From Candidatus Krumholzibacteriia bacterium (GTDB lineage: Bacteria > Krumholzibacteriota > Krumholzibacteriia > JAJRXK01): a stretch of DNA of 64,000 bases. Position 1 is the stretch's first letter; each line of letters starts with the position of its first letter. Positions 1 to 64,000 of this stretch are shown here, in pieces. The notes under the pieces are model-generated. The model saw only the letters and a list, made by a program, of their open reading frames with translations. It had not been told where the DNA came from and did no database searches. The stretch covers positions 7,546 through 71,545 of the forward strand of contig JAOZPE010000002.1 in the NCBI GenBank assembly GCA_029932915.1, in the 5' to 3' direction. Both the position numbers and the translations under genes were made by a program.

Positions 1-2015
1 CGCAGCACGCGGGTGAAGTGATCGGGGGCGATGCCCTTGTCGATGCGCTTCCAGCTTTTCCCCCAGTTCCGGCTGCGCAGCAGGTAGGGATGGAAGTCGT
101 CGCTCTTGTAGCGGGTGGCGGCCAGGTAGACCCCGCCGGGGTGGAAGGGGTCGGCCTCGATGCAGTTGATCTGGGCCCACTCGCCCAGGAGCTTGCGCGG
201 CGGGGTCACGTCCTGCCAGCTCGCGCCGCCGTCGCGGGTGAGGTGCACCAGGCCGTCGTCGCTGCCGCACCAGATGGCGCCTTCCTCGAAGACGTCCTCG
301 GCCACGGAGAAGATGGTGGCGTAGTACTCCACTCCGGTGTTGTCCTTGGTGATCGGCCCGCCCGAGGGTTTGAGGGTCGTCGGGTCGGCGCGGGTGAGAT
401 CGCCGGAGATGGGCTGCCAGCTCTGGCCCTCGTTGCGGCTGGTGAAGAGGATGTTGCCCGCCGCGTACAGCAGATGCGGATCGTGCCGGCTGAAGAGGAT
501 GGGGAAGTTCCACTGGAAGCGGGGGTTCATGTCCTCGGCCCCGTGTCCCAGGGGATCGTCCGGCCACACGTTCACCACCCGGGTCTGACCCGTGCGATGG
601 TCGTAGCGGGTGAGCAGGCCGCCGTAGCTTCCCCCGTAGACGATCTCCTCGTCGAGCGGATCGGGCGCCAGCCAGCCGCTCTCGCCGCCGGCGGAGGGTT
701 CCCAGTCGAAGATGGTGATCGAGCCGGTGCCGGTGCGGTGCAGGATGCGCACCGTCGTGTTGTCCTGCTGGGCGCCCAGGATGCGGTAGGGGAAATGGTT
801 GTCGGTGGTGACCCGGTAGAACTGCGCGGTGGGCTGGTTGTAGTAGGTGGTCCAGTTGTTGCCGCCGTCGTAGCTGACCTGGGCGCCGCCGTCGTCGGCG
901 ACGATCATCCGGCGCGGATCCTCCGGGGCGATCCACAGGTCGTGGTGGTCGCCGTGGGGAGTGCGGATGCGCTCGAAGCTTCGGCCTCCGTCCTTCGAGC
1001 GCCACAGACCGACGTTCACCACGTACACCTTGTCCGCGTCGGCCGGGTCGGCGTAGATGCGCGTGTAGTACCACGCCCTCTGGCGCAGGGTGCGTTCGCT
1101 GTTCACCCGCGTCCAGCTCTCGCCCTGATCGTCGCTGCGGAAGACCCCGCCCTCTTCGGCCTCGATGATCGCCCACACGCGATCGGGATCGGCGGCGGAC
1201 ACCGCGATGCCGCTGATGCCGATCTCTCCGGCGGGAAGGCCCGGGCGATGGGTGATCTCCTCCCAACTGTCGCCTCCGTCGCGGCTCATCCAGATGCTGC
1301 TTCCCTCGCCGCCGCTCTCCAGGCTGTAGGGGGTGCGCCGCACCCTCCAGAAGCTCGCGTAGAGGATGCGGGGATTGGTCGGATCCATCGCCAGGTCGAC
1401 CGCTCCGACCTCGTCGTTCACGTAGAGGATCCGCTCCCAGTTCTCTCCGCCGTCAAGGCTGCGGTAGATGCCCCGCTGCTCGTTGGGGCCGTACAGGTGT
1501 CCCAGCACCGCCGCGTACACCCGATCGGGATCGCGCGGGTGGACACGGATGCGCGGGATGTGCCGGGAGTCCTCCAGTCCCACGTGCGTCCAGTTGCGGC
1601 CGGCGTCGGTCGACTTCCACACCCCGTCGCCATGGGAGACGTTGCCCCGGACGGTGACCTCGCCGCCACCGGCGTAGACCACGTTCGCATCGCCGGCGCA
1701 GACGGCGACCGCACCGATGGAGCCCCCGAAGAAGCCGTCGGAGACGGGCTTCCACGATTGCCCCCCGTCGACGGATTTCCACACCCCGCCGCCGGTCGCG
1801 CCGAAGTACCAGACGAGGGGATCGCCCGCCACGCCGCACACCGCCGCGCTGCGTCCGCCCCGGTAGGGGCCGATGCCGCGGAAGCGGAGTCCTTCGAGCC
1901 GGCTCTCGTCGAAGGAGGGCGAAGCAGCCGAGGCCACATTCACCGTTGTGCCAAGAGAGAAAGCGATCAGAAGCAGGAGAGCGGTGAGGAGGAAGGAGCT
2001 GCGCGATACGGTCAT
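1..2015 (-). CDS. BNR/Asp-box repeat secreted protein (sialidase/GH74/sortilin-like beta-propeller); partial, C-terminus lies beyond the window start
   Basis: Minus-strand ATG at 2015..2013 followed by a signal peptide (MTVSRSSFLLTALLLLIAFSLGTTVNVASA). There are at least 10 Asp-box motifs SxDxGxTW (SVDGGQSWKPV, STDAGRNWTHV, SLDGGENWERI, SRDGGDSWEEI, SDDQGESWTRV, SKDGGRSFERI, SYDGGNNWTT, SSNEGQSWQPI, TRDGGASWQDV, SRDWGKSWKRI). The gene is absent from the ORF track because it runs off the window edge. Plus-strand ORF 18..2234 is its antisense shadow. Confidence 0.8.
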   Translation of the reverse strand, partial: MTVSRSSFLLTALLLLIAFSLGTTVNVASAASPSFDESRLEGLRFRGIGPYRGGRSAAVCGVAGDPLVWYFGATGGGVWKSVDGGQSWKPVSDGFFGGSIGAVAVCAGDANVVYAGGGEVTVRGNVSHGDGVWKSTDAGRNWTHVGLEDSRHIPRIRVHPRDPDRVYAAVLGHLYGPNEQRGIYRSLDGGENWERILYVNDEVGAVDLAMDPTNPRILYASFWRVRRTPYSLESGGEGSSIWMSRDGGDSWEEITHRPGLPAGEIGISGIAVSAADPDRVWAIIEAEEGGVFRSDDQGESWTRVNSERTLRQRAWYYTRIYADPADADKVYVVNVGLWRSKDGGRSFERIRTPHGDHHDLWIAPEDPRRMIVADDGGAQVSYDGGNNWTTYYNQPTAQFYRVTTDNHFPYRILGAQQDNTTVRILHRTGTGSITIFDWEPSAGGESGWLAPDPLDEEIVYGGSYGGLLTRYDHRTGQTRVVNVWPDDPLGHGAEDMNPRFQWNFPILFSRHDPHLLYAAGNILFTSRNEGQSWQPISGDLTRADPTTLKPSGGPITKDNTGVEYYATIFSVAEDVFEEGAIWCGSDDGLVHLTRDGGASWQDVTPPRKLLGEWAQINCIEADPFHPGGVYLAATRYKSDDFHPYLLRSRNWGKSWKRIDKGIAPDHFTRVL

Positions 2016-2270
2016 GGACGACTCCCAGGGACGGGTTCGTGGGGGCGGAAGCGCCGATGTGTGGGGCTTGACGGAGAATCCATTACGGGAAGAAGCATCG
2101 AGAATGTTGCCGCAGTGTACCGTTTCCGGGCCAGGGCGTCGAGAAGGGGGAGGGGGCGGCGCAGGGAGGATGCGGGGAAGGTGCGGGAGAAGGTGGGATG
2201 GGTGGAAGGCTTGGGATCTTTCGTTTCGTGCTAGAGTTGAAGGGAAAGGGCAAGGACGAGCGAAGCTTCC

Positions 2271-2984
2271 TTGCCGTGGATCTTTCGCCGGCCCGGCTCG
2301 GGCGGTGGACGTCCTTCGACCGGAGAGCAGCCGATGACCACGCCCTTGCAGAGATGGCGCCGGCATCGCGTGGACTATCGTCTGCCGGCTGCATTGGCCC
2401 TGGTCCTGGTGGTCCTGATCGGCTCGATGCTGCCCGAACTGTGGGATCTGTTCGGTCGCTCTGCGATCTCCACCTCCGTGGGCGAGAGCCCTCCGCCGCC
2501 ACCTCTCTTCTCCCGGGACGAGGGTCTCCAGATCGTCGACGTGGAGATCCTCGGTCCGCCGCCGGCCGAGCGCACCGAGGCCCGGGCGTTTCGTATCGTG
2601 CCGGCCCCCAAGAGCGCTTCGACGGCCGAGGAGGAAGCGGAGCCACAGCATCGGGCCTCAGCGGACACGAGGGAATTCGCCTGGGACCCGACCCAGAGCT
2701 ACCGCCCGGGCTCGGAGCTGCTGGCTCCGGCTCCGAAGACTCCCGGATCGGCACTTTCCCGCACCCCCAGGCGCCTGGACTACCTGCTGTCGCTGGACGG
2801 GGTGGTTTCGATGGACCTGGCCGATACCAGTCAGACCGCCCGCGGGCACCTCAATTTCGTTCTTCTCCAGCGGAGGATGTTCCTGGAGAATGCTCCTCGC
2901 TGGGCCTATGAGAAGGCCGTCGAACGCTACAAGCGCATGCTCGAGCAGATGGCGATGGACAATCCCCTGCGGGGACCACAGTAG
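2271..2984 (+). CDS. hypothetical single-pass membrane protein (the real start may be the internal Met near 2332)
   Basis: The ORF has coding-like high GC3. One predicted TM helix (LPAALALVLVVLIGSMLP) and a Pro-rich linker (ESPPPPPLF). No family recognised. Confidence 0.4.
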   Translation: MPWIFRRPGSGGGRPSTGEQPMTTPLQRWRRHRVDYRLPAALALVLVVLIGSMLPELWDLFGRSAISTSVGESPPPPPLFSRDEGLQIVDVEILGPPPAERTEARAFRIVPAPKSASTAEEEAEPQHRASADTREFAWDPTQSYRPGSELLAPAPKTPGSALSRTPRRLDYLLSLDGVVSMDLADTSQTARGHLNFVLLQRRMFLENAPRWAYEKAVERYKRMLEQMAMDNPLRGPQ

Positions 2985-3075
2985 GGGCGAGGGGACCGCA
3001 ACAGGGGAATAGGGTCCACAGTCGGGGCAAAGGGTCCTCAGTCGAGGCAGGAGGGGCACTGCAGGGGCTGCGGCC
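2985..3075. repeat. G-rich tandem degenerate repeats of about 20 nt immediately downstream of the hypothetical gene
   Basis: tagggtccacagtcggggca / aagggtcctcagtcgaggca, plus flanking ggggaccgcaacagggg and ggggcactgcagggg units. Confidence 0.4.
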
Positions 3076-3152
3076 AAGCTTTGCGTGCCAAGCCGGGTCT
3101 TTCCTGCTACCCTTTGCCCACCGGCAACCCATCGATCAGGAGGATGGTTTCG

Positions 3153-3677
3153 ATGAAGCGTGTTTTGATGGTATCGCTCGTTCTCGCCGCGTTCGCCCTT
3201 TCCGCCTGTGGTGGGATGACGGTGCACACCGACTGGGACGAGAACGCCGATTTCACTTCGTACAAGACCTTTGCCTGGATGTCTCCCCCGGCCGGGGAGA
3301 CCCATGCCAGCGAGCTGGTGATGAATCGCATCCGTGACTCGGTCATCGCCGAGATGAAGGCCAAGGGCTACGTGGAGGACGAGGAGAACCCGGACATCTA
3401 CGTGACCTCCATCGTCATCATCGAGCAGAAGACCGATGTCTCGACGACATCCTACGGCTATGGATACGGTTACGGCTACTGGGGCGGCTATGGGCCGCAG
3501 AGCGTCGATGTCTACCAGTACCACGAGGGCACGATCCTCCTGGACGTGGTCGACGCGAAGAAGAACCAGTTGGTGTGGCGAGGATCGGGAAGCAAGGTGG
3601 TCGACCAGAGTTCCGGACGGCCGGACAAGATCCGCGACGCGGTCATCAATATCCTCAGCCGTTTCCCGCCCCAGTAG
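3153..3677 (+). CDS. lipoprotein, DUF4136-like
   Basis: AGGAGG 8 nt upstream of ATG 3153. Lipobox LSAC after a signal peptide (MKRVLMVSLVLAAFALSAC). Contains a Gly-Tyr repeat SYGYGYGYGYWGGYGP. Confidence 0.55.
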   Translation: MKRVLMVSLVLAAFALSACGGMTVHTDWDENADFTSYKTFAWMSPPAGETHASELVMNRIRDSVIAEMKAKGYVEDEENPDIYVTSIVIIEQKTDVSTTSYGYGYGYGYWGGYGPQSVDVYQYHEGTILLDVVDAKKNQLVWRGSGSKVVDQSSGRPDKIRDAVINILSRFPPQ

Positions 3678-3720
3678 GCGCGCACCGGCTGGACGAGCAG
3701 ACCTTCGAAGTGAGATCGTG

Positions 3721-3760
3721 AAGAAGGCGGATCCTGTGATCCGCCTTCTTTCGCTTCCTT
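3721..3760. terminator. bidirectional rho-independent terminator between convergent genes
   Basis: Perfect 13-bp inverted repeat aagaaggcggatc-ctgt-gatccgccttctt followed by a T-rich tract tcgcttcctt. Lies between the + gene ending at 3677 and the - gene ending at 3801. Confidence 0.6.
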
Positions 3761-3800
3761 CCCGCTCGCGGTGCTTCTTCTCGGTCCCTGACGCTTCGTC

Positions 3801-5246
3801 TCAGCTCACAGCCGGTGGGGTGCGGATGACCATCAGACGCAGTTCGGTCATCTCCTCCATCGCGAAGCGCAGGCCTTCCCGCCCCAGGCCCGAGTTCTTC
3901 ACCCCGCCGTAGGGCATGTGGTCGACCCGCCAACTGGGGATGTCCCCGATCACCACGCCTCCCACCTCGAGTTCGTCCCAGGCCTTCTGGGCCCGGTACA
4001 GATCGCGGGTGAAGACACCGGCCTGGAGCCCGTAGCTCGAGTCGTTCACCTCGGCCAGAGCCTCGTCGAAGTCGGAGAAACGGGAGAGGATTGCCACCGG
4101 CCCGAAGGCCTCCCGCGCGTAGATGCGGTCGTCCCGCCGCACGCCTTCCAGCAGGGTGGCGGGCAGCATGGCTCCCTCGCGTTTGCCGCCGCACAGGACG
4201 GTGGCGCCGTGCTCGACCGCCTCGTCGATCCACTCCTCCACCCGCCGGGCCTCCTTCTCCGAGATCATCGGACCGATGAAGGTGGCCTCGTCCTTGGGAT
4301 CGCCCATGGGCAGCGCCGACGCCCGTTCGACCAGGCGGCGCTTGAACTCCTCGTAGATCGACTCGTGGATGATGATGCGCTGGACGCTGATGCAGCTCTG
4401 GCCGGACTGGTAGAAGGCCCCGATGATCACCCTCTCGAGTGCGTCGTCCAGATCGGTGTCCTCGTCGATGATGCAGGCCGCGTTGCCCCCGAGCTCGAGC
4501 AGCACCTTCTTCCTTCCCGCCCGGGCCTTCAGCTCCCAGCCCGAGGCGGGCGAGCCGGTGAAGCTCAGCAGCTTCAGGCGGTCGTCGGTGGTGAAGAGAT
4601 CGGCGCCTTCGCGGCTGCACGGAAGGATGCTGAACGCGCCCTCGGGCAGGTCGGTCTCGGCGAGGATCTCACCGAGGATCAGCGCTCCGACCGGCGTGCG
4701 GCTCGATGGCTTCAGCACGAAGGGGCAGCCGACCGCCAGGGCCGGGGCCACCTTGTGGGCCACCAGGTTCAGGGGGAAGTTGAAGGGGGAGATGAGACTG
4801 ACCGGTCCGATGGGCACGCGCTTGTACATGCCGCGGTAGCCGCGGGCGCGGGCGGAGATCTCCAGTTCCATGACCTCGCCGCCCAGACGCGGCACCTCCT
4901 CGGCCGCGTAGCGGAAGGTGTCGATGAGCCGCTGCACCTCGCCCCGGCTGTCGCGGATGGGTTTACCCGCCTCGATGCACAGGGCCTGGGCCAGCTCCTC
5001 CGCTCGTTCCTCCAGGCGGTGCACGCAGTGGTAGAGCACGCTCTGGCGCTGGTAGGCGGGAAGCCGGCGCATGGCCTCCGCGGCCTCCGCGGCCGCCTCG
5101 ATTCCGTGCTCGATGGCCTCCTGGTCGGCGCGGGCCACGTAGGTGGCCACCTCGCCGGTGTACTTGTCCAGGACCGGCAGATCGCGGTTGGCCGCCACCG
5201 GCCGGTTCGCCAGGTAGTAGGGATAGCTCTCTTGCAACATGGTCAC
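3801..5246 (-). CDS. NAD(P)-dependent aldehyde dehydrogenase
   Basis: 481 aa with ALDH-family motifs: ELGGNAA (glutamate active site), FYQSGQSCIS (catalytic Cys), GSPASGWELKA. Confidence 0.9.
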   Translation of the reverse strand: MTMLQESYPYYLANRPVAANRDLPVLDKYTGEVATYVARADQEAIEHGIEAAAEAAEAMRRLPAYQRQSVLYHCVHRLEERAEELAQALCIEAGKPIRDSRGEVQRLIDTFRYAAEEVPRLGGEVMELEISARARGYRGMYKRVPIGPVSLISPFNFPLNLVAHKVAPALAVGCPFVLKPSSRTPVGALILGEILAETDLPEGAFSILPCSREGADLFTTDDRLKLLSFTGSPASGWELKARAGRKKVLLELGGNAACIIDEDTDLDDALERVIIGAFYQSGQSCISVQRIIIHESIYEEFKRRLVERASALPMGDPKDEATFIGPMISEKEARRVEEWIDEAVEHGATVLCGGKREGAMLPATLLEGVRRDDRIYAREAFGPVAILSRFSDFDEALAEVNDSSYGLQAGVFTRDLYRAQKAWDELEVGGVVIGDIPSWRVDHMPYGGVKNSGLGREGLRFAMEEMTELRLMVIRTPPAVS

Positions 5247-6604
5247 CTCGATTCCAGGGATGCTTCGGGCCGGCGATCGTCATCCTCACCGGCGGCCGGA
5301 CGCACCCGCCTCAAGACGGGCAGGATCAACATGGTATTGCTCAGGAAACGGCCCCCCAGATAGGCCACCGCGGCGCAGGTCGCCCCCGGCCAGTCGGTGA
5401 GGGCGATGGCCGCCCACAGCAGCAGGGCGATGCCGCTGAGTTCGAGGGCGGTGGCCCAGGTGATGGGGTCGGTATGGCGGCCGCTCACCAGGATGGCCCT
5501 CTCGACCGCGAGCAGCACGGAAAGGGCGGGCAGCAGCGAGAGGATCCGCGTCGGGGTGAGCGCGAAGCGCACCAGATCGGGGTGCAGGCCGCTGACGGTG
5601 GAGAACCAGAAACGCGAGAGCGGGGTGAAGGCGATCAGCGCCATCCCCGCGCTGACGGCCAGGGCCAGGCCGGCGGCGAAGCTCATCAGCGGCCGCATCC
5701 TCTTCCAGGCCGGATCCATCAGGGCGATGACCACGTCGTGGTAGGCCAAAGCCGGCGAGCGGAAGATGAAGGACAGCGAATTCACCACCGGCAGGACAGC
5801 CAGCGACTCCAGACTGTAGGGGGCGTGTCCCATGAACAGGGTGACCACTGGATAGGCCGCCAGGGAAATGGTGGAGGTCATGGCCAGAGGCACGTAGAAG
5901 CGGCCGATGCCGCGGTAGCTGAGGGTACGTTCGGAGCTGGCCGGCTCCATGAGGTCACGCATCGCCGTGCGGGCCATCCAGCGGCTCGCCAACGCTTCCA
6001 TGCACACGCCGGCACTCAGCGCGCCCGCTCCCACCCAGGCTCCGGCCAGGCCGGTGCCGCGATAGAGCAACAGGCCGGTCACCGCCATCGTCGACAGGCG
6101 CACCACGGTGCCGTAGGCCACCCTGCGGGTCATGCCGCTGCGGATGAGCAGACCCTGGTACAGACGGCGGTAGCCGATGGCTCCGGGCCAGGGCAGCAGG
6201 ATCCACAGGGAGATGTGGGTGAGACGCTCGACCTCCGGCGGCAGCTTCATCACATCGTGGGCCACCCAGCCGAAGAGGGGGGTCGCCAACAGGATCACCT
6301 GGAAGGCGGTGATGACGAAGTTCAAGGCGTAGGTGAAGCGGCGCAGGCGGCGGAAGTTCGGGCCGTCCTCGGCCAGCGCGGTCGCCGCGCTCATGATCAT
6401 GATCACCGGCGACTCGATGATGATGGCGAAGGCGAAGGCCACTCCATAGGCGGCCAGGTTGAACTTCGGTTCGCTCAGGCGGGCGATGATCGCGGCCAGG
6501 AAGGGGCCCTCGACCGCCATCATCAGCCAGGTGGCGGCCAGCGGCAGCCAGAACACCAGGATGCGGCGTCGGCTGAGGGCTTCTTCGAAGGCTTCTCTTG
6601 GCAT
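5243..6604 (-). CDS. polytopic membrane protein, MATE/MOP-superfamily-like (about 12 TM)
   Basis: Minus ATG at 6604 (MPREAFEE...), 453 aa, about 12 hydrophobic helices. Its stop overlaps the ALDH start by 4 nt, indicating an operon. The 5243..8521 ORF in the track is an artefactual 5' extension running antisense through htpG. Confidence 0.5.
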   Translation of the reverse strand: MPREAFEEALSRRRILVFWLPLAATWLMMAVEGPFLAAIIARLSEPKFNLAAYGVAFAFAIIIESPVIMIMSAATALAEDGPNFRRLRRFTYALNFVITAFQVILLATPLFGWVAHDVMKLPPEVERLTHISLWILLPWPGAIGYRRLYQGLLIRSGMTRRVAYGTVVRLSTMAVTGLLLYRGTGLAGAWVGAGALSAGVCMEALASRWMARTAMRDLMEPASSERTLSYRGIGRFYVPLAMTSTISLAAYPVVTLFMGHAPYSLESLAVLPVVNSLSFIFRSPALAYHDVVIALMDPAWKRMRPLMSFAAGLALAVSAGMALIAFTPLSRFWFSTVSGLHPDLVRFALTPTRILSLLPALSVLLAVERAILVSGRHTDPITWATALELSGIALLLWAAIALTDWPGATCAAVAYLGGRFLSNTMLILPVLRRVRPAAGEDDDRRPEASLESR

Positions 6605-6778
6605 GGTGCAGCGATGATAGCCCCTGACGGGGAGAAGGCAACGTGCGTGGGGCCGATTCGGCCGCCGTCGGCCCTTGCGGAGCGTGTGGCCCTTTTCTAA
6701 GCTCCTGCCCGAGCCCGGTTTCCACTGGCCCGCCATCGGCGGCGGGGGGAGTCCATCCATTCGAAGAGGTGCTCGATC

Positions 6779-8791
6779 ATGGCAACATCCTCCACCGGGC
6801 GTGAGACCCGCGAATTCCGCGCCGACCTGCGCCAACTGCTCGATCTCATCACCCATTCGCTCTACAGCAACCGCGAGATCTTCCTGCGCGAGCTCATCTC
6901 CAATGCCAGCGATGCCCTGGACAAGCTGCGTTTCGAGGCCCTGACCCACCCCGAACTGCGCGAGGACGGCGACGAGCTTCAGATCCGCCTGTTGCCGGAC
7001 AAGGAGGCGGGCACCCTGACCGTCTCGGACAACGGCATCGGCATGAGCCGCGAGGGCATCGCCGACGATCTGGGTACCATCGCCCGCAGCGGCACGGCCG
7101 CGTTCCTGGAGGCCCTGAAGCAGAGCGATGACGCCCAGCGGCCCGAACTCATCGGACAGTTCGGCGTGGGCTTCTATTCGGCCTTCATGGTGGCCGAGGA
7201 GATCACCGTCCGCTCGCGCCGCGCCGGCGAGAAGGAAGGCGTGCAGTGGGTCAGCCGCGGTCAGGGGGAGTTCTCCCTGGAGACCATCGAGAAGGAGAAG
7301 ACTGGCACCGACGTCATCCTGAAGCTGCGCGAGGATGCCCTCGAATTCCTCGAGCCCTATCGTCTGCGCGAGCTCGTCCGCAAGTACAGCGACTTCATCG
7401 AGCACCCCATCGTGATGGCCACCGAGAAGGAGGTCGACGGCGAGAAGAAGGTGGAGGACGAGGTGCTCAACAGCCGCAAGGCGATCTGGCTGCGCTCGCC
7501 GAGCGAGGTGTCCAAGGAGGACTACGCCGAGTTCTACAAGCAGATCGCGCGCGACTTCAAGGATCCGCTGGAGACCATCCACTTCAGCGCCGAGGGGGTC
7601 ATCGAGTTCAAGGCCCTGCTCTACATTCCCGAAGCCCCGCCCTGGGAGCAGCTCTTCGGTGAGAACAAGAATGGCCTGCACCTGTACATCCAGCGTGTCT
7701 TCATCATGGACGACTGCCAGGATCTGCTGCCCGAGTATCTGCGCTTCGTCCGCGGCGTCGTCGACAGCTCGGACCTGCCCCTGAACGTCTCGCGCGAGTT
7801 GCTGCAGGAGAATCCCCTGGCGGCGAAGATCCGCAAGAACCTCACCGGCAAGGTCCTCAAGACCCTCGCCGATATGAAGAAGAACGACCGGCCGCGCTAC
7901 GAGCGCTTCTTCAAGCGCATGGGAGCGGTGCTCAAGGAAGGCATCGCCCGCGACTTCGAGCGGCGCGACGAGCTGGCCGAGCTGCTCCTCTTCGAGAGCA
8001 CGGCGACCAAGGCGGGCGAGTACACCACCCTGGAGGACTACGTGTCCCGCATGCCCGCCGATCAGGAGGCCATCTGGTATCTCATCGGCGAGGAGAGGGC
8101 GGTGCTGGAGAACGCTCCCTTCGTGGAGGCCTTCCGCTCGAAGGGCCAGGAGGTCCTCCTGCTCACCGATCCCATCGACGAATTCCTCGTCCATTCGCTT
8201 CCCAGCTACAAGGACAAGCCCCTGCGGGCCGTCGACCGGGAGAAGGTGGAGGAAGAGGAGATCCCCGAGCTCATCGAGGAGAGCTATCGCCCCCTGCTGG
8301 ACCGTCTGAAGGAGTTGCTCGATGAGGAGGTCTCCGAGGTGCGGCTGAGCACCCGCCTGCGTGAGAGCGCTTCGTGTCTGGTCAGCCCCGAAGGCGCGCT
8401 GGGCTCGCACATGGAGAGGTTGATGCAGCGTCTGGGCCGGGAGGACGAGTTGCCCGTGACCAAGCGCATCCTCGAGCTGAATCCCGAGCACCCGGCGGTG
8501 CAGTCGCTGCGGGCGATCCACGAGCGCGACGGAAAGGACCCGCGGGTGGAGAGCTTCGGCCGCCTTTTGCTGGACGAGGCGATGCTGACCGAGGGCTCCC
8601 GGCCGAAGGATCCGGTCGCTCTCGCACGGCGCATCAACGATCTGCTGGTGGCGGCATCCGAAACCACCTCATCCTCGAGCGCTTCGAAGAGTCCGGCGGG
8701 CTCGATGGGAACGAGGGGTTCGAAGAAGCCGAAGACTTCAGAGAGCTCGAAGAAATCGAAGGCTCCAAAGGCGTCCGAGGAGAAGGAATAG
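6779..8791 (+). CDS. htpG: molecular chaperone HtpG (Hsp90) with an unusual Lys/Ser-rich C-terminal tail
   Basis: N-terminal HATPase motif LYSNREIFLRELISNASDALDKLRF. Full-length collinearity with HtpG. Tail ...SSSSASKSPAGSMGTRGSKKPKTSESSKKSKAPKASEEKE. Confidence 0.92.
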   Translation: MATSSTGRETREFRADLRQLLDLITHSLYSNREIFLRELISNASDALDKLRFEALTHPELREDGDELQIRLLPDKEAGTLTVSDNGIGMSREGIADDLGTIARSGTAAFLEALKQSDDAQRPELIGQFGVGFYSAFMVAEEITVRSRRAGEKEGVQWVSRGQGEFSLETIEKEKTGTDVILKLREDALEFLEPYRLRELVRKYSDFIEHPIVMATEKEVDGEKKVEDEVLNSRKAIWLRSPSEVSKEDYAEFYKQIARDFKDPLETIHFSAEGVIEFKALLYIPEAPPWEQLFGENKNGLHLYIQRVFIMDDCQDLLPEYLRFVRGVVDSSDLPLNVSRELLQENPLAAKIRKNLTGKVLKTLADMKKNDRPRYERFFKRMGAVLKEGIARDFERRDELAELLLFESTATKAGEYTTLEDYVSRMPADQEAIWYLIGEERAVLENAPFVEAFRSKGQEVLLLTDPIDEFLVHSLPSYKDKPLRAVDREKVEEEEIPELIEESYRPLLDRLKELLDEEVSEVRLSTRLRESASCLVSPEGALGSHMERLMQRLGREDELPVTKRILELNPEHPAVQSLRAIHERDGKDPRVESFGRLLLDEAMLTEGSRPKDPVALARRINDLLVAASETTSSSSASKSPAGSMGTRGSKKPKTSESSKKSKAPKASEEKE

Positions 8792-8795
8792 GCGA

Positions 8796-10997
8796 TCAGG
8801 GCCGCAGCAGGACCGAAGAGCGGACGCGGTGTTCGCCGCCGCCGTCGGCCACGAGCCAGTAGACGCCGGCGGCCACCGTCCGGCCGCGTTCGTCCCGGCC
8901 GTTCCAGCGCAGGACGTGCCGGCCGGCGGTGAAGACCGTCGGCGGATACGAGCGCACCAGCCGTCCGCGCGCGTCGAACCAGCGCAGACGCACTTGCCGT
9001 TCACTGGACAGTTCGAGTGCCATCCACAGTTCCCCGGGCGCTCCGCGCACCGGACTCAGCGAGAAGCGCGGACCCGTCGGAGCGGGCGTTCCCACCACCT
9101 CGCTGGACAGTTCGAAGTAGGAGCAATTGGGCGCCAGAGGGGAGACGTCGCCGTCGTCCTCGCGGGCGATGACGCGCCACCAGTAGCGACTTCCCGCCTG
9201 CAGACCCTCGACCACGAGCGAGGTGTCCGGCCCGGCCTCGTAGCTCCAGGCGTTCGAGAAGGCTTCATCCTGTGCCAGCTCCAGGCGGTACTGCAGCTTG
9301 TCCCCATCGTAGTTGGGAGCGCTGTGCCAGAGGAAGCGCAGGCCGCTCGATCCGATGACCCGACCCGCTTCGGGATAGATGAGCTGGACCGGCCCCGGGG
9401 GATCGTCCACCAGATCCTCCCACACCTGGGCACTGCCCAGGAGGATCGTGCGGGCGGCCAGGCTGTCGGCCGGGTTGTCGTAGTGGCGGAAGTGGACGCT
9501 GTTGAACCAGACTTCCTTCAGGGCGTCGACGTTGGCCCTCGCCCGCTCGGCCACGGGAATGTGGGGCGTTCCCACCACCACCCGGATCGGTGAACTCACC
9601 AGGTGCAGGCTGTCCGGCAGGCTGTACCAGAAGTCGCCATCGGCGACGGCCTCCACCAGCAGCGCATCGTCCACCGGCAGGTCGATCGGCCCTTCCCAGT
9701 TGAAGTCGTTGAGCTGGGAAGGGTCGATGGGCAGCTCGATCCGCCGCCCGCTGGCTCCCAGGAGGGTGACCCTGCGCAAGGGGGTCCAACTGGCCAGGTG
9801 CAGATGCAGGGTCGCCTCGCCCGGTGCAGTCAACAGGATCTCGCCCATCTTCGCCTCGTTCAGGCGATAGTCGAGCAGGATCGGACCGCTGGTGGCATAG
9901 CTGCGGCCACTGGCCACCGCTCTTCTCCACTGACGGTCGAGCAGGGAGTGGGCCGCGGGGGCGGGTCGGTTGATGTGGGCGTAGGTGCGCAGGGATCCGA
10001 CCGGGCGGAGCCACTGCCGGCTGAGGACGGCATCGGTCTCACCCAGGCTGGCCCAGTGTGCGCCCACTTCGAGCCCGTCCAGCAGGGGCTGGGGGTTCCA
10101 GCGCTCCGGATAGAAGTTGCTGCCGCTGCCGGTGGCGACGCCGTGGAGGCAGCCGGCCACGGCCAACGATGGCAATTCGCGGGCTTCGCCGGTCTCCGGC
10201 CAGTGGAAGGCGCCGACGGTGGTGCCGCCGGTGTGGGGGTGCGCCTGGAAGACCAGCGGAGGGCTGGCGTCCAGCAGCACCTTCTGCAGCAGGGGCCAGG
10301 CCGACAGGCCGGGGCCGTTGGCCCAGGGATTCCCGTCGACGGTGACGAGCTCCTTGGCCCCGAGCACCACCACGTGGCCCCACCAGCCGCTGCGGAACTC
10401 CTCGCCCCACAGCACCAGCACATCCTTCTGATCGATCCCATCGACCACACCGCTGGGGGTCTTGGCCCGGTTCTCCAGCAGGTAGAGCAGGTCGAGGGCC
10501 TCGGCGCGCCCGGCCCGCCCGGCCACACCCACGTCGGCCGGATAGTGATCGGGAAGATTCTCCTCGCCCTGATGGCTCAGATGGACGTGCGGATCGGCGC
10601 CGATCCAACCCCATTGGCGTGGCTCGATCCACTTCTCCACCGGGAGGGTCCACGTGCCGCCATCCTCGCCGAGGGAGATGGCGTATTCACGGGGGATGAC
10701 CGTGGGGCCGCCGGCGGTGCGCACGAGATAGTCGCCGGCAGGCAGATCGAGTTCGATCCGGTCTTCGACGTAGATGTAGGGCTCGAGGCGTTCGTCGAGA
10801 TGGGAGCGCAGGAGGGAGTCGGGCTCGGCGAAGAGCGGGCCCTCATCGCCGATGATGGACAGCCTCGTGGCGGCGGCTTCCCGGGTCTGGGCGTCCTGGA
10901 TCTCCAGGACGAGCCTCGCCGCCGCGGCCGGCGTGGTGAACACGGCCGTCAGGACCAGGAATCCAGCAAGACGTAGAGCAAAGATGTTCGATCGCAT
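8796..10997 (-). CDS. secreted PHP/CehA-McbA-like metallohydrolase-domain protein with FN3-like and C-terminal FlgD-like Ig domain
   Basis: Signal peptide MRSNIFALRLAGFLVLTAVFTTPAAAA. His-rich metal-site-like motif WIGADPHVHLSHQGEE. C-terminal module RLRWFDARGRLVRSYPPTVFTAGRHVLRWNGRDERGRTVAAGVYWLVADGGGEHRVRSSVLLRP, typical of the FlgD Ig-like domain. Confidence 0.55.
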   Translation of the reverse strand: MRSNIFALRLAGFLVLTAVFTTPAAAARLVLEIQDAQTREAAATRLSIIGDEGPLFAEPDSLLRSHLDERLEPYIYVEDRIELDLPAGDYLVRTAGGPTVIPREYAISLGEDGGTWTLPVEKWIEPRQWGWIGADPHVHLSHQGEENLPDHYPADVGVAGRAGRAEALDLLYLLENRAKTPSGVVDGIDQKDVLVLWGEEFRSGWWGHVVVLGAKELVTVDGNPWANGPGLSAWPLLQKVLLDASPPLVFQAHPHTGGTTVGAFHWPETGEARELPSLAVAGCLHGVATGSGSNFYPERWNPQPLLDGLEVGAHWASLGETDAVLSRQWLRPVGSLRTYAHINRPAPAAHSLLDRQWRRAVASGRSYATSGPILLDYRLNEAKMGEILLTAPGEATLHLHLASWTPLRRVTLLGASGRRIELPIDPSQLNDFNWEGPIDLPVDDALLVEAVADGDFWYSLPDSLHLVSSPIRVVVGTPHIPVAERARANVDALKEVWFNSVHFRHYDNPADSLAARTILLGSAQVWEDLVDDPPGPVQLIYPEAGRVIGSSGLRFLWHSAPNYDGDKLQYRLELAQDEAFSNAWSYEAGPDTSLVVEGLQAGSRYWWRVIAREDDGDVSPLAPNCSYFELSSEVVGTPAPTGPRFSLSPVRGAPGELWMALELSSERQVRLRWFDARGRLVRSYPPTVFTAGRHVLRWNGRDERGRTVAAGVYWLVADGGGEHRVRSSVLLRP

Positions 10998-11040
10998 GGA
11001 GCTTCACCTGGAGCCGGGCCGGCCCCCAGTATGCCACAGT

Positions 11041-14000
11041 TCAGGGGGTGGAATCCACCGGGGCGCTCTCCCGGAGAAGGGCGATCACCGCCCGGCGGAG
11101 CGATTCCAGGCTCTTGGCATCCAGGGTCCCGAAGCGGACCCGGTGCGGGTTCGATTCCGAACCGTGCCACCATCGCTGCGGGGGGGTCGAGAAGAAGGGG
11201 CGCAGCAGGTGCCGTATCTGTTCTCCGGACAACTCGTTGCGCTGCTTCCAGATCTCCAGCCACTCGATCGACTGTTGCGCGTCCCGCAGCGCCTTCACCC
11301 TCAGATCGACGGCGACCAGGGTGGAGCCCGCAGGGGAGGTGCCGGCCGGCAGGCGCGGATCCGGCCAGGTGGCCAGCAGGGCGGTGCCCGGCGCATCGGG
11401 CGGATCGTAGTCGACCCACGCATCGGCTGGCGCCAGGCTCTGCCACACCAGGGCTCCCCGGGCCTGGTCCATCCAGGCCCCCAGCACCCAGGCCGCGGTC
11501 TCCGCCGGCGGTGCGTTCTCGTTGGCCGCGGCCGAGTAGACCTCCCAGCGCAGATGGAGGTCCCTCTGGAGAGCACGGCACCGCCGGGCCTGGGCTTCGT
11601 CCAGTTCGCCGCCGGTGTAGACGATGCGGGCCGCTGTTCCCAGGGCCCCGCGCAGCCACTCGGGCCGGGAGATGTCGGCGCGGGTGAGCCATTGCCGCTT
11701 CTTTCCCCGCGGGAGACGGCGGTCGAAGAACTCCAGGTAGAAACGCAGCGCGGCCCAGTCGGGCCAGTAGAGGGGCTCATCGGTGTTCCACCAGGTGGAA
11801 TGCCCGTAGAGGACGCGGTCGCGCATCTTCGAATTCAGGAAGAAATGCAGCTCGGTGCCTCTCCATCCCTTCGTCTCGAAGTGATCGAGGAAGTCCTCTT
11901 CGGCCCGGCCCAGGCGCGCCAGATAGCTCGGGGCCAGGGCCTCTTCCAGGGGAGGGGCCGTCTCGTGGTGCGCCCACATGAGACGGAAGGGATCGCCCTT
12001 CTGCGGCCAGGGTCCCCGGTAGGCGTAGTTGGCCGGGGTCAAGCGGGTGGGCCAGCCTTCGCGCAGGGGAAGGTACAGGACCTCCAGGGGACGCCGGTCC
12101 CTGGCGAAGGCGCTTCCATCGAGCAAGGGTCCAAGCAGCGCGTCGTAGGCCGTCCAGTCCAGGGTGAAGGCGGTCGAGTCGTCATCTGCGCTCTTCGCTT
12201 CTCCTTCGACGACCGATGGCGCGGCCACCCAGGGGGTGAAGACGCAGCGGTTGGCGCGGGCCAGGCGGAAGTGCTGCAGGGCTTCCCGGCGCAGGTGATA
12301 GGCGTTCAACTCGATGCGGAAGGTGGGTGCACGCGGGAGGGTGAATCCGGTCACCTCGACCTGCACCGGCAGGAGATGCCGTCCACCGGGATGCAGTTCG
12401 ACCACCACCTCGCCGCGATAGAGCCCGGGCGGAAGATGCCGGTCCAGGGCGAGTTCGACGAGGAACGCCCGGTTGTCCGGGGAACCGAGCTCAGGCTCCT
12501 CGCCTCGCCAGGGCACCTCGTCTCCGTCCAGGGGCAACAGGTAGGAGGGCTGCCAGGGGCCGTTTCCACGGTGGAAGTACCACACCCGATAGAAGGACCA
12601 GTGGGAACGGCGCAGCGTGTCCCGGGCGGCCGAGCTGAGCTCGTCGCCGACGATGCGCAGGCTCGCCGGAACGCGGTCGGCCAGGTTCCCGTGGCGTCCC
12701 TGGGATTGGACGATCAGCTGGAAGGACACCGTCTCGCCCCGCCCGCCCACGAGGTGGACCATCCGGCCGTCCCAGATTGCGTTGGCGTCCCACGGGTTGA
12801 CCGCCCCGTTCTCTGCGAGGTCGAGTCGGCCGGTGGTCAGCGGATCGAGCTGGGCCAGTGCCGGCAGTGCCCACAGACGGGGCGGTTTGCGATGCTGGGC
12901 CTGGGGGTGGAAGGGGGAAGGAGACGGCAGGGGGGGGAGCGTATCCAGCGCCGCCGACGCGAGGAAGCTCGCTTCGGAGGCCGCCGAGATCTGTCCAGTG
13001 GCGCTGAATGCCTCGATGCCCAGGTGATGCCGCCCGGGAGCGAGTCCTTCCAGGTGGAAGACGGTGGTGTCGCGGCCGGCCGTGGGGGAAGGCACGCGCC
13101 AGGCCGGCAGCGGCTCGCCATCCAGCCGGAGCCGCCAGGCGAAACAGCGTGGGTCGCGCACGATGCGCACCACGGCGGCGCCGCCGGCCAGGGACGCGCG
13201 CTCCGGTGCGGGCTCCACGGTGAACACCGGAGGCTCGGGCGGCTCCGTGTCCGCCGCCTCCTGGAGTTCGAGTTCGAGCCAGGGGTGGTTCGACCAGGCC
13301 TGGCGGCTGTGGAAGTAGTAGTTGCGGTTGGCCGGTGAGCCGCCCTCCATCAGGGCCAGACCGTCACTGCGTTCGCAGAGAATGGCCTGGATCATCGAGG
13401 GTGGGATGTCCACGGCGATCCAGTCGTTCTCCTCGCCCCGGACCTGGACGACGGTGTTCCGGCTGAAGCCTTCACCCATGATCACGTCGCAGAAGGCCGA
13501 GCCCTCCCAGGCCCATGGTCGTCGGCTCGAGGCGTCGGCCCAGCGCCAACAGGCGCCGTCGCGTCCGGAGTAGGCGCGGGTGGCCTCTCCCTCGACCCAC
13601 GTGGAGCTGACGGTGGAGACGCGCAGCCAATGGGGTGCAGGTGGATGTCTCAAGCGCAGATGCAGACGGGCCCGGCGGATCCGGTGTCCACGGGCCGCGT
13701 GGACGTCGAAGCGCAGAGCCGCCATCTCCTCCACCGACTTCAATTTGAAGACGGGACTGCCGCCTGCGCTCGATTCGCTCTCCTGAGGGGTGGCGTGGGA
13801 GATCCACACGTCGGCGACGGCGGGCAGGTGGAGGATCACCGGCGATGGGCGGTCCGGAGCGCTCGCACCGGGGACGCCCTCCCGCGAGACGTCTTCGTCC
13901 GGAGAACCCCTGTCCACGGCGCTTGCGGGCGGGAACGGTCGCTTCGTGGCGTCCGGATCCGGGCCCTTCCCATCGACGACGGCGAGGATGACGCCGGCCA

Positions 14001-14043
14001 CGGCGGCCACGGAGACCAGAGCAAGGAAGGACTTCGTCTTCAT
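11041..14043 (-). CDS. large secreted protein (about 1000 aa), possibly a glycoside-hydrolase-like (DUF4091-like) fold
   Basis: Internal ATG at 14043 gives signal peptide MKTKSFLALVSVAAVAGVILAV. Long Trp/Tyr-rich soluble domain. Function not assignable from sequence alone. Confidence 0.45.
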   Translation of the reverse strand: MKTKSFLALVSVAAVAGVILAVVDGKGPDPDATKRPFPPASAVDRGSPDEDVSREGVPGASAPDRPSPVILHLPAVADVWISHATPQESESSAGGSPVFKLKSVEEMAALRFDVHAARGHRIRRARLHLRLRHPPAPHWLRVSTVSSTWVEGEATRAYSGRDGACWRWADASSRRPWAWEGSAFCDVIMGEGFSRNTVVQVRGEENDWIAVDIPPSMIQAILCERSDGLALMEGGSPANRNYYFHSRQAWSNHPWLELELQEAADTEPPEPPVFTVEPAPERASLAGGAAVVRIVRDPRCFAWRLRLDGEPLPAWRVPSPTAGRDTTVFHLEGLAPGRHHLGIEAFSATGQISAASEASFLASAALDTLPPLPSPSPFHPQAQHRKPPRLWALPALAQLDPLTTGRLDLAENGAVNPWDANAIWDGRMVHLVGGRGETVSFQLIVQSQGRHGNLADRVPASLRIVGDELSSAARDTLRRSHWSFYRVWYFHRGNGPWQPSYLLPLDGDEVPWRGEEPELGSPDNRAFLVELALDRHLPPGLYRGEVVVELHPGGRHLLPVQVEVTGFTLPRAPTFRIELNAYHLRREALQHFRLARANRCVFTPWVAAPSVVEGEAKSADDDSTAFTLDWTAYDALLGPLLDGSAFARDRRPLEVLYLPLREGWPTRLTPANYAYRGPWPQKGDPFRLMWAHHETAPPLEEALAPSYLARLGRAEEDFLDHFETKGWRGTELHFFLNSKMRDRVLYGHSTWWNTDEPLYWPDWAALRFYLEFFDRRLPRGKKRQWLTRADISRPEWLRGALGTAARIVYTGGELDEAQARRCRALQRDLHLRWEVYSAAANENAPPAETAAWVLGAWMDQARGALVWQSLAPADAWVDYDPPDAPGTALLATWPDPRLPAGTSPAGSTLVAVDLRVKALRDAQQSIEWLEIWKQRNELSGEQIRHLLRPFFSTPPQRWWHGSESNPHRVRFGTLDAKSLESLRRAVIALLRESAPVDSTP

Positions 14044-14309
14044 CGATGGAGTCGGGGCCGGGGTCTTCACTGGGAACCCGTGAGGGGACGGCCGGGTGCA
14101 TTGCACCACCTTCGGCCGCCGGGCGCAAGCGGGCGCTCGCGATCCGCACGGTCGGCGGGCGTCGATCCGCAGGAAAGTGGGGAAGCTGCGCCCACGATCT
14201 CCTCTTCCTTGCCTCGGCCCCGGGAAGGCTCCACGATGGGCCTGGGCTCCTTCCACCGGGAGGAGGGCACCGGGTGCCTTCCATCGGAAGGAAGACGCCG
14301 TGATGGACC

Positions 14310-15203
14310 GTGATCCCTTTCGCTGGGAGGTGGCGCTTGAACTGTCGAGTCTTCCGTCTGCGCACGCCGCAACATGAATGGGTGTTGGAGACGGGGGGTC
14401 GTCATCTGCACCTGAGCCGCTACCTGGCCGAACACGATCTCCCTCGCGATCTGTTGGCTCTCTGCGCCATGGGTTTCTTCGAGAACGAGGAGTTGGAGCG
14501 GCGGCTCCGGGAGGACCGGTGGGAAGAGCGTCCTCTTCCGGTGGACGAGGAGATCGACCTGCCCCTGCAGAGGGAGCGGGTGGGCAAGATTCTCGCCCTG
14601 GGCAAGAACTTCTCGGCCCACGCGGCGGAATTCGGCGAGGAGGTTCCCGCCGAGCCGCTGTTCTTCAACAAGCTGCCCGAGCTGCTCGTGCCCACGGCGT
14701 CGACGGTGACCGTTCCGTCCTGGTACGACGGCCGGGTCGATCACGAGGCCGAAGTGGCGGTGGTCATCGGAGCGCAGGGCCGCGATCTCACGCTCGAAGA
14801 GGCGGAGCGGATGGTGGCCGGCTACACGGTGGCCAACGACCTGACCGCGCGCAGCCTGCAACAGGCCGACCGCCAAAAGGGCTTTCCGTGGCTGCGGGGC
14901 AAGAATCTGGACGGCTTCTGTCCGCTGGGGCCGTGCTTCGTACCGCGCGAATGTCTCGACGTCTCCGACCTGCGGGTCCGCGCCACGGTGAACGGGCAGC
15001 TGCGCCAGGATGCCACCACCGCCGACTGGGTGGTGGATGTCCCCCATGCCCTGGCCTATCTCTCCCGGCACCTCACCCTTCGCTCCGGCGACATCGTGCT
15101 CATGGGCACGCCCGAGGGCGTGGGTCCACTGGACGACGGTGACGAGGTGATCTGTGAGGTCGAAGGCATCGGCGCCCTGCGCACCACGATCGCACGTCCC
15201 TGA
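14310..15203 (+). CDS. fumarylacetoacetate hydrolase (FAH) family protein
   Basis: FAH-domain motifs GKNFSAHAAEFGEEVPAEPLFFNK, HEAEVAVVIG, GKNLDGFCPLGPCFVP, GDIVLMGTPEGVG. The start could be slightly downstream. Confidence 0.8.
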   Translation: MIPFAGRWRLNCRVFRLRTPQHEWVLETGGRHLHLSRYLAEHDLPRDLLALCAMGFFENEELERRLREDRWEERPLPVDEEIDLPLQRERVGKILALGKNFSAHAAEFGEEVPAEPLFFNKLPELLVPTASTVTVPSWYDGRVDHEAEVAVVIGAQGRDLTLEEAERMVAGYTVANDLTARSLQQADRQKGFPWLRGKNLDGFCPLGPCFVPRECLDVSDLRVRATVNGQLRQDATTADWVVDVPHALAYLSRHLTLRSGDIVLMGTPEGVGPLDDGDEVICEVEGIGALRTTIARP

Positions 15204-15292
15204 GCCGGACCGGGCACTTCGGAGTAGAGTGACCGGGCGGGATCGGCGAACCCGGAGCAGAGAGGCCGGCTTCCCATTGCGGGACTGCTGCC

Positions 15293-16303
15293 TTACCAGC
15301 CGTAGAGCGCTTCGACCTCGGTGATGCGTTCCCGCACCGCACGCTTGAGCTCGTCGGGGCCGAGGATCTTCACCATCGCTCCGAAGCGCAGTACCCAGCT
15401 CACCGTCTCGGGCATGGACACGGCGGAGAAGTCCAGGCGCACCGAGCCGTCCTTGCGGCGCCGCAGCTTCTGGTCGGGACTCCAGATGCGCTCGGCCACG
15501 TAGTCGGCGGCCCACCCCTTCAGTTCGACGGAGACCTTGAAGACGTTTCCCTGGATGAGGCCGAAGTGCCGGTTCAGGCTCTTCTCGAAGTCATAGTTGC
15601 GCGGGGGCCGGAACGGCGTGTCGGTGAGGGCGGCGCGGCGGAAACGCTGCAGCGCGAGCAGGGGATCGTAGCCCGGATCGCGGAAGGGGCGGCCGGGCAT
15701 CTTGGCGTAACGCGCGTGCACGTAGATGGTCTCGTTCCAGGCGAAGATCTTCAGGGGCTTGATGCGGAAGGTCTTGGCGCGCTGGTCTCCCGGCTTGCGG
15801 TAGCTGACCTCGCACACCTTGTGCCTTTTCATCCCGTCCATGAGTGTGGCAAGGATCTCCTGCTGGGGGGTGTAGTCGATCACTCCCGCGCGGAAGATGC
15901 CGAAACGCTGGGTGTCCAGTTCGGCTTCGTCGATCAGCAGTTGCGAACTCTTCTCGACGGCCCGGCTGAGTTCGGCGAAATGACGCTGCCCCAGCAGGTG
16001 CTCGGTGAAGGCGCGGCACATGAGCAGGGTCTCCAGCTCGTCACGGCTGAGCATGGCCGCCGGGTGGGGACTCAGGGCACGGCGGATGCGGTAGTAGCTG
16101 CGGTTGCCCCGTTTCTCGTGCTCGATCCGGGTCTGATAGCTGTGGGTGATGTCGTCGATCAGGCGCAGGACGGTCTGTTTCGAACAGCCCAGCTCACGGC
16201 TGAGCTGGGTGAGCGAACACCATTCACCGGTGAAGACGAGACGGGCGAACAGCGAGACGAGCTTCTCGCCGTAGCTCAGATCGGGGGAGAGTTTGCTGGG
16301 CAT
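15293..16303 (-). CDS. WYL-domain transcriptional regulator (N-terminal wHTH + WYL + C-terminal extension)
   Basis: ATG at 16303. HTH region LSYGEKLVSLFARLVFTGEWCSLTQLSRELGCSKQTVLRLIDDI. WYL core KVCEVSYRKPGDQRAKTFRIKPLKIFAWNETIYVHARY. The upstream part of the track ORF (to 16615) is not coding-like. Confidence 0.75.
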   Translation of the reverse strand: MPSKLSPDLSYGEKLVSLFARLVFTGEWCSLTQLSRELGCSKQTVLRLIDDITHSYQTRIEHEKRGNRSYYRIRRALSPHPAAMLSRDELETLLMCRAFTEHLLGQRHFAELSRAVEKSSQLLIDEAELDTQRFGIFRAGVIDYTPQQEILATLMDGMKRHKVCEVSYRKPGDQRAKTFRIKPLKIFAWNETIYVHARYAKMPGRPFRDPGYDPLLALQRFRRAALTDTPFRPPRNYDFEKSLNRHFGLIQGNVFKVSVELKGWAADYVAERIWSPDQKLRRRKDGSVRLDFSAVSMPETVSWVLRFGAMVKILGPDELKRAVRERITEVEALYGW

Positions 16304-16768
16304 GACGGATCCGCCTGGAGGATGACGAGGCTCATGAGACGAGGGACGACGGGTGCGCCGGGCTGGTGTGGCCTCACCGTGCCTCCCCCGACTTCGTTCT
16401 CTGATTATGGGCCCAAGGGGTCGGCAGGGGAAAGGGATGAAGAAGGAGGGTGGATCGGAAGCCGGTGAAATGTGTCCTATCGTTCCGTACTCTGGAACGC
16501 CCATGGGGCATGGTAGCACTGCCGGAGCCGAATTGGTCCACTGCTGACTCCGGCCGAAACCTCGGGTCCCTCTCCCGGCGCACGGGAGCCAAGGCCGCCA
16601 GTAGACGCATGACACATCGATGTGGTGGTCTCGCGCCGGGAGGGGCCGGGGTTGGATCGGCAGCGGGGTTCGGGTCTTCCAGGGCCGCCTCGCCGACCCC
16701 CGGCCGCGCGCCTGGCCCCATCTCCCGGATCCTCGGGCGATTTCCCGTGAAGACAGCCGAAGAGGGCC

Positions 16769-18265
16769 TCAGTCGTCCTTGCCGGGGCACTGTTCCCCGA
16801 TCCAGTCACCGATCAGATTCAATGCCTTCGGGGCGATGGTCTCCTCGATCTGCGAGTACTCGCTGGGATGACCCGTCTTGCAGGTCTGGAAGAGATGGTT
16901 GAGTCCCGGAAGCTCCACGGTCCGGTAGTGCGTGTTGCCTCCGGCTGCGAGCGCGCGGGCGATGGCATCGAGGTTCTCCTTGGGCGGGACCTGCAGATCC
17001 TTCTCCCCGTTGATCGCCAGGACCGGACAGCGCAGCTTCTCCAGCGTGGGCCGCGGGTCGTAGCCCAGGAAGTAGCGGAACCACGGGGAGAGCAGGCTCG
17101 AGATCTGCGCGTCGATGTAGGCCTGCGGATCGCCTAGCTGGGCACGCTCGCTCTCGCTCAGCGCATCGATGGATTCCCTCATGATGCCGCGCAGCCTTCG
17201 GGCGGCGGCCGTGCTGTCCGGAGTCGATTCGACCACGTCCAGCAGACGTTTCTCGAGTTCCCGGTTGCGGGCGATCTCCTCGGGCGCGGTGCCGTCGGCG
17301 CGGGCGATGGCCGCGCTCTGCAGGAGCAGGAGCTCGCGACCGGGAAGGCCCGGCCCGGCCATCAGCACGAGGAACGCCACGTCGTGTGAACGCACGGCGG
17401 CCATCGGCGCGATGATCCCGCCCTCGCTGTGGCCGACGAGGCCGATGCACCGTGGGTCGATCTCCTTGCGCTGTTTCAGGTATTCGACTCCGGCGAGGAC
17501 GTCGCCGGCGAAATCCTCACTGGTCGAGGCGGCCGTGTTGCCGGTCGAGCCGCCCACACCGCGGTCGTCCACCCGCAGGACGGCGATGCCCCGTCGGGTC
17601 AGGGCGTCGGCCAGCACCAGGAAGGGCCGGTGGCCGAAGACCGCCTCGTTTCGGTCCTCCGCTCCCGATCCGGAGATGAGGATGACCGCGGGGAACGGGC
17701 CGTCGTCTCGGGGAAGGGTCAGGGTGCCGGCCAGGCTCACGCCCGCATCGGCGTTCTCGTAACGGATTTCCTCCTCGATGTAGGGATAGGGCTTCTCGGG
17801 CTCCTGGGGACGTTGCAGGGAGCTCGCTTCGCTCGACCGCTCCAGCTTCAGCGGAAGCGAGAGCCCGTTCTGCGACCACTTCCCGTCGATGCTCGAGAGA
17901 TGGTCGTCGATGATGCCCTCGTAGCCGCCGCCGACCACCTCGACCTGCAGGCGCAAGGTATCGCCGCTGACGGTCACCGCGCTCACGGGGATTCCCATGG
18001 CCCCCTGGTCGGGGCTGTCCAGGGTGGCGGTGAGGGAACCGCTCTCGTCGAGGGTGAGGTGGAGCACCAGCCGCAACTTCGCTCCGGGGACGGAGAGGAA
18101 ACCCTGCCACGAACCGGCGAGGGAGTCGGCCGGGACGCTTCGTCCCACCGACGCCGCCGGCGGTCCGCTTCGCCCGGAACTCGCCGCCGTCACCGGCAGG
18201 ACCAGGAGAAGGCAGATCGAGAGTGTGATGAGCAGTCCAGTGAGGTTTCCGTTCGTCTTGTCCAT
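16769..18265 (-). CDS. secreted alpha/beta hydrolase (S9 peptidase / dienelactone-hydrolase-like)
   Basis: Start MDKTNGNLTGLLITLSICLLLVLPVTAAS (signal peptide). Nucleophile elbow GHSEGG. Catalytic-domain motifs GSGAEDRNE, LAINGEKDLQVP, GLNHLF. By my hand count the start ATG may be at 18264 rather than 18265. Confidence 0.75.
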   Translation of the reverse strand: MDKTNGNLTGLLITLSICLLLVLPVTAASSGRSGPPAASVGRSVPADSLAGSWQGFLSVPGAKLRLVLHLTLDESGSLTATLDSPDQGAMGIPVSAVTVSGDTLRLQVEVVGGGYEGIIDDHLSSIDGKWSQNGLSLPLKLERSSEASSLQRPQEPEKPYPYIEEEIRYENADAGVSLAGTLTLPRDDGPFPAVILISGSGAEDRNEAVFGHRPFLVLADALTRRGIAVLRVDDRGVGGSTGNTAASTSEDFAGDVLAGVEYLKQRKEIDPRCIGLVGHSEGGIIAPMAAVRSHDVAFLVLMAGPGLPGRELLLLQSAAIARADGTAPEEIARNRELEKRLLDVVESTPDSTAAARRLRGIMRESIDALSESERAQLGDPQAYIDAQISSLLSPWFRYFLGYDPRPTLEKLRCPVLAINGEKDLQVPPKENLDAIARALAAGGNTHYRTVELPGLNHLFQTCKTGHPSEYSQIEETIAPKALNLIGDWIGEQCPGKDD

Positions 18266-18350
18266 GGTGATCTCTCCTGTCGGCTTGCGGCTCGCTGAAC
18301 TCTTCTTCCTTCCCTGCCCCTTCGTCAAGCCGCTTCCTTCTGGTCCCAGG

Positions 18351-18384
18351 ACGCAAGAAAGGCCCGGCGGGTTCCGCCGGGCCT
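18351..18384 (-). terminator. rho-independent terminator downstream of asnA
   Basis: Perfect inverted repeat ggcccggcgg-gttc-cgccgggcc, followed on the minus strand by tttctt. Confidence 0.6.
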
Positions 18385-18457
18385 TCCATTCTCCAGGGAT
18401 CGTCCCGCCTTCGTGCGGGGTCGATCTTCCCCGTCTCGGGGGCTCACCAGGTGGGAT

Positions 18458-19582
18458 CTACTCCAGGACGTAGATGTTCTTCTTCTCGCAGATCTCCTTG
18501 AGCTGCTTGGGCCACACGGTGACGCTCACCTCACCCAGGTGCGCCTTGCGCAGCAGGTACATGTAGGTGCGTGACTGGCCGATGCCGCCGCCGATGGACA
18601 GGGGGATCTCGTCGTTGAGGATGGCCTGGTGGTAGGGAAGTTCGAGGTCCTTCTCCAGGCCGGCCATCTTCATCTGGGTCACCAGGGTGTCCTTGGTCAC
18701 GCGCACGCCCATCGAGGTGAGTTCATGACGGCGCTTGGTCACCGGGTTCCACACCAGGATGTCCCCGTTGATGCCGTGCATGGTCTTGCCGTTCTTGGTG
18801 ATGGTCTCGGTCACCCAGTCGTCGTAGTCGGCGGCGCGCATCTCGTGCGGATAGCCGTCTTCCAGGGGCCAGCCGATGCCGATGATGAAGACCGCGGGAT
18901 ACTTCTTCAGGATCTCCGTCTCCCGCTGCTTGCGCGGCAGATCGGGGAACATGTCGAGGATCTCCTCGGCGTGGAGGAAGGTCAGCTCCTCGGGGAAGTC
19001 GGGGAAGCCGTCGGCGAGTTGCGGATACATCTCCTGGGCCAGCTTGCCCGCCCCGTGCAGGACCTTCCAGATGCGCTGGACCGTGTCCTTGAGGTAGTCG
19101 AGGGTGCGGTCCTTCTCGGTGATGACCCGCTCCCAGTCCCACTGGTCGACGTAGGCGCTGTGGTCGTGATCGAGGAAGTAGTCCTTGCGCACCGCGCGCA
19201 TGTCGGTGAGCACGCCCTCGCCCACCTTGCAGCCGAATTCCTTCAGTGCCATCCTCTTCCACTTGGTCGCGGCCTGCACCACCTGGGCGGTGATGGGCTT
19301 GTCCAGTCCGAGGCCACAGGGAAATTCGACTGGCGTGCGCGACCCGTCGCGGTCGAGCATGTCATTGACGCCGCTTTCCTTGTCGACGATGAGCGGCACC
19401 TGCACCATCTGCAGATTCAGTTCCCTGGCCAGGCCGTCCTCGATGTGCTTCTTCACCGCGTACAGGGCCTTCATGGTCTCCATGGGAGTGAGCAGGCTCT
19501 TGTAGTCGGTGGGGAGGATCTTCTCCACTTCCTCGTAGGTCGAGATTCCGGGACCGGCCAGATCCGCTTTCTTGTCCGCCAT
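18458..19582 (-). CDS. asnA: aspartate--ammonia ligase (asparagine synthetase A) with a ~45-aa N-terminal extension
   Basis: ATG 19582 with AAGGAAG RBS. Motifs HSAYVDQWDWERVI, GDILVWNPV, SIGGGIGQSRTYMYLL match AsnA. Confidence 0.85.
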   Translation of the reverse strand: MADKKADLAGPGISTYEEVEKILPTDYKSLLTPMETMKALYAVKKHIEDGLARELNLQMVQVPLIVDKESGVNDMLDRDGSRTPVEFPCGLGLDKPITAQVVQAATKWKRMALKEFGCKVGEGVLTDMRAVRKDYFLDHDHSAYVDQWDWERVITEKDRTLDYLKDTVQRIWKVLHGAGKLAQEMYPQLADGFPDFPEELTFLHAEEILDMFPDLPRKQRETEILKKYPAVFIIGIGWPLEDGYPHEMRAADYDDWVTETITKNGKTMHGINGDILVWNPVTKRRHELTSMGVRVTKDTLVTQMKMAGLEKDLELPYHQAILNDEIPLSIGGGIGQSRTYMYLLRKAHLGEVSVTVWPKQLKEICEKKNIYVLE

Positions 19583-19807
19583 ACCGAAACTTCCTTTCCG
19601 GGAGCTCCGGGCTCCCATCACCCGTGGTCGGGGGGCCTTCCCCCTCGAAGGGAGTGCCGAAAACACCCGTCGAAGATGGTACCAGACCGCGGTGGGGAAA
19701 AGGACGAATCCTCCAGCACCGAAGGAGTCCCTCCCGGGCCGAAGCCCTCTTCTGGCGCGCTTGTCCCGGCGGACCCCGGCGGTCGCCAGGACGAGGGGGA
19801 GAGAGGT

Positions 19808-20938
19808 TCACGAGCCCGGTTCCAGCTCCAGGAGACGGCAGGGGCCATAGACCTCGAAACGGTTGACCAGGATGCTCCTGGCCGACCAGCTCACACCTCC
19901 GGCGTAGGACGCGGCCGTCCAACCCGTCAGGGGCTGGTAGGCGTCCAGGTGGCCCGAGCGGTCGATCCGGAAGAGGAGGGGCAGATACCAGCTCTGGCTC
20001 CAGAAATGGTCGTCTCCCCAACTCAGGCCGTGCATCTCCGGCAGATCGAAGGCGACGGAATCGATCACCGAGCCTTCTGGGGACAGTTCATCGAGGCATC
20101 GGCGTGCGCGGTCGAGGCTCCACAGGTGCCCTTCGCGCCAGGCGAGGCCGCCGGCGGCATGATCCAGGCGGATCCGTTCGACCAGCGTGCCGTCATCGGC
20201 GAAGACGACGATGTCCGAGACGCTGCCACCGCCGGTCTGGATCGGATAGGTGCCATGGAAGCAGCTGTCTCCGTAGGCCAGTGAACCGGAGGTCCAGTGG
20301 ACACCCTCATAGATGTAGACCGGCACGGTTGCGGTGACGGCCCAGGTCGAATCCAGGACCACATAGTCATTGAAGATGGAACTGAGCCAGACCTTGTCCT
20401 CCACCTGGACCAGGGAGAGGACATCGACCGGTGGCTCCATCGCTCGAGTCTCCTGGAGATCCAGCAGGGGAACCGGGGTCGCCGAGAAGGGGATCCTCAG
20501 GCCACAGGCCAGCGACGTGAGGACCGCTGTCAATGTACCGTCGTCGTGGACCGTGCCCGTCAATTGCAGATCGACGCCCGAGGCGGGATCGATACCATTG
20601 CCAAGGCTCAGCTTCCCCGAGTCGAGACGCCCACTGAGGGGAGAAAACGAGAGATTCTCGATCGTATCGGGTTGAATGAGGAGGCTTCCTTCGGTCTCAC
20701 CGTCCATCGCCTGCAGATCCAGGAGCATGGAAGCGGTGGATGCCGTCCTGACATCGGTCAAGACACCCTTGAACAGGTATCGCCCCGAGTCACCCTCCTC
20801 GGGAGCTGACGAGGTCGGACCCTCTTCCTTCCCGCACGCGCTCAGAAGGATTCCCGCCGCGACGAGGAGGATCCATACGGCCCCGCCGCGGCGGAAGCGA
20901 AAGGCCTGGGTAGTGGTGTCGAAGAAGATATGCCTCAC
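19808..20938 (-). CDS. hypothetical lipoprotein (about 376 aa)
   Basis: Probable GTG start at 20938 with a GAGGTG RBS. Signal peptide plus lipobox GGAVWILLVAAGILLSACG. Beta-rich body. No family recognised. Confidence 0.45.
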   Translation of the reverse strand: MRHIFFDTTTQAFRFRRGGAVWILLVAAGILLSACGKEEGPTSSAPEEGDSGRYLFKGVLTDVRTASTASMLLDLQAMDGETEGSLLIQPDTIENLSFSPLSGRLDSGKLSLGNGIDPASGVDLQLTGTVHDDGTLTAVLTSLACGLRIPFSATPVPLLDLQETRAMEPPVDVLSLVQVEDKVWLSSIFNDYVVLDSTWAVTATVPVYIYEGVHWTSGSLAYGDSCFHGTYPIQTGGGSVSDIVVFADDGTLVERIRLDHAAGGLAWREGHLWSLDRARRCLDELSPEGSVIDSVAFDLPEMHGLSWGDDHFWSQSWYLPLLFRIDRSGHLDAYQPLTGWTAASYAGGVSWSARSILVNRFEVYGPCRLLELEPGS

Positions 20939-20946
20939 TGGGCCCT

Positions 20947-21435
20947 TCACCTCTTTCTGGTCAATGAGAGCAGCAGATCCCGCAGTTCGGCCGTCGGGCC
21001 GGTGGTGCACCCGGTGATCTTCACCCAGAACAGATCGTTCTGCTGGAGCAGGCGGAGTTCCTCGATCGGGCCCGCGGTGGCCTCGCAGCCGGCGTCGCTT
21101 CGCTTGAAGATCTCCACCATCGAGCCGTCCAGGGCAAGACTCTTCACCTGCTCGACCACGGATGCGGCGAGGGTGTCGACGGTGGTGATGACCGAGGGAT
21201 CGCCCAGGGGGTTCACCCGAAGCTCTCCCTTCCAGAGCACCTGGATGAAGCCGAGGGAGTCGGCGCCGTCGGTGAGGGTGACGGGCCGCTGCAGCAGTGC
21301 GACCCCGGATTCGACGAGGTCGAGCCCGGGGTCGGTCGGCGGGGGAGGCGGCGGTCCACTCGTGTCCTCGCTGGAACACGCGGCCAGCAGGAGAAGCACG
21401 AGAAGCAGAACCCCGGCTGGGGTGGACTTGGACAT
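20947..21435 (-). CDS. hypothetical lipoprotein (163 aa)
   Basis: ATG 21435 preceded by AGAGGAAAC. MSKSTPAGVLLLVLLLLAACSSED lipobox. Pro-rich linker PPPPPPTDP. Confidence 0.5.
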   Translation of the reverse strand: MSKSTPAGVLLLVLLLLAACSSEDTSGPPPPPPTDPGLDLVESGVALLQRPVTLTDGADSLGFIQVLWKGELRVNPLGDPSVITTVDTLAASVVEQVKSLALDGSMVEIFKRSDAGCEATAGPIEELRLLQQNDLFWVKITGCTTGPTAELRDLLLSLTRKR

Positions 21436-21503
21436 CGCGTTTCCTCTTTCGGGTCTACCCGAAAGTATACGGGAATTCCCGGCGATCGAGTAGTGTGGGC
21501 GCC

Positions 21504-22016
21504 TCAGACCTCGAATTCCTTGAAGATCTTGGCCAGCGCGTTGCAGACCGGGCAGCGGTCGGGCACCTCGTCGCCGACGACGGTGTAGCCGCAGATGGGA
21601 CACACGAAGACCTTCACCTCGGAGATGTCCTCACCGGCATCGACGGCCTTCTTGGCCATGGCATAGAGCTCGCTGTGGATCTTCTCCGCCTCCAGCGCGT
21701 AGTCCATGCTCTGGACCGCTTTCTTCTCGCCCTGAAGTTCGGCCACCGCCTTGTAGGCCGGGTACATCTCGTCGATCTCGAAGTCTTCGCCCTTCTTCGA
21801 TTCCACGAGGTTCTCGGTCGTGTCGCCGATCCCGTCGAGGGCCTTGAGATGGTTGGTGGCGTGGACGAGTTCCGCGTAGGCGATGGCGCGGTAGAGGTTG
21901 GCGATACGGACCTTGCCCTCCTTCTCGGCCACGTCCGCGAACGCCATGTACTTCATGTGCGCCTGGCTCTCTCCGGCGAAGGCCGCCTTCAGGAATTCCT
22001 CGGTCATCGGATGCAT
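21504..22016 (-). CDS. rbr: rubrerythrin (diiron ferritin-like domain + C-terminal rubredoxin-like CxxC..CxxC)
   Basis: E..H diiron ligand pattern (ESQAHMKY, YAELVHATNH) and C-terminal VCPICGYTVVGDEVPDRCPVCNA. The start may be Met4 at 22007. Confidence 0.88.
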   Translation of the reverse strand: MHPMTEEFLKAAFAGESQAHMKYMAFADVAEKEGKVRIANLYRAIAYAELVHATNHLKALDGIGDTTENLVESKKGEDFEIDEMYPAYKAVAELQGEKKAVQSMDYALEAEKIHSELYAMAKKAVDAGEDISEVKVFVCPICGYTVVGDEVPDRCPVCNALAKIFKEFEV

Positions 22017-22070
22017 GTTCGGTCCTTTCCATGGGTCCCGGTTGGGGTCCCAATGAACAATGATTTCTCG

Positions 22071-23621
22071 TCAGCCCCGCCAAGAGGGCAGAATCTCCTC
22101 GACCTGGGGAAGGAAGGCTCCTTCCTCCACCAGTTGCGAGATGGCTTCGATGTCGGGCGCGAAGTAGCGGTCGCTCTCGTAGAACGGCACCCGCTTGCGA
22201 ATGAGCGAGGTGACTTCGCGCAGCTGGGGGGAAGTCTCATGTGGCCGGTGGAAGTCGATGCCCTGACATGCCGCCAACAGTTCGATCGCAACGACCCTGG
22301 CGGTGTTGGCGGCCATGCGTGACAAACGACGCGCCCCATGCGCCGCCATGCTCACGTGATCCTCCTGGTTGGCCGAAGTCGGAACGCTGTCCACCGAAGC
22401 CGGATGTGAGAGCTGGCGGTTCTCGCTCACCAACGAGGCGGCGGTCACGTGGGCGATCATGAAGCCCGAGTTCACCCCGCTGTCCTCGACGAGGAAGGCC
22501 GGCAGGCCGCTCATCTTCGGATCGGTCAACAGGGCGATCCGCCGCTCGCTGATCGAGGCCATCTCCACCAGGGGCAGGGCGAGCACATCGGCGGCGAAGG
22601 CCACCGGCTCGGCGTGGAAGTTGCCCCCGCTGATCACCTCGCCGGTGTCCGGGAAGACCAGTGGATTGTCGGTGACCGCGTTGGCCTCGATCACCAGACG
22701 CTCGGCCGCGAAGCCGATGGCATCCAGGCAGGCGCCCATCACCTGGGGCTGGCAGCGAAGGCTGTAGGGATCCTGCACCCGGTCGCAGTCGCGATGGCTG
22801 GCGAGGATGTCCGAACCCTCCACCAGTCTCAGGTAGAGTCTCGCCACTGCGATCTGGCCGGGCTGTCCCCGCAGCTCCTGGATGCGCGGATCGAAGGGGG
22901 CGAGGCTGGCCTTGGCCGCATCGATGCTCAGGGCACCGGCCACGATGGCCGCGGCCAGGTCGTTCTCCGCGGCGAAGAGGCCGCGCAGGGCCAGCGCGGT
23001 GGAGACCTGGGTGCCGTTGATCAAGGCCAGGCCCTCCTTCGGTGCCAACTCCATCGGAGCGAGGCCTGCCTCGGCGAGTCCCTCGGCCGCCGGCAGCTGG
23101 CGGCCCTGCCGGCGCAGGTGGCCTTCACCCAGGAGGGTGGCGGCCAGGTGGGCCAGCGGCGCCAGATCGCCCGATGCGCCGACCGAACCCTGCGAGGGAA
23201 CCACCGGCAGCCAACCGGAGTTCAGCAGGGTGAGCAGCGCTTCGATCACCTTCCATCGCACACCGCTGTGGCCGCGGGCCAGGCTGGCGATCTTCAGGGC
23301 CAGCACCAGCCGGACGGTCGCATCGTCCAGGGCTTCGCCCACACCGCAACTGTGCGAGAGCAGGAGATTGCGCTGGAGCAGGGAGAGCTGGTCGGAGGGG
23401 ATGCGGGTCTGGGCCAACAGGCCGAAGCCGGTGTTCACCCCGTAGGCGGTGCGCTCCTCCGAGAGGATGCGCTCGACCACTTCGCGTCCCTGCTCGACCG
23501 CTTCGCGGGCCCCATCCTCCAGTTCCACCGGGGGCGAGAGCTCGACGATACGGCGCAGCTCGGCCAGGTTCATCCGGCCCGGCCGCAGCACCACCTCCGG
23601 CGTGGAGGAATTCGTCTTCAT
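22071..23621 (-). CDS. hutH: histidine ammonia-lyase
   Basis: 516 aa. N-terminus [19 protein letters not shown]-forming triad [14 protein letters not shown]. Family-wide collinearity. Confidence 0.9.
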
Positions 23622-24991
23622 GCGGTCTCCACCGGCCCGGTGGCGGTGTGGGGATGGCCCCTGTCCCGCAGGGAGTCATCGGCAGCGGTCCGGCGGCGTT
23701 CGTATTCGCCGAAGAGTTCGGCCAGCAGACGCGGCACCAGTCTCATCCGCTCGGGGGTCTCCACGTAGGCCACGCGCAACTGGGTGCGGCCGGGGTTCTC
23801 CTGTCCCGGTTCGACGTTGTAGAAGCCGGCCATCGGCGCGGTCAACAAGGTCATCCTGCGGCCGTCGATGTCGACTCCGCCTTCACTTGCGCAGAAGAGA
23901 ACGAAGTCCATGGCGTCGAAGCCCGGCGCCGCGATCCGTCGCAGATCGACCACTGAGTAGAGCGCAGCGTCCGGACGGGACACGATGACCCCGGGAAGCC
24001 GTTGCTTCAACTCTTCGGTGAACGCGCTGAGCATCTCGCGGTAGTAGTCGCGCTGGTGCTGGAACCACCGTTGAAGCCGCTCGTGGCTCTGATGGGCCAG
24101 AGCGCCGAAGATCCATTGCCCGATGTGATTGGCGCACAGGCTGGCGGTGTTCTCCGCCACCGCGCGCTGGTGGAATTCCTCGTTGTCGGTGATGAGCGCG
24201 CCGATGCGCAGCCCGCAGGCGTTCCATACCTTGCTCGAGCTCTCGATGCTGATGCGCCGGCCGGTGATTCCGGGGACCTCGCTCTCATCCAGAAGCCAGA
24301 TGCTGATGCTCTCCTCTCCGCGGTAGAAGAGTTCGCGGTAGGCCTCGTCGCTGATGATCCAGATGTCGTGCTTCACACACAGCCGGGCCAGTTCCACGAG
24401 CTGCTCGCGGCGGTAGAGTTGACCGGTCGGGTTGTCGTAGGGGATGACCACCATGCCGCCGGGTTTCTCCCGGACGATGACCTCCTCGATCTCCTCCGGC
24501 GAGGGAAGCTGGAAGTGGCCGTCCTCGTCGAGCCGGCGGGTGATGGACACCGTGCGGCGTCCCAGGCGCTCGGCGAAGGCCTTGTAGTTGGTGTAGGCGG
24601 CATCGATCAGCAGGAGCGGGCGCTCGTCGCTGCCGGCCGGGCCGCAGACGCCCAGGATGACCAGCTCCATCGCCTGGCTGCCCCCGTCGGTGATCTGGGG
24701 ATGCAGTCCGGCGGTGGAGCAACCGCTGGCCGCGAGGATGTTCAGGAACGCGGCGTTCGTCTCCTCCAACCCGACCGTCGGAGTGTAGCGCACCACACCA
24801 TCGCGGAAGGGGCTGTCAGCGGCGGTGAGATTCCCCATCCTCTCACGCAGGGCTTCATGCATGGGCAACGAGACGTTGCCGATGGCGACGTTCACTGCTT
24901 CGCAGGCATCCTCACGTTCGGCGAAACGGATGCCGGCGATGCGGATGGCCGAGGCCTGACGCTTCTGGAAGTGGGGGGACAGCATGGGCAT
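23618..24991 (-). CDS. PLP-dependent aminotransferase, class I/II
   Basis: ATG 24991 with AGGAG RBS. PLP-lysine region [14 protein letters not shown] and fold-type I signature ISDEAYREL. The stop overlaps the hutH start by 4 nt. Confidence 0.8.
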
Positions 24992-25221
24992 GATCCGCTC
25001 CTGGGATGAAGGAGGTTCCCTGTCTGGAAGGGAAACGGCCGAGGCGGTTGCGGTCAGGAAAGCGCGACGAAGATGCCCTGCGGAAAGACATCTCATGCGC
25101 CGGGAAAAGATAATGCCGGTCCATGCCGGTCTCAAGGTCTGGATGTCTCCACCGCATCGAAGGCGGGTCTGCCGCGGTCCGGCGCCGGGGAGGGCGGATG
25201 GAGGATCGGCAATGGGCGACT

Positions 25222-27558
25222 TCAGTTGAGGACGGGTAATCCCCAGCGATCGCGGAGGATCCAGACCAGGGCGGCCTGTGTCTTGGCGAAATCGAAAGCC
25301 AGGGGATGGAAACCCCAGATGAAGTCCTCACTCCCCTGACGGGGTTTCGTCGACGAGTAGGTGGTGATGGCCAGCCCGATGGGGACCTGGTCGAGAACGC
25401 TGCGCTCATATCCCAGTGGTCGGCATTCGGTGGCCGGATCATCGATGAAGGGTTCACCCGTTCGGGGATCGATCTCGTCCCGGGCCGCCCGCAGTGCAAA
25501 CATCGTCTTCTGACAGGGCCGGAGGGAGATGGTCACCGGTCGGCAGGAGACATTGCGGTTGTAGAACTCCTCGTAGTCGAACTTGTACAGCGGGTTGTTC
25601 TCGAGCCGGTCCTTCGATGGAGGAAGATCCTCGAGGACTCCCGATGAGCTGGGGTAGGAACGGCGGAACGCCTCGGGAACGACGGCGGTGATGAGCCGAT
25701 CGCACTGGGCGGTGCGTTTGGGAACCTGTTGTTCACACGCAACCGCTCCCATGGCGGGACGGATGACGTCCATGGCCTCCAGGCACCATGCATTCATGGG
25801 CCAGTCGTAGTAGGACACGTCGTCCTGGGAATAGATGACGGGATAGCTCGATATCGGGTCGGCGATGGCCCCATGCATGACGTACGGCCCGGTCATCAGG
25901 ACGTTTCCCGTCTTCTTCATGTAGAGCTGCATCCAATTGTAGGTGGGGCGATCGAGGGGAAAGATCCGTGCCCGCAGCGCGGAATCCGTCTTTCCTCCCT
26001 TGGTGAACCAGATGATGCTCTTGTACATGCTGATGGTCTCGAAGGTACAACGTTCGGGTTCGGTGTTGACCTTCAGGATGTCCACTTTCGCGTTCCAGTC
26101 CTCGACCCTACCTTCCAGATGGGCGGTCCAGGTGGACAGCCACATTCTCTGCAAGGCCAACTGGCTCGAAGTGTTCTGCCAGCCCCAGTCGTCGATCAGC
26201 AGAAGATTCCTCTGTTGTCGAGGACGGGGAATCGGGACCACGCTGAGATTGTACGTGCCGCGGGTGATGGCCCCGGAGTTGTCGCGTACCTGCACGACGA
26301 AGACGTGATCGCCACCTCGAAACGAGCGGCGTTCGATGGACCGCCATTGGAGCCCCCAACCCACGGACCAGCCCGGGTCGTCCTCGTCGTTGACGTCCTG
26401 AACGTCCCAGCCGTAGCGATAGGATTGGATGATTCCGCCATAGCGCGCAGCGTCCGCCGACCACTGGAACTCGATGGGTTGCTCGGCGATGACCCTGCTG
26501 GAGACGACAGCGTGCTGGCTGACGAAGGTCCGGCTTCCCAGATAGTGATCGGTGACGGTCAGGGAAGGGTACTTGCCCGAAGTGGTGCGCATGTGGCGTA
26601 CGTTCACGTTCCAGTCGAAGGTCGGGGTCACCGCGCCGGAGCGGTCGCGGGCCTGGACGGCGAAAAGCAGACGGCGGTCGATGTCGAAGAGGGGGAGGGT
26701 CACGATCCTGCCGCTGTCGTTGGGGGCGTCGTAGGCGATCCATCGACTCCACGCCTCGTCGGGCAAGAGCGCGATGGGATTCAACTCCGTATAGTCGGGC
26801 TGATTGAGGCATTCGTTGTCATCGAGATGGATCAGCTCGTCCAGTGGAGGGGGAAGTTCGCCGAGATCCAACAGGACATACCGCACGGCATCGGGTCGAC
26901 CCAGCGGATCGTCTGGATCGTTGACGGTCCAACCGAAGGTGAGCTTCCGGGTGGAGGACAGACAGGTCGTGGTGCTCGCCCGTGTCGGGTAGTCGATGAC
27001 GACCTTCGGCGCGATGGTCGTTGCGGTGAAGCTCTCGTGGGCCGGACTGGGATCGCGGGCGCCTTGATCATCGATGGCTCGGACGAAGAAGGTATGGGTC
27101 TGCCACCATCGGTAGGTGCCGTCCGATTGGTCGGGATCGTCGACGTCGTCGGGGAAGGAATCGAGGTCGGCGGAGACCACGAAGGTGGAATCGTAGGCGG
27201 TCGTCCGATTCCATGGCAGAGCGAGGGTGTCCTCGCGGTCGACGATTCCGTCGGGACCGTTGTCACTGATGCGCCACTCGAACGCCTCCACCGTTCCGTC
27301 GGGGTCGCTGCCCGCCCAGAAGAAGCTCACCTGGAAGGAGGCCGCATCCAGGTTGGGCGGGGCGATGGAAATGGACGTGTCCGGCGGGAGATTGGCGGCG
27401 GTGTCACCCTCGATTCCTTCACTCCAGCCACATCCCGCCAGCGACGATCCGAGGGCCAGCGCCAGGATCCAGGCATCCGGGATCGCCTGTGCGAGACCGG
27501 AGAGGAAACCTCTGGGGAGGACTCCCGTAGTTCGAGGGTGATCGCGGTGGGGAGTCAT
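25222..27558 (-). CDS. large lipoprotein (about 779 aa) with repeated Ig/FN3-like modules and an uncharacterised C-terminal domain
   Basis: ATG 27558. Signal peptide plus lipobox WILALALGSSLAGCG. Repeated F.W...DPDG...YRY-type modules. Confidence 0.5.
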   Translation of the reverse strand: MTPHRDHPRTTGVLPRGFLSGLAQAIPDAWILALALGSSLAGCGWSEGIEGDTAANLPPDTSISIAPPNLDAASFQVSFFWAGSDPDGTVEAFEWRISDNGPDGIVDREDTLALPWNRTTAYDSTFVVSADLDSFPDDVDDPDQSDGTYRWWQTHTFFVRAIDDQGARDPSPAHESFTATTIAPKVVIDYPTRASTTTCLSSTRKLTFGWTVNDPDDPLGRPDAVRYVLLDLGELPPPLDELIHLDDNECLNQPDYTELNPIALLPDEAWSRWIAYDAPNDSGRIVTLPLFDIDRRLLFAVQARDRSGAVTPTFDWNVNVRHMRTTSGKYPSLTVTDHYLGSRTFVSQHAVVSSRVIAEQPIEFQWSADAARYGGIIQSYRYGWDVQDVNDEDDPGWSVGWGLQWRSIERRSFRGGDHVFVVQVRDNSGAITRGTYNLSVVPIPRPRQQRNLLLIDDWGWQNTSSQLALQRMWLSTWTAHLEGRVEDWNAKVDILKVNTEPERCTFETISMYKSIIWFTKGGKTDSALRARIFPLDRPTYNWMQLYMKKTGNVLMTGPYVMHGAIADPISSYPVIYSQDDVSYYDWPMNAWCLEAMDVIRPAMGAVACEQQVPKRTAQCDRLITAVVPEAFRRSYPSSSGVLEDLPPSKDRLENNPLYKFDYEEFYNRNVSCRPVTISLRPCQKTMFALRAARDEIDPRTGEPFIDDPATECRPLGYERSVLDQVPIGLAITTYSSTKPRQGSEDFIWGFHPLAFDFAKTQAALVWILRDRWGLPVLN

Positions 27559-27757
27559 GGTCCGGTGTCCGCTGCCTTTGAGGTCGGTCTCGTCCGTACG
27601 AGTGGATACGGCCGGACCGCTCAGGGGAATCTGGCCCGAAGGGCTGGACTTCATCACTGGAGAATACGATCTTGAAGGCCGAAGAAACAGGCCTCGTCCG
27701 AAATCTCCGGTCTTTTTCAGCAGATGGGCCCCAGGGGTGTTTCAAGGGTACTCTCCC

Positions 27758-30478
27758 ATGTCCAAGGCATCCAGGATCGGGCCGATCGCCGGCCTGTGGA
27801 TCCTGTGCGCATGGATGGCGCTGTCGGCGCCTCGGGCCGAGGCGCTTCCTCCCTCTGGAGACACCGAGAACGCTCCACGATGGGACAAGAACGCCCACGG
27901 TGTCTTCGTCCTCGATGGTTCCTTCGTACACAACATCGGTGAACTCCAGTTGAACGTCACCAACTGGGGACTCATCGGGAGCCTTCCCGGTTCCCGAGCC
28001 AGCTACAGCGATGCTCCTTCGGCCATGTGGCCCGCCGGCAGCGGGGTCGACTACCTCTACGGAGCGGGTCTCTGGGTGGGGGCCGTCATCAACGGGGTGC
28101 CCCTGGTGAGTACGGGGTATCCGCAGACGGAACTGCTTCCGTCGAACCGCACCCTGGACACGATCTACCGGATGGTGGAAGGAGAACCGCACGGACTGCG
28201 TTATCCCAACGGCGACGGAGACGACGACGGTGACGGAAGCGTCGACGAGGATCCGAAGGACGGTCGCGACAACGACTCCGACGGCCAGATCGATGAGGAC
28301 TATGCGGCCATCGGCGACCAGCATTTCCGCTGTGTGATGCGCGACGACACGCCTCTGTCCGTGGCCAAGTATCCCGACCACGAGCCCATGGGCCTGTCCA
28401 TCACGCAGGAGACCCATCAGTGGACACGCAATGAACTCGAGGATGTCGTCTTGCTCGACTACACCATCGAGAACGTCGGATCACGGATGCTCGAGGACGT
28501 ATGGGTGGGGCTCTATGTCGATGCCGACATCGGGCCGCGCGAGGGACGGGACGCGACCAGCTTCGACGACATGATCGGATTCCTTCCCCGATACCGGGAG
28601 GATGGGAGCCTCCGTATCGTCTCCACCGAGGACAAGGGCAATGCCTGGTTCAACATGGCCTACATGTACGATTGCGATGGAGACGATCACCTGTCCGAGG
28701 GCTACATCGGCATCCTGTTCATCAGTTTCGATTCGGACATCGGGTTGCAGGGCCGTGGTTCTCCGACCACCACCTACATCTCGAACTTCCAGTGGTTCAC
28801 GGGGCTTCGCTCGTTCGACGAGGGAGGAGAACCGACCAACGACCAGCAGCGCTATACGGCCCTGAGCCGGGGAGTGATCCAGGCCGTGCCGGAGGCGAAG
28901 GACTGCAGGATGGCGAACGACTACCGCTTCCTGGTCAGCGCTCCAGTGGGTTGGCTGCCTCCCCGCGCCAGGTTGAGGGCGCAGATGGCCGTCGTGATGG
29001 GCTCGAGCCTGGAAGACCTGCAGCGCAATGCGGCCGAGGTGATGACGGCCTATTTCGGGCAGTGGTTCGATCGGGACGACGATCCGAGCACCGGGATCCG
29101 TGGCCGCGAGCGCTATGCATGCGAGACCGATGCCGGCGATCCGCCTCCTCCGCCCGCCGCCAATCCCTTGTTCCAGAGGCCGGTGGACTGTCCCAATCCG
29201 AAGTTCTGGTTCCAGCCCAACATCAAGCAGTCGATGCTGAACTACGAGGGTTGTATCTGGATCAACGGCGACTGCCAATTCGAGGAGATGAGGGGACCGG
29301 GGCTCGATTGTTACAGCACCAAGCTCGATTCGGACCGCTACATCGGTTGCACTGGAGTCTTCGGCCGCGAATACAATGTCCTGTGGTACGTCGGTTCCCG
29401 GCCCCCACCTCCGCCCAGGATGCGGATCTGGCCGGCGCATGAGCGGGTCCACATCTTCTGGGACAACTCCAGCGAGAATTCCCTGGACACGGTGTTCCAC
29501 CGACCACAGTTCGAGGGCTACCGCCTGTGGCGCGCCTCGGGTTGGAAGCGGCCGGCGGGCAGTTCGATCCAGACCGGGCCGAACTCGGATCTGTGGTCGG
29601 CCATCGGTGAGTTCGACGTGGTCGATTCCTTCCAGTACAAGAGGGAACTGCCGGCGGGTGGGGTGCACGTCGAGTGGCGTCCACTGGGTCGGAACACCGG
29701 CTTCGAACCGATCGCCTACACCCCGAAGGTCTTGCGGCCGGACTCATGGGAGGCTTCCTACCACCGGGATCTGCGCGTCTTGCTCGATCAGATCTTCATC
29801 GAGCAGAGCTGGGTCGGGCCGCAGACCTCCATCCGCTATTCCGATGTCCAGGGAGTCACCGATCTGGGGCGCCTCTATCCCCGGCTGCGGCGCTGGGAAG
29901 GCAGCTACGACCACCTGGACACCTTGCAGGCCTACCACTTCGGTACCCGCTGGTATGAGTTCGTCGATCGCGGTCTGCACGATGGATTCCACTACTTCCA
30001 CGCGGTGAGCACGACCTCACGGATGCTGGCCCGCCGCGACGGCAAGATCGTGGTGGTGGGCATGGGGCAAGAAGGCGTGCCCCAGAACAACTTCGAGGCG
30101 ACGATGCCCATCTCCCAGGCCCAGACCCCCGAGGAGCGCCGCGACGAAGGGCCACAGATCTACGTGGTGCCCAATCCGGCGACCCGCGTCCGGCTCGAGG
30201 AATTCTCTTCGCTGCATCCCAACGCCACCGACCCGACCGGACTGCACGTGGAGTTCAAGAACCTGCCCCGTGCGCCGGTGGTGGTGAACATCTACACCCT
30301 GGCCGGTGATCTGGTGATCTCCATTCCGCACGATGGCACCGACGGTGACGGGTCGCTCATCTGGAATCTGGTGAGCCGGAACGGTCAGCAGGTGGTCAGC
30401 GGCATCTACCTCTACTCGGTGGAATCGTCCGACTCCAGGTTCTCCACCTTCGTGGGAAGATTCGTACTGGTGCTCTAG
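27758..30478 (+). CDS. large secreted protein (about 907 aa) with acidic Ca-binding-like repeats and a C-terminal FlgD-like Ig domain
   Basis: ATG 27758 with signal peptide MSKASRIGPIAGLWILCAWMALSAPRAEA. DGDDDGDGSVDEDPKDGRDNDSDGQIDED. C-terminus PVVVNIYTLAGDLVISIPHDGTDGDGSLIWNLVSRNGQQVVSGIYLYSVES. Confidence 0.5.
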   Translation: MSKASRIGPIAGLWILCAWMALSAPRAEALPPSGDTENAPRWDKNAHGVFVLDGSFVHNIGELQLNVTNWGLIGSLPGSRASYSDAPSAMWPAGSGVDYLYGAGLWVGAVINGVPLVSTGYPQTELLPSNRTLDTIYRMVEGEPHGLRYPNGDGDDDGDGSVDEDPKDGRDNDSDGQIDEDYAAIGDQHFRCVMRDDTPLSVAKYPDHEPMGLSITQETHQWTRNELEDVVLLDYTIENVGSRMLEDVWVGLYVDADIGPREGRDATSFDDMIGFLPRYREDGSLRIVSTEDKGNAWFNMAYMYDCDGDDHLSEGYIGILFISFDSDIGLQGRGSPTTTYISNFQWFTGLRSFDEGGEPTNDQQRYTALSRGVIQAVPEAKDCRMANDYRFLVSAPVGWLPPRARLRAQMAVVMGSSLEDLQRNAAEVMTAYFGQWFDRDDDPSTGIRGRERYACETDAGDPPPPPAANPLFQRPVDCPNPKFWFQPNIKQSMLNYEGCIWINGDCQFEEMRGPGLDCYSTKLDSDRYIGCTGVFGREYNVLWYVGSRPPPPPRMRIWPAHERVHIFWDNSSENSLDTVFHRPQFEGYRLWRASGWKRPAGSSIQTGPNSDLWSAIGEFDVVDSFQYKRELPAGGVHVEWRPLGRNTGFEPIAYTPKVLRPDSWEASYHRDLRVLLDQIFIEQSWVGPQTSIRYSDVQGVTDLGRLYPRLRRWEGSYDHLDTLQAYHFGTRWYEFVDRGLHDGFHYFHAVSTTSRMLARRDGKIVVVGMGQEGVPQNNFEATMPISQAQTPEERRDEGPQIYVVPNPATRVRLEEFSSLHPNATDPTGLHVEFKNLPRAPVVVNIYTLAGDLVISIPHDGTDGDGSLIWNLVSRNGQQVVSGIYLYSVESSDSRFSTFVGRFVLVL

Positions 30479-31908
30479 CCGGCGTCCGGAGTCCTTCGAG
30501 GGACACGATCTCGAATCGACGTTTCCCTCGGGCTGGCAGAAGGCTCTTCGTGAGGCGGCAAGAGCGGGGTGAGCAGCCGCAGGCGGTGGGCGGCGCTGAG
30601 CGGCCGCTGGTGGAAGGCCGGCTCCTCGAACGCGGCGTGGATCATCGCGCGCCGGAAGCCCACATCGGGAAGGGAGTTCCACGAGGCGATCTCCGCGGGC
30701 GATCCCTCCCGGCCGAGCACCGTCGGGTAGAGCATGGCGATGTACCCGTTCCACCGCTCGGCGTACCCGCCGGCATCCGTTCTCCGGCGGTCTTCGAACC
30801 ATCGCGCCGCGATCTCCCTTCCCCTGAGCACACAAGCTGTCTCATCCGGTGGCAGCCCGTCCCTCCTTCTGCGTGAGCGCTCGAAGTCGGCCGCGACGCG
30901 GGCGTGCAACTCGAGGTCCCATTTCCGGCTGAAGCGCTGCAACTCCTCGGCTGAAGCGCGTCCCTGCAGGATCACCTCGAAGAGCGCACGGGCGTAGGAC
31001 GGCACGTCTCCACCGGCGTCGCGGTAGAAGGAATCGCTGACACAGCGCTGCTCCAGCCGGGCCTCCTCGGCGAAGAGTTCGTCGAGGTGGGCGTGGAAGA
31101 CGTAGCCGGGGCCAGCCCGCAGATGCGCGGTGAGCCGTTCGGGCAGGAGCTGGGTGGTGACGGTGGCCAGCAGCGCCATGCTCAAGGCCACCGCGGGCAG
31201 GCTGGGATGCCGCCGGTACACCCATGCCCACACCAGCATGGCCACGAAGGTGGCTGGCATCAAGGTCGGGTTGGGCCAGTGGACCAGGGCGAAGAGGCCG
31301 GCGGGAACCAGCACCATGCAAACGGGTGAGGCCTGCAGTGTCCGGAGCCGGCTTACCGGAAAGACCAGGACGAATAGAAGCTGCACGAAGGCGTACACCG
31401 GATAGCCGAGCAGGGACCACAGGATCCGCCGTCCCGGGATCGGCTGGGGATGCAGCAGGAAGAGGGCCAGCGCCGGGGCGGCCAGGACGAGGGTGGCCGG
31501 CCCCAGCGAGCGCCACGCCGCGCGGAAGGTCCGGGCCGAACCCCACACCGCCGGCCATCCCGGATCGCGTCGCAGGAGGAACGCGATGGCGCCGATCGCC
31601 GCCGCCGCGAAGGCCAGGTGGACCGGCTGCCGGCGGCCCGAGGGAAACCAGATCCACACCGCCAGAAACAGCAGCGGCAGGATCAGGGTCTCCAGTGCGG
31701 CGAGCCGAGCCGCACGGGAACGCAGGAGCCATCGTCCCCGGCGCAGGATGAGGATCGTGAAGGCCGACAGCGAGAGGACGCCCAGGACGGCCCAGGCGGT
31801 GGCGGAGAGTGGTAGGGGGGTGGCGTACCGCAGATCGACCCGGTGATAGCGCAGAGCCACCCCCAGGAGGAGGGCGAGCCAACTCGTGAGCAGCGGCAGC
31901 CAGGCCAT
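30475..31908 (-). CDS. integral membrane protein (about 8 TM) with a cytoplasmic C-terminal domain; remote CPBP/Abi-like features
   Basis: ATG 31908 (MAWLPLLTSWLALLLGVAL). Has FALVH (an FxxxH-like motif) but lacks the EExxxR catalytic glutamates. Confidence 0.4.
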   Translation of the reverse strand: MAWLPLLTSWLALLLGVALRYHRVDLRYATPLPLSATAWAVLGVLSLSAFTILILRRGRWLLRSRAARLAALETLILPLLFLAVWIWFPSGRRQPVHLAFAAAAIGAIAFLLRRDPGWPAVWGSARTFRAAWRSLGPATLVLAAPALALFLLHPQPIPGRRILWSLLGYPVYAFVQLLFVLVFPVSRLRTLQASPVCMVLVPAGLFALVHWPNPTLMPATFVAMLVWAWVYRRHPSLPAVALSMALLATVTTQLLPERLTAHLRAGPGYVFHAHLDELFAEEARLEQRCVSDSFYRDAGGDVPSYARALFEVILQGRASAEELQRFSRKWDLELHARVAADFERSRRRRDGLPPDETACVLRGREIAARWFEDRRRTDAGGYAERWNGYIAMLYPTVLGREGSPAEIASWNSLPDVGFRRAMIHAAFEEPAFHQRPLSAAHRLRLLTPLLPPHEEPSASPRETSIRDRVPRRTPDAG

Positions 31909-32441
31909 GGGTCCTCGAGAGTGCTCCGGTGAAGGGATTCGGAAACGGGAAAGCGCCGGCAAGGAGTGCCGTTCCGAGAAGAAGGTCCCGCCGCCTCTGC
32001 GCCGGGACCTCCCGGGTTCGATGTGGTGGCGATGGGGCCCCCTTTCCTCGGGGTTTCCCCGTGCGCACATCGTGCGATGGAAGGTCCCCTAAGGGGTCGC
32101 CACCTCCATCAAGCCACTGAAGTCGTTACAGCCCACTGGATCACCTCCTTCGCGGCGCTTGCCGATCGGCGGGCCCCTTCCCGCCCGGTCCGCGGGCCGC
32201 CGTCTGCCCGCCTGGGACCGCCGCGCACGGGGCGCGGTCTCCAGCCGCATCTTCCTCCGCCGGTGGAGGCTTTGTCAACCAGCCCCAGGGAATGGGGCCG
32301 CAAGTCTGCTTCGGACATTGCGTTGGGCGCGGTTTCGGGTACTTTTTGTCCGGACCCGGAGATCTCCGGAGGCGCTCGCCGCCCCTGGGAGGCTTCTCCT
32401 GCCGGAGACCCCGCTCAACGTGTATCGGAACGGAGATTCCA

Positions 32442-33898
<1,457 letters not shown>

Positions 33899-33917
33899 CC
33901 GCACTGTTGCCGCTACC

Positions 33918-33975
33918 ATCCGCAGATCCCACTCTGCGGACGGCTCTTCCCTCATCCCCCTGCTTTCGGGCGGGG
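33918..33975. terminator. two hairpins between convergent ahcY and the glycosyltransferase gene
   Basis: tccgcaga-tcccac-tctgcgga and atccccc-tgctttcgggc-gggggat. Confidence 0.4.
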
Positions 33976-35892
33976 GGATCTCTCATCTTGCGATCCATCG
34001 GCTCGGTCCAGACGGAAGCGGCGGAAGGCCAGGGCCAGCGGTTGACCGGCCGGCCCGCCGGTTCGTTCGAAGTGGAAGCGGACGAGGTGGTGGGTGCCCT
34101 CTTTCAACGGCAGTTCCATCTCCTGCCAGGTCCAGGGCGGATCGCCGGTGGTGAAGGGGCCGAAGTCGACTCCGTCCACGGTGGCCGACCAGGTCTGTGG
34201 TGAAGGAGAGGACTCGGCCACCGTGACCTCGAAGCGCAGGGCCCTGGCCGCAGTGTCCGAATCGATCTCCAGGCTCGCCTGGTGTCCCTGGGCCCAGCGG
34301 CCCCAATCCTCCCGTGGATTCCAGCCTGCACCGAACCAGAACGGACCGTCCATGAGGTGGTAGACGGACAGCACGGCTCCGACCCTGAGGGTGTCGCTGC
34401 GTACCTTCCGGAGCGTCGAATCGGCGTCGACGGTCGCTGCCATCCGGCGCATCCACTCGTTCCAGCCGCGTTCACCGGACCGGAGCAGGGGGCTGTCGTC
34501 GAGCAGCGAGATCACCACGATCTGGCTGCTTCCACCACCGGCCCACCACTGCCGGAGCTCGTCTTCCCGTTCCTGGAGCTGCGTCGCCGGAGGGCTGTGG
34601 TCCGGCGAGAAGGCCGGAGGTGGGGTCTCGATCATCACCGACGAGCTCGTGTGGGCCCTCCGCTGGAGGAGCCGGACCCATCCGGCGCTGAAGCCGTCGA
34701 AGGTTCCCAGGATCAGCGTGGGGGGAGTCTCACGGAGCTGATCCTCGACGAGATGGGAGAGACCGGCCAGCGAAGCCTGGATGGGGGGATACTCCTTCTC
34801 CACGAGTCTGCGGCCGTCGTCCCACCGCAGACCCGCTGCGATCACCACGGCGAGGGTCATCACCGGGAGGAGACGGCGGAAACCCACCACACGTTCCAGG
34901 ACTTCCGCTCCGATACCGGCGGCCAGGAAGAGCGCAACCGCCGGCGCGCTGAGATTGCGGTCGAGGAGATAGGGATGCAGCGCCAACGCCGCGATGGAGG
35001 ACAGGACATAGGCTCCGGCCGCCCAGGTGATGGCACTGCGGCGGAACGATGCCAGAGCGGCAAGGAGCACGACCGGGGCGGCCACGAGCGGACCGGCCGA
35101 GAAACGATGGGCGAAGAGTTGCGCGTACCACGCCAGATGCTGCCACGGGGAAAGTCCGGCCGCATTCGAACGGTTCCTCGCGAACGCGGCGAACATCGAG
35201 AACCCCTGCCTCTGGAGAGCGAGGAACAGCAGGAACAGGGCTGCCACGGCCACGGCCCCTCCCAGCGAGAAGAACAGATTGCGGCGGCCGGGACGGCTGA
35301 GGGCGGCCACCGGAAGAGCCACCAACAAGGGCAGGCCCACGTTGTATTTCGTCAGGAGGGTCGACAGGGCCAACAGAGCGGACAGGACGTACCATCGCAA
35401 CGATTCTTCCCTCACCGCCCGTTCGATGGCGAGCAGGCTTGCCACCAGCAGCAGGATCGCCAGGGGTTCGACCATGAGGGTCGGAGCGAGGCCCATGAGC
35501 AGCGGGGCGCCCAGGAAGAGCGCCGCTGACAGAGGATTCCTTCGGGCCAGCAGGATGACGGTGGCGAGATGGATGAACAGCCCCAGGATCAACCACGAGA
35601 GGGGCGACGAACCGAAGACGGCGAACCAGCTTCCTGTGACCACCGAGTGGAAGGGAGGATAGAGATCGGCGGTGAAGAGCTCCGCGGCGATCCTCACCGG
35701 CGAGCCCGAGCGCAGCGCATCGGCGAAATCCACCGCTCCCAGCTCGTGGTGGGACATGTCCCACAGGAGCGGCGTGTCCGCACTCCAGTGCCAGGGTGCC
35801 AGCCCCACGTAGAGGAGCACCGCTGCCATTGTCAGCAACAGGACCCACGGAAGCCGCCTCTTCGAGAGGCGTGTCGGAGAGACGGAGATCAT
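33952..35892 (-). CDS. PMT/ArnT-like (GT39/GT83-type) polytopic membrane glycosyltransferase with a C-terminal periplasmic domain
   Basis: ATG 35892 (MISVSPTRLSKRRLPWVLLLTMAAVLLYVG). More than 10 TM helices in the N-terminal 400 aa, then a soluble about 250-aa domain. The family call rests on topology and loose motif resemblance only. Confidence 0.4.
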   Translation of the reverse strand: MISVSPTRLSKRRLPWVLLLTMAAVLLYVGLAPWHWSADTPLLWDMSHHELGAVDFADALRSGSPVRIAAELFTADLYPPFHSVVTGSWFAVFGSSPLSWLILGLFIHLATVILLARRNPLSAALFLGAPLLMGLAPTLMVEPLAILLLVASLLAIERAVREESLRWYVLSALLALSTLLTKYNVGLPLLVALPVAALSRPGRRNLFFSLGGAVAVAALFLLFLALQRQGFSMFAAFARNRSNAAGLSPWQHLAWYAQLFAHRFSAGPLVAAPVVLLAALASFRRSAITWAAGAYVLSSIAALALHPYLLDRNLSAPAVALFLAAGIGAEVLERVVGFRRLLPVMTLAVVIAAGLRWDDGRRLVEKEYPPIQASLAGLSHLVEDQLRETPPTLILGTFDGFSAGWVRLLQRRAHTSSSVMIETPPPAFSPDHSPPATQLQEREDELRQWWAGGGSSQIVVISLLDDSPLLRSGERGWNEWMRRMAATVDADSTLRKVRSDTLRVGAVLSVYHLMDGPFWFGAGWNPREDWGRWAQGHQASLEIDSDTAARALRFEVTVAESSPSPQTWSATVDGVDFGPFTTGDPPWTWQEMELPLKEGTHHLVRFHFERTGGPAGQPLALAFRRFRLDRADGSQDERSPRPKAGG

Positions 35893-35912
35893 CTTCCGTC
35901 CTCCACTTCCGC

Positions 35913-36707
35913 TCAGGATTGCATCAGCGAGAAACGACACATCTCGTTGCGGTCGACACTCTCCAGGCGCAGGTAGTAGAGCCCGTTGGGCAAGGTCTCG
36001 CCCTCGCCGTCACGTGCATTCCATCGCACTTCGTGGCGCCCGGCACGCAGCACCTTGACCGGCTTCAGCGGAAGATCGTCGTCCTTGGGCTCGAGCAGCT
36101 TCAGGACCAGCTCGTGGACCCCCGGTTCCATGGTGGCGTGCAGCAACTCGCCGCGGAACTTCTTCTGATCGTCGTAGATGCTCACCGTCACCGTCTGCGT
36201 CCGGGGAAGGACGAAGCGGAAGGTGATGCGCTTCTTCTGGATCTCCGGGAAGCGGTAGACCGGCGTGGTACCGTCGACCGCGCTGGCGACGTTTCCCTTG
36301 AAGAAGACCCAGGTGGTGTCGTTGGCGCTCGTCCAGCTCCACTGGGTATCGAAGTAGCCGCCGACGGTCTCGACCCGGTCGGGCTCGCCCTTCAGCAGTT
36401 TCACCTGTTCGGCGGTCAAGCCCGGGGTGAGGCGGCCGTAGTAGATGGCCTGGTACTGCTCGGCGGGCAGGGCCGGATGGGCCTGCAGATACTCGAGCCG
36501 GTCGCTGCGCCTCGCTCCGTCGGGCATGTTCTCCAGAGGCGGCAGTGAGCTTCCACAGGCTCCCAGGAGCAGAAGGAGGACCACGGTGCTGATCCACAGG
36601 ATGGCGTTTCTCCAGAAGGCCGCCGTTCCCTTCCATGCGCGGCGGATCGCTTCGGGGGGAAGGATGGAGAGCAGAAGCGTCGAGCTCGAAGGGCGGGGGG
36701 CGGTCAT
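35913..36707 (-). CDS. secreted or lipo-protein with a C-terminal FlgD-like Ig domain
   Basis: ATG 36707 with AGGAGG 6 nt upstream. Signal plus lipobox VVLLLLLGACGSS. C-terminus VLRAGRHEVRWNARDGEGETLPNGLYYLRLESV. The gene lies 21 nt upstream of the glycosyltransferase gene on the same strand. Confidence 0.5.
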   Translation of the reverse strand: MTAPRPSSSTLLLSILPPEAIRRAWKGTAAFWRNAILWISTVVLLLLLGACGSSLPPLENMPDGARRSDRLEYLQAHPALPAEQYQAIYYGRLTPGLTAEQVKLLKGEPDRVETVGGYFDTQWSWTSANDTTWVFFKGNVASAVDGTTPVYRFPEIQKKRITFRFVLPRTQTVTVSIYDDQKKFRGELLHATMEPGVHELVLKLLEPKDDDLPLKPVKVLRAGRHEVRWNARDGEGETLPNGLYYLRLESVDRNEMCRFSLMQS

Positions 36708-36849
36708 GATCATCCTCCTGAGGGGTCCATCGATCCGGGCGCAGTGGAGTCTCGCACCATGGGGCCGCGCGCTCAAGCCTCCGGCGCGTCTTCCTTCTTC
36801 CGCAGCATCATGGAGGCAGCATCACGGAGCGGCCGCTGCGGCTGGGTGC

Positions 36850-37680
36850 TCAGTCTTCCGGTGCGTCTTGCCGATGCTGCATCTCCTGGAAGACGCGGCC
36901 GTCGTCCAGACGAACGGCGGTGAGCTGGCCTCCCCACACGCAGGCGCTGTCCAGGCACCATACGTCGTCCCGCAGCATCAGCCCGAGCATGGCCCAGTGG
37001 CCGAAGATCACCCGGTGGCTGCGCCAGCGCGCATCGGCCGCCTCGAACCAGGGGAGGGCGCCGGGGGGAATCTCGTCCTTGCCCTTCACGAAGCCCTCGA
37101 CCATCTCCCCCCGCTGGTCGATCAGACGCAGCAGGGTGGCACCGTGGAGGAAGAGAACCTCCTCCGGCGGAAGGGAATCGTCCGCCGGATCGGCACTGCC
37201 CGCCCTGCGGCCGAGCCGCCACGATGCCTCCAGCAGTGCGCGGGCTCCGTCTCCCTGCAAGCGCCGCTGACAGCGGGCGGCCAGTTCCTGCGCCTCGGAA
37301 ATGCTCCACTGCGGCAACAGACCGGCGTGGACCAGGGCGAAGTGCTCGTGGACGAGGAGGAGGGGCCGCCGGCGGACCCATTCGAGCAGTTCCGCTCCGT
37401 CGGGCGCATCGAGGATCGCTCGGATGCTCTCGCGCCGTTTCACGTCCTGCAGCCTGAGACCGTCGGCGAGGAGATGGATCTCATGGTTGCCCAACACCCA
37501 CTCGATGTGGTCTTCCCCCTGGCGGGCCCATCGCAGCACTTCCCGGCCGAAGCGTCCGCGGCCCACCAGGTCACCGGTGAGCAGCAGGCGGTCGCGCGAG
37601 GGCGCGAAGCCGATGCGCTGGAGCAGACCCTGCAGGGTGTGCCAGCAACCGTGGATGTCGCCGATCGCGTAGGTGGCCAT
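36850..37680 (-). CDS. apaH: bis(5'-nucleosyl)-tetraphosphatase (symmetrical)
   Basis: ATG 37680. MATYAIGDIHGCWHTLQGLL, GDLVGRG, GNHE metallophosphatase motifs, collinear with E. coli ApaH. Confidence 0.85.
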   Translation of the reverse strand: MATYAIGDIHGCWHTLQGLLQRIGFAPSRDRLLLTGDLVGRGRFGREVLRWARQGEDHIEWVLGNHEIHLLADGLRLQDVKRRESIRAILDAPDGAELLEWVRRRPLLLVHEHFALVHAGLLPQWSISEAQELAARCQRRLQGDGARALLEASWRLGRRAGSADPADDSLPPEEVLFLHGATLLRLIDQRGEMVEGFVKGKDEIPPGALPWFEAADARWRSHRVIFGHWAMLGLMLRDDVWCLDSACVWGGQLTAVRLDDGRVFQEMQHRQDAPED

Positions 37681-37888
37681 GGGCGGCAGCTTGGGCTCTC
37701 CGGGGCCGGCGATCAAGGGTGGATCCACCGGCGTGCGGGCAAGGAAGGCCTTGGGTTTTTCGGGGGATTCATTAGGATGTGGACGGAGTTGTCCGGCCGC
37801 TGCGGGGAAGCAAGGTTTCCTGCCGGCACCGTTTCGTTCGGGTTCTCGCTCCTGCGGAGCGAGGCGCGCGTTCTCCAGGAGGCTGTCC

Positions 37889-38596
37889 ATGCGTCGCATC
37901 GTCCCCCTTGTCGCCCTGTCGTCCCTTCTCCTGGGTGGGGTCCTGCTGGCCGGCTGCGGCAGCAAGAACGAGGATACCCACGCCACCGCCGATCAGAGTC
38001 AGGAGACTTCGGCGAAGGAGAATCCCACCCCCTTGCCTCCGGTGAGCGGGAACGAGGAACTGCCCGCCGGCCATCCGCCGATCGAAGGCATGGCACCCAC
38101 CGGGGAGGAATTGGATTCTCCCACCGTCATCGCCGGCGTCTCCTACACGGTCCCGGCCGAGTGGGTGGACGTGGGTCCGTCGGGGATGCGGAAGGCACAG
38201 TTCCAGATGCCCCCGCAGGGAAGCGACACGGCAGCGGCCGAGATGGCGGTCTTCTATTTCGGAGCGAGCAACGGCGGTGGAGTCGAAGCCAATATCGAAC
38301 GGTGGGTCGCCCAGATGAGCCAGCCGGACGGAAGCAGTTCGGCTGACCATGCCACGCGCGAGGATCTGGTGGTGGACGGAATGCCCGTTCACATCGTCAC
38401 CGTCGACGGCACCTACCTTTCGGGGAACATGGGCGGCAACCCCAGCCCTCCCCGGGAGGGATACCGTATGGTGGGCGCCATCGTCGAGGGGCCGCAGGGC
38501 AGCGTCTTCTTCAAGCTTGTCGGTCCGGAGGAGACGGCCAAGGCCATGGAAGCGGGTCTGCGTGATCTGGTGAAGAGCTTCAAGAAGGTCGACTGA
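37889..38596 (+). CDS. hypothetical lipoprotein (235 aa)
   Basis: CCAGGAGG RBS, ATG 37889. MRRIVPLVALSSLLLGGVLLAGCGS lipobox. Confidence 0.5.
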   Translation: MRRIVPLVALSSLLLGGVLLAGCGSKNEDTHATADQSQETSAKENPTPLPPVSGNEELPAGHPPIEGMAPTGEELDSPTVIAGVSYTVPAEWVDVGPSGMRKAQFQMPPQGSDTAAAEMAVFYFGASNGGGVEANIERWVAQMSQPDGSSSADHATREDLVVDGMPVHIVTVDGTYLSGNMGGNPSPPREGYRMVGAIVEGPQGSVFFKLVGPEETAKAMEAGLRDLVKSFKKVD

Positions 38597-38649
38597 ACGC
38601 TTCGATTGCAGACTTCCGACCCTGCTGGACCTTGGATGGAGGCCCATTG

Positions 38650-40383
38650 ATGAAATCCGTATTCCGGCCGGTGTTTCTCCTTCTGGCCGTCGTGTTCCTG
38701 TGTTCCACCGCCGCCCATGCCCAGGTCTCCTCTCCCGCGGCGGAGGAGACTTCCGCCACCCTCGATGAACAGACCCCAGCTGCGGCGAACACCACCGGCC
38801 TGCGCAGGCGGATCGACGACGATGTGGCCGCCCTGCACCGCTACGAGAAGCAGTTGGTGCATGCGAGCGGGGAGGACAGCCTCGTGCTGCGCCGTCAGAT
38901 CGCGAAGCATCAGCTGTCGGTGGTGGAGACCCTCCATCAGCTCGTCGACTTCCTGGTCAAGTCCGAGAAGAAGAACCCCCAGCCCGAGTTGCGCCGGGAT
39001 GTGGAGCGTACCTTCACCAGGGTGACGCCGCTTCTTCGGCCCTATGTGGATACCCTGCGCCGGGAGATCGACGAGCTGCGCGCCCGTCGCCCGTCCACTC
39101 CGGTGAAGGATCGTCTCCAGCTCGAGGATGAGATCGAGAGTCGAACCGAGTTCCTCGACAAGGTCTACCGCCTCTACAGCGAGCATCTGCTCAAGGGCCA
39201 GGCCCTCGGACTGGACATGTCCGAGGAGATCCGCCGTTTCAAGGAGTCGCTCCAGACCAGGGCCGACGAACTCTCCGGCCGTCTCGACCTCGCCATCGCC
39301 CGTGGAAACGAACTGAGCCTCCGTCACAAGGCCGATCCGTCGAACTCGGATACGCCGATCCTGATCATCGCGACCAAGAGGAGTGCCGACACCAATATAG
39401 AGAGCCTGCAGAACACCATCGATCTGATGGAGAAGTGGAAGCTGCCCAACAAGGTCTACCGGACCCAGCTGGTGGCGACGACCCACGACATCAGTTCGGG
39501 GATCTTCAATGTGAACGTGGCGGGCAATCTGTTCAGCCGGTGGATGAAGAGCATCACCACCTGGTTCTCGCACAATGGGGCGAAGATCGCGGTCAAGATC
39601 CTGCTGTTCGCGATCATCCTCCTCGCCTCCCGGATGCTCGCGCAAGTGGTCCGAAGGGGCCTCGACCGCGCTCTGCGATCGTCGAAGGTGAGGATCACCG
39701 AACTGCTGCGGCGGATGATCGTCAACACCACCTACAACATCCTGATGCTCATCGGAACCCTGATCGCGCTGGCGCAGTTCGGGATCAGCCTGGGGCCGAT
39801 CATGGCCGGCCTGGGTGTGGCCGGCTTCATCATCGGTTTCGCGCTGCAGGATACCCTGGCGAACTTCGCATCGGGCATGATGATCCTGTTCTACCGGCCG
39901 TATGATGTCGGAGACGTGGTGGAGATCGCCGGCGTCTTCGGCAAGGTCGACAAGATGAGCCTTGTGTCGACGAGCATCCTCACCTTCGACCATCAGACCA
40001 TGGTCGTGCCCAACAACAAGATCTGGGGCGACGTCATCAAGAACGTGACCGATCAGAAGATCCGCCGTGTCGACCTCGTCTTCGGGATCTCCTACAGTGA
40101 TGACATCGAGAAGGCGGAGAAGGTGCTGGCGGAGATCCTGCAGCAGCACGAGAAGGTCCTGGACAATCCCGCGCCCATGGTGCGCCTGCACGAACTCAAC
40201 GACTCGTCGGTCGACTTCGTGGTCCGGCCCTGGGTGAAGACCGATGACTACTGGGATGTCTACTGGGACATCACCCGCGCGGTGAAGCTGCGCTTCGACG
40301 AGGAGGGGATCTCCATCCCCTTCCCCCAGCAGGACGTGCACCTGTACGGAGAACCCCCTACAGACCCGGGAGATCGTTCATGA
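38650..40383 (+). CDS. mechanosensitive ion channel, MscS family (with a long N-terminal periplasmic coiled-coil domain)
   Basis: Signal peptide. MscS core PYDVGDVVEIAGVFGKVDKMSLVSTSILTFDHQTMVVPNNKIWGDVIKN. Confidence 0.85.
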   Translation: MKSVFRPVFLLLAVVFLCSTAAHAQVSSPAAEETSATLDEQTPAAANTTGLRRRIDDDVAALHRYEKQLVHASGEDSLVLRRQIAKHQLSVVETLHQLVDFLVKSEKKNPQPELRRDVERTFTRVTPLLRPYVDTLRREIDELRARRPSTPVKDRLQLEDEIESRTEFLDKVYRLYSEHLLKGQALGLDMSEEIRRFKESLQTRADELSGRLDLAIARGNELSLRHKADPSNSDTPILIIATKRSADTNIESLQNTIDLMEKWKLPNKVYRTQLVATTHDISSGIFNVNVAGNLFSRWMKSITTWFSHNGAKIAVKILLFAIILLASRMLAQVVRRGLDRALRSSKVRITELLRRMIVNTTYNILMLIGTLIALAQFGISLGPIMAGLGVAGFIIGFALQDTLANFASGMMILFYRPYDVGDVVEIAGVFGKVDKMSLVSTSILTFDHQTMVVPNNKIWGDVIKNVTDQKIRRVDLVFGISYSDDIEKAEKVLAEILQQHEKVLDNPAPMVRLHELNDSSVDFVVRPWVKTDDYWDVYWDITRAVKLRFDEEGISIPFPQQDVHLYGEPPTDPGDRS

Positions 40384-40787
40384 ACACCGTCTTCGTCAAC
40401 GGCGTGCAATACGAGTACGCCACCCGCTGGCAGAGATTCCTCGGTCAGTTCCTGGACGGCCTCATCTATACCGCCATCGTCTTCATTCCGGCGATGATCC
40501 TGGGCGCGTTCCTGCGCGAGAACCTCGTGGTGGTCATCGCCATGCTTCCCGCGCTGTGGTACCTCCTTTTCCAGGACGGCATGCCCGGAGGACAGAGTCT
40601 GGGCAAGAAGGGGGTCGACACCCGGGTCATCGACGCCAGGACCGGGCGGCCCTGCAGCTATGGCCAGTCCTTCCTCCGCAATCTGTCGTTGATCGTGCTC
40701 AGTTGGATCGACTGGATCTTCATCTTCGGCGAGAAGCACCAGCGTCTGGGCGACAAGCTCGCGGGCACGGTGGTGGTGAAGGCCTGA
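40380..40787 (+). CDS. RDD family membrane protein
   Basis: 135 aa with two or three TM helices and conserved Arg/Asp positions. The start overlaps the mscS stop (ATGA). Confidence 0.55.
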   Translation: MNTVFVNGVQYEYATRWQRFLGQFLDGLIYTAIVFIPAMILGAFLRENLVVVIAMLPALWYLLFQDGMPGGQSLGKKGVDTRVIDARTGRPCSYGQSFLRNLSLIVLSWIDWIFIFGEKHQRLGDKLAGTVVVKA

Positions 40788-40868
40788 ACCGGTGGGGCCG
40801 CGGGCCTTCATCAGCTGTTCGGGCCGTCACCATCCGTCGATCCTCAACCCTGCCGGGAGGCGATTCCG

Positions 40869-41915
40869 ATGAGCCGGAGCACCCGCGCCATCCGTATCGA
40901 GAAACTCGGTCCACCGGAGGTCCTGGTGGAGCGCGAAGTTCCCCTGGCCGATCCCGGTCCGGGCCAACTGCAGTTGCGGGTGGAGGCCGCCGGAGTGAAC
41001 TTCGCCGATCTGATCATGCGCCTGGGCATGTACCGGACCGTCCCACCGCGTCCCTTCGCCCCGGGCTTCGAGGTGGCCGGAGTCATCGAGCGCCTCGGCC
41101 CGGGCACCGAGGATCGCTGGAAGGTGGGCACGCCGGTGGTGGCCCTGATGCGCTACGGCGGCTACTCCCGCGAGGTCATCGTCGAGGCGGCCAATACCTT
41201 CCCCCGTCTGTCCCAGTGGGATGCGATCACTGCCGCGGCCATCCCGGTGGTCTTCCTCACCGCCTGGGCCGCCCTCTTCGAGGGAGCCCACGCCCGCTCC
41301 GGGCAGACCGCTCTGGTGACCAACGCCGGGGGTGGGGTGGGGACGGCAGCAGTGCAGTTGGCGGTGGCCGAGGGTCTGCGCGTCTACGGCACGGCGGGAA
41401 CGCCGGTCAAGCGCAGCTTCGTGGTCGACGAACTGGGTGCTGTCGACTGTTTCGATTCACGCGGCGACTGGTATACACCCATGAAGGATGCCGTCGGCGA
41501 GCGCGGTCTGGACATCGCGCTGGACTCGATGGGTGGAGATGACACCAAGCGTCTGGCCTCGCTCCTGGCGCCGCTGGGACATCTGGCCTTCTACGGAATG
41601 AGCAACGCGATCACCTCGAAGTGGTGGCACTGGCCGAAGGCCGCCTGGACCTGGCTGCGCATGCCCCGTTTTCATCCCATGTCGCTCATGGAGCCGTGCA
41701 TCGGCGTCTCCGGGGTGCATCTGTTGCACCTGGCCTCGCGGGAGGACCGGCTGCGCGAGGCCTTCAACCAGATCCTTCAGCGCTTCGCCGAGGGGAAGCT
41801 GCGCGCGGTGGTCGATTCCACCTTCCCGTTGACCGCGGCCGGTGCCGCCGCGGCGCATCGCCGCTTGCACGATCGTCAAAACCTGGGCAAGGTGGTCCTG
41901 GTGCGGGAGGATTGA
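40869..41915 (+). CDS. NADPH:quinone oxidoreductase / zinc-type alcohol dehydrogenase (MDR) family
   Basis: GVNFADL, nucleotide-binding [15 protein letters not shown], and a typical MDR length of 348 aa. Confidence 0.8.
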
Positions 41916-41986
41916 CCCGGTCCTTTCGAGGCCGAAGTGCATTTCATCCCGATTCCGGCGCTCGCACGAGTGCAAAGGAGGCGACA

Positions 41987-42676
41987 ATGCCCATGAGCAG
42001 GAAACTGGGAGCTGAGTTCATCGGCACCTTCTGGCTGGTACTGGGCGGATGTGGCAGCGCGGTTCTCGCGGCGGCCTTCCCCCAGTTGGGAATCGGATTC
42101 GCCGGGGTGGCCCTGGCCTTCGGCCTGACCGTCCTGACCATGGTGTACGCCGTCGGCCCCATCTCGGGCGCCCACCTCAACCCGGCCGTCTCGGTGGGGT
42201 TGTGGGCGGGTGGACGTTTCCCGGGCCGGGAGCTGCTGCCCTATGTGGTGGTGCAGGTGGTCGGTGCCATCGCGGCCGCCGCGGTTCTCTATGTGATCGC
42301 AACGGGCAAGGCAGGCTTCGAACTGGGTGGCTTCGCGGCCAACGGATACGGTGCACACTCTCCGGGCGGCTATTCGCTGAGAGCCGCGCTGGTGACCGAG
42401 ATCGTCATGACCTTCATGTTCCTCGTCATCATCCTGGGAGCCACGCATCGGCGCGCGCCGGCAGGTTTCGCCGGTATCGCCATCGGTCTGGGGCTGACCC
42501 TGATCCACCTCATCAGCATTCCGGTGACCAACACCTCGGTGAACCCGGCTCGCAGCACCGGCCAGGCCATCTTCGTCGGAGACTGGGCGCTGTCGCAGTT
42601 GTGGCTGTTCTGGCTCGCGCCCATCGTCGGCGCGGTGATCGCCGGAATCGTCTTCCGGTGGTTGGAGAGCGAGTAG
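41987..42676 (+). CDS. aqpZ: aquaporin Z
   Basis: AAGGAGG RBS. Two NPA boxes ([13 protein letters not shown]). 229 aa. Confidence 0.9.
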
Positions 42677-42709
42677 GATCGTCGAAGTGTCTCCAGGCAG
42701 GATGGGATC

Positions 42710-43468
42710 ATGAGCGATGAGCGTTTCCGGCCCGGGGAGGATGCCTCCTCCCCGGACGAGCCCCTCTTCTCCGAGGAACTTCTCCGGCGGCGGGAGGAAC
42801 TGCGCCGGCGCTTCCGGGACAGGATCGAAGCGACGCCGGCCCTGTCCGACGACGATCCCATCGGCAGCGGGCCGCCGAACCGCCACGGAATGCCCCGTCT
42901 TCCGGTGGGGCAGACGGAGACCGCCAAGTGGCCGGTGCTCGATCTGGGCGTGCAGCCGGAGATCCCGCTGGAGCGCTGGGAACTCGTGGTCGACGGGGCC
43001 TGCCGCAATCCCCTGAAGCTGGGCTGGGAAGACTTCCTGCGCATCGGCGCGGTCGAGGACACCAGCGATTTCCACTGCGTGACTTCCTGGTCGAAGATGG
43101 ATTTGAGGTGGAAGGGGGTGCGGGTGGTCGACGTGCTCGCCCTGGCCGAGGTGGAGACGGAGGCCACACACCTGCTCTGCCACGCCTACGATCGCTACAC
43201 CACGAACGTGCCCCTGGAAGAGGCGATCAAGGACGATGTACTGCTGGTCTTCGAGGTCGACGGCCAACCCCTGCCGCGCGAGCACGGCGGTCCGGTGCGG
43301 ATGATCACTCCCCAGCTCTACGCCTGGAAGGGCGCGAAGTGGATCCGCCGGATCGAGCTGTTGACCGAGGACCATCCCGGATTCTGGGAGCGGCGGGGCT
43401 ACTCGAACACCGCCCATCCCTGGCGCAACGACCGCTACTCCACCGGTGAGGACGAGTTCGGATTCTAG
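42710..43468 (+). CDS. molybdopterin-dependent oxidoreductase, sulfite-oxidase-like (YedY/MsrP-type catalytic domain)
   Basis: Mo-ligand cysteine context DFHCVTSWSKMDLRWKGV and a single Oxidored_molyb-like domain of 252 aa. Confidence 0.7.
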   Translation: MSDERFRPGEDASSPDEPLFSEELLRRREELRRRFRDRIEATPALSDDDPIGSGPPNRHGMPRLPVGQTETAKWPVLDLGVQPEIPLERWELVVDGACRNPLKLGWEDFLRIGAVEDTSDFHCVTSWSKMDLRWKGVRVVDVLALAEVETEATHLLCHAYDRYTTNVPLEEAIKDDVLLVFEVDGQPLPREHGGPVRMITPQLYAWKGAKWIRRIELLTEDHPGFWERRGYSNTAHPWRNDRYSTGEDEFGF

Positions 43469-43547
43469 CCGAGGATCCTCTCGTCAAGGGGCGCCGAGAC
43501 CCTGGCCGAGATGCTCCGCCGAGGCCGCGTGACCACGGCGCTCACCC

Positions 43548-44921
43548 TCAAAGGTTCAGCGACAGACCAAGCATGAGCTTCAGGCGACGGTAGTCGACGT
43601 GGACCCTGGAGTCGACGACCTCGTTCTCGTCGCCGCCGGGCACGAACAATTGGATGGAGTTCGCCCCGAAGGAATACCCGGCGCCGAGGGTGATCCGGGT
43701 GCTCTTGATACCGATCTCCACGCCTCCGGTGATCTGGTAGATGTTCCAGTCGGCGAAGGTGATATCGCCCTCGCCGGAGGGTACGGCGGCGGAGTAGTCG
43801 GTTGCGAAGGAGCCGTAGGAATAGATCGTATTGGAGAGAGGGACCTCGATTCCCAGGCCCCAATTGATCACCGAGCGAAGCTCCTGGACCTTCACCGGGG
43901 CGATCTCCTCGCCTCCGGTCTGGGGTGAGTAGGGGGCGAGCTGGACCACGTCATACTGTTCGACGGCGTCGAACCACTCCACCGAGAAATGCAGGGTGCC
44001 GCGGTGTCCGCTCCAGGAACCGCCCAGTCCCACCGACCACGGGTTGTGGAAGTGGGCGTCGAGACCATCCTGATAACTGGAGCTGAGAAGAGGATCGACC
44101 GACGCCTCACCCGAAGAGGGGCTCTGCGCGTCGGCCCTCTGCCGGAAGTAGCTTCCCTGGCCGAAGAGATCCAATCCCGGGGTCATCAGCGTCAGGCCCA
44201 GGGAATAGGAAGCGCGTTGGTAGCTCACTCCCAGCTTCACCAGCAGCCTCGCATTCCAGTAGTCGAGATCCTCCAGGCCAGTGACCAGGGCGACCGAGCC
44301 GTCGGCCGGATCCACCACCGCCGCGTCCAGATCGCTGCGGTTGCGCTGGCTGTGGACGGCTCCGTAGAGGGTGGCTCCCAGTCCCACGTGCGGGTTCAGG
44401 GGCATGGCCCAGGTGATCCCTCCCCAGTATTCGGAGAGGTTCTGCTGGAGGCGGCCTTCCCCGGACTTGACCAGGGCGTCCGGATCGTCGGTGGGCATGG
44501 GGTCGACACGACGTCCCTTGATCTCGAAGGAGCTGCGGTGCCGGGTGAGGATGGAATACGCGAGGTGGTCGTTCCCCAGCCAGGAGAAGGGGATCTCACC
44601 GGCGAGGAAATCGGGAGCTTCACCCACGCGGTCACTGGTGAGATCGATCTGCTCGTCCGAGAGCGAGGGCATCTTCATGGAGACGTACTGGAAGACCTTG
44701 GTCGCGAGCAGGAAGTTCGTGTCCTTCAGCAGACCGAGGGCCCCGGGGTTGTAGTAGACCGCGCTGAGGTCCTTCACGCTTCCGATGACCACGCCTCCCA
44801 GCAGATTCGCCTGCGTCCCGAACTGTTCGTCCCAGTATTGGGCGTCCTGGGCCCCGGCTCGGCCGGCCGAGAGCAGCAGCGCAGCGGTGAGAAGGTGTCG
44901 TAGCAGGTACCTGGACTTCAT
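43548..44921 (-). CDS. outer-membrane beta-barrel protein (FadL/OmpP1/TodX-like)
   Basis: ATG 44921 with GAGGG RBS. Signal peptide MKSRYLLRHLLTAALLLSAGRAGAQ. Alternating amphipathic beta strands with abundant Gly/Tyr. Confidence 0.45.
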   Translation of the reverse strand: MKSRYLLRHLLTAALLLSAGRAGAQDAQYWDEQFGTQANLLGGVVIGSVKDLSAVYYNPGALGLLKDTNFLLATKVFQYVSMKMPSLSDEQIDLTSDRVGEAPDFLAGEIPFSWLGNDHLAYSILTRHRSSFEIKGRRVDPMPTDDPDALVKSGEGRLQQNLSEYWGGITWAMPLNPHVGLGATLYGAVHSQRNRSDLDAAVVDPADGSVALVTGLEDLDYWNARLLVKLGVSYQRASYSLGLTLMTPGLDLFGQGSYFRQRADAQSPSSGEASVDPLLSSSYQDGLDAHFHNPWSVGLGGSWSGHRGTLHFSVEWFDAVEQYDVVQLAPYSPQTGGEEIAPVKVQELRSVINWGLGIEVPLSNTIYSYGSFATDYSAAVPSGEGDITFADWNIYQITGGVEIGIKSTRITLGAGYSFGANSIQLFVPGGDENEVVDSRVHVDYRRLKLMLGLSLNL

Positions 44922-45577
44922 CGTTCCCTCGTATTCTCTATGGTGAACCACTGGAGTGCCGTCGACAGGGCCTTCTCCGCCGAGAGCATCGGCTGGAACA
45001 GCGCTCCGTCGAGCGAACGGCTGACGGTGGGAGGGGTGACACCCCGGGCCCGGGCCACGTCCTTGAGCCGGCGGTGACGGCGGGCCAGGGCGATGGTCTC
45101 CCGCTGCCGGGGCTTCCATCTCTCGCGCACGGCGCCCATCAGGTGCAGCAGACCGTCGAGGATCGCTTCCTGTGCCCGAGGGAACCCGCGGGCGCAGGCC
45201 CATGCCTCCTTGCGGGCAGCCGCCTGCAGCGCCTCGTGGGCGCGGAGGAAGGCCGGCCCGTGCATGTGATGCACGCGGCCGCGCAGGGGTGTCGTGAGTT
45301 CTCCCCAACCCAGCCCGAAGCGCAGCGGCACGCCGGGCAACTCGGCCTCGAGGGCGGCGATGAGTCGGGGCAGGGCGGAGGGCTCGCGCAACAGGGCCTG
45401 GAAGGTCAGCCCGGAGACGAGATCGAGGGGCGTGCGGAGGATCCGGCGGTGCAGGCGGGAGACCTCGTCGAGGGCCCGCTCCAGCCGCTGGAAGGAGCCG
45501 GTCGAATCGGGGCCCGTCTCGGGGCCAAGGCGGATTCCCTCCACGAGCAGGTAGTGTTCATGATCCACACTAGTCAT
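44918..45577 (-). CDS. hypothetical regulatory protein with a C-terminal sigma-70-region-4/LuxR-like HTH (SatD-like architecture)
   Basis: C-terminal RETIALARRHRRLKDVARARGVTPPTVSRSL. The stop overlaps the start of the beta-barrel gene by 4 nt. Confidence 0.4.
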   Translation of the reverse strand: MTSVDHEHYLLVEGIRLGPETGPDSTGSFQRLERALDEVSRLHRRILRTPLDLVSGLTFQALLREPSALPRLIAALEAELPGVPLRFGLGWGELTTPLRGRVHHMHGPAFLRAHEALQAAARKEAWACARGFPRAQEAILDGLLHLMGAVRERWKPRQRETIALARRHRRLKDVARARGVTPPTVSRSLDGALFQPMLSAEKALSTALQWFTIENTRER

Positions 45578-45665
45578 GAATCAAATGCTATTATCATACA
45601 AACAAAGATATTCAAGAGAAAATAGCATCATAAAGCATAATAATAGCAATAAGATGGAAAATGGT
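45578..45665. promoter_or_regulatory. AT-rich island (about 70% AT) in a 68% GC genome; likely promoter/operator region at a divergent gene junction
   Basis: tcaaatgctattatcatacaaacaaagatattcaagagaaaatagcatcataaagcataataatagcaataagatggaaaatggttgtttcaaac. Internal repeats of atagca / aagcat. Confidence 0.45.
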
Positions 45666-45805
45666 TGTTTCAAACAAAACCCTCTGCGTCTCTTTTCCGG
45701 TGGCCGACGAGCGCCCCTTTCGCCCGCTGCGCTCTTCTTCTATCGTGGAGCGCGCAAGGGCGGGATTCCTTCTCCTGCCCTCCTTCTCCCATCGAGAGGT
45801 CGACG

Positions 45806-46402
45806 ATGTTCACCTGGCTGGAGGGACATTGGGAACTGGTGGTCTTCCCCCTGGTCGGGGCGGCCATCGGTGCCGTCACGAACGACGTGGCCATCCGCAT
45901 GTTGTTCCGGCCCTACCGCGCCTGGCACCTGGGAAGCTGGAGGGTGCCCTTCACGCCCGGTCTCATTCCCGCCCAGCGGGCGGTCATCGCCCGCAACATC
46001 GCCGAGACCTTCGAGGAGAATCTCCTGTCCACGCGCGAGGTCCACGAATTCCTCAGCGGCGAGATGGTCCGTGAGAAGGTCGCAGCCAAGGTCGCCGAGA
46101 TGCTCGACGGCCTCGGGCCTCTGGCTCCCTTGGTTCGAGGCTTCGAAGGGATGATCACTGACCATCTCTTGAAGGGTCTGGAGGAGATGGCCGAAGAGGC
46201 GGTGAGCGAGGGCTCGGGTTTCGACGTGGCCCGCCGCATCGAGGATCGCATCAACGCCATGGACGTCGCCGAACTCGAGCGCTTGATCCTGGGTTTCTCG
46301 CGCCGCCAGTTCCGGCACATCACCTTCTTCGGCGGCGTCCTGGGCTTCTGGATCGGCCTCTTGCAGGCGGCGATGAGCCTGGCCGTGCGCGGCGCCTTCT
46401 GA
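45806..46402 (+). CDS. DUF445 family membrane protein
   Basis: GAGAGG RBS, ATG 45806. C-terminal ILGFSRRQFRHITFFGGVLGFWIGLLQ, typical of DUF445. Confidence 0.5.
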   Translation: MFTWLEGHWELVVFPLVGAAIGAVTNDVAIRMLFRPYRAWHLGSWRVPFTPGLIPAQRAVIARNIAETFEENLLSTREVHEFLSGEMVREKVAAKVAEMLDGLGPLAPLVRGFEGMITDHLLKGLEEMAEEAVSEGSGFDVARRIEDRINAMDVAELERLILGFSRRQFRHITFFGGVLGFWIGLLQAAMSLAVRGAF

Positions 46403-46474
46403 GCTGCCGCCCCTCGGGCATCACGTCCCATCCGCCGGAGCCTCGAGGGCGCTGCTTGCTCGTCCACCCGCAGC

Positions 46475-48205
46475 TCAGGCGTCGCGTCCCAGGCCGACCT
46501 GCCGGAGCATCGCGCGTGGTCCGCGCCGGAAGAGCGAACTCAGCAGCATCAGGGCGAAGAGCGCCATCCCCAGCTTCTGCCACCAGTGGATGCTCTCGCC
46601 GGCGCGGTCCAGGGGGGGCAAGCTCGCGGCCAGACCGGGAATGAGATTGACGATCCAACCCATGACGATCGCCCCGGCGGGGACGGTGAGCAGGACGATC
46701 CAGGCCGCCCTTCCGCGGTGGACGCCCTTGACCGCGCCGAAGGTGGTCACGTTCGTCGCCGGACCGGTGAGCAGGAAGGCCAGCACCGCACCGACGGTGG
46801 CTCCCTTGGCCAGCAGCACGGCGGCCACCGGAGTGGCTCCGGACGCGCAGATGTAGAAGGGGGTGGCCAGTGCTGCGAAGAGGGGAACCTGGACCATGGC
46901 GGGGATGATCGTGAGCAGGCCGTCCACCAGGAGGGGTTCCATCAGGCCGCCGACGAGGATGCCCGCCAGCACCCAGGGTCCCAGATCGTCGAAGAGTTCG
47001 TGCATGCCGAAGGCCAGCGCCCGCCGCAGATCGTTGGGCGGTGGTGGCGTGAACGCCTTCTGGGCCGCATCGCTCCGCGACGCCGGAGACACCTTCCCCG
47101 CCACCAAACCGGCGAGCAGGGCGGCGAGGAAGGCCGCCCCCAGCCGCACTGCGGTGATGCGCACCCCCAGCAGGGGCAGGGAGATCAGCAGCGAATCGAG
47201 ACCGAGTTCGGGGGTGGCCACCAGGAAGGCCGTCGCCGCCGCGGCGGGAACGCCCTGGGCGTGGAGGCTGCGGTACAGCGGGACCACGCCGCACGAACAG
47301 ATGGGAAGGGGGAGCCCGAAGAGGATGCCCTTCAGGGCGCTGCTCAGTTCGGTCCTTCCCTTGAGCAGACGAGAGAGGGAACGCGCGGGCACCATGGTCA
47401 GCAGTCCGGCGGCCACGAAGCCCACGACCACGGCCAGCGAGCTCTCCACGAAGAGATAGCCCATGTTCCGGAATCCCCGCTGCAGGACCGGGGGAACCGC
47501 GTTGGGCAGGAGGAAGAAGATGGCCAGCGCCAACACCGCACCCGCGCCTCCCCACGAGGGATGGGCCCGCCCGTCGCTGTGTGCGGCGTGGTGCCGGTGA
47601 TCCATGACCACGTGCAGGAGTCCGCCGGCCAGGAGCGAGAAGATCACTCCGGAGCCCACGCCGGTGCTCAAGGGCAGCAGGAAGGAACTCAGGGAGCTGC
47701 CGAGGAAGGTGGCGCCGGCGATGGCGGCGAGGATGGCGATGGCCACCCTCTTGCCCAGTTGGGGCTTCACCGACCACCAGATGAGCAGTCCCACCGGCAC
47801 GCGGTGCAAGAGGATGGCCACCGGCAGGCTCCAGTGTTCTTCGCCCGCTGCGTGTACGATGTGCTCGTTGGCGGCCAGGGCGGCGCCGTCGAGCGAGGCG
47901 TGCAGGATGAGACCGGCGATGGCCAACCACAGTACCGAGGTCGACTCGCCTCCCTCGCGCCGATGCAGTTTCTTCTCCGTGTACAGGGGAAGGAAGGCGC
48001 CCACCAGGGCCACCGGGATGCACCAGGCTCCGATGCTCTCGCGCGCGGAGGGCAGCAGGTGCAGCAGCGCCAGCCCACTGACCATGATGAGGATGAAACC
48101 GTCGAGGAAGTCGTGGAGCTGTGCCCGACGCTGGAGGAGCCCTGCCATCAGGGGACCCAGGACGAGGGCCACCGCGGCCAGGATCAATGCGGTGTGTGGG
48201 TTCAT
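46475..48205 (-). CDS. two-module permease: N-terminal His-rich ZIP-like metal-transporter-like domain fused to a DUF318/ArsP-type permease (CSC motif)
   Basis: ATG 48205 (MNPHTALILAAVALVLG). HVVMDHRHHAAHSDGRAHPSW. C-terminal LPLPICSCGVVPLY motif as in ArsP-like PF03773 permeases. Confidence 0.5.
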   Translation of the reverse strand: MNPHTALILAAVALVLGPLMAGLLQRRAQLHDFLDGFILIMVSGLALLHLLPSARESIGAWCIPVALVGAFLPLYTEKKLHRREGGESTSVLWLAIAGLILHASLDGAALAANEHIVHAAGEEHWSLPVAILLHRVPVGLLIWWSVKPQLGKRVAIAILAAIAGATFLGSSLSSFLLPLSTGVGSGVIFSLLAGGLLHVVMDHRHHAAHSDGRAHPSWGGAGAVLALAIFFLLPNAVPPVLQRGFRNMGYLFVESSLAVVVGFVAAGLLTMVPARSLSRLLKGRTELSSALKGILFGLPLPICSCGVVPLYRSLHAQGVPAAAATAFLVATPELGLDSLLISLPLLGVRITAVRLGAAFLAALLAGLVAGKVSPASRSDAAQKAFTPPPPNDLRRALAFGMHELFDDLGPWVLAGILVGGLMEPLLVDGLLTIIPAMVQVPLFAALATPFYICASGATPVAAVLLAKGATVGAVLAFLLTGPATNVTTFGAVKGVHRGRAAWIVLLTVPAGAIVMGWIVNLIPGLAASLPPLDRAGESIHWWQKLGMALFALMLLSSLFRRGPRAMLRQVGLGRDA

Positions 48206-48334
48206 CGCAGGTCGCTCACGAGCGTGCCGCCGTTTTCCGGGAGATGCCCACCAAGATAGCGCATGGGCCGAGCTTCGACCACGGGTGTGCACAATCCGGT
48301 GACGATGCTACATTTGGTGCGGTTCGCCCACGGG

Positions 48335-48470
48335 GGCGACGGCAACAGGTCCAGACGATGACAGACCCCGGCGATGGCAACGGACCCGGACGACGAGCCC
48401 CGGCGATGGCAACGGACCCAGATGACGACGGGCCCCGGCAAGGACGACGGGCCCAGGCGATGGTACCGAG
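48335..48470. repeat. about 3.5 tandem copies of a ~31-bp repeat in the 5' intergenic region of the PPIase gene
   Basis: ccccggcgatggcaacggacccggacgacgag / ccccggcgatggcaacggacccagatgacgacggg / ccccggcaaggacgacgggcccaggcgatgg. Confidence 0.55.
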
Positions 48471-48487
48471 TCCAGAGGAGATCTGTG

Positions 48488-49576
48488 ATGCGCCGCTTCC
48501 TTCGTTTCCTGCTTCCACTGGTGGCCGTGGGTGTCCTTCTCGCGCCGTTTTCCCTTCGCGCCGCTGACGATCTGGACGCGGTCACAGGGGACGACGGCAT
48601 CTACGCGGTGTTGCAGACCGATATGGGCACCATCGTCTGCCGTTTGCTGTGGCGCGACGTGCCCTTGACGGTGGCCAATTTCGTCGGTCTGGCCGAGGGA
48701 ACGCGTTCCTTCCTCGACGGAGAGACGGGCGAGACGGTCGAGCGTCCCTTCTACGAGGACCTCCTCTTCCACCGGGTGATCCAGGGCTTCATGATCCAGA
48801 CCGGCGATCCCACGGGCAAGGGGGACGGCGGTCCGGGTTACCGTTTCAACAACGAGATCGATCCGGAGTTGAAACACGACCGTCCCGGTACCATGTCGAT
48901 GGCGAACATGGGACCGGGGACCAACGGCAGCCAGTTCTTCATCACCGAACGGGCGGCCCCCTGGCTGGACGGCAAGAATCCGGTCTTCGGCCGCGTCGTG
49001 TCGGGCATGGACGTGGTCGAGGCGATCTCCGCCGTTCCCACCGACAAGGATCGGCCCGTCGAGCCGGTGCATCTGCAGAGCGTGAAGATCATCCGGAGGG
49101 GAAGGGATGCCCGGCACTTCGACGCCGAGGCCACCTTCGCCCGCATGAAGGACCTCAGTGAGGAGCAGCTCACGGAACTCCGCAGCGAGCGCTTCATGGC
49201 CAGGATGGAGAAACTCGAGAAGAAATCACACCGGGCGAAGGACGGGAGCCGCTATGTCGTCGTCCGCAAGGGCAAGGGAGACAAACCCCGTCCGGGCGAG
49301 GCCATCCAGGTGCACTATGTGTGCTATCTGCCCGACGGCAAGGTCGTCGAGACCACCCGGCGTTCTCCCCGTCCGCTGACGCTCACTGCCGGTGAGCCCC
49401 GCCGGGGTCTCGACTGGGAGCGGCAATACCTTCAGATGAAGCCCCATGAATTGCGCTGGGTCTTCCTTCCTCCCGAACTCGCCTTCGGCCATCGGGGTAT
49501 CCCCGGAGTGGTCCCCCCCGACTCACCCCTGGTGTTGCAACTCGAACTGGTCGGGGTGTCGAAGGGCGAAGACTGA
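48488..49576 (+). CDS. secreted bifunctional peptidyl-prolyl cis-trans isomerase: cyclophilin domain fused to C-terminal FKBP domain
   Basis: GAGGAG RBS. Signal peptide MRRFLRFLLPLVAVGVLLAPFSLRA. Cyclophilin motifs FHRVIQGFMIQTGDP, SMANMGPGTNGSQFFIT. C-terminal FKBP-like VHYVCYLPDGKVVETT...GHRGIPGVVPPDSPLVLQLELV. Confidence 0.75.
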   Translation: MRRFLRFLLPLVAVGVLLAPFSLRAADDLDAVTGDDGIYAVLQTDMGTIVCRLLWRDVPLTVANFVGLAEGTRSFLDGETGETVERPFYEDLLFHRVIQGFMIQTGDPTGKGDGGPGYRFNNEIDPELKHDRPGTMSMANMGPGTNGSQFFITERAAPWLDGKNPVFGRVVSGMDVVEAISAVPTDKDRPVEPVHLQSVKIIRRGRDARHFDAEATFARMKDLSEEQLTELRSERFMARMEKLEKKSHRAKDGSRYVVVRKGKGDKPRPGEAIQVHYVCYLPDGKVVETTRRSPRPLTLTAGEPRRGLDWERQYLQMKPHELRWVFLPPELAFGHRGIPGVVPPDSPLVLQLELVGVSKGED

Positions 49577-49789
49577 CGATCTTCGAAAGTGCGATCCTTG
49601 CGAAAAACCTTGCCCCTGGGGCTGCTTTGCGTTTATTTGCCGCTGCTGGTTAGCACGGGTCGCACAGGGACCCCTCATCGACGCGGCGCCGAGCGCCGCG
49701 AGTGGGACCTCCCCAGGACTCGTTGTCGATCGTGAAACGCCGGCGCGGACCGGTACATCGTTTGGCAATTCAACCCAAGGAGGCCCATC

Positions 49790-50086
49790 GTGGCCAAGAA
49801 GAAGACCACAGCCAAGAAGAAGGCTGCCCCCAAGCGGAAGGCCGCTCCCAAGCGCAAGGCTGTCGCCCGGAAGAAGACCACCAAGCGCGCGAAGAAGAAC
49901 GCCATGGAGATGTTGCTCGTCGGCAGCAAGACCAAGGCTGCATTGAAGGGCCATGGAGTGAACGTCGGCGGCGACGCCATCGAGGGTCTCAACGGTGTGA
50001 TCCACTGGTACATCGAGCAGGCGGTCAAGCGTGCGAAGGCCAACAAGCGCAAGACCGTGCGTGCCCACGATTTCGTGGTGATGTAG
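49790..50086 (+). CDS. histone-fold (DUF1931/Bd0055-like) DNA-binding protein with a Lys/Ala/Pro-rich H1-like N-terminal tail
   Basis: GTG 49790 with AAGGAGG 7 nt upstream. N-terminal AKKKTTAKKKAAPKRKAAPKRKAVARKKTTKRAKK. C-terminal SKTKAALKGHGVNVGGDAIEGLNGVIHWYIEQAVKRAKANKRKTVRAHDF fits the histone-fold pattern (compare HMfB ...SDDARITLAKILEEMGRDIASEAIKLARHAGRKTIKAEDI). Confidence 0.6.
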   Translation: MAKKKTTAKKKAAPKRKAAPKRKAVARKKTTKRAKKNAMEMLLVGSKTKAALKGHGVNVGGDAIEGLNGVIHWYIEQAVKRAKANKRKTVRAHDFVVM

Positions 50087-50105
50087 ATCCACCACCGATC
50101 GCCGT

Positions 50106-50184
50106 GGAAGGAAGGGCGCCCCGCGTGCGCGTGTTCCTTCCCGCCGATTCAAGGGGCCGTCCCGTTCGGGGCGGCCCCTTTCAC
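50106..50184 (+). terminator. two stem-loops downstream of the histone-fold gene; the second is followed by TTTC
   Basis: ggaaggaa-(20 nt)-ttccttcc, and ggggccg-tcccgttcgggg-cggcccc tttcac. Confidence 0.5.
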
Positions 50185-50314
50185 GTCGGCTGGGCTCAAG
50201 CTCTCCCTTGCCCGCATGGTCGAATGATCCTACGCTCGTCGTCCCCTTCGGACGGTCTCGTGCCTCAGGCCGTCTCGACAGGCAGGATCTTCGTTCCCAG
50301 AAGGAGAGCGCGTT

Positions 50315-52903
50315 GTGAAGCGGCGTCCATCGGTGTCACACATCCCCTGCGTTCTTGCGTTCCTCTTGTTGACCACGTTCTTCACCGTCCAAGGTTCATG
50401 GGCTGGAGACAGCGAGGGCCTTCCCGATTACTGGGGTGAGTCCACCTGGCTCACCTCGGCACCGGGGGTCTCCGACGATCTGGCCGCGGGTCTGTTCAAT
50501 CCCGCAGCGTATTCCGTCGTCCAGGACGCCGGTTTCTACCTGGGCTGGCGCAACAACCGCGAGCTGGGTCTGTACCAACAGGGAAGGGCCTTCACGGGCG
50601 AGTCGAACGACTTCACCGGCATCCTGTCGTTGCACAACCTGAGCTTCTCCTACCAACGCTTCGACCTGAAGGATGACTTTCGGGCCACCCTTCCCGGGGC
50701 GGGCGACCTGGCCAGCGGCGCCACCGATGAATACTCGCTGAGCTTGTCCTCAGGAGACCGCAGTCATTCCAGCGGGCTGGCCTACACGTGGTCCGGCGGC
50801 GACCGGACCTTCCTTCCCCGGCACAAACGACTCACCATGGGTATCCTCGAAAGGGGAAGCCATCTGTCGTTGGGGATGGCGGGGAACTGGGACCTGGAGA
50901 ACGGCGATCTGCAGGGGCAGGCCGACCTGGGCGTGCGGCCCTGGGGAAACCGCGTCACCTTCTACGGCGAGATCGAGGCCACGGCCGGCCGCAGCCTCGC
51001 CGGCGGCTACGGTGTTGAAGGCCATCTCTTCCGCGGACTGCGTCTGTCCGCGCGTTACCGCGACGGCGGCCGCCTGTCCGTGGGTCTTGCCCTGTCCTTC
51101 GGTCCGACGCGCCTGATCGGCGCAGGTCACGGGGACGGCGACGGGTCCAACCAGGAGAGCTACGCGCTGCAGGTCGGCGGCCAGAGGGAACCGGCCCTGT
51201 TGCCTTCCCTGGACGAGATCGGAGGCAGCCGGCGCAAGATGGAGTGGAACGGTCCGATGCCGTATCGCCGTTACCGTCTCTTCGACGAGCGCCGGACCTT
51301 CCTGTCCGCCCTCACGTCGATCGCCCGGGCGAGTGAATCGCCCGCGGTCCATACCCTCGTGCTCAACCTCTCGGGCATGCGGGTCCGCGGCGAACAACTC
51401 TGGGAGCTGCGCCAGCAACTCGAGGCGGCCCAGGAGCGGGGCAAGCGGGTGGTGATCTACGCCGACCGCCTCGGCCTGTTCTCGACCATGCTGGCCACCG
51501 TGGCCGACGATCTGTGGCTCGATCCGCAGGGCAATCTCGATCTGCGCGGCATCTCGTGGGGGAAGACCTACTACCGGCGGGCCCTGGACAAGCTGGGTCT
51601 GGGTGTGGAGGAGTGGCGCTTCTTCAAGTACAAGTCGGCCTACGAGGTGCTCTCGCGCACCCACCAGAGCGAGGCCGACCGGGAGCAGCGTCAGCTTCTC
51701 ATCGACGACTACTACGAGGAGGCCCGGGCTGCGATCGCCGCTTCCCGCGGCCTCAGCCCGGAGGCCTTCGACACGATCGTCGACACCCGAGGCTACGTCA
51801 CGCCGGCCGAGGCCCTCGAACTCGGACTGGTCGATCACCTGGGGAGCTTCGACGACGCGATGAAGGCGGCGAAGAAGGCCGAAGCGGCCGCCCGGGAACC
51901 CGGGCCGGACGGCGCAGTGGACACGGTACTGGGCGATCCGGTGTGGGGTGGTCTGCGCTGGGGGGAGCCCGATGAGATCGCTGTCCTGTATGCCATCGGG
52001 GAGTGCTCGATGGACAGTGGCATCGACGCCCGGCGCCTGAGCAAGGAGATCGAGAAGGCCCGAAAGAACCGCAAGGTGAAAGCGGTGGTCCTGAGGGTCG
52101 ATTCCCCCGGGGGCGACCCGCTGGCCAGCGACCTGGTGGCTCGTCAGCTGCTGGAGACGATGAAGGTCAAGCCGGTGATCATCTCCCAGGGCAACGTGGC
52201 GGCCTCCGGAGGCTACTGGATCAGCATGTACTCCCATGCGCTGGTGGCCTCGCCCATCACCCTGACCGGCAGCATCGGGGTGATCGGCGGCTGGATCTGG
52301 GACGAGGGCTTCGGGGACAGAATCGGTTTCGACTACAGCCAGGTGAAGCGCGGCCGGCACGCGGACATGGGCGGAGGCATCCAGCTTCCCTTCCTCGGGG
52401 CCACCCTGCCTGCACGTCCTCTCGACGACGACGAGCACGCCCGGATGGAGAAGGTCATCCGCGGCATGTATGCCGACTTCGTGTCGCAGGTGGCCCGGGG
52501 CCGCAAGATGAGTGAGACGGCCGTCGACTCGATCGCCCAGGGACGGGTGTGGAGCGGACGGCGGGGCAAGGAGATCGGACTGGTCGACGAACTGGGAGGC
52601 CTGTGGCGGGCCATCGAACTCGCCAAGGAGAAGGCGGGGATTCCGGCCGGCGAAGGGGTGAAGCTGGTGGAGGGTCCGTCCCTGGGTTGGATCAATCCGG
52701 AGTTGTTCAAGCTCTCGTTCGGCTTCGGCGGCGGCGCAAGCGAATTCGATCCTCTCTCCGGCGACCTACGGCAGCCCTTCAGCGGCTGGATGGGTCTGTC
52801 ATCGGAGGAATTCGAGTACCTGCGGGCGGTCTTCGGTCACCCGGGCCGGCCGGTGTTGCGCACTCCGCCCGTGCAGATCCACGAGGGCTCGCAGGGCGAG
52901 TAG
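50315..52903 (+). CDS. sppA: signal peptide peptidase SppA (67K-type, tandem S49 domains) with an extra ~300-aa N-terminal beta-rich domain
   Basis: GTG 50315 with AAGGAGA RBS. Signal peptide. Second S49 domain with nucleophile GNVAASGGYWIS. First (degenerate) S49 domain VVIYADRLG. Confidence 0.8.
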   Translation: MKRRPSVSHIPCVLAFLLLTTFFTVQGSWAGDSEGLPDYWGESTWLTSAPGVSDDLAAGLFNPAAYSVVQDAGFYLGWRNNRELGLYQQGRAFTGESNDFTGILSLHNLSFSYQRFDLKDDFRATLPGAGDLASGATDEYSLSLSSGDRSHSSGLAYTWSGGDRTFLPRHKRLTMGILERGSHLSLGMAGNWDLENGDLQGQADLGVRPWGNRVTFYGEIEATAGRSLAGGYGVEGHLFRGLRLSARYRDGGRLSVGLALSFGPTRLIGAGHGDGDGSNQESYALQVGGQREPALLPSLDEIGGSRRKMEWNGPMPYRRYRLFDERRTFLSALTSIARASESPAVHTLVLNLSGMRVRGEQLWELRQQLEAAQERGKRVVIYADRLGLFSTMLATVADDLWLDPQGNLDLRGISWGKTYYRRALDKLGLGVEEWRFFKYKSAYEVLSRTHQSEADREQRQLLIDDYYEEARAAIAASRGLSPEAFDTIVDTRGYVTPAEALELGLVDHLGSFDDAMKAAKKAEAAAREPGPDGAVDTVLGDPVWGGLRWGEPDEIAVLYAIGECSMDSGIDARRLSKEIEKARKNRKVKAVVLRVDSPGGDPLASDLVARQLLETMKVKPVIISQGNVAASGGYWISMYSHALVASPITLTGSIGVIGGWIWDEGFGDRIGFDYSQVKRGRHADMGGGIQLPFLGATLPARPLDDDEHARMEKVIRGMYADFVSQVARGRKMSETAVDSIAQGRVWSGRRGKEIGLVDELGGLWRAIELAKEKAGIPAGEGVKLVEGPSLGWINPELFKLSFGFGGGASEFDPLSGDLRQPFSGWMGLSSEEFEYLRAVFGHPGRPVLRTPPVQIHEGSQGE

Positions 52904-52918
52904 GCGAAGGCGCCGGCT

Positions 52919-53641
52919 TCACTGCCGGCGCCCGAGGATCCGCAGCAGGGCCAGGAAGAGGTTGATGAAATCCAGGTAGAGCTGCAGGGCGCCGTAGACC
53001 GCCAGCTTGCTCCCCGCCCGTCCGCTGGCCTGTCCGGACTCGTGGATCCTCATCAAGCGCTGCGTGTCGTAGGCGGTCAGACCGGTGAACAGGAGGACGG
53101 CGATGTAGGAGATGGCCATCGTGAGGCCGTCACTGTGCATGAAGAAGTTCACCACCGAGGCCAGGATGATGCCGATCAGTCCCATGAAGAGGTACGAACC
53201 CCACGAGGACAGGTCCTTCTTCGTGGTCATCCCGTAGAAGCTCACCGCTCCGAAGGTTCCCGCGGTGATCAGGAAGACCGAGGCGATGCTGGTGTGGGTG
53301 TAGATGAGGAACAGGGTGGAGAAGGTCACCCCGGTCAGCGCCGAATAGAGCAGGAAGAGCGATGCGGCCGCGGTGAAGGAGAGACGTTGGAAGGCCGCCG
53401 ACAGGGCGATCACCGCTCCCAGTTGCAGGCCGATGAGCAGCAGGAAGCGTCCCTGTCCACCCACCAGGGCCTTCATCAGTTCCGGATTGGCCACCAGTGC
53501 CCAGGCCACGAGCGCAGTGACGGCCAGACCACTGGTCATCCACCCGTAGACCTGGGTCAGGAAGGAAGTGCGGGCCTCCGTGCTCGCCACGGGCAGTTCG
53601 CTGTAACCTTCGCCGGTCTGCATTCGGGGAAACCGATTCAT
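52919..53641 (-). CDS. Bax inhibitor-1/YccA family membrane protein
   Basis: ATG 53641. 7-TM BI-1 pattern SFLTQVYGWMTSGLAVTAL...YLDFINLFLALLRILG. Confidence 0.8.
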   Translation of the reverse strand: MNRFPRMQTGEGYSELPVASTEARTSFLTQVYGWMTSGLAVTALVAWALVANPELMKALVGGQGRFLLLIGLQLGAVIALSAAFQRLSFTAAASLFLLYSALTGVTFSTLFLIYTHTSIASVFLITAGTFGAVSFYGMTTKKDLSSWGSYLFMGLIGIILASVVNFFMHSDGLTMAISYIAVLLFTGLTAYDTQRLMRIHESGQASGRAGSKLAVYGALQLYLDFINLFLALLRILGRRQ

Positions 53642-53751
53642 CTTCACTCCTCCATGGACTTCGCCGTGTTCCACGAGAGAGGCCGGTTTCCTGGGAAACC
53701 GGCCTCGTCACATCATTTCCTGGACGAAGGCCGGTCGGCCTCGCTCACCAG

Positions 53752-54345
53752 CTACTTGATGTGGTGGCTCAGGTAGTCGTGCATGCCTTCCGGTGTGGCT
53801 TGCATCGTCTCCTGACCTTCGTCCCAATCGGCGGGGCAGACCTCGCCCTCGTGTTCGGTGACGTACTTGAAGGCCTTGAGCAGGCGCATGGCCTCCTTGG
53901 CACTGCGGCCCACCGAGAGGTGGTTGGTGGTCTCCTGCATGACGGTGCCGTCGGGGCTGATGAGGAACAGGCCGCGCAGGGCCACGCCCGCGTCCTCCAG
54001 CAGGACTCCGTAATCCGACGCCGTGCTCTTGGTGATGTCGCCCAGGAGGGGATAGTTCAGGCTGCCGCCCAGACCACCGTCTTCGGCCTTGGTGTCGACC
54101 CATGCCTTGTGTACGAACTTGCTGTCGATGGAGATCCCGAAGACCTCACATCCTTCCTTGCGGAACTCGTCGGCCATCTTGCTGAACGCCAATACCTCGG
54201 TCGGACAGACGAAGGTGAAGTCGAGGGGGTAGAAGAGCAGGTAGACCCACTTGCCCTTGTAGTCGCTGAGCTTGAAGGTCTCGAAGTTGCCATTGTAGTA
54301 GCCCTCGAGGGTGAAATCCGGGGCCTGCTTGCCGACCATGGACAT
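53752..54345 (-). CDS. 2-Cys peroxiredoxin (AhpC/Tsa family)
   Basis: Peroxidatic Cys in FTFVCPTE and resolving Cys in EVCPADW. Start at MSMVGKQAPDF. Confidence 0.88.
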   Translation of the reverse strand: MSMVGKQAPDFTLEGYYNGNFETFKLSDYKGKWVYLLFYPLDFTFVCPTEVLAFSKMADEFRKEGCEVFGISIDSKFVHKAWVDTKAEDGGLGGSLNYPLLGDITKSTASDYGVLLEDAGVALRGLFLISPDGTVMQETTNHLSVGRSAKEAMRLLKAFKYVTEHEGEVCPADWDEGQETMQATPEGMHDYLSHHIK

Positions 54346-54621
54346 GGACGTTTCCTCCTGTACGCTGTCGATCGAGTGCGTTGATTGATTGCGGCAGGGT
54401 AAGGACGATCCAGATCTCTCGCAAGCAGACACCGCTGTTCTCGATGAATGGTCAAAAAGGTCTGAATCACCCGTTTACCCACTTGTCGACGGTTCCAGAG
54501 CAATAGCGCTTGAACTCACCGGCCGGGAAAAGCACTATCGACGGGCATTGCCGTGGGGGTGTTGGTCGTCCCAAGGCAACCCACGGCGCTCGATCCAAGT
54601 CTGACAAGCCGGGATGGAAAG

Positions 54622-55953
54622 ATGGAAACTGCTCTCGCCGTCCACCGTCTTCACTTCGCCTTCACCATCACCTACCACTACCTCTTTCCCCAGCTCACCA
54701 TGGGGCTCGCGCTGTTGATCTTCATCATGAAGACCGCGGCTCTGCGGACGGGGAAGGAAGAGTGGAATGCCGCAGCCCGTTTCTGGACCCGCCTCTTCGC
54801 CATCAACTTCGCCGTGGGTGTGGTCACCGGGATTCCCATGGAGTTCCAGTTCGGCACCAACTGGTCGCGCTTCTCCGAGTACGCCGGAGGGGTCATCGGA
54901 CAGAGCCTGGCCATGGAAGGTGTCTTCGCCTTCTTCCTCGAGTCGAGCTTCCTGGGAATGCTGCTCTTCGGAGAGAAGAAGCTGGGTCCCAAGGGCCACT
55001 GGATCGCCTCGATGCTGGTGTTCATCGGATCGTGGCTGTCTGGCTTCTTCATCGTGGTCACCGACGCCTGGATGCAGCATCCGCAGGGCTACGAGATGCT
55101 GGCCGATGGCGGCGTGGCGCTCACCAGCCTGCGCGAGTTCCTGCTGAATCCGTGGGGGCTGTGGCAGTACCTGCACACGATGATGGGCACCACGGTGACC
55201 GCCTCGATCTTCGTCACCGCCACCGGGGCCTTCTACCTGCTGCAGGGCCGCGACCAGGAGGACGCCAAGCGCTTCGTACGGCTGGGCGTCATCGTGGGCC
55301 TGATCGCTTCCTTCGCGCTGCTCTTTCCCACCGGCGACATGCAGGGGCGCATGGTCGCCAAGCATCAGCCGGTGACCATGGCGGCCATGGAGGGCCTGTT
55401 CGAGACCCAGGAGGCCGCACCCATCGTGCTCATCGGCCAGCCCGATGTGGAGAACCGCCGTCTGGACAACGCCATCGAGATTCCGGGCATGTTGAGCCTT
55501 TTGACCACGAACCGCCTGCGGGGGGAAGTGGCCGGACTCGACGCCTTCCCCGAGGAGGACTGGCCCGACCAGATCCCGCTTCTGTACTACGCCTACCACG
55601 TCATGGTGGGTCTGGGGACGATCTTCATCGCCGTCCTGCTCGTCGCCGCCTTCCTGCTGTGGAAGAAGAAGCTCTTCGAACTCCGCCCGATGCTGTGGCT
55701 CTTGTTGCTGCTCTTCCCTCTTCCCTACATCACCAACACCGCCGGATGGATGACGGCGGAGATCGGCCGTCAGCCGTGGCTCGTCTACGGCCTCCTGCGG
55801 ACCAGTGCCGGGAGCAGTGACACCGTCTCGGCCGGGAACGGCATGTTCACGCTGATCGGCTTCATGGGGATGTACACCTTGCTCACGTTTCTCTTCATTC
55901 TGCTGATGTGGCGGGAGATCCATCGCGGTCCCTCGGCCCATGCCCAGCATTGA
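54622..55953 (+). CDS. cydA: cytochrome bd ubiquinol oxidase subunit I (short Q-loop type)
   Basis: ATG 54622. METALAVHRLHFAFTITYHYLFP. Haem-ligand context GIPMEFQFGTNW. 443 aa. Confidence 0.9.
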   Translation: METALAVHRLHFAFTITYHYLFPQLTMGLALLIFIMKTAALRTGKEEWNAAARFWTRLFAINFAVGVVTGIPMEFQFGTNWSRFSEYAGGVIGQSLAMEGVFAFFLESSFLGMLLFGEKKLGPKGHWIASMLVFIGSWLSGFFIVVTDAWMQHPQGYEMLADGGVALTSLREFLLNPWGLWQYLHTMMGTTVTASIFVTATGAFYLLQGRDQEDAKRFVRLGVIVGLIASFALLFPTGDMQGRMVAKHQPVTMAAMEGLFETQEAAPIVLIGQPDVENRRLDNAIEIPGMLSLLTTNRLRGEVAGLDAFPEEDWPDQIPLLYYAYHVMVGLGTIFIAVLLVAAFLLWKKKLFELRPMLWLLLLLFPLPYITNTAGWMTAEIGRQPWLVYGLLRTSAGSSDTVSAGNGMFTLIGFMGMYTLLTFLFILLMWREIHRGPSAHAQH

Positions 55954-55966
55954 TCGGGGGTCGGCC

Positions 55967-57001
55967 ATGCAAACGATCTGGTTCTGTTTCGTTGCCTTCA
56001 TGATCGTCATGTACGCGCTGCTCGACGGTTTCGACCTGGGCGCGGGCATTCTCCACCGCTACGTCGCGCGCAGCGATGACGAGCGTCGTCAGGTCCTCCG
56101 TTCCATCGGGCCGGTATGGGACGGCAACGAGGTGTGGCTGCTGGCGGCCGGGGGCACCCTGTACTTCGCATTCCCCCTGCTGTACGCCAGCGCCTTCAGC
56201 GGCTTCTACCTGCCGTTGAACATGGTGTTGTGGATGCTCATGGGACGCGGCATCGCCATCGAGCTGCGCTCGCATCTGGAGGGTCCGGTCTGGCGTCCTC
56301 TGATGGACAGCATCTTCATGATCAGTTCCGCCCTGTTGGCGGTGTTCTTCGGGGCCGCGCTGGGGAACGTGGTCCGCGGCGTGCCCCTGAACGAACAGGG
56401 GCGCTTCTTTGCTCCGATGTGGATGGGAGGGGGGCATGAGGTCGGCGTCCTCGACTTCTACACGGTGACCGCGGGGGTGACCGTCCTGGGTGCGCTCGCC
56501 CTGCACGGCGGCACCTGGCTCAACCTGAAGACCACCGGAGCCATGCAGGAGCGGGCCCGGCGGGCCATCGCGGTGCTCACCCCCATCCAGATGGTCCTGA
56601 CCGTCCTGGTGAGCATCTACACCTTCGTCGTCCAACCGGTGATCCTGCAGCACATGACTTCCCAGCCGCTGCGCTGGGTCTTCCCCCTGCTGGCGGTGGC
56701 GGGTCTGGTGATGCTCGTGATCTTCCCCCGGCAGGGAAGGGAGAGGGCGGCGTTCTACGCCTCGTGCGCCTACCTGGCAGGGATGCTCGGGGCCCTGGTG
56801 GCCGGCGTCTATCCGCTGGTCTTGCCGGCTTTGGGCGACATCTCCCGCAGCCTGGACATCTACAACGCCTCGGCCCCGGTCTCGGGGCTGCGCATCGGGC
56901 TCATGTGGTGGATCCCGGGCATGATCATCGTCCTGGCCTACTCGAGCTGGGTGTACCGGGTCCACGCGGGGAAGGTCCCGGCCGAAGGCGGACCCTACTG
57001 A
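55967..57001 (+). CDS. cydB: cytochrome bd ubiquinol oxidase subunit II
   Basis: ATG 55967 (MQTIWFCFVAFMIVMYALLDGFDLGAGIL), the canonical CydB N-terminus. Overlaps the cydA stop. Confidence 0.88.
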   Translation: MQTIWFCFVAFMIVMYALLDGFDLGAGILHRYVARSDDERRQVLRSIGPVWDGNEVWLLAAGGTLYFAFPLLYASAFSGFYLPLNMVLWMLMGRGIAIELRSHLEGPVWRPLMDSIFMISSALLAVFFGAALGNVVRGVPLNEQGRFFAPMWMGGGHEVGVLDFYTVTAGVTVLGALALHGGTWLNLKTTGAMQERARRAIAVLTPIQMVLTVLVSIYTFVVQPVILQHMTSQPLRWVFPLLAVAGLVMLVIFPRQGRERAAFYASCAYLAGMLGALVAGVYPLVLPALGDISRSLDIYNASAPVSGLRIGLMWWIPGMIIVLAYSSWVYRVHAGKVPAEGGPY

Positions 57002-57145
57002 GCGACGGCCAGAGGGGGCGGCGGATGGCTCGGTGGGGTGCCCGCCGTCTCGCTGCCGACGCTTGGTTCAAGGGCCGGCGAAGGATCTTCGCCGGCCCTC
57101 GTCGTGCCGGGAAGGGTGGAGGCAAGCGCCTCGGAAGGGAACGCT

Positions 57146-58678
57146 TCAGTACACCCGCAGCTCGCCCACCTCGGCCTGGACCGCCTGCAGGATCGCGCCG
57201 CTTCTGACCTCGGCCGCCATGGTGTTGTGATCGTGGAAGAGGGGCCGGTCCTCGTCCAGGTGGGGCACCTTGGCGCGGATGGCTGCGTGGGCGGCCCGGG
57301 TTCCCCGCCCGAACTTCCAGTCGCGGAAGTCGAGGGCCTGGGCGGCGGCCAGCAGCTCGATGCCCAGCACCCCGTTGGCGTTCTCGAGGATCTGGCGGGT
57401 CTTCAGCGCCGTGTTCATGCCCATGCTCACGAAGTCCTCCTGGTCGGCGGCGGCGGGGATGCTCTGGGTGCTCGCCGGAGTGGAGAGGATGCGCTGCTCG
57501 ACGATGAGCATGTCGGCGGTGTACTGGCTGAGCATGAGCCCGCTGAACATGCCGGCGCCCTTGGTGAGGAAGGCGGGCAGGCCGACCGACAGGTTGGGAT
57601 TCAACAGGCGGTTGAGCCGCCGCTCGCTCAGCACGCACACCATGGCCACGCTCGCCCCGAGCATGTCCGTGGGCAGCGAGACCGGGGTTCCCTGGAAGTT
57701 GGCCCCGGTGAGGACGGTGTCCTCGTCGGGCAGGAAGATGGGGTTGTCACCGACGCCGTTCAGCTCGATCTCGATCTGCTCGCGCGCCCAGCGCAGGGCG
57801 TCGCGGGCGGCTCCGATCACCTGCGGAGTGCTGCGCATGCTGTAGGCGTCCTGCACCTTCACCTCGATGCGGCCCTCGACGGTGAGATCGCTGCCCTCGA
57901 TGATCTTCATCAGGTTCTCGGCCGAGGCGATCGCTCCGCGGAATCCCCGCAGCTCGTGCAGGCGGCGGTCGTAGGGTTTCAGGTTCGCCCCCAACGCCTC
58001 CAGGCTCATCGCGGCGGCGATCTCGGCCTGGCGCAGCCAGGCCTCGGTGTCGTGCACGACCAGGGCGGAGATGGCGGTCAACAGGTTCGAGCCGTTGATC
58101 GAGGCCAGACCGTCGCGCGCCTGCAATCCGGGGGGCTCGATACCGGCGCGCTCGAGCGCCTCGCGGGTGGGCATGCGCTCACCCTGGTAGAACGACTCGC
58201 CTTCGCCCATCAGCGAGAGGGCGATCTGGCTCATCGGCGCCAGGTCACCGCAGGCGCCGACACTTCCCTTCTCGCTGACCACCGGGGTGACGCCCTTGTT
58301 CAGCATCTCCACGTAGGTCTGGGGGATGATCGCCCGGCAGCCGGAGTTCCCGTGGGCGTGGACGTTGATCCGGCCGAGCATCGCGGCACGGACGTGCTCG
58401 ATGGGAGCCGGATCGCCGATCCCGGCCGAGTGGTTGTAGACCAGGTAGCGTTGGAAGCGTTCGACCTGTTCGGGCTCGAGCGCGACGCTGGCCAGCTCGC
58501 CGATGCCCGTGTTGACTCCGTACATGACCTCGCCCTGGTCGATCTTCTTCTCGAGCAGATTGCGGCACTTCTGGATTCTCGCCACCGCGTCGGGGTGCAG
58601 CTCGACCTTCTCGCCGTGGCGGGCGACGGCCACGAGCTTCTCGATGCTCAGATCGGATCCAGTGATGATGACGGTCAT
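57146..58678 (-). CDS. HAL/PAL-family aromatic amino acid ammonia-lyase (second copy; cofactor triad Ala-Cys-Gly)
   Basis: ATG 58678 with GGAGAC RBS. MTVIITGSDLSIEKLVAVARHG. GSVGACGDLAPMS at positions 142-144. 510 aa. The track ORF 57146..59272 carries a non-coding 5' extension. Confidence 0.85.
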   Translation of the reverse strand: MTVIITGSDLSIEKLVAVARHGEKVELHPDAVARIQKCRNLLEKKIDQGEVMYGVNTGIGELASVALEPEQVERFQRYLVYNHSAGIGDPAPIEHVRAAMLGRINVHAHGNSGCRAIIPQTYVEMLNKGVTPVVSEKGSVGACGDLAPMSQIALSLMGEGESFYQGERMPTREALERAGIEPPGLQARDGLASINGSNLLTAISALVVHDTEAWLRQAEIAAAMSLEALGANLKPYDRRLHELRGFRGAIASAENLMKIIEGSDLTVEGRIEVKVQDAYSMRSTPQVIGAARDALRWAREQIEIELNGVGDNPIFLPDEDTVLTGANFQGTPVSLPTDMLGASVAMVCVLSERRLNRLLNPNLSVGLPAFLTKGAGMFSGLMLSQYTADMLIVEQRILSTPASTQSIPAAADQEDFVSMGMNTALKTRQILENANGVLGIELLAAAQALDFRDWKFGRGTRAAHAAIRAKVPHLDEDRPLFHDHNTMAAEVRSGAILQAVQAEVGELRVY

Positions 58679-58870
58679 GATGTCTCCGGAAGGAAAGAGG
58701 AACGATCCTGCCTCGCCGCGGCGGCCGACGACGGGCCTGCCCCATGCCGCCTGCGATGCCCCGAGCCTAGTCAGTCGGGCTCCGCTGGACAAGTGCGCGT
58801 CTTCGGGGAGCATGGTATGATGAAAGCAGTCCCCCGACCCTTTCCCCTTCTGAGTTGAAAGGATTCCCCC

Positions 58871-59620
58871 ATGCACAAGCTGGTGCTGCTTCGGCACGGC
58901 CAGAGCACCTGGAACCTCGAGAACCGGTTCACGGGCTGGACCGATGTCGACCTGACCGAGCAGGGAGTCGATGAAGCGATCCGTTCGGGCCGTCTGTTGC
59001 TCGAAGAGGGCTACGATTTCGACGTGATCTACACCTCCGTTCTCAAACGGGCGATCCGGACGATGTGGCTGGTGATGGATGAGATGGACCGCATGTGGCT
59101 GCCCGTGGTCCGTCACTGGAGGCTCAACGAACGCCACTACGGGGCCCTGCAGGGCCTGAACAAGGCCGAGACGGCGGAGAAGATGGGCCAGGAACAGGTC
59201 ATGATCTGGCGGCGCAGCTATGCCACACCGCCGCCGCCGCTCGATCCCAGCGATGAACGTTGGCCGGGGCACGACCCGCGCTATGCCTCACTGGCGCCCG
59301 AGGACATCCCCCGCACCGAGAGCCTCGAGCTGACGGTGAAACGCTTCCTGCCGCTGTGGACCGAGCAGATCGCCCCGGTGGTGAAGTCCGGCCAGCGCGT
59401 TCTCATCGTGGCCCACGGCAACAGTTTGCGTGCCCTGGTCAAGTTCCTCGACGACATCTCCGAGGAGGAGATCGTCGGACTCAACATCCCCACCGGCGTT
59501 CCCCTGGTCTACGAGCTCGATGACCAGCTCCAACCCATCCGGCACTACTACCTGGGCGATCCCGACGAAATCGCGCGCGCGGCCCAGGCGGTGGCCGATC
59601 AGGCCAAGAAGAAGCCCTAG
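58871..59620 (+). CDS. gpmA: 2,3-bisphosphoglycerate-dependent phosphoglycerate mutase
   Basis: [29 protein letters not shown] and RHYGALQG match GpmA. 249 aa. Confidence 0.92.
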
Positions 59621-59796
59621 GAGCCTGTGGGAACCCGGCTACCGGGGCCGATGTATCTTGATGAAGAGAGCCGCCGCTGGCGGAATGCCGGCGGCGGCCG
59701 GCTGTGCGGGAGCACAATGGCCCTTGCCAGTCGCCGGGCCTATCGACCATCTTGTGCCGGACACCTGGCCACCTTTCGATCCGGAGGACTTTCTTC

Positions 59797-61254
59797 ATGT
59801 CATCCCCGAGAACCCTTCGCTGGACCCTGTCGCTGGCGTTCCTCTTCTTCTTCGTCCACACCTCGGCCGCAGTGGCCCAGACGAGTTGGGCCGTGGCCCA
59901 GCGTTCGGACGAAGCCCTGACCCGATTCGTGGGCAAGCTGCTGCCGCACGCGGACAAGGTCCCCGGCGCCGACGATGCCGGAGCGGTCATCCTCTACAAG
60001 CAGCACTTCCTCAAGAGCCTGGAGAAGAACTACCAGGTCTGCACCAACATGGTGTTCCTGGTGAAGAACCCCGCGCAGGTGGGTGAGGACCTCACCAGGC
60101 CGTACATGGACGGCGATGGGCACTACCCCGAGCGCAACGCCTTCATCCTGCGCGATGGGAAGTTCCTCCGCTACGACGAGTCGAAGGCGGAGGTCGTCGT
60201 CGCCACCGACGACATCCACCGCGACCGCATCCTCTTCGACCTGGCTCCCCTGAAGAAGGGTGACGTGGTGGGCTGGTCGGTCGTCGAGTCCCACGAGGGA
60301 ATGGTGGAACCGTGGATGGGACCGGCTGCCGATCGCTATCCGGTGGTCTACGTGAGTGTCCGCATCCTCAACGACGGCTCGTCGAATTTCGCCCTGGAGG
60401 GCAATGCCTTCCCCGAGAAGGCGGTGTCGATCAAGACCGAGGGTCTGGTGAACGACCGGCCCGAGCAGTGGAAGGCGCGCAGTGGTGAACTGGCCGCGAT
60501 CGAGAACCTTCCCGCTACCGAGCCCTTCCCCGTATCGACCCCCGTCTTCGCCATCGCCCTGACCGAGCGGCACGCGGACGATCCCAACGGTTACCGCGGA
60601 TGGGTTCCCATGGAGGGATGGGCCACCGTGGCCGCCCAGCTCAGCGGAGCCCGGGAGCAGATCCTCAAGGACGCCGGTTCGCTGGACATCCAGGCTTCGG
60701 CCCTGACCACCGGTCTGGACGACGATGCCGCCAAGGAGAAGGCGGTGTGCGAATACGTACGGGATCAGATCAAGCTGCTCGACGGCGATGAATACGACCG
60801 CACCGGCATGCGGACCCTCAAGGAGGTCATGGCGGCCAAGGAGGCGACCCTCTTCGAGAAGGACGCGCTCATGATCGCCCTGCTCGACGCCGTCGGTATC
60901 GATGCCCAGTTCGCCGCGGTGCGGCCCCAGTCGTGGGGTCCCCTCGACCAGGTGAGCAAGACCTTCATTGCCTTCGGGGAGATGGCGGTGCGCTGTGGCG
61001 GCGACGAACCACGCTGGTACGATCCGGCGGTGGAGGGGCTCGAAGCGGGAACCCTTCCCGCCGATTGGGGCAAGGCTGAGGTTCTCAGTCCCAAGACGGG
61101 TCTCCTGGAGGAAGTGCGGGCCTACCGCAAGAAGGTCGCGACCGAGAGCTACGCCAAGTCGGGCAAGGTCGATCCGCGCCGCCTGATGGAGGAAGCCGAG
61201 GCCCATGCGAAGGCACAGGGCTGGTACCGCATCGAGACTCTCAGCGCCCCCTAG
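59797..61254 (+). CDS. secreted hypothetical protein, paralog A of a tandem pair
   Basis: GGAGGA RBS, ATG 59797. Signal peptide MSSPRTLRWTLSLAFLFFFVHTSAAVAQ. Shares ...SWAVAQRSDE... and ...WYRIETLSAP with the next gene. Confidence 0.5.
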   Translation: MSSPRTLRWTLSLAFLFFFVHTSAAVAQTSWAVAQRSDEALTRFVGKLLPHADKVPGADDAGAVILYKQHFLKSLEKNYQVCTNMVFLVKNPAQVGEDLTRPYMDGDGHYPERNAFILRDGKFLRYDESKAEVVVATDDIHRDRILFDLAPLKKGDVVGWSVVESHEGMVEPWMGPAADRYPVVYVSVRILNDGSSNFALEGNAFPEKAVSIKTEGLVNDRPEQWKARSGELAAIENLPATEPFPVSTPVFAIALTERHADDPNGYRGWVPMEGWATVAAQLSGAREQILKDAGSLDIQASALTTGLDDDAAKEKAVCEYVRDQIKLLDGDEYDRTGMRTLKEVMAAKEATLFEKDALMIALLDAVGIDAQFAAVRPQSWGPLDQVSKTFIAFGEMAVRCGGDEPRWYDPAVEGLEAGTLPADWGKAEVLSPKTGLLEEVRAYRKKVATESYAKSGKVDPRRLMEEAEAHAKAQGWYRIETLSAP

Positions 61255-61437
61255 ATGTCCTGCGGCCGGGGGAGCGGCAGGACCGCTTCCCCGGCCTTCT
61301 GCGGGCCGTATTCCCCACCCTGGCCGCCCGGCCCCGGCCGTGGCATACTGAGGCCGCCGCCGGATCCTCCCGGACGGTTGGATGCGATCAGGTCGCCGGG
61401 GGCTCTTCCGTTGAACTTTCGCCGAGAGGTAACGCTC

Positions 61438-62925
61438 ATGTTTCGTCGAATCTCCATGGGTCTATTCCTGGGTCTGGTCCTGGGGACCGCCCTTTCCCTG
61501 ATTTCCGTCCCTGCGAGGGCGGCCAATGACTCCGGCAAGGAGAACTGGGCCATCGCCCAGCGATCACCGAAGCAGATCGTCTCCTTCGTCGATAGGGTCC
61601 TGAAGGCCGAGAAGGACGTGCCTGGTGGGGAATCGGCGTCGGTGGTGGTGCTCTACAACCAGGTCATGGCCGACATCGACATCAGCTCGACGAAGCTGTG
61701 CCGGAACCTGATCCTGCTGGTGCAGGATCCGTCGAAGCTTCCGGAGCGGGCGTTGCATCCCTATACCACCGCCGAGAGCGAGATCACCGCCATGGGGGCG
61801 TTCCGCTACCGCGATGGGAAGCTCTATCAGTTGGCCGGCCGCCAGCTCGACAGCACCCCGCCCGATCCGCCCCGGCGCGGCCAGGCCCGTTTCTCCTGGC
61901 CCGACATCCAGACCGGCGATGTCATCGGCTGGTCGGTGGTCTCCTCCTATCCCGATCCGATCTACGCCCGGGTGCTTCCGGCGGTCACCCAGGTTCCGGT
62001 GGTGCGCTCGAATCTCCGGGTGGTCACCACCGGATATGACGCCTACAAGATCGTGGGCCGCAACGGCGACGACCACGACTACAAGCTCGTCGTCAGCCGC
62101 AAGACCAACGGTCTGCCCTCGGACCTGTCGGCGAGCATGAACTACCTGCCGGGCTATCCCGAACTGCCACTGTCCCCGCCCTATGGAGCGGATGTCCCGG
62201 TCTTCGAGGTCGTGCATGTGGGACGCTATACCACCCTGCCCGGAGTGGGCCGGGGTTGGATCCCGACCACCGGCTGGCGGCGGGTGGCCCGTCACTTCGC
62301 GATGATCGAGGAGGAAGCGGGGGTGGCCTCCACCGAGGTGGACAGCCTGGCCCATGCGCTCACCGACGGTGTGGAGACCGACGTGGAGAAGGAGGCGGCC
62401 ATCTTCGACTTCGTCCAGAACAAGGTGGAGTCGGCCCGTGGTCCCCAGTACGACCGCTTCTCCCAGCGGAAGGCCTCCCTGGTGGCGAAATCGATGCTGG
62501 CCAGCGACATGGAGAAGATCCTGCTCATGGAGAGCCTGCTCCAGGCGGTCCAGCTGGACGGGCGGATCGCGGGCGTGCGCCGCGAGGCCTATGGTCCCCT
62601 GGAGGACGATCTGCCCGGCTATCAGAACTTCACCGATTTCGCCGTGCGCTGCGGCGAGGACAGCCCCCGCTGGTACGTGCCCTACGCTCCGGACGCCGCC
62701 CCGCGGCAGATGCCGCCTTCCTGGGGCCGCTGCACCGTGCTCAGTCCGGTGGCGGGCGTCATGCAGAAGGCCTTCGAGTTCAACATGAAGGTGCAGGACA
62801 AGATGGGCGAGGCTCTCGAAGAGGATTCGATGGCCTTGGCCAATACCGACGCGCTCATCGAGAAGGTGGATGCGGCGGCGGACAAGGAGACCTGGTACCG
62901 CCTGGAGACGGTGGGCGGGAACTAG
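61438..62925 (+). CDS. secreted hypothetical protein, paralog B of the tandem pair
   Basis: GAGAGG RBS, ATG 61438. Signal peptide MFRRISMGLFLGLVLGTALSLISVPARA. ...NWAIAQRSPKQ... and ...WYRLETVGGN are collinear with paralog A. Confidence 0.5.
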   Translation: MFRRISMGLFLGLVLGTALSLISVPARAANDSGKENWAIAQRSPKQIVSFVDRVLKAEKDVPGGESASVVVLYNQVMADIDISSTKLCRNLILLVQDPSKLPERALHPYTTAESEITAMGAFRYRDGKLYQLAGRQLDSTPPDPPRRGQARFSWPDIQTGDVIGWSVVSSYPDPIYARVLPAVTQVPVVRSNLRVVTTGYDAYKIVGRNGDDHDYKLVVSRKTNGLPSDLSASMNYLPGYPELPLSPPYGADVPVFEVVHVGRYTTLPGVGRGWIPTTGWRRVARHFAMIEEEAGVASTEVDSLAHALTDGVETDVEKEAAIFDFVQNKVESARGPQYDRFSQRKASLVAKSMLASDMEKILLMESLLQAVQLDGRIAGVRREAYGPLEDDLPGYQNFTDFAVRCGEDSPRWYVPYAPDAAPRQMPPSWGRCTVLSPVAGVMQKAFEFNMKVQDKMGEALEEDSMALANTDALIEKVDAAADKETWYRLETVGGN

Positions 62926-63749
62926 CCCCGGTCCAGGGATTCGAAGAGATCGTGGAGGAGCTGGCCGTATTCGGTCAGCTCCTTCGTCGTTCTTCCCCCC
63001 TGCTCGAGGCGTTGCAGAAGGGCCTGGTAGGCTTCTTCGAGACGCTCCTGTCCTGTCTTCTCCCGCTCTTCTGCTTCCCGGTTTCTTTCCCCGCCCTTCT
63101 TCCCCGGTTCCTCCTCGGGCGGACCGAAGGTCTCCAACGCCCGGTGGACCTCCTCGTGCAGGGTCCGCAGCAAGGAGGGCTCGGCGCCCATCGCCACCAT
63201 CTCCTTGTACTGGCGGTAGAGGCGGGCGCGCTGCAGGAAGAGCTCGCGGCGGCCGGCCTGCTCGAGCGACTGTTCGGTGGTCAGCGGCAGGAAGGGGAAG
63301 GTGCGGCGCAGGGCGGCCGCGAAGAGTCCGTCGACGCGGCCGATGATCTTCTTTCCGCGGTGGTCGAAGAGGTCGGTGTCGCCGAGACCGCAACTGGGCG
63401 AGCGGCTCTTGAGCACGTAGCCATCCAGGTCCTCCACTCCCAGCTCGGACAGCTTGCCGGCGGCCCACTGCTGGAAGCGGGGAGTGTGATCGACCCGGCT
63501 GTCGACGCCCTTCATCCTCGGCATGGCCGGTGCTCCCTCCAGTTGCACCGGCTCGCGGGGGACGTCCATCCCCATCTCCACCTCCGGACACACCCCCACC
63601 CAGTGGAGAGGCCGGCCGTCGTCAGCTCGGCTGCGATGGCCGACCACCCACGGGTCGTGGCGGTCATTGCCGTCGTAGCGCACTCTCTCGCCGAGGAGAC
63701 AGCGGCTCACGCCCAGCCGGAGAGCTCGTGGGTCCAGCGAATCGACCAC
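62922..63749 (-). CDS. DUF523/DUF1722 family protein (TudS-like, putative Fe-S thiouracil-desulfidase-type)
   Basis: N-terminal LGVSRCLLGERVRYDGNDRHD and CPEVEMGM, typical of DUF523. The start is probably GTG near 63749, because the upstream part of the track ORF would overlap the acnA 3' end. Confidence 0.55.
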   Translation of the reverse strand: MVDSLDPRALRLGVSRCLLGERVRYDGNDRHDPWVVGHRSRADDGRPLHWVGVCPEVEMGMDVPREPVQLEGAPAMPRMKGVDSRVDHTPRFQQWAAGKLSELGVEDLDGYVLKSRSPSCGLGDTDLFDHRGKKIIGRVDGLFAAALRRTFPFLPLTTEQSLEQAGRRELFLQRARLYRQYKEMVAMGAEPSLLRTLHEEVHRALETFGPPEEEPGKKGGERNREAEEREKTGQERLEEAYQALLQRLEQGGRTTKELTEYGQLLHDLFESLDRG

Positions 63750-63750
63750 C

Positions 63751-64000
63751 GTCAGCTCAAGCCCTCGCGGCGGCGGATGAGATTCAGGGCGCTGCCCGCC
63801 TTGAACCACTCGATCTGCTCGGCGGTGAGCGAGTGGCGGGCGGGGAAGCGATCCTCGCTGCCGTCGGCGTGCTTGAGCACGACGGTGACCTCACTGCCCG
63901 GCGCCAGCTCTCTGAGGCCGAGGATGCTCACCCGGTCATCCTCCTGGACCTTGTCGTAGTCGGCCGGGTCGACGAAGGTCAGCGGCAGGACGCCCTGCTT
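63751..64000 (-). CDS. acnA: aconitate hydratase A, C-terminal fragment (N-terminus beyond the window end)
   Basis: The minus-strand translation ...KQGVLPLTFVDPADYDKVQEDDRVSILGLRELAPGSEVTVVLKHADGSEDRFPARHSLTAEQIEWFKAGSALNLIRRREGLS* matches the aconitase C-terminal swivel domain. Stop near 63751. Confidence 0.7.

Follow-up and report, generated by a model that had tools for sequence, protein, structure and literature searches.

The gene of a WYL-domain regulator in the window (the whole stretch of 64 kb analysed here) is preceded by a long tract in which no gene is called, and the question is what this tract holds. The original prediction described it as a 466-bp gap that could contain an operator, a promoter or a small RNA. 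The gap (16304..16768) separates the WYL gene from a same-strand alpha/beta hydrolase gene upstream; it is real, and its length is 465 bp rather than 466 bp, because the stop codon of the hydrolase gene is at 16769. The same arrangement was found in three independent assemblies of the window's own genome, where gene callers put nothing in the gap, and of 13 intergenic spacers in the surrounding 21 kb no other is as long. The contig itself also occurs in ENA ERZ23491052, ERZ2433807 and JGI 3300005265. The best overall explanation, to which we give about an even chance, is that the regulator acts through a palindromic box in the gap on a divergent candidate small RNA.

The WYL regulator gene (15293..16303, minus strand) encodes a 336-aa wHTH-WYL-WCX transcription factor, and its assignment as a wHTH-WYL regulator was confirmed by Pfam, by its homologues and by an AlphaFold model that aligns with DriD over the full length. 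The WYL domain (PF13280; 29.7 bits against a cutoff of 21.8) was located at residues 253–302 of the 440-aa ORF, and a WCX domain (PF25583; 51.1 bits against a cutoff of 23.9) at the C-terminus. The start ATG at 16303 is backed by 754 homologues, mostly 330–360 aa in length, with the common N-terminus MPxKxxPDxSYGxKL. Pfam gave no match to the wHTH in this protein itself, and HTH_11 was found in several of its homologues. In the AlphaFold model (overall pLDDT 80), residues 11–73 form three helices and a beta-wing (H11-25, H31-38, H42-55, E60-65 and E68-73) with pLDDT values of 84–95.

A Foldseek search of the model against the PDB gave DriD, the wHTH-WYL-WCX activator of Caulobacter crescentus (PDB 8TP8, 9PFQ), as the best match over the full length (E 2e-17), followed by the actinobacterial WYL activator PafBC (PDB 6SJ9, 9FND; E 5e-13). 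CapW and BrxR, the WYL repressors of CBASS and BREX (PDB 7TB6, 7T8K, 9C5G), have the same three-domain architecture but were weaker matches (E 1e-7 to 1e-5), so that the E-values of the two activators are 5 to 10 orders of magnitude lower than those of the two repressors. A profile search against PDB sequences found only DriD and PafBC, of which DriD was the best at about 19% identity. The tyrosine of the WYL motif (Y194) is invariant across 33 homologues and aligns with Y192 of DriD, and the conserved basic residues K182, H196, R198 and R220 are compatible with ligand binding, their match to the contact residues of DriD being uncertain. The regulator itself is an ordinary member of the known wHTH-WYL-WCX class. 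The narrower reading, that it is a homodimer-type factor of the DriD/PafBC lineage with the 465-bp gap as its control region, appears to us equally likely to be right or wrong.

It might be supposed that the gap conceals an overlooked gene, either for a small protein or as a frameshifted pseudogene, since ORFs of 64–150 aa can be drawn on both strands and one gene caller placed ORFs of 31 and 34 aa in the equivalent region of the related locus L001. The candidate frames are broken by a stop codon in L001 and by a 1-nt indel in a second relative, L007, and the gap shows no 3-nt periodicity, with 7, 9 and 11 variable sites at the three codon positions compared with 61, 44 and 207 in the WYL coding sequence. 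Together with the lack of any call in the three assemblies, this leaves a hidden gene hardly any probability; the protein-coding candidates were rejected by six-frame comparison and codon periodicity, which revealed no conserved ORF, and the earlier statement that the gap holds no convincing ORF was correct.

Known RNA classes were not found either. The Rfam 15 scan of the 5 kb from 14000 to 19000 had no match at E ≤ 1, the scan of the gap alone gave only sub-threshold matches at chance level, none of which reached a gathering score, and ARAGORN detected no tRNA or tmRNA in the gap. The whole 465-nt gap folds no more stably than shuffled sequences (z +0.54), and a consensus promoter scan found no sigma-70-type −35/−10 pair in it.

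The search for inverted repeats in the gap, on the other hand, gave a clear palindrome. A position weight matrix (PWM) derived from 80 homologous loci placed the predicted cognate box, GTTCCGTACTCTGGAAC on the plus strand (GTTCC-N7-GGAAC), at 16482..16498, within an extended palindrome at 16478..16502. No position of the 64-kb window scores higher than its 25.6, against a 99.99th percentile of 2.3. Of the 80 homologous loci, 49 have the motif RTTCC-N7-GGAAY in the 300 bp before the WYL gene, and its density of 2.3 per kb upstream of WYL genes against 0.037 per kb elsewhere amounts to a 62-fold enrichment. The gap carries one copy of a fuller form of the family palindrome, AnC-GTTCC-N7-GGAAC-GnT, at a conserved position (−195 in the window, −201 in L001 and −197 in L007). 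The PWM scan found no second box in the gap closer to the WYL ATG and no strong box elsewhere in the 64-kb window, including upstream of the hydrolase and FAH genes. As the best match to an enriched motif, the sequence at 16482..16498 is the predicted binding site of the regulator itself, and the proposal that the gap holds an operator thus gained a specific candidate.

The family to which the regulator belongs is large and uncultured, spanning Krumholzibacteriota, Desulfobacterota, Gemmatimonadota, Acidobacteriota and others. In 36 of the 57 informative loci, a box-preceded gene for a tandem-AAA+ ATPase (about 710–750 aa, two AAA domains) lies beside the WYL gene, often divergently. In PADLOC, the partner ATPase of these other loci showed sub-threshold similarity to IetA-like AAA proteins. 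The partner is absent from the clade of the window and from its sister clade, and no homologue of it was found in the 64-kb window or in the L001 and L007 sequence examined, L007 being part of a 534-kb contig. The divergent genes of the ATPase-less loci L064, L065, L014 and L003 have no Pfam domains and were uninformative. A 60-aa protein under box control occurs in L012, L015 and L018 and has no homologue in the window.

The arrangement of the boxes indicated how the family may use them. Counted over offsets of 4 to 17, the hexamer TAnnnT occurs at a distance of exactly 10 nt on 68 box sides (belonging to 65 of 93 boxes) and on no more than five sides for each of the other distances, and the boxes that serve only the AAA+ gene all follow the order box, 10 nt, TAnnnT, untranslated region, Shine–Dalgarno sequence and ATG. 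As the box stands at a fixed 10 nt before TAnnnT, it takes the place of a −35 element. In promoters without a −35, DriD is reported to have its site across the −35 position, always equally far from the −10 (PMC13004042), and PafBC to occupy a −26 motif that replaces the −35, a mode called sigma adaptation (PMC11804915). The site at the −35 position and the fixed −10 distance agree with the predicted boxes of our family, whose proximal half-site is centred near −25 like the PafBC motif; judged from sequence, the family-wide geometry is of the activator type found in the DriD and PafBC promoters without a −35. The DriD site, ATACGAC-N7-GTCGTAT, consists of two half-sites and a 7-nt gap (PMC10853764), a layout that our box shares, although the half-sites differ (CGAC in DriD, GTTCC here). 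PafBC is a heterodimer or a fusion of two WYL proteins on an asymmetric site, whereas the regulator of the window consists of one chain of 336 aa and has a symmetric palindrome.

At our locus, a −10-like hexamer, CATGGT (16509..16514, plus strand), lies exactly 10 nt past the box and reads in the direction opposite to the WYL gene. Its six bases are the same in the window, L001 and L007, but the 10 nt between box and hexamer vary. CATGGT agrees with TAnnnT only at the A of position 2 and the T of position 6, its first base departing. On the WYL-gene side of the box, the same offset holds ATTTCA, ATTTCC or ATTCCA in the window clade, none of which is a −10, so that nAnnnT at +10 is present and invariant on the plus strand only. 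A conserved island, CATAAT(CA) (16404..16409, minus strand), about 100 nt before the ATG, is a second promoter-like element; CATA.TCA is invariant in the three sequences amid otherwise poorly conserved sequence, and the island may be the −10 of the WYL gene's own promoter. The two elements are in line with the earlier suggestion that the gap holds a promoter.

Because CCATGG is palindromic, a nACCAT hexamer also stands on the sense strand of the WYL gene, 11 nt before the box, an arrangement that would suit repression or a roadblock at the promoter of the WYL gene itself. This opens a different reading, in which the regulator controls itself through a long leader: the box would be an operator just downstream of a WYL promoter with nACCAT as its −10, the regulator would block its own transcription, the mRNA would have a 5′ untranslated region of about 180 nt, and the conserved sequence around the box would be promoter plus upstream and other protein-binding sites. 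CapW and BrxR are reported to be related autorepressors on palindromes of about 20 bp in their own promoters, with ssDNA as the CapW ligand (PMC11662680), and our regulator likewise has a palindrome of about 20 bp near its gene. The ACCATG found 11 nt before the box is conserved, the window reads TGCTACCAT, an extended −10, and the conserved TGGACCA of the H1 loop described below resembles a −35. Moreover, the boxes of the sister clade point toward the WYL gene with leaders of 36–83 nt. However, the implied −35 to −10 spacing would be 18–19 nt, L001 and L007 do not share the TG or the hexamer's first T, the box occupies the −35 position family-wide and not a place downstream of the −10, and DriD and PafBC, to which the protein is more similar, are activators. 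CapW and BrxR are repressors beside defence operons, unlike our regulator, which has no flanking defence genes and a box geometry of the activator type. We consider such autoregulation possible but doubtful.

The box and hexamer belong to a conserved non-coding block (16470..16656) that was delimited by alignment of the window, L001 and L007. The conserved stretch is about 165 nt long and includes a hairpin-rich element of about 130 nt (16521..16651). The block has 72–78% nucleotide identity among the three, close to the 77–80% of the WYL coding sequence, and its flanks are unalignable. Only three independent sequences carry it, since L002 duplicates L001 and L090 is identical to L007; nhmmer in 86 loci and a covariance model in 35 loci found no copies beyond these lineages, and a metagenome-wide pattern scan gave three chance matches only, inside unrelated coding sequence.

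RNAalifold and the covariance-model structure placed a hairpin, H1 (16521..16554, plus strand), with the conserved loop UGGUCCA, at the predicted transcript start, followed by a long GC-rich stem around a three-way junction (helices 5–8; 16560..16651, plus strand). H1 (helix 4) has 9 pairs, 3 of them changed on both sides, with 96% of cells paired, while helices 5 and 7 have 21 and 9 pairs with 3 double-sided changes each and 93–96% of cells paired. The 92-nt element at 16560..16651 was more stable than dinucleotide shuffles in the three sequences and on both strands (z −2.3 to −4.4), and its 14 G.U against 3 A.C cells favour the plus strand. In the whole structure, 12 pairs were changed on both sides, compared with 5.0 in shuffles and 1–3 in slid controls, and 91.8% of cells were paired; the sense strand was nearly equal (88.6% and 11 pairs). 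Compensatory changes thus occur in three helices, which autoregulation would leave unexplained, yet the covariation support is weak and biased, because there are three sequences and the structure was predicted from the same sequences. The small RNA that had been proposed for the gap therefore has a conserved, structured non-coding block to correspond to, which is plausible as a small RNA; the block was found, and the RNA is a candidate. Reading the block as a putative, hairpin-rich divergent small RNA is moderately supported.

In high-GC genomes, terminators often lack U-runs, and the block may also be regarded as the structure in which the hydrolase mRNA ends, acting as a terminator or insulator without a U-tract that would shield the WYL gene from read-through, the box beside it being merely a control site of the WYL promoter. 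A GC-rich stem of 17–21 bp on the same strand, 20–160 nt past the hydrolase stop codon, and the good folding of the sense strand (the z-values above) would fit. A terminator, though, needs no conservation of loops and junctions, which here are nearly as conserved as the stems. The distance from block to WYL gene is fixed, whereas that to the hydrolase stop codon varies (about 20, 113 and about 160 nt), and the block is kept in L001 despite a frameshifted hydrolase gene. The terminator scan was negative at the block and found no terminator-like site after it, the sole one being inside the WYL coding sequence. We regard this explanation as unlikely.

A divergent small RNA is the likely target, because the ATPase is not nearby, the box and hexamer face away from the WYL gene, and conserved non-coding hairpins follow. 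In the family, the box usually drives the adjacent tandem-AAA+ ATPase gene, and the lineage of the window would lack such a gene nearby. With box and CATGGT (16509..16514) pointing away from the WYL gene, a plus-strand transcript would start near 16521, run through the hairpin element of about 130 nt and head toward the 3′ end of the convergent hydrolase gene. Ligand binding by its WYL domain would most likely make the regulator turn on this divergent small RNA (or antisense RNA), the ligand probably being ssDNA from damage or infection by analogy with DriD, PafBC and CapW. The WYL gene would have a promoter of its own near the CATAAT island. Both the activator mode and the ssDNA ligand are suggested by relatives at about 19% identity. 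The fully specified form, a DriD/PafBC-like WYL activator directly targeting a non-coding RNA of about 130 nt that replaced the box-driven ATPase gene, we put forward tentatively, as somewhat less probable than its negation.

At the driD locus, DriD and RNA polymerase were reported to face a divergent operon and not driD (PMC13004042). DriD therefore likewise has a site beside its own gene that faces a divergent operon, whereas the presumed target here is non-coding. No link to DNA-damage genes was seen, the usual partner here is the tandem-AAA+ ATPase, and ssDNA binding and activation are putative for our regulator.

In the OxyR-OxyS and GcvA-GcvB pairs, a transcription factor gene is accompanied by a divergent small-RNA gene whose promoter has the site of the factor. 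These factors belong to unrelated protein families, and the RNA of our locus is a prediction without an Rfam family. No description was found in the literature of a WYL regulator that senses nucleic acid and has a small RNA as its output.

WYL regulators are increasingly seen as switches that sense ssDNA and control phage-defence operons and damage responses independent of SOS, and binding sites are known for only a handful of them. For a large uncultured WYL family, the present analysis provides a predicted binding box, a DriD/PafBC-like promoter geometry and a recurrent predicted target, a Cdc48-like tandem-AAA+ ATPase. If the variant of the window does drive a small RNA, the output of WYL sensors would extend from proteins to RNA; if not, the locus would hold no more than a regulator gene of the usual self-contained kind behind a long control region.

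The flanking genes were as first described: the alpha/beta hydrolase gene (16769..18328, minus strand; Pfam Abhydrolase_6 and Hydrolase_4; gene-caller start 18265), same-strand and upstream, and a convergent FAH-family hydrolase gene downstream (14310..15203, plus strand; Pfam FAA_hydrolase, E 2e-60). The hydrophobic N-terminus makes it plausible that the alpha/beta hydrolase is secreted. By Pfam, the other neighbours are AsnA and a 1071-aa protein without domains. PADLOC found no match in the hydrolase or the FAH protein, the two neighbours scanned, which is consistent with the earlier remark that no canonical defence genes are adjacent; it gave the regulator only generic WYL models, and a defence-system reading was rejected.

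The original prediction also suggested a hydrolase-centred catabolic module, in which the regulator would govern these flanking genes. Both genes do adjoin the WYL gene in the window, L001 and L007, and a plus-strand transcript from the box would presumably enter the 3′ end of the hydrolase gene in antisense. But this arrangement is confined to the three closest relatives (84–85% amino acid identity) and occurs in none of about 80 other family loci, the hydrolase gene is frameshifted in L001, neither gene has a strong box upstream, and the family partner is the AAA+ ATPase and not a hydrolase. The adjacency is lineage-specific synteny and not a regulon, and the catabolic module did not hold up; we consider it very unlikely. 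Comparison of the WYL orthologs showed, instead of a conserved hydrolase/FAH context, the recurrent ATPase partner elsewhere. Of the conserved neighbourhood and the motif on which the original prediction leaned, the first was not found and the second is very clear. The only weak look-alike of the box, CTTCC-N7-GGAAG (14278..14294), falls below the threshold and is unmatched in L001, L002 and L007. It is situated between the FAH gene and the gene of the 1071-aa protein.

The WYL regulator gene is a minus-strand open reading frame that ends at 15293, lies in a window of ~67% G+C and encodes Pfam WYL and WCX domains. Translation from the ATG at 16303 yields a protein of 336 aa, and 754 database homologues agree with this start in length and in the N-terminus MPxKxxPDxSYGxKL. 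The upstream neighbour of the WYL gene, also on the minus strand, encodes an alpha/beta hydrolase and has its stop codon at 16769; downstream, a convergent FAH-family gene ends at 15203. The gap between the hydrolase stop and the WYL ATG (16304..16768) is the longest among 13 spacers over 21 kb of neighbouring sequence, and no gene was called in it in three independent assemblies of the same organism, which have an identical layout. The domains, the start and the three assemblies thus confirm the original prediction of a WYL regulator gene behind a long gap with no convincing open reading frame, although the gap measures 465 bp and not 466 bp. Further along the minus strand, the window carries a gene for a 1071-aa (~1000-aa) protein with a hydrophobic N-terminus and no Pfam domain (11041-14256), followed by one for a 733-aa FlgD_ig-domain protein (8796-10997); both are kept beside the WYL-FAH pair in the related loci L001 and L007.

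AlphaFold, run on 33 homologues, modelled the regulator (mean pLDDT 80) as a winged helix at the N-terminus with a helical linker, a WYL beta-barrel and a WCX domain, which bears out the wHTH-WYL identity given from sequence. Foldseek against the PDB ranked DriD first (E 2e-17, full-length alignment), followed by PafBC (E 5e-13), CapW (E 1e-7) and BrxR (E 1e-6). Searching PDB sequences with a profile gave a consistent result (DriD 1e-9, PafC 1e-4), with no match to CapW or BrxR. The WYL-motif tyrosine Y194 is invariant across the family and aligned to DriD Y192, which is reported to touch ssDNA (PMC10853764). Both the activator and the repressor branches of wHTH-WYL-WCX factors have been described (PMC11662680), and the two rankings together with the Y194 alignment place the modelled regulator as a wHTH-WYL-WCX factor closer to the activator branch. 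It is a new protein within a known class.

When the gap was aligned with those of the closest relatives, whose WYL proteins are 84% (L001/L002) and 85% (L007) identical in amino acids, one conserved island was found between unalignable flanks. Its strongest element is GTTCCAGAGTACGGAAC, an inverted repeat also present upstream of the WYL genes of more distant homologues. Over 80 non-redundant loci taken from GTDB genomes, the box RTTCC-N7-GGAAY occurred within 300 bp upstream of the WYL gene in 49, with a density of 2.3 per kb there vs 0.037 per kb elsewhere (62-fold enrichment). The extended consensus is AnC-GTTCC-RTnnnAY-GGAAC-GnT, and boxes most often lie at -42 to -45 relative to the ATG. 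The window copy at 16482..16498 has the highest PWM score of the entire 64 kb (25.6; 99.99th percentile 2.3), and the PWM scan found no further box in the gap. It is unusually distant from the ATG (-195), as are those of L001 (-201) and L007 (-197). The inverted-repeat search across homologous loci thus supplied a candidate for the operator that had been suspected in the long gap, and we consider this box very probably the cognate site of the regulator. The sole other window site scoring above 15 is the box-like ATTCCACCTGGTGGAAC (11785-11801, minus strand, PWM 15.8) within the gene of the 1071-aa protein; L001, L002 and L007 carry an identical copy, probably through coding conservation.

In 36 of the 57 loci with enough flank, the WYL gene adjoins the gene of a classic Cdc48/p97-like AAA protein of ~710-750 aa, which contains two AAA domains; this gene is usually divergent and sometimes tandem. 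Examples of the ATPase are found at L057:3705-5963 (-) and L095:6353-8488 (+), and the two-gene unit also occurs in L013, L022, L025, L037-L039 and L043-L062. The ATPase reached no family cut-off in an NCBIfam scan and fits no known defence system, its IetA/IteA similarity being far below the cutoff; its N-terminal region of ~270 aa is uncharacterised. The ATPase gene always has a box upstream at activator spacing. Whenever this gene stands apart from the WYL promoter, a separate copy of the box precedes it, and in each such case the box is followed after exactly 10 nt by TAnnnT, then by a short UTR bearing a Shine-Dalgarno sequence and by the ATG. A count over all 93 strong boxes placed TAnnnT at exactly 10 nt from the 17-bp core in 32 cases on the WYL side and in 36 on the opposite side, vs at most five occurrences at any other offset from 4 to 17. 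This fixed spacing puts the box in the -35 position, with the proximal half-site centred near -25.

The DriD site, ATACGAC-N7-GTCGTAT, has the same 7-nt gap (PMC10853764). Likewise, it is reported to overlap the -35 position with constant spacing to the -10, in promoters without a -35, and at its own locus DriD faces the divergent operon (PMC13004042). PafBC is reported to act by sigma adaptation with a -26 promoter motif (PMC11804915), comparable to the proximal half-site of the family box. From geometry and homology, we infer that the family activates transcription from box-dependent promoters, and a DriD/PafBC-like activator role of the regulator is moderately supported. As far as our searches show, the family-level box, its fixed activator geometry and the WYL/tandem-AAA+ pairing have not been described in the literature; they closely follow the DriD/PafBC pattern. 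In some loci, a further box and TAnnnT promoter directly precedes the gene of a conserved 60-aa protein (MDIQQIK...SIDLTLE; L015/L095:4170-4422, L018:1419-1672, L012:4572-4824), so that these Krumholzibacteriia loci have a local regulon of three to four box-driven promoters. The equivalent frame in L016 is not intact; metallophosphatase, DUF2779 and PIN/VapB genes lie nearby.

In a neighbour-joining tree, the window, L001 and L007 form one clade, which together with its sister clade has no ATPase nearby; tblastn found no ATPase homologue in the 64-kb window. On the WYL side, the three lineages carry ATTTCA, ATTTCC or ATTCCA at 10 nt from the box, and none of these hexamers is a -10. On the plus strand, the hexamer at this offset is CATGGT (16509..16514) in all three lineages, though the spacer differs at most positions. 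It keeps the A and final T of a -10 and not the first T, and similar CATnnT variants are found at the 10-nt offset in other loci. If CATGGT were used as a -10, a plus-strand transcript would start near 16521 and run away from the WYL gene. Autorepression is the main rival reading, and the box could then serve as a roadblock where a 180-nt WYL leader begins; since CCATGG is palindromic, nACCAT is available on the sense strand 11 nt upstream of the box, where the window reads TGCTACCAT. A separate WYL promoter may have its -10 in the conserved island CATA.TCA (16402..16409).

The divergent reading would lead into a conserved block (16470..16656; 72-78% identity among the window, L001 and L007), whose identity is close to that of the WYL coding sequence (77-80%) while the flanks are saturated. 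Its substitutions fall 7/9/11 by codon position vs 61/44/207 in the coding sequence, and candidate frames meet a stop in L001 and an indel in L007, so that the block is non-coding. It appears unique to this clade by sequence, as nhmmer, a covariance model and a metagenome pattern scan found none outside the three lineages; L090 is identical to L007 and adds no sequence. RNAalifold predicted on the plus strand a hairpin at 16521..16554 with the conserved loop UGGUCCA, its base coinciding with the predicted transcription start, and a long GC-rich stem closing a three-way junction at 16560..16651. Counted on this predicted structure in the three sequences, 91.8% of cells are paired and 12 pairs are changed on both sides, vs 5.0 +/- 1.6 in shuffles and 1-3 with partners slid. 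The 92-nt core is more stable than dinucleotide shuffles in all three (z -2.3 to -4.4). The sense strand is nearly equal (88.6% paired, 11 pairs changed on both sides); the ratio of G.U to A.C (14 to 3) favours the plus strand, on which the structure itself was predicted.

Past the block on this strand, ~117 nt that are not conserved separate it from the 3' end of the convergent hydrolase gene, and no protein-coding target fits there. The hairpins read as a terminator or insulator of the hydrolase mRNA would be a third explanation; against it, the distance of the block is constant to the WYL gene and not to the hydrolase stop, and the block is retained where the hydrolase is frameshifted. The small RNA that had been proposed for the gap has a candidate in this non-coding block with its predicted hairpins; a terminator scan found none after the block. 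A divergent structured RNA as the local target of the regulator is coherent and possible, though we hold it somewhat doubtful because of the three sequences, the non-canonical hexamer and the missing terminator. This candidate would be the only unusual part of the locus. The sister clade has two boxes 54-72 nt apart (L005:5735-5757 and aligned L008-L011, alignment columns ~175-200) and, ~130-200 nt further upstream, a conserved GC-rich motif, GCGGCCCGGCCCCCCGGCG, then CCCCTCC. This motif loosely resembles one arm of the long stem; a covariance model found no link between the two.

The suggested hydrolase-centred module is not supported, since hydrolase and FAH genes lie beside the WYL gene in the three close relatives alone and no strong box precedes either. 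Comparison of ortholog contexts placed other family members in quite different surroundings, namely a DarT/DarG, Fic, ParE/Phd and HIT-HNH island (L003), CsgG and an OMP-like gene (L005), and DUF2779, metallophosphatase and PIN/VapB (L015). The homologue in L003/L004:1-9000 is 59% identical and lies in a defence-/toxin-rich island (HATPase_c_3 protein, Fic, DarT-macrodomain, ParE/Phd), with HIT and HNH genes directly downstream and a strong box after them at +2682. In L001, the alpha/beta hydrolase gene (1997-3332) falls into two frames, covering residues 70-287 and 291-514, which points to a frameshift pseudogene or to an assembly error. The window's contig and the 84%-identical contig of L001/L002 occur together in the ENA metagenome assemblies ERZ23491052 and ERZ2433807, so that two related populations of this lineage coexist.

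Follow-up and report, generated by a model that had tools for sequence, protein, structure and literature searches.

Two adjoining genes in the stretch of DNA analysed here (64,000 nucleotides, the window) raise the question of whether a Krumholzibacteriota membrane glycosyltransferase is encoded together with its own dedicated protein substrate, as the first-pass annotation had proposed. Both genes lie on the minus strand: a lipoprotein gene (264 aa, 35913..36707), whose product combines a lipobox and an unassigned N-domain with an Ig domain of the FlgD type at its C-terminus, is followed by a gene for a GT-C (ArnT/PMT_2-clan) membrane glycosyltransferase (646 aa, 33952..35892). Both are real, as claimed: their codon-position GC is of the coding type (GC3 of 0.79 and 0.83), and identical 646-aa and 264-aa proteins are among the gene calls of other public contigs from this organism. 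The tight same-strand spacing with the lipoprotein gene upstream was described correctly, except that the gap is 20 nt and not 21, since the lipoprotein gene stops with TGA at 35915..35913 and the GT-C gene starts with ATG at 35892. The spacer (35893..35912, minus strand), read directly from the sequence, carries a GGAGGA ribosome-binding site 7 nt ahead of the GT-C ATG and no terminator-like site. Upstream of the lipoprotein gene and co-directional with it is apaH (symmetrical Ap4A hydrolase, 36850..37680, minus strand; NF001204 score 247 bits, cut-off 176). On the other side ahcY (S-adenosylhomocysteine hydrolase, 32441..33898, plus strand) is convergent with the GT-C gene and forms the far edge of what turns out to be a variable slot; a CAAX protease gene and MscS complete the surroundings. 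A promoter/terminator scan of the operon gave nothing informative, and Rfam and tRNA scans across the whole window returned no matches. The 20-nt gap and the Shine-Dalgarno sequence suggest translational and transcriptional coupling of the lipoprotein and GT-C genes, so the proposed co-transcription is plausible, and we infer that in this genome a single transcript probably covers apaH together with the lipoprotein and GT-C genes.

The membrane protein has the predicted overall topology of a polytopic N-terminus with a periplasmic C-terminal domain: about 10–12 hydrophobic helices extend up to residue ~387 and are followed by a soluble region of ~260 aa. Three parts can be distinguished, all on the minus strand. 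The transmembrane catalytic module (residues 1–387, 34732..35892) is defined by invariant or near-invariant columns and by the ArnT alignment. The periplasmic alpha/beta domain (residues 388–513, 34354..34731), delimited by secondary structure, is conserved family-wide and contains the conserved motifs GTFNEFS.GW and WN.WK. The CBM-like C-terminal beta-sandwich (residues 514–630, 34003..34353), found only in some family members, resembles CBM35, CE2 and CBM51 modules. The predicted structure is a polytopic membrane module with a GT-C fold, and it is well predicted. Conserved in this module are D45, D76-x-Y-P-P-x-H82, E142, K182, H306 and R312 (checked codon positions 35758..35760 for D45, 35467..35469 for E142 and 35347..35349 for K182), with D45, P79, E142, H306 and R312 reaching at least 90% conservation in an alignment of 113 sequences. 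D45 sits within W-D-x-x-H in loop 1, the first periplasmic loop after TM1.

The only Pfam match of the protein is PMT_2 (PF13231; 20.1 bits, E = 8e-4), which does not reach the gathering cut-off of 26.1, and NCBIfam gave no match. Relatives found with the family profile do exceed the PMT_2 cut-off (P0056 with 44.2 and P0132 with 75.4 bits), and 38 of 75 distant relatives match PMT_2 at E ≤ 1e-3; judged from these scores, the PMT_2 link of the window protein is one of homology at the clan level only. PDB sequence searches with the window protein alone or with a 9-sequence profile returned nothing useful, and the 113-sequence profile found ArnT as its only strong sequence match (E = 4.4e-8). In this alignment D45 pairs with ArnT D55 and K182 with K203, while E142 falls one column away from D158; in ArnT these three are catalytic or acceptor-binding residues (PMC7801869). 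The first-pass description as a PMT_2/ArnT-like glycosyltransferase is thereby borne out, and the protein is, on sequence grounds, a GT-C glycosyltransferase of the ArnT/PMT_2 clan with predicted activity. One could still argue from the sub-threshold PMT_2 score and the missing NCBIfam match that it is catalytically dead or has a non-enzymatic role in the membrane; however, the loop-1 Asp, E142, K182, H306 and R312 are conserved in more than 100 diverged relatives and the GT-C fold is well predicted, and we regard this as highly improbable. Within the known clan, the gene falls in a sequence-divergent branch that lacks annotation: the family comprises 667 cluster representatives, and no curated family is assigned to the closest members checked. 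With a curated model of the branch, envelope glycan modification could be annotated better in Krumholzibacteriota and in uncultured lineages related to it.

The similarity to ArnT (GT83, the lipid A 4-amino-4-deoxy-L-arabinose transferase; PDB 5ezm/5f15) does not extend to identity with it. The two proteins share 14–16% identity, E84/K85 of the ArnT motif EKPPFH are replaced by L/Y in the window motif DLYPPFH, the window protein has the additional CBM-like beta-sandwich, and no arn genes are found nearby. Nor is the similarity informative on the acceptor class, since the eukaryotic protein O-mannosyltransferases TMTC1-4 are likewise closest to ArnT (PMC7801869). The HMM search of 33952..35892 that had been suggested at first pass yielded PMT_2 below its cut-off, but neither the ArnT equivalog (NF009784) nor, among Pfam matches at E ≤ 1, GT39 (PF02366) or DUF2723 (PF11028, the TMEM260-type O-mannosyltransferase). 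In contrast to the GT39 PMT enzymes of fungi and Actinobacteria, which have a D-E pair in loop 1 and a C-terminal four-helix PMT_4TMC module, the window protein has D45-M46 and ends in the soluble alpha/beta domain and beta-sandwich; the MIR and TPR domains of protein O-mannosyltransferases (GT39 PMT; TMTC1-4, of the PMT_2 type) are also missing, and no Pmt chain in the PDB is reached by the 113-sequence profile at E ≤ 1. The absence of PF02366/DUF2723, of the D-E pair and of the C-terminal 4-TM module rules out a GT39 protein O-mannosyltransferase.

Is the lipoprotein then a substrate of an enzyme of another type? The initial description of a secreted lipoprotein with an FlgD-like Ig C-terminus is confirmed: the lipobox L-G-A-C51 (Cys51 at 36555..36557) is conserved in orthologs, the N-domain is alpha+beta, and the FlgD-type Ig domain (residues ~159–264, 35916..36233) scores 28.5 bits with FlgD_ig (PF13860), above the gathering cut-off of 27, and has a 22-aa insertion but no NPFNP motif. 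The AF2 model has a pLDDT of 66, and its top Foldseek matches, to the FlgD hook cap, are weak (E = 2e-3). The idea of a BamE-like N-domain was dropped, as it is unsupported by Pfam and by a PDB profile search. The protein is clade-specific, and a metagenome scan with its profile recovered only two short loci. It contains a single, invariant D-T-T tripeptide, its sole instance of D(S/T)X, the O-glycosylation motif of Bacteroidota (PMC10897501). However, by a rough estimate made by hand, chance alone would give about one D(S/T)X in ~210 residues, and Ser and Thr make up only 11% of the mature protein.

The co-occurrence of the two genes was surveyed on short contigs (including L033 and L034). 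In three of five informative lineages with the lipoprotein the GT-C gene adjoins it, running in the same direction in the window and L034 and convergently in L033; of the other two lineages, one (L022) has an AAA_14/DUF4143 gene in its place and the other (L025) has no GT-C gene there. At L034 the genes are co-directional with a 39-nt gap, and the GT-C fragment is 58% identical to P0009 and 43% to the window enzyme. At L033 an intact GT-C gene is convergent with a lipoprotein gene that is 5'-truncated and has no lipobox. At L022, where the lipoprotein is 80% and AhcY 91% identical to those of the window, the AAA_14/DUF4143 gene fills the slot with ahcY directly after it, and the GT-C gene is found on another contig; at L025 ahcY (77% identical) directly follows the lipoprotein gene with no GT-C gene between. 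At 16 other distinct loci of the GT-C family there is not a single lipoprotein homolog. In L022, L025, L032 and L031 the lipoprotein gene is preceded by a Metallophos gene, and apaH is its most constant neighbour, steadier than the GT-C gene. Conservation of the pair is partial and confined to a single narrow clade, in which the orientation varies; the adjacency that had been predicted to recur does so in three of five lineages, but not in L022 and L025 nor at the 16 other GT-C loci.

Adjacency in three of five lineages could reflect a functional link. The strongest version of such a link, in which a protein O-glycosyl (mannosyl) transferase acts on the co-transcribed lipoprotein as its dedicated substrate, would fit the co-directional genes with their short, Shine-Dalgarno-bearing gap, the repeated adjacency, the D-T-T tripeptide and the existence of true protein O-mannosyltransferases in the GT-C/PMT clan (PMC7801869). 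We nevertheless consider it quite unlikely, given the missing PMT features, the missing pair in L022, whose genome keeps a GT-C gene elsewhere, and in L025, the convergent arrangement in L033, the 16 loci without the lipoprotein and the chance level of the motif; the dedicated transferase-substrate operon of the first-pass annotation is not upheld. Were it true, PMT-type protein O-glycosylation would be extended to the FCB superphylum and tied to T9SS-type domains. A weaker version, in which the lipoprotein is an accessory or partner of the enzyme, for example a periplasmic adaptor presenting the acceptor or stabilising the enzyme, would be in line with the tight spacing and with adjacency in the narrow lipoprotein-bearing clade, in one case (L034) to a differently related GT-C. 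It is unlikely too: the far wider GT-C family works without the lipoprotein, the genes are apart in the L022 genome, the truncated lipoprotein of L033 sits beside an intact GT-C gene, and apaH is the steadier companion. As part of a single explanation that also includes an envelope acceptor, and which we hold to be moderately probable as a whole, the adjacency is a matter of local synteny, the slot that separates the lipoprotein gene from ahcY being variable, and does not mark a dedicated enzyme-substrate module. The GT-C gene is best seen as a so far unannotated representative of a known class of enzymes and not as part of a new glycosylation system.

The C-terminal module had also been read as marking many other secreted proteins of the window as possible further substrates. 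Their number was overstated, as a custom HMM run over all window ORFs finds the module in only two further proteins (8796..11003, minus strand, and 27557..30478, plus strand). In the lineage the module passes TIGR04183, the T9SS type A sorting domain (cut-off 23 bits), in proteins of L017 (28.2 bits), L004 (27.7) and L022 (42.6), and this module of the relatives aligns with all three window modules. A sorting-type domain of the T9SS type A kind, as the module is in the relatives, accounts for its recurrence without glycosylation; the module is to be read as a secretion tag or an Ig domain and no pointer to glycosylation. The lipoprotein itself has no match to TIGR04183/Por_Secre_tail at E ≤ 1, and differs from T9SS type A cargo in lacking the NPFNP lead-in, in having the 22-aa insertion and in carrying a lipobox instead of an ordinary signal peptide, so its own FlgD_ig domain may have a structural role as an Ig domain and not act as a secretion tag. 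A C-terminal FlgD_ig match in these phyla is best read as a secretion/sorting domain, and neither flagella nor glycosylation should be deduced from it.

Eukaryotic TMTC and TMEM260 enzymes act on beta-sandwich domains and mannosylate Ig-like domains. By comparison with them, the GT-C protein might be a general O-glycosyltransferase for the Ig-like/T9SS-type C-terminal domains (CTDs) of many secreted proteins; CTD glycosylation of T9SS cargo is reported in Cytophaga hutchinsonii (PMC11611037), and CTD-bearing genes directly adjoin same-strand GT-C homologs in L004, L017 and the window. However, besides the window this adjacency is seen at 2 of 16 loci, about the chance level with CTDs in ~3–5% of genes (estimated from counts), and the adjoining proteins are unrelated except for the tag. 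CTD-bearing proteins are also no denser near GT-C genes (five in 176 kb) than in the window (three in 64 kb), and we find this general role highly improbable. A combined view, in which the two proteins work together as a module in a small Krumholzibacteriota clade and the enzyme, a bacterial counterpart of TMTC/TMEM260, O-glycosylates beta-sandwich domains of the FlgD/T9SS type, the Ig-domain lipoprotein being its first client, is very unlikely.

The explanation that we favour, with the moderate confidence given above, is that of an inner-membrane ArnT/PMT_2-clan GT-C whose acceptor is an envelope glycan or lipid rather than a protein, with the lipoprotein next to it by local synteny. By analogy with this clan, we infer that its sugar donor would be a polyprenyl-phosphate carrier on the periplasmic side of the membrane and that D45 in loop 1, along with E142 and K182 as a pair, would serve in the transfer to an acceptor. 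The periplasmic alpha/beta domain would bind this acceptor together with the CBM-like beta-sandwich. The favoured functional analogy is to the GT-C component of three-component systems, which combine a polyprenyl-phosphate glycosyltransferase, a flippase and a GT-C (PMC11127046): the window protein would resemble it as a stand-alone bacterial GT-C and would likewise add a single sugar to an extracytoplasmic glycan. Unlike in those systems, a gene for a GT2 polyprenyl-phosphate synthase or GtrA-type flippase is not found beside the window GT-C gene, nor consistently in relatives, and all-vs-all BLAST of flanking ORFs together with Pfam revealed no recurrent neighbour family. The acceptor is more likely to be a glycan or lipid of the envelope (LPS or some other polysaccharide) than a protein, although the indicators are weak; we lean this way because of the CBM-like C-terminal beta-sandwich and because the GT-C relative P0062 is fused to Wzy_C, the O-antigen ligase/polymerase family.

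The membrane protein (646 aa, 33952..35892, minus strand) and the lipoprotein encoded upstream of it (264 aa, 35913..36707, minus strand) both have codon-position GC of the coding type (GC3 of 0.79 and 0.83), and gene calls on further public contigs from this organism include identical copies of both proteins. Since the lipoprotein gene stops at TGA 35915..35913 and the membrane-protein gene starts at ATG 35892, the spacer is 20 nt and not 21 nt as in the first-pass annotation. GGAGGA lies 7 nt upstream of this ATG, AGGAGG is also found upstream of the lipoprotein ATG (36707) and a scan revealed no terminator-like site between the genes, so that their co-transcription, as originally suggested, is plausible here. 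Downstream, the 53-nt convergent gap between the stops of the membrane-protein gene and ahcY (33899..33951) contains a 6-bp GC-rich hairpin (CCGCAG…CTGCGG) with no T-run, which may serve as a terminator common to both genes.

The only Pfam match of the membrane protein is to PMT_2, sub-threshold at 20.1 bits (cut-off 26.1); Pfam PMT and DUF2723 and the NCBIfam models gave no match. A word-indexed search found 9 relatives; with an exhaustive profile search the family grew to 667 cluster representatives (E<=1e-3), including 57 with E<=1e-30. The relatives come mostly from MAGs of Candidatus Krumholzibacteriota (FCB superphylum), which makes this lineage the very probable source of the window. 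Since 38 of 75 more distant relatives match PMT_2 (best E 7.6e-21), and 7 and 4 of the same 75 match Glyco_transf_22 and PMT, respectively, the family belongs, on sequence grounds, to the GT-C/PMT clan, as a divergent branch. With a 113-sequence profile ArnT was matched at E 4.4e-8; the sole further match, a weak one, was ALG9, and Pmt chains were absent. The enzyme class proposed at first is therefore right at the level of the clan, while a PMT-type protein O-mannosyltransferase is left unsupported by the lack of PMT, DUF2723 and Pmt-chain matches.

The AlphaFold2 model of the membrane protein (pLDDT 81, pTM 0.74) has helices up to residue ~387, then an alpha/beta domain that ends at ~513 and a beta-sandwich that ends at ~630, in agreement with hydropathy. 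In the 113-sequence profile alignment D45 and K182 correspond to ArnT D55 and K203, whereas E142 is one column apart from ArnT D158. In ArnT, D55 is the catalytic or acceptor-binding aspartate and D158/K203 form the acceptor-binding salt-bridge pair (PMC7801869). Conservation of D45, P79, E142, H306 and R312 in the GT-C family reaches 90% or more, which makes an active enzyme the most likely reading. One profile-search relative (P0062, 905 aa) has an N-terminal Wzy_C (O-antigen ligase/polymerase) domain fused to the GT-C module, a hint that part of the family, at least, acts on polysaccharide. At another locus (L014) a DUF6311 membrane protein carrying an ILEI domain (8203..10353) is encoded downstream of the GT-C homolog (6001..7857), in the same orientation.

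Seen from the lipoprotein gene, conservation of the pair can be judged in five lineages (the window, L022, L025, L034 and L033), as the contigs of L031 and L032, with apaH upstream and lipoproteins 51% and 60% identical to that of the window, end short of the slot between the lipoprotein gene and ahcY. The sister genome, L022 (lipoprotein 80%, ahcY 91% identical), keeps the block of ~235-aa lipoprotein, apaH, lipoprotein, slot, ahcY, CAAX protease and 973-aa protein, with an AAA_14/DUF4143 gene and not GT-C in the slot; this MAG carries its GT-C (P0009, 33-37% identical) on a different contig. In L025 (lipoprotein 54% identical) ahcY directly follows the lipoprotein gene. In L034 (75%) a co-directional ORF 39 nt downstream encodes a GT-C N-terminus, and in L033, a contig of 2x coverage, the lipoprotein gene (79%) is 5'-truncated against a PilZ gene and the GT-C, which shares 54% identity with the enzyme of the window, is convergent on the opposite strand. 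The two genes are thus adjacent in three of the five lineages, within a narrow clade only, and co-directional in two. Flanking genes of the block are 61-91% identical as compared to at most 54% for GT-C, which is its least stable and most diverged element.

Between syntenic flanks, the slot contains GT-C in the window (33899..35912), the AAA_14/DUF4143 ATPase in L022 (7754..9150) and an empty 85 nt in L025 (2917..3000). The L034 GT-C (999..1283) is nearer to P0009 (58%) than to the enzymes of the window (43%) and L033 (1034..2896; range 43-54%), with lipoproteins 75-84% identical; the L034 fragment being only 95 aa long, this may reflect either very fast GT-C evolution or two paralogs in the same slot.

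From the GT-C side, none of the 16 distinct loci has a lipoprotein homolog, and no neighbour family is common to them beyond sub-lineage synteny. The lipoprotein as a dedicated substrate of the GT-C is unsupported by any of the tests made, and this model appears very improbable. Because of the adjacency in those three lineages we keep a functional link as a possibility, although a partnership of the two proteins seems unlikely. We prefer a reading in which an ArnT-like enzyme at the periplasmic face would modify an envelope glycan or lipid, its gene sitting in a variable slot beside a clade-specific lipoprotein whose steadier partner is apaH. The GT-C is an unannotated representative of a known kind of enzyme in an uncultured phylum. 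Four further lineages also keep the apaH gene (36850..37680, minus) and the divergent ~235-aa lipoprotein gene (37889..38596, plus) next to that of the FlgD-domain lipoprotein; the functional reason for pairing an Ap4A hydrolase with a lipoprotein is not obvious.

The lipoprotein itself matches FlgD_ig at 28.5 bits (cut-off 27), and its lipobox cysteine and nearly entire mature sequence are conserved in 7 ortholog clusters (51-80% identity). Its model is mediocre (pLDDT 66), the first fold matches of the beta-sandwich being FlgD hook-cap structures (E 2e-3), and Pfam and profile searches assigned no family to the N-terminal alpha+beta domain. Copies of the C-terminal module (CTD) in relatives score 28.2, 27.7 and 42.6 bits (cut-off 23) with TIGR04183, the curated model of the T9SS type A sorting domain, and Por_Secre_tail is matched as well; T9SS C-terminal domains are sometimes given the FlgD_ig superfamily label (PMC11611037). 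The lipoprotein does not match TIGR04183 and has an atypical copy of the module, with a 22-residue insertion, without the NPFNP lead-in and downstream of a lipobox.

Many other secreted proteins had been proposed to share the module and to be possible further substrates, which no test supports; a custom HMM made from 6 C-terminal modules finds just two other carriers in the 64-kb window. One (8796..11003, minus) combines a CehA/McbA-family metallohydrolase (79.4 bits, cut-off 80), an fn3-like domain and the FlgD_ig/T9SS-type module. The other is the 973-aa secreted protein (27557..30478, plus; 86.5% identical in the sister genome), with an Asp-rich 'DGDDDGDGSVDEDPKDGRDNDSDGQIDED' stretch and the T9SS-type module as its only Pfam domain. 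The surroundings of GT-C genes contain 5 CTD-bearing genes in 176 kb, versus these 3 in 64 kb; at 2 of the 16 loci one immediately adjoins the GT-C, which by our own estimate is about the chance expectation. Bacteroidota O-glycosylate both T9SS cargo and lipoproteins, with D(S/T)X as the modified motif (PMC10897501), and CTD glycosylation was reported in Cytophaga hutchinsonii (PMC11611037). The lipoprotein contains one invariant D-T-T, which we estimate to be about as expected by chance.

Elsewhere, no tRNA genes were found in the whole 64 kb (1..64000), nor any Rfam family at the gathering threshold, including in the ~350-nt leader upstream of ahcY. At E<=0.01 Pfam matches nothing in two large minus-strand ORFs, 25222..27741 (839 aa) and 43548..45557 (669 aa); codon GC is coding-type for the former and borderline for the latter (GC3 0.74, unflagged). 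The abutting plus-strand genes 59665..61254 and 61255..62925 encode secreted proteins of ~530-550 aa, one with a weak transglutaminase-core match, and since their C-terminal ends are alike (…WYRIETLSAP and …WYRLETVGGN) they are probably tandem paralogs.

What the first reader, a model, noticed from the sequence alone, without database searches (positions are those of the whole stretch)
49790..50086. Bacterial histone-fold protein with an H1-like lysine-rich N-terminal tail
The 98-aa product has a 60-aa C-terminal region that fits the histone fold as seen in archaeal HMfB and the Bdellovibrio Bd0055/DUF1931 group (SK.K..LK..G.N...DAI..L...I......A...AK...RKTV.A.DF). The first 37 residues are a K/A/P-rich basic repeat (AKKKTTAKKKAAPKRKAAPKRKAVARKKTTKRAKK) resembling eukaryotic H1 tails or HctA/AlgP. 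Described bacterial histones are rare and essentially tail-less, so a tailed bacterial histone would be an unusual nucleoid protein. The gene has a strong RBS and its own terminator hairpins, which suggests a highly expressed stand-alone unit. HtpG in the same window also carries a K/S-rich tail.
Basis: partly seen in the sequence, partly recalled or inferred. Interest (0 to 1): 0.7.

Follow-up and report, generated by a model that had tools for sequence, protein, structure and literature searches.

The report
Tailed bacterial face-to-face histone gene
This small gene from an uncultured bacterium encodes a genuine histone of the already described bacterial "face-to-face" type carrying a long lysine-rich tail; such tails were reported as common in this family in 2024, so it is a clean new member, not a new kind of protein.

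Summary
Window 49790..50086 (+) encodes a 98-aa protein with a 39-residue disordered tail (net charge +19) and a 59-residue alpha3-truncated histone fold.

The fold is well supported. It matches the solved bacterial histone HLp by sequence (E 1e-10 alone, 4e-17 as a family profile). The AlphaFold2 model superposes on HLp at 1.1 A. The tetramer-interface triad that defines face-to-face (FtF) histones is present as R81/N85/R87, whereas the dimeric histone HBb has Ser and Asp at the first two positions.

The tail is translated. A conserved AAGGAGG precedes the GTG start, Met39/41 have no such site, 108 of 119 close homologs contain the MAKK-type start motif, and tail indels against a syntenic relative are in frame.

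The novelty premise fails. Schwab et al. 2024 report positively charged tails in most bacterial FtF histones, and longer tails exist in this family (51 aa). The DUF1931 assignment is also wrong (0 of 30 members hit PF09123), and the H1 likeness is compositional only.

Most likely function: an abundant nucleoid protein that forms tetramers wrapping about 60 bp, with the tails adding multivalent electrostatic DNA binding. No long-tailed bacterial histone has been studied experimentally.

Verdict: new member of a known kind. Interest 0.3.

The parts
49716..49736 (+). Conserved block in the 5' leader or promoter region (GGACTCGTTGTCGATCGTGAA). Function unknown.
   Evidence: 100% identical in the syntenic relative L027 although the coding tail has diverged. 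Unique in the window with up to 3 mismatches, 0 expected by chance. Found only in the loci of this lineage. No Rfam family matches.
49777..49783 (+). Shine-Dalgarno sequence AAGGAGG, 6 nt upstream of the start codon
   Evidence: Read directly. AAGGAGG is conserved at the same position in L027, and AAGGAG precedes the MAKKK start in L026. No comparable site precedes Met39 or Met41.
49790..50086 (+). Histone gene: 98 codons plus TAG, GTG start, 10.7 kDa, pI 11.3
   Evidence: The exact protein is found on 7 metagenome contigs. 549 homologs at E <= 1e-3.
49790..49906 (+). N-terminal lysine-rich disordered tail, residues 1-39 (MAKKKTTAKKKAAPKRKAAPKRKAVARKKTTKRAKKNAM), net charge +19
   Evidence: AF2 pLDDT 43-64 with no secondary structure. 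Composition and family comparison. In-frame indels of 24 and 6 nt against L027.
49794..49881 (+). Imperfect 18-nt (6-codon) tandem repeats inside the tail-coding region, including AAPKRK twice
   Evidence: Tandem Repeats Finder: period 18, 3.3 copies, 78% match; period 36, 2.4 copies. AAPKRK occurs twice.
49907..50083 (+). Alpha3-truncated histone fold, residues 40-98: alpha1 45-54, L1, alpha2 61-84, L2 with RKTV, one-turn alpha3 92-94. FtF tetramer triad R81/N85/R87, RD clamp R87-D94.
   Evidence: AF2 pLDDT 84-95. Foldseek: HLp 9qt1_A TM 0.92, rmsd 1.1 A, 46% identity. Residue mapping to HLp. Family invariants.
50106..50141 (+). First downstream hairpin (GGAAGGAA...UUCCUUCC), dG -19.3 kcal/mol
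   Evidence: Not conserved in L027.
50151..50180 (+). Second downstream hairpin: 13-bp G+C-rich stem, GUUC loop, followed by UUU. Probable transcription terminator or 3' stabiliser.
   Evidence: dG -28.1 kcal/mol. Conserved in L027 with two compensatory base-pair changes. Only sub-threshold Rfam matches of the terminator-hairpin type.

Best explanation
The gene encodes a nucleoid-associated histone of the bacterial face-to-face (FtF) subfamily of alpha3-truncated histones.

Shown:
- The C-terminal 59 residues form a histone fold closest to Leptospira HLp.
- The residues HLp uses to dimerise, to form its tetramer and to contact DNA phosphates are largely conserved.
- The N-terminal 39 residues are a translated, disordered polycation.

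Inferred by homology to HLp:
- Two chains form the handshake dimer.
- Two dimers close into a ring-like tetramer through R81/N85/R87 against H93/F95.
- About 60 bp of DNA wraps non-specifically around the positively charged rim, via S46-K47, K49, K53, G61 and K88-T89.

Inferred from the analogous lysine-rich tails of Deinococcus HU and mycobacterial Hlp/Ku:
- The four tails (+76 per tetramer) add low-affinity, multivalent electrostatic contacts.
- These contacts raise DNA affinity, neutralise charge and can bridge neighbouring duplexes, so the particle compacts DNA more strongly than a tail-less histone would.
- Tail length drifts between lineages (0 to about 51 residues) by expansion and contraction of short AAG-rich repeats.

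The gene is monocistronic, with a strong ribosome-binding site and a conserved terminator hairpin. This is consistent with high constitutive expression but does not prove it.
For: - Sequence to solved structures: HLp 9qt0 E 1.1e-10 over residues 38-95; HBb E about 4e-4.
- Family profile against PDB: HLp 4.2e-17, HBb 1e-9, HTkC 3.2e-7, nucleosomal archaeal histones about 1e-2.
- AF2 model and Foldseek: HLp TM 0.92, rmsd 1.1 A.
- HLp functional residues mapped: R49/N53/R55/F63 to R81/N85/R87/F95; RD clamp R55-D62 to R87-D94; DNA contacts S14, K15, K17, K21, G29 and T57 all identical. HBb has S and D at the positions of R81 and N85.
- R81, N85, R87, T89 and D94 are invariant in 30 family members.
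- HLp forms tetramers and wraps about 60 bp (PMC12701072).
- Tail translated: conserved SD, in-frame indels, and 108 of 119 close homologs containing the MAKK-type start motif.
- Tail disordered.
- Precedent for tail function: the DrHU N-terminal tail gives low-affinity multivalent binding and DNA bridging (bioRxiv 10.64898/2026.08.18.745388); PAKKA repeats of mycobacterial Ku and Hlp (PMC3553676).
- Tails noted as common and positively charged in bacterial FtF histones (PMC11390915).
- 18-nt tandem repeats in the tail DNA.
Against: - The tetramer and the wrapping are inferred from one characterised homolog at 45% identity.
- Two of the six HLp tetramer-interface residues differ (S52 to A84, T61 to H93).
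- L2 carries RKTV as in the dimeric HBb and nucleosomal histones, whereas HLp has RTTV.
- Tail function has never been measured for any bacterial histone. For HLp the authors concluded that the short, nearly tail-less form is the real one.
- In mycobacterial Ku, removing the lysine-rich extension increased affinity, so 'tail = higher affinity' is not guaranteed.
- Expression level is unknown.
- Whether this genome also has HU or IHF is unknown; none is present in the 64-kb window.
Confidence: 0.75

Rival explanations
1. It is a dimer-type bacterial histone like Bdellovibrio HBb/Bd0055. It binds as a dimer that bends DNA or coats straight DNA, and does not form a DNA-wrapping tetramer.
For: - HBb is the second-best solved match.
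- The L2 motif is RKTV as in HBb.
- Two HLp tetramer-interface residues are substituted.
- The oligomeric state was not testable here.
Against: - The two residues whose absence defines the bacterial dimers (R48 and N52 of the FtF profile; PMC11390915) are present and invariant here (R81, N85), whereas HBb has S and D.
- The family profile scores HLp 7 orders of magnitude better than HBb.
Confidence: 0.13
2. The tail is an annotation artefact. Translation really starts at Met39 or Met41 and the protein is a tail-less 58-60 aa histone, as was concluded for Leptospira HLp (63 versus 77 aa).
For: - In-frame ATG codons occur at residues 39 and 41.
- Precedent from HLp.
- Tail-less relatives exist (L001/P0087, P0098, P0112).
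- AAG-rich DNA upstream of a gene could be non-coding.
Against: - AAGGAGG lies 6 nt before the GTG and is conserved in L027, with AAGGAG in L026. No SD precedes Met39/41.
- 108 of 119 close homologs contain the MAKK-type start motif.
- Tail-length differences against L027 are in-frame (24 and 6 nt), while the 5' leader is better conserved than the tail DNA.
- Acidic residues are almost completely excluded across more than 100 tails.
Confidence: 0.04
3. The histone fold here is not a chromosome-packaging module. It serves another role, for example as a protein-protein interaction scaffold like NF-Y/TAF histone folds, or as an RNA- or ribosome-associated basic protein.
For: - Histone folds are used for non-chromatin roles in eukaryotes, and some prokaryotic histone variants are thought to have lost DNA binding (PMC11390915).
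- No chromatin-related neighbours: the gene sits between a PPIase and SppA.
Against: - The DNA-phosphate-contacting residues of HLp are conserved.
- The fold alone has pI 10.0 (net +5) and the whole protein pI 11.3.
- The closest characterised relatives (HLp, HBb, HTkC) all bind DNA.
Confidence: 0.05
4. The real gene is the antisense ORF 49675..50052 (-), 125 aa, and the histone-like frame is accidental.
For: The antisense ORF is longer and has GC3 of 0.83.
Against: - Long antisense ORFs are routine in 66% GC DNA.
- The plus-strand product has 549 homologs, a solved-structure match and a confident fold.
- It has its own SD and terminator.
Confidence: 0.01

Closest known systems
HLp, bacterial face-to-face (FtF) histone of Leptospira perolatii (PDB 9QT0/9QT1/9QT2; Hu et al. 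2025, PMC12701072)
   Same: - Same alpha3-truncated histone fold (rmsd 1.1 A, 45-46% identity).
- Same tetramer triad R/N/R, RD clamp and C-terminal Phe.
- Same S-K 'paired ends of helices' motif and alpha1 lysines that contact DNA.
- Stand-alone small gene.
   Different: - HLp is 63 aa with only about 7 disordered N-terminal residues; this protein has a 39-residue, +19 tail.
- L2 is RKTV here and RTTV in HLp.
- Interface residues S52 and T61 are A84 and H93 here.
- Different genomic neighbourhood: no SMC, MAP or DUF350 neighbours.
Tailed bacterial FtF histones as catalogued by Schwab et al. 2024 (PMC11390915)
   Same: This is exactly the described class: FtF signature residues plus a non-conserved, positively charged N-terminal tail. 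It is found in Planctomycetota, Myxococcota and other mostly uncultured bacteria.
   Different: Nothing categorical. This tail is at the long end for its close clade (39 aa against a median of 22), and its translation is supported by SD and indel evidence.
HBb/Bd0055, bacterial dimer histone of Bdellovibrio bacteriovorus (PDB 8CMP, 8FVX, 9EZZ)
   Same: Alpha3-truncated fold (rmsd 1.0-1.5 A, 38-39% identity), RKTV L2 loop, RD clamp, S-K motif.
   Different: HBb lacks the FtF tetramer residues (S and D where this protein has R81 and N85), is tail-less, and binds as a dimer.
HTkC and other archaeal FtF histones (PDB 9F2C)
   Same: Same fold and FtF tetramer architecture (rmsd 1.2 A, 32-33% identity). 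DPANN and Asgard relatives share the RAKANKRKT motif.
   Different: Archaeal FtF histones generally lack tails (confirmed for L002-L004 and L019).
Lysine-rich extensions of other bacterial nucleoid proteins (Deinococcus radiodurans HU N-tail; mycobacterial HupB/Hlp and Ku PAKKA repeats) and the eukaryotic H1 C-terminal domain
   Same: K/A/P-rich, disordered, low-complexity, repeat-derived polycationic arms attached to a folded DNA-binding core. Shown to give multivalent low-affinity binding, DNA bridging or end apposition.
   Different: The folded domains are unrelated (HU fold, Ku, winged helix). There is no sequence homology, no S/TPKK motifs here, and the similarity is convergent composition only.

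Membership tests
Histone-fold superfamily | Helix-loop-long helix-loop-helix architecture, superposable on solved histones | tested here: met
   AF2: alpha1 45-54, alpha2 61-84, alpha3 92-94, pLDDT 84-95. The Foldseek top 9 hits are all prokaryotic histones with TM 0.84-0.92, followed by eukaryotic H4 and H2B.
Histone-fold superfamily | RxTxxxxD motif in L2/alpha3 with the Arg-Asp 'RD clamp' | tested here: met
   R87-K-T89-V-R-A-H-D94. All four motif residues are invariant in 30 relatives and map to HLp R55/T57/D62.
Alpha3-truncated (alpha3) prokaryotic histones | Alpha3 reduced to about one turn, with the chain ending a few residues after the RD-clamp Asp | tested here: met
   DSSP helix 92-94; the protein ends 4 residues after D94.
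Bacterial face-to-face (FtF) histones | Conserved dimer-dimer interface residues: R48/N52 of the FtF profile, equal to HLp R49, N53 (and R55) | tested here: met
   R81, N85 and R87 align to HLp R49, N53 and R55 and are invariant in the family. HBb has S and D. Definition from PMC11390915 and PMC12701072.
Bacterial face-to-face (FtF) histones | Closer in sequence to FtF members than to other histone classes | tested here: met
   Family profile against PDB: HLp 4.2e-17, HBb 1e-9, HTkC 3.2e-7, nucleosomal about 1e-2.
Bacterial face-to-face (FtF) histones | Forms a closed homotetramer (the feature the class is named for) that wraps about 60 bp of DNA | not testable with these tools
   The structure tool predicts single chains only, and no biophysics is available. 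Four of the six HLp interface residues are identical.
Bacterial dimer histones (HBb/Bd0055 type) | Absence of the FtF interface Arg and Asn | tested here: not met
   Both are present (R81, N85).
Pfam PF09123 DUF1931 (pseudodimeric doublet histones, e.g. Aquifex Aq_328) | Match to the PF09123 profile; two histone folds in one chain | tested here: not met
   No PF09123 hit for this protein or for any of 30 relatives, even at E <= 10. The protein has a single fold. Note that some database records, including the PDB name of HLp, loosely use 'DUF1931 domain-containing protein'.
Pfam PF00808 CBFD_NFYB_HMF / NCBIfam archaea_histone | Profile match above the curated cut-off | tested here: not met
   No PF00808 hit for this protein. 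4 of 30 relatives hit below threshold, best E 0.017. NCBIfam NF043032 scores 17.3 bits against a cut-off of 50. Homology is real but these profiles do not capture the family.
Linker histone H1/H5, chlamydial Hc1 (HctA), AlgP | Winged-helix globular domain (H1), or a family-specific profile match; S/TPKK or KPAA-type repeat motifs | tested here: not met
   No Pfam hit of these families at E <= 10. No PDB H1 hit with the tail-containing profile. No [ST]P[KR][KR] motif. The resemblance is compositional only (K 38%, A 26%, P 5%).

The most novel reading that the evidence does not exclude
The long tail is not just extra positive charge. It may work as a built-in 'linker-histone-like' or regulatory module. 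Four 39-residue arms per tetramer would bridge neighbouring particles into a condensed higher-order bacterial chromatin. Tail length would be tuned by repeat expansion, and tail lysines could be targets of reversible acetylation. That would be an independent bacterial origin of tail-regulated histone chromatin.
Probability: 0.1. Interest if true: 0.75.

Novelty: new member of a known kind. Interest (0 to 1): 0.3.

Why it matters
Bacterial histones were recognised only in 2023-2025, and only two, HBb and HLp, have been characterised. Both are effectively tail-less. Bioinformatic surveys say most bacterial FtF histones carry positively charged tails, but nobody has measured what such a tail does.

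This gene and its relatives give a clean case. Tail translation is supported by the ribosome-binding site and by in-frame indels. Close relatives have tails from 0 to about 50 residues on an almost identical fold. That is a natural deletion series for asking whether tails change DNA affinity, bridging or compaction.

The family is also invisible to Pfam and NCBIfam, so it goes unannotated in most genomes. As a discovery in itself, however, it repeats what is published.

Tried and rejected
- **Pfam and NCBIfam scans.** No PF09123 or PF00808 hit, and only a sub-threshold NCBIfam archaea_histone hit. This shows a blind spot of those profiles and does not count against the fold.
- **PHROGs.** Only a weak hit to a family of unknown function (E 0.025). 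There is no sign of phage origin.
- **Sigma-70 promoter and terminator consensus scan.** No promoter found, and the downstream hairpins were not called because the U-run is short. Folding was used instead.
- **Genomic context as a functional clue.** The order PPIase-histone-SppA is conserved only in one close relative (L027). It is absent in L001, L026 and L028, so it is lineage synteny and carries no functional link.
- **Search for HU, or for a second histone, in the window.** Nothing found. A 64-kb window says nothing about the whole genome.
- **Organism identification.** The exact species is not among the GTDB representatives, and cluster look-ups returned no names. HtpG points weakly to Planctomycetota (59%), while SAH hydrolase points to Myxococcota or Acidobacteriota (77-79%). 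There are no tRNAs. The phylum stays unresolved, but the organism is clearly bacterial.
- **Rfam around the gene.** Only sub-threshold hairpin matches.
- **My own GC3-based gene map.** It wrongly preferred antisense ORFs at the histone and HtpG loci, so it was not used as evidence.

Full report
**Observation.** Window 49790..50086 (+) is an intact ORF with a GTG start and TAG stop.
- Codon-position GC is 0.55/0.41/0.87, which is typical of coding DNA in this 65.9% GC window.
- AAGGAGG lies at 49777-49783, 6 nt before the start.
- Residues 1-39 (MAKKKTTAKKKAAPKRKAAPKRKAVARKKTTKRAKKNAM) are 38% Lys, 10% Arg and 26% Ala, with no acidic residue and a net charge of +19.
- This is the only stretch in the six-frame translation of all 64 kb with at least 8 Lys in 20 residues.
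- Two hairpins follow the stop codon: 50106-50141 (dG -19.3) and 50151-50180 (13 bp, dG -28.1). The region folds with z = -4.2 against shuffles.
- Only UUU follows the hairpins, so the consensus terminator scan missed them.

The protein hits neither PF09123 nor PF00808. Among 30 relatives, none hits PF09123 and only four hit PF00808 below threshold. NCBIfam archaea_histone scores 17 bits against a cut-off of 50. The direct evidence is nevertheless strong:
- phmmer against PDB sequences gives HLp of Leptospira perolatii (9QT0) at E 1.1e-10 over residues 38-95, and Bdellovibrio HBb at about 4e-4.
- A profile of 30 family members gives HLp 4.2e-17, HBb 1e-9, archaeal HTkC 3.2e-7 and nucleosomal archaeal histones about 1e-2.
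- An AlphaFold2 model built on the family alignment has a disordered tail (pLDDT 43-64) and a confident core (84-95), with alpha1 45-54, alpha2 61-84 and a one-turn alpha3 92-94.
- Foldseek against the PDB returns HLp first (TM 0.92, rmsd 1.1 A, 46% identity), then HBb and HTkC, then eukaryotic H4 and H2B.

**Which kind of histone?** The literature separates bacterial alpha3-truncated histones into two types. [quoted passage not shown] 'Bacterial dimers' such as HBb lack those two residues (PMC11390915). [quoted passage not shown]
- Mapping through the ungapped alignment gives R81, A84, N85, R87, H93 and F95. HBb has Ser and Asp at the positions of R81 and N85.
- R81, N85, R87, T89 and D94 are invariant across 30 relatives.
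- The HLp residues that contact DNA phosphates (S14, K15, K17, K21, G29, T57) are all identical here.

By every sequence criterion the protein is a bacterial FtF histone. It is neither a Bd0055-type dimer nor a DUF1931 protein; DUF1931 proper is the separate cluster of pseudodimeric doublets. Tetramer formation itself could not be tested with the tools available.

**Is the tail real?** For HLp the authors concluded from the Shine-Dalgarno position that the shorter, nearly tail-less form is the true product, so this had to be checked. Here the evidence goes the other way:
- AAGGAGG precedes the (M/V)AKKK start in the window and in the syntenic relative L027, and AAGGAG precedes it in Acidobacteria bacterium Mor1 (L026). 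Nothing comparable precedes Met39 or Met41.
- 108 of 119 close homologs contain the MAKK-type start motif, and acidic residues are almost absent from their tails.
- Tail-length differences between the window and L027 are 24 and 6 nt, both in frame. The non-coding leader is better conserved than the tail-coding DNA.
- The tail-coding DNA contains imperfect 18-nt tandem repeats, including AAPKRK twice. This suggests length change by repeat expansion and contraction.

**Is a tailed bacterial histone unusual?** No.
- Schwab et al. [quoted passage not shown]
- My own sampling agrees. The word-indexed search found 549 homologs. Among the best 119, tails range from 3 to 39 residues apart from one 51-residue miscalled start, with a median of 22 and about 47% K+R.
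- The window's 39-residue tail is the longest of that close set, apart from the miscalled start.
- The exhaustive search with the fold alone found 233 clusters at 50% identity. These include longer and more repetitive tails, such as P0294 with 51 residues and three AKTTKKAPAKK units.
- More distant FtF histones of Latescibacterota and Krumholzibacteriia carry a short MAKAAKKAA tail. DPANN archaeal ones carry none.
- The 'H1-like' label is compositional only: no winged helix, no S/TPKK motif, and no H1, Hc1 or AlgP profile or PDB hit.

**Context and organism.**
- The exact protein occurs on seven metagenome contigs, the longest a 137.6-kb scaffold.
- The neighbours are a cyclophilin-FKBP PPIase upstream and an SppA-type S49 peptidase downstream. 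This order is kept in one related 1.1-Mb contig (L027) but not in L001, L026 or L028. It is therefore lineage synteny and gives no functional clue.
- The gene looks monocistronic. It has a 213-nt upstream intergenic region containing a perfectly conserved 21-nt block, its own SD, and a terminator-like hairpin conserved with two compensatory pairs.
- No Rfam family matches.
- The organism is an uncultured bacterium of unresolved phylum. HtpG's named relatives are Planctomycetota at 59%. SAH hydrolase's are Myxococcota and Acidobacteriota at 77-79%. The nearest named histones are from Planctomycetota, Acidobacteria Mor1 and Myxococcales.

**Mechanism.**
- Shown: a histone fold with the FtF signature and conserved DNA-contact residues, plus a translated, disordered, +19 tail.
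- Inferred from HLp (tetramer in solution, about 60 bp wrapped, nucleoid reorganisation in E. coli): handshake dimers pair into a ring tetramer that wraps DNA non-specifically.
- Inferred from analogous tails: the Deinococcus HU N-terminal tail gives low-affinity multivalent binding and DNA bridging, and PAKKA repeats of mycobacterial Hlp and Ku appose DNA. By analogy, the four tails here would add electrostatic, multivalent contacts that strengthen binding and bridge duplexes.
- Caveats: removing the Ku tail increased affinity, and no bacterial histone tail has been tested.

**Verdict.** It belongs to a published class whose tails have already been noted, so it is a new member of a known kind. 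The remaining interest is practical. This clade is a well-supported natural series of tail lengths on a nearly constant fold, no Pfam or NCBIfam model reaches threshold for this family, and tail function in bacterial histones has not been studied experimentally.

Noticed in passing
window 6779..8791 (+); tail at about 8660..8788: HtpG (670 aa) ends in a K/S-rich tail of about 43 residues (ETTSSSSASKSPAGSMGTRGSKKPKTSESSKKSKAPKASEEKE). Its relatives are 620-636 aa and cover only 92-93% of the query, including an 83%-identical one, so the tail is specific to this lineage.
   Followed up: partly
window 49690..49789, especially 49716..49736: The 5' leader of the histone gene is better conserved between the window and relative L027 than the tail-coding DNA. 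It includes a perfect 21-nt block, GGACTCGTTGTCGATCGTGAA, that is unique in the window. This may be a promoter, operator or leader element. No Rfam match.
   Followed up: partly
family members P0243-P0249, P0255, P0258, P0262, P0265: Tail-less tandem doublets (118-132 aa) made of two copies of this FtF-like fold were the top-scoring representatives in the exhaustive search. They are distinct from the DUF1931 doublets by their sequence similarity to this singlet.
   Followed up: no
family members P0251, P0253, P0264, P0275: Variants with no N-terminal tail but an acidic, Glu/Ala/Pro-rich C-terminal extension of 35-60 residues on the same fold. This is the opposite charge arrangement to the window's protein.
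   Followed up: no
family members P0280, P0304, P0301: Two doublets begin with a signal-peptide-like hydrophobic segment. One 650-aa protein carries the histone fold at its extreme C-terminus, after a region with a sigma-70 region-4-like helix-turn-helix.
   Followed up: no
window 49675..50052 (-) and 5243..8521 (-): Long antisense ORFs with high GC3 overlap the histone gene and HtpG. A naive GC3-based gene picker chose them over the real genes. This is an artefact of high-GC DNA.
   Followed up: yes
window 25222..27675, both strands: Overlapping ORFs of 811 aa (-) and 648 aa (+) with no Pfam match at E <= 1e-5 on either strand. The coding strand and the identity of this 2.4-kb region were not resolved.
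   Followed up: no
L027 4617..9843 versus window 48374..52903: The order DUF445 - ArsP permease - cyclophilin/FKBP PPIase - histone - SppA - Bax1-I is conserved in a 1.1-Mb contig of a related organism, with one extra gene inserted after the histone. That relative's histone tail is 28 aa, against 39 aa here.
   Followed up: yes
whole family: No Pfam or NCBIfam model reaches threshold for this histone family. The precomputed Pfam column is empty for all 120 listed homologs, and source names range from 'hypothetical protein' to 'histone H3/H4' (JGI) and 'DUF1931 domain-containing protein' (NCBI). The family is therefore under-annotated.
   Followed up: partly

Follow-up and report, generated by a model that had tools for sequence, protein, structure and literature searches.

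The gene analysed here encodes a lyase of the HAL family and lies within a window of 64,000 nucleotides, the whole stretch of Candidatus Krumholzibacteriia DNA under study, which also harbors a canonical hutH paralogue 35 kb away (Table 1). Both genes had been described in the initial annotation, and both descriptions were borne out: the sequence and score of the first copy are those of a canonical hutH with an Ala-Ser-Gly tripeptide, whereas translation of the second gene gives Ala-Cys-Gly at residues 142-144, encoded by gcc tgc ggt, within the peptide GSVGACGDLAPMS. The two proteins share 38% identity over 500 residues. The list of open reading frames contained a 708-aa frame that corresponds to an upstream extension of the lyase running antisense into gpmA. 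Homologues of the lyase are 507-515 aa in length and show 99-100% coverage of the 510-aa form.

The lyase gene is convergent with cydAB (PF01654, PF02322), with cydB ending at position 57001, and divergent from a His_Phos_1/gpmA-like gene located at 58871..59620. This arrangement is the one previously proposed, including its position outside a hut operon: no urocanase or FTCD sequence was found by tblastn within the 64-kb window. The divergent orientation of the lyase and gpmA was also seen in relatives showing 87% and 78% identity. A functional link of the lyase with cydAB or gpmA was considered and rejected, as the adjacency reflects lineage synteny in relatives at 78-87% identity. A consensus scan of the 192-bp intergenic region revealed no sigma-70-like promoter, and a promoter and terminator scan of positions 56900..59000 gave nothing above shuffle expectation.

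Table 1. Features of the lyase gene and its surroundings in the 64-kb window. Coordinates are those of the window and residue numbers those of the lyase, unless another enzyme is named.
Feature	Coordinates	Strand	Description or basis
HAL-family lyase CDS (PF00221)	57146..58678	-	510 aa plus stop; uninterrupted translation
Lyase start codon, ATG	58676..58678	-	GGAGA ribosome-binding site at 58683..58687, 4 nt upstream
Tyr53, catalytic base, in flexible inner loop YGVNTGIGE	58520..58522	-	Alignment; loop 54-65 with pLDDT <50
Asn82-His83, clade counterpart of the HAL 'Ser-His' motif	58430..58435	-	Family alignment
Ala142-Cys143-Gly144 (GCC TGC GGT), presumed MIO-forming tripeptide	58247..58255	-	Aligns with ASG of canonical HALs
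Asp145 (GAC), next after the tripeptide	58244..58246	-	Translation
Gln276-Asp-Ala-Tyr279-Ser-Met-Arg282, corresponding to P. putida Q277, Y280, R283	57833..57853	-	Alignment
Phe328-Gln329, Phe being the equivalent of HAL F329	57692..57697	-	Alignment
Gln413-Glu414-Asp415-Phe416, Glu414 kept, Phe for His of NQEDHVSM	57431..57442	-	Alignment
Divergent intergenic region between lyase and gpmA-like gene, 192 bp	58679..58870		Sequence; holds the lyase ribosome-binding site
Canonical hutH paralogue, GSVGASGDL, at a different locus	22071..23621	-	TIGR01225 707.9 vs cut-off 539.15

The unusual residue could in principle reflect a Cys codon wrongly sequenced or assembled, or mark a decaying hutH pseudogene, and nothing beyond the residue itself speaks for such an artefact. 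The TGC codon and an identical protein were found in three independent assemblies obtained from different samples (JGI 3300005265, ENA ERZ23491052 and Logan SRR21545388), one of which has a single synonymous base difference. The Ser that the initial annotation had considered as a possible outcome of re-sequencing was thus not encountered in any of them. In addition, the 510-aa reading frame is intact and preceded by a ribosome-binding site, Ala-Cys-Gly is present in 114 of the 120 closest homologues, and the protein is under strong purifying selection across phyla. The probability left to an artefact is negligible, and this explanation is already refuted.

The lyase matched the PF00221 (Lyase_aromatic) profile with 557.4 bits, its residues 10-469 extending over profile positions 1-466 of 466. 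Among NCBIfam models, the best scores corresponded to two HAL models. The cut-off of the HAL subfamily model NF006871 was passed (548.7 vs 524), whereas the score with the hutH equivalog TIGR01225 was just below its cut-off (524.8 vs 539.15), as were those of two other members of the clade described below (L042, 512.7; L008, 509.1). Models for TAM, PAM, TAL and PAL scored at least 130 bits lower than the HAL models. The values obtained were under the cut-offs for the aminomutases (393.3 vs 501 for TAM TIGR03832; 365.3 vs 800 and 161 vs 1250 for PAM TIGR04475 and TIGR04473, respectively) and for PAL/TAL (215.5 vs 519 for TIGR01226; 325.9 vs 700 for FlxA). The motifs of PAL/TAL enzymes (F/H-L, and NQD(V)xS in the place of QEDH) were absent as well, the lyase reading NH and QEDF.

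The solved structure nearest by sequence was that of T. acidophilum HAL (7TQR, E = 3e-98), followed by SgTAM and then by P. putida HAL. The nearest named relative, with 79% identity, is a Candidatus Krumholzibacteria MAG. An AF2 model of the lyase (pLDDT 86.6, pTM 0.90) had HALs as its top nine PDB matches, with TM values of 0.88-0.92, and the best superpositions were those with the T. cruzi, P. putida and T. acidophilum enzymes (TM 0.89-0.92). The low pLDDT of the loop adjoining Tyr53 is the behavior expected of a mobile loop.

Mutagenesis of HAL has revealed that changing Y53, H83, N195, Q277, Y280, R283, F329 or E414 lowers or abolishes activity (PMC11432326). The same residues take part in abstraction of the beta-proton and in binding of the substrate, through its carboxylate and through N-tau and N-pi of the imidazole (10.1101/2025.08.13.670108): Q277, Y280 and R283 (P. 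putida numbering) act in carboxylate binding and active-site maintenance, His83 in binding of the imidazole, and Glu414 in binding of its N-pi. Inspection of the substrate-selectivity residues, which had been proposed as a check in the initial annotation, revealed in the family alignment that the whole HAL set is kept in the lyase (Y53, H83, N195, Q276, Y279, R282, F328 and E414). These eight residues are invariant in alignment A1. Gly144, Asp145 and Met382 are likewise kept in the lyase, and Ala142, Gly144, Asp145 and Phe328 are invariant in the clade.

The motifs around these residues differ from those of characterised HALs, which read SH, GGNFHGEP and NQEDHVSM, whereas the clade reads NH, GANFQG(S/T)P (as in PALs) and DQEDFVSM. 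The SH motif of HAL has been described as a substrate motif or 'substrate switch' (PMC11432326). In the lyase the His of this motif is kept and the Ser is replaced by Asn, a change present in 100% of the clade, with Asn82 occurring in 1% of other family representatives. Gln329 takes the place of a His that is seen in 114 of the 119 other family representatives. The tripeptide itself departs from the Ala-Ser-Gly of characterised HALs, and the clade carries four specific cysteines, Cys143 among them.

The distribution of the Cys was then analysed in databases. The best 120 homologues were 72-87% identical to the lyase, and 114 of them read ACG and six ASG; their source labels included Krumholzibacteria, Elusimicrobiota, Cloacimonadota, Ignavibacteria, Planctomycetota and Myxococcota. 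Relatives occurred in at least 597 species when one genome of each was scanned by pattern. The best 80 of these, all MAGs at 68-76% identity, comprised 69 ACG and 11 ASG proteins, and took in Acidobacteriota, Anaerolineales, Bacteroidales, WOR-3 and MAGs labelled Thermoplasmatales. The clade as a whole thus covers 68-87% identity and many phyla. When 1.84 billion cluster representatives were searched, it fell into a few clusters, with the next relatives being at most 48% identical. From these sequence comparisons, Cys143 is a character of the clade and not a peculiarity of one genome, and Ala-Cys-Gly is its natural, majority and, as judged from a tree, ancestral state. In a neighbor-joining tree rooted on the canonical paralogue, parsimony placed Cys at the root with about nine Cys-to-Ser switches, although this tree is a rough estimate and the figure no rigorous count. 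Cys143 is encoded by TGC or TGT, and Ser143 by AGC/AGT (eight cases) or TCN (three cases), each class being one substitution away from TGY. The existence of two Ser codon classes implies that Ser arose within the clade at least two times, and probably on many occasions.

Cysteine at this position is also found outside the clade. ACG was present in seven of the 150 best cluster representatives, and two of these proteins (P0236 and P0187) pass the hutH equivalog model TIGR01225, with 650.6 and 550.6 bits, respectively, indicating that Cys arose independently inside ordinary HutH as well. In three other representatives (P0232, P0245 and P0246), unlike in the lyase, the MIO tripeptide has disappeared.

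We defined a position as clade-specific when its conservation within the clade was 95% or more and its residue occurred in at most 10% of other family representatives. There are 43 such positions, several of them adjoining catalytic residues, namely S82N, T197S/Q198N, L281M/C283S, H329Q, T409A/S410A and H416F. Further specific positions are H151Q, P135C, V114C and Cys38, and the canonical Cys283 is replaced by Ser. The four clade-specific cysteines (38, 114, 135 and 143) are all present in 102 of 120 members, and each of them is individually dispensable in some members; the lyase of the window has Ser135 instead of the Cys135 of the clade. In members with Ser143, which make up 5-14% of the clade, the other cysteines are unchanged (pattern CCCSS). 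The clade is clearly distinct from characterised HALs. In this sense the lyase deserves the label of divergent family member given to it earlier: it has 43 clade-specific positions, is 38% identical to the canonical paralogue and scores slightly under the cut-off of the equivalog model. It had also been envisaged that the enzyme might cluster tightly with ordinary HutH in a group where ACG is commonplace: ACG is indeed common in the clade and nothing remarkable there, whereas tight clustering with ordinary HutH was not observed. Across phyla, conservation reaches 97% or more at 205 of the 510 positions, a level strikingly high for a catabolic enzyme.

To characterise the genomic context of the orthologues, open reading frames from 80 genome loci, taken 10 kb to each side, were clustered all-against-all. 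No broadly common neighbor was found by this clustering across the 80 loci. The lineage-restricted neighbors were canonical HAL (seven loci), hutU (five), hisS (five) and SusC/D (four), with hisS placed immediately upstream of the clade gene in five Bacteroidota-assigned loci. A hut gene adjoining the clade member was absent in 75 of the 80 loci, as it is in the window. Histidine-degradation genes (hutH-hutU-hutI, hutC-like, FtcD) accompanied the orthologue in the five remaining loci and in two others (L006 and L007). In the Elusimicrobia locus L042, the ACG-type gene is followed by hutU and then hutI; this hutU reaches 965 bits with TIGR01228 but neither of the two cut-offs for thiourocanate hydratase, and the hutI scores 411 bits with TIGR01224. 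In L069 (Anaerolineales, Chloroflexota) a gene for a GntR/HutC-like regulator precedes the HAL gene and hutU, and in L006 and L007 the clade gene is followed by hutU with FtcD adjacent. In these hutH-hutU-hutI and hutH-hutU clusters the orthologue is the sole HAL, and hutU scores as a true urocanase. In seven loci from Cloacimonadota and Bacteroidales, the clade gene is in tandem with a canonical ASG hutH (TIGR01225 681 and 609 bits). These tandem pairs mirror the two paralogues of the window. The informative exceptions to the general lack of shared context all point to histidine.

Altogether, we favor, as the probable reading, that the lyase is a functional HAL belonging to a distinct subfamily, in which the MIO cofactor is predicted to derive from Ala142-Cys143-Gly144 with loss of H2S. 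This reading is based on the family models, the HAL fold and the kept active site, on the interchange of Cys and Ser within the clade together with the occurrence of ACG in P0236 and P0187, which exceed the TIGR01225 cut-off, and on the presence of orthologues in hut clusters. Several observations go against a plain HAL: TIGR01225 is just missed, SH is replaced by NH, and His329 and His416, beside catalytic residues, are Gln and Phe; in addition, there are 43 clade-specific positions, a hut neighbor is lacking in the window and in 75 of the 80 loci, and the clade is repeatedly found along with a canonical HutH. In the genome studied here, the gene is a stand-alone second copy beside canonical hutH, and its product is probably an isozyme.

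According to the proposed mechanism, the backbone would cyclise autocatalytically, with the nitrogen of Gly144 adding to the carbonyl of Ala142 and loss of water. The side chain of Cys143 would then leave as H2S in the place of the water released from Ser, both residues sharing a beta-elimination that leads to the exocyclic methylidene, and the mature MIO would not differ chemically from that of ASG enzymes. The reaction proposed for the mature enzyme is the conversion of L-histidine into trans-urocanate and NH3. We infer both steps, MIO formation by H2S loss and the activity of this particular lyase on L-histidine. Loss of H2S would match the behavior of the S143C variant of P. putida HAL. 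In the work of Langer, Lieber and Retey (Biochemistry, 1994), this variant reportedly matures into a fully active enzyme; the Cys in the middle of the tripeptide is engineered in that case and natural in the clade. According to reviews and recent papers, every aromatic amino-acid lyase characterised so far makes its MIO from Ala-Ser-Gly. Our search of the open-access literature for S143C, for variants of the MIO motif and for Ala-Cys-Gly in nature retrieved nothing relevant, although such cases may still be described, and no biochemically studied member of the clade was found in that literature.

The initial annotation had left the choice between formation of the same cofactor through H2S elimination and an altered function (an aminomutase, or a lyase for another aromatic substrate). 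The former is favored by the alternation of Cys and Ser, by ACG in canonical clusters and by the retention of Gly144, Asp145 and Phe328, whereas the latter is disfavored by the conservation of His83, Glu414 and the remaining HAL residues and by the orthologues in hut clusters. A more specific form of altered function would be that the clade is a diverged HAL-like MIO enzyme acting on a modified histidine, for instance an N-methylated one, or a histidine 2,3-aminomutase, and this would explain its retention alongside canonical HutH. It would fit with the 38% identity to the canonical paralogue and the score below the hutH equivalog cut-off, with the clade-specific positions next to catalytic residues, with the conservation of 205 positions across phyla and with the co-occurrence of both types in tandem or in the same genome. 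On the contrary, there is no change in the residues that contact histidine at its carboxylate, N-tau and N-pi, orthologues are the sole HAL of hut clusters whose hutU scores as a true urocanase and not as a thiourocanate hydratase, and the TAM and PAM models are far below cut-off (393 vs 501 and 365 vs 800, respectively). Glu61, on the Tyr loop, aligns with SgTAM Glu71 and could be read as a further sign of divergence. As a diagnostic of an aminomutase it was rejected: the same Glu is present in representatives whose signature is that of an ordinary HAL, and Glu414, missing in TAMs, is kept. On balance, we consider a diverged substrate or reaction unlikely.

A more radical alternative is that Cys143 is retained as such and no MIO is formed, its thiol, possibly along with C38, C114 and C135, forming a metal or redox site or acting as another catalytic group. 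The joint presence of the four cysteines in 102 of 120 members and the existence of MIO-less members of the family (ergothionase, histidine betaine lyases) are compatible with this. However, Ser replaces Cys143 in 5-14% of members without changes in the other cysteines, the window lyase has Ser135, each cysteine can be dispensed with in some members, and Ala142, Gly144, Asp145 and Phe328 are invariant. Moreover, the tripeptide is lost from the MIO-less lyases known so far, which depend on a trimethylammonium leaving group. A free thiol in place of MIO thus appears very improbable, and the candidate metal or redox site made up of the four clade cysteines was rejected, each of them being dispensable by sequence pattern. 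Finally, the ACG clade may be a specialised second type of histidine-family lyase: an isozyme for anoxic or reducing niches or with a kinetic niche of its own, an enzyme for modified histidines, or a subunit forming hetero-oligomers with HutH. Maturation through H2S loss and the four clade cysteines would matter under anoxic or reducing conditions in the first case, and the partner in hetero-oligomers would be the canonical HutH encoded adjacently in Cloacimonadota and Bacteroidales. Such a role would explain both the extreme conservation and the retention beside canonical HutH, and we put it forward tentatively, as a rather doubtful possibility.

Among the closest known systems, the characterised HALs (EC 4.3.1.3; P. 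putida 1B8F/1GKM, T. acidophilum 7TQR and Geobacillus kaustophilus) are alike in fold (TM of about 0.9) and approximate length; these enzymes and the genome's own HutH show 35-38% identity to the lyase. The residue numbering of the P. putida enzyme coincides almost exactly with that of the lyase, and the set from Y53 to E414, along with G144, D145 and M382, is common to both. Orthologues of the clade hold the position of hutH in hutHUI clusters. SgTAM (2OHY/2RJR) represents the second-best group by sequence and fold, and has in common with the lyase a Glu placed eight residues past the catalytic Tyr, as well as the His belonging to the SH-type motif. It differs in having NQDVVS for QED(H/F)VS, in the lack of a Glu414 equivalent and in carrying insertions and, in contrast with SgTAM, the lyase is found without a secondary-metabolite context. 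The MIO-less trimethylammonia-lyases (ergothionase 6S7J and the Shewanella histidine betaine lyases) belong to the same superfamily and share the imidazole and carboxylate residues. These enzymes have lost the tripeptide and use trimethylammonium substrates, whereas the lyase keeps Ala-(Cys/Ser)-Gly-Asp and, unlike them, is cytoplasmic and has no link to a flavocytochrome reductase.

The clade spans hundreds of mostly uncultured species in many bacterial phyla, along with MAGs labelled Thermoplasmatales. If the proposed maturation is correct, it would provide natural evidence that MIO has 'Ala-(Ser/Cys)-Gly' as its precursor and that its maturation can release H2S as a by-product. The mature cofactor would be expected to be identical, so that the surprise for a specialist is moderate. 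In practical terms, motif-based annotation and the mining of MIO enzymes should accept ACG, as the hutH equivalog model misses the clade by a few bits and its members are named generically. Of wider interest is the retention of the ACG type next to canonical HutH in many genomes, as such repeated co-occurrence is odd for a fully redundant enzyme.

The canonical hutH gene and the stop of the upstream aminotransferase ORF share a 4-nt overlap; a rubrerythrin gene comes next, all on the minus strand, and no hutU, hutI or FTCD gene adjoins hutH. Since the canonical copy, too, lacks these neighbours, the 64 kb place neither histidine ammonia-lyase (HAL) of this genome in a classical hut operon; the initial annotation had placed the Ala-Cys-Gly (ACG) lyase outside such an operon, and within this stretch that placement holds.

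Two relatives (87% and 78% identity; loci L088 and L089) likewise have the lyase gene divergent from a gpmA-like His_Phos_1 gene. In one of them an M61 peptidase takes the place of cydAB, so the adjacency of the lyase to cydAB is not conserved. Beyond the gpmA-like gene lies an ORF of 516 aa for which Pfam gave nothing at E <= 1e-4. The source contig and the 87%-identity relative also have gene calls lacking Pfam hits in this region, and these may or may not correspond to the 516-aa ORF.

Coordinates of the features in the window and of ACG-clade/canonical HutH pairs in related loci
Locus	Feature	Coordinates	Strand	Remark
Window	Rubrerythrin gene	21504..22016	-	after canonical hutH
Window	Canonical hutH	22071..23621	-	between aminotransferase ORF and rubrerythrin gene
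Window	Class I/II aminotransferase ORF	23618..about 24988	-	PF00155; upstream of canonical hutH
Window	ACG lyase	57146..58678	-	
Window	gpmA-like gene	58871..59620	+	divergent from lyase
Window	516-aa ORF	59704..61254	+	downstream of gpmA-like gene
L008	HutH pair	3097..6176		
L009	HutH pair	120..3209		
L012	HutH pair	8724..11793		
L015	HutH pair	4746..7862		
L018	HutH pair	8948..12011		
L056	HutH pair	4455..8156		
L062	HutH pair	8036..11521		

In Cloacimonadota, a canonical Ala-Ser-Gly HutH scoring above the TIGR01225 cut-off was found directly downstream of the ACG-clade gene (gap of 14-72 bp), whereas in Bacteroidales the two genes are adjacent in the reverse order. The presence of this pairing in two phyla suggests non-redundant roles or hetero-oligomers. 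In Bacteroidota-assigned MAGs (loci L056, L060, L062, L072, L073 and L017), hisS (TIGR00442, 404 bits) flanks the ACG-clade gene on its upstream side, and in four loci two long ORFs follow downstream, whose N-termini, judged by eye and not by family search, look like those of SusC/SusD outer-membrane proteins.

Four cysteines are specific to the ACG clade (C38, C114, C135 and C143) and occur together in 102 of the 120 closest homologues; the window lyase itself has Ser at residue 135. Canonical HALs carry a Cys after Arg283, whereas the ACG clade has Ser there (position 283 of the window lyase).

Among the aligned cluster representatives of the family, P0187 and P0229 form a second ACG-bearing group, unrelated to this clade, with Arg at the Gln277 position and Leu at the Tyr280 position; despite these replacements, P0187 scores above the hutH equivalog cut-off. 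Judged from the alignment, the Cys arose separately in this group, whose carboxylate-binding region is altered. In the HAL-like P0232, P0245 and P0246, the MIO tripeptide is replaced by Tyr and a two-residue gap, and Leu occupies the Tyr280 position, with His83 and Glu414 retained, a pattern resembling that of MIO-less trimethylammonia-lyases of the ergothionase type.
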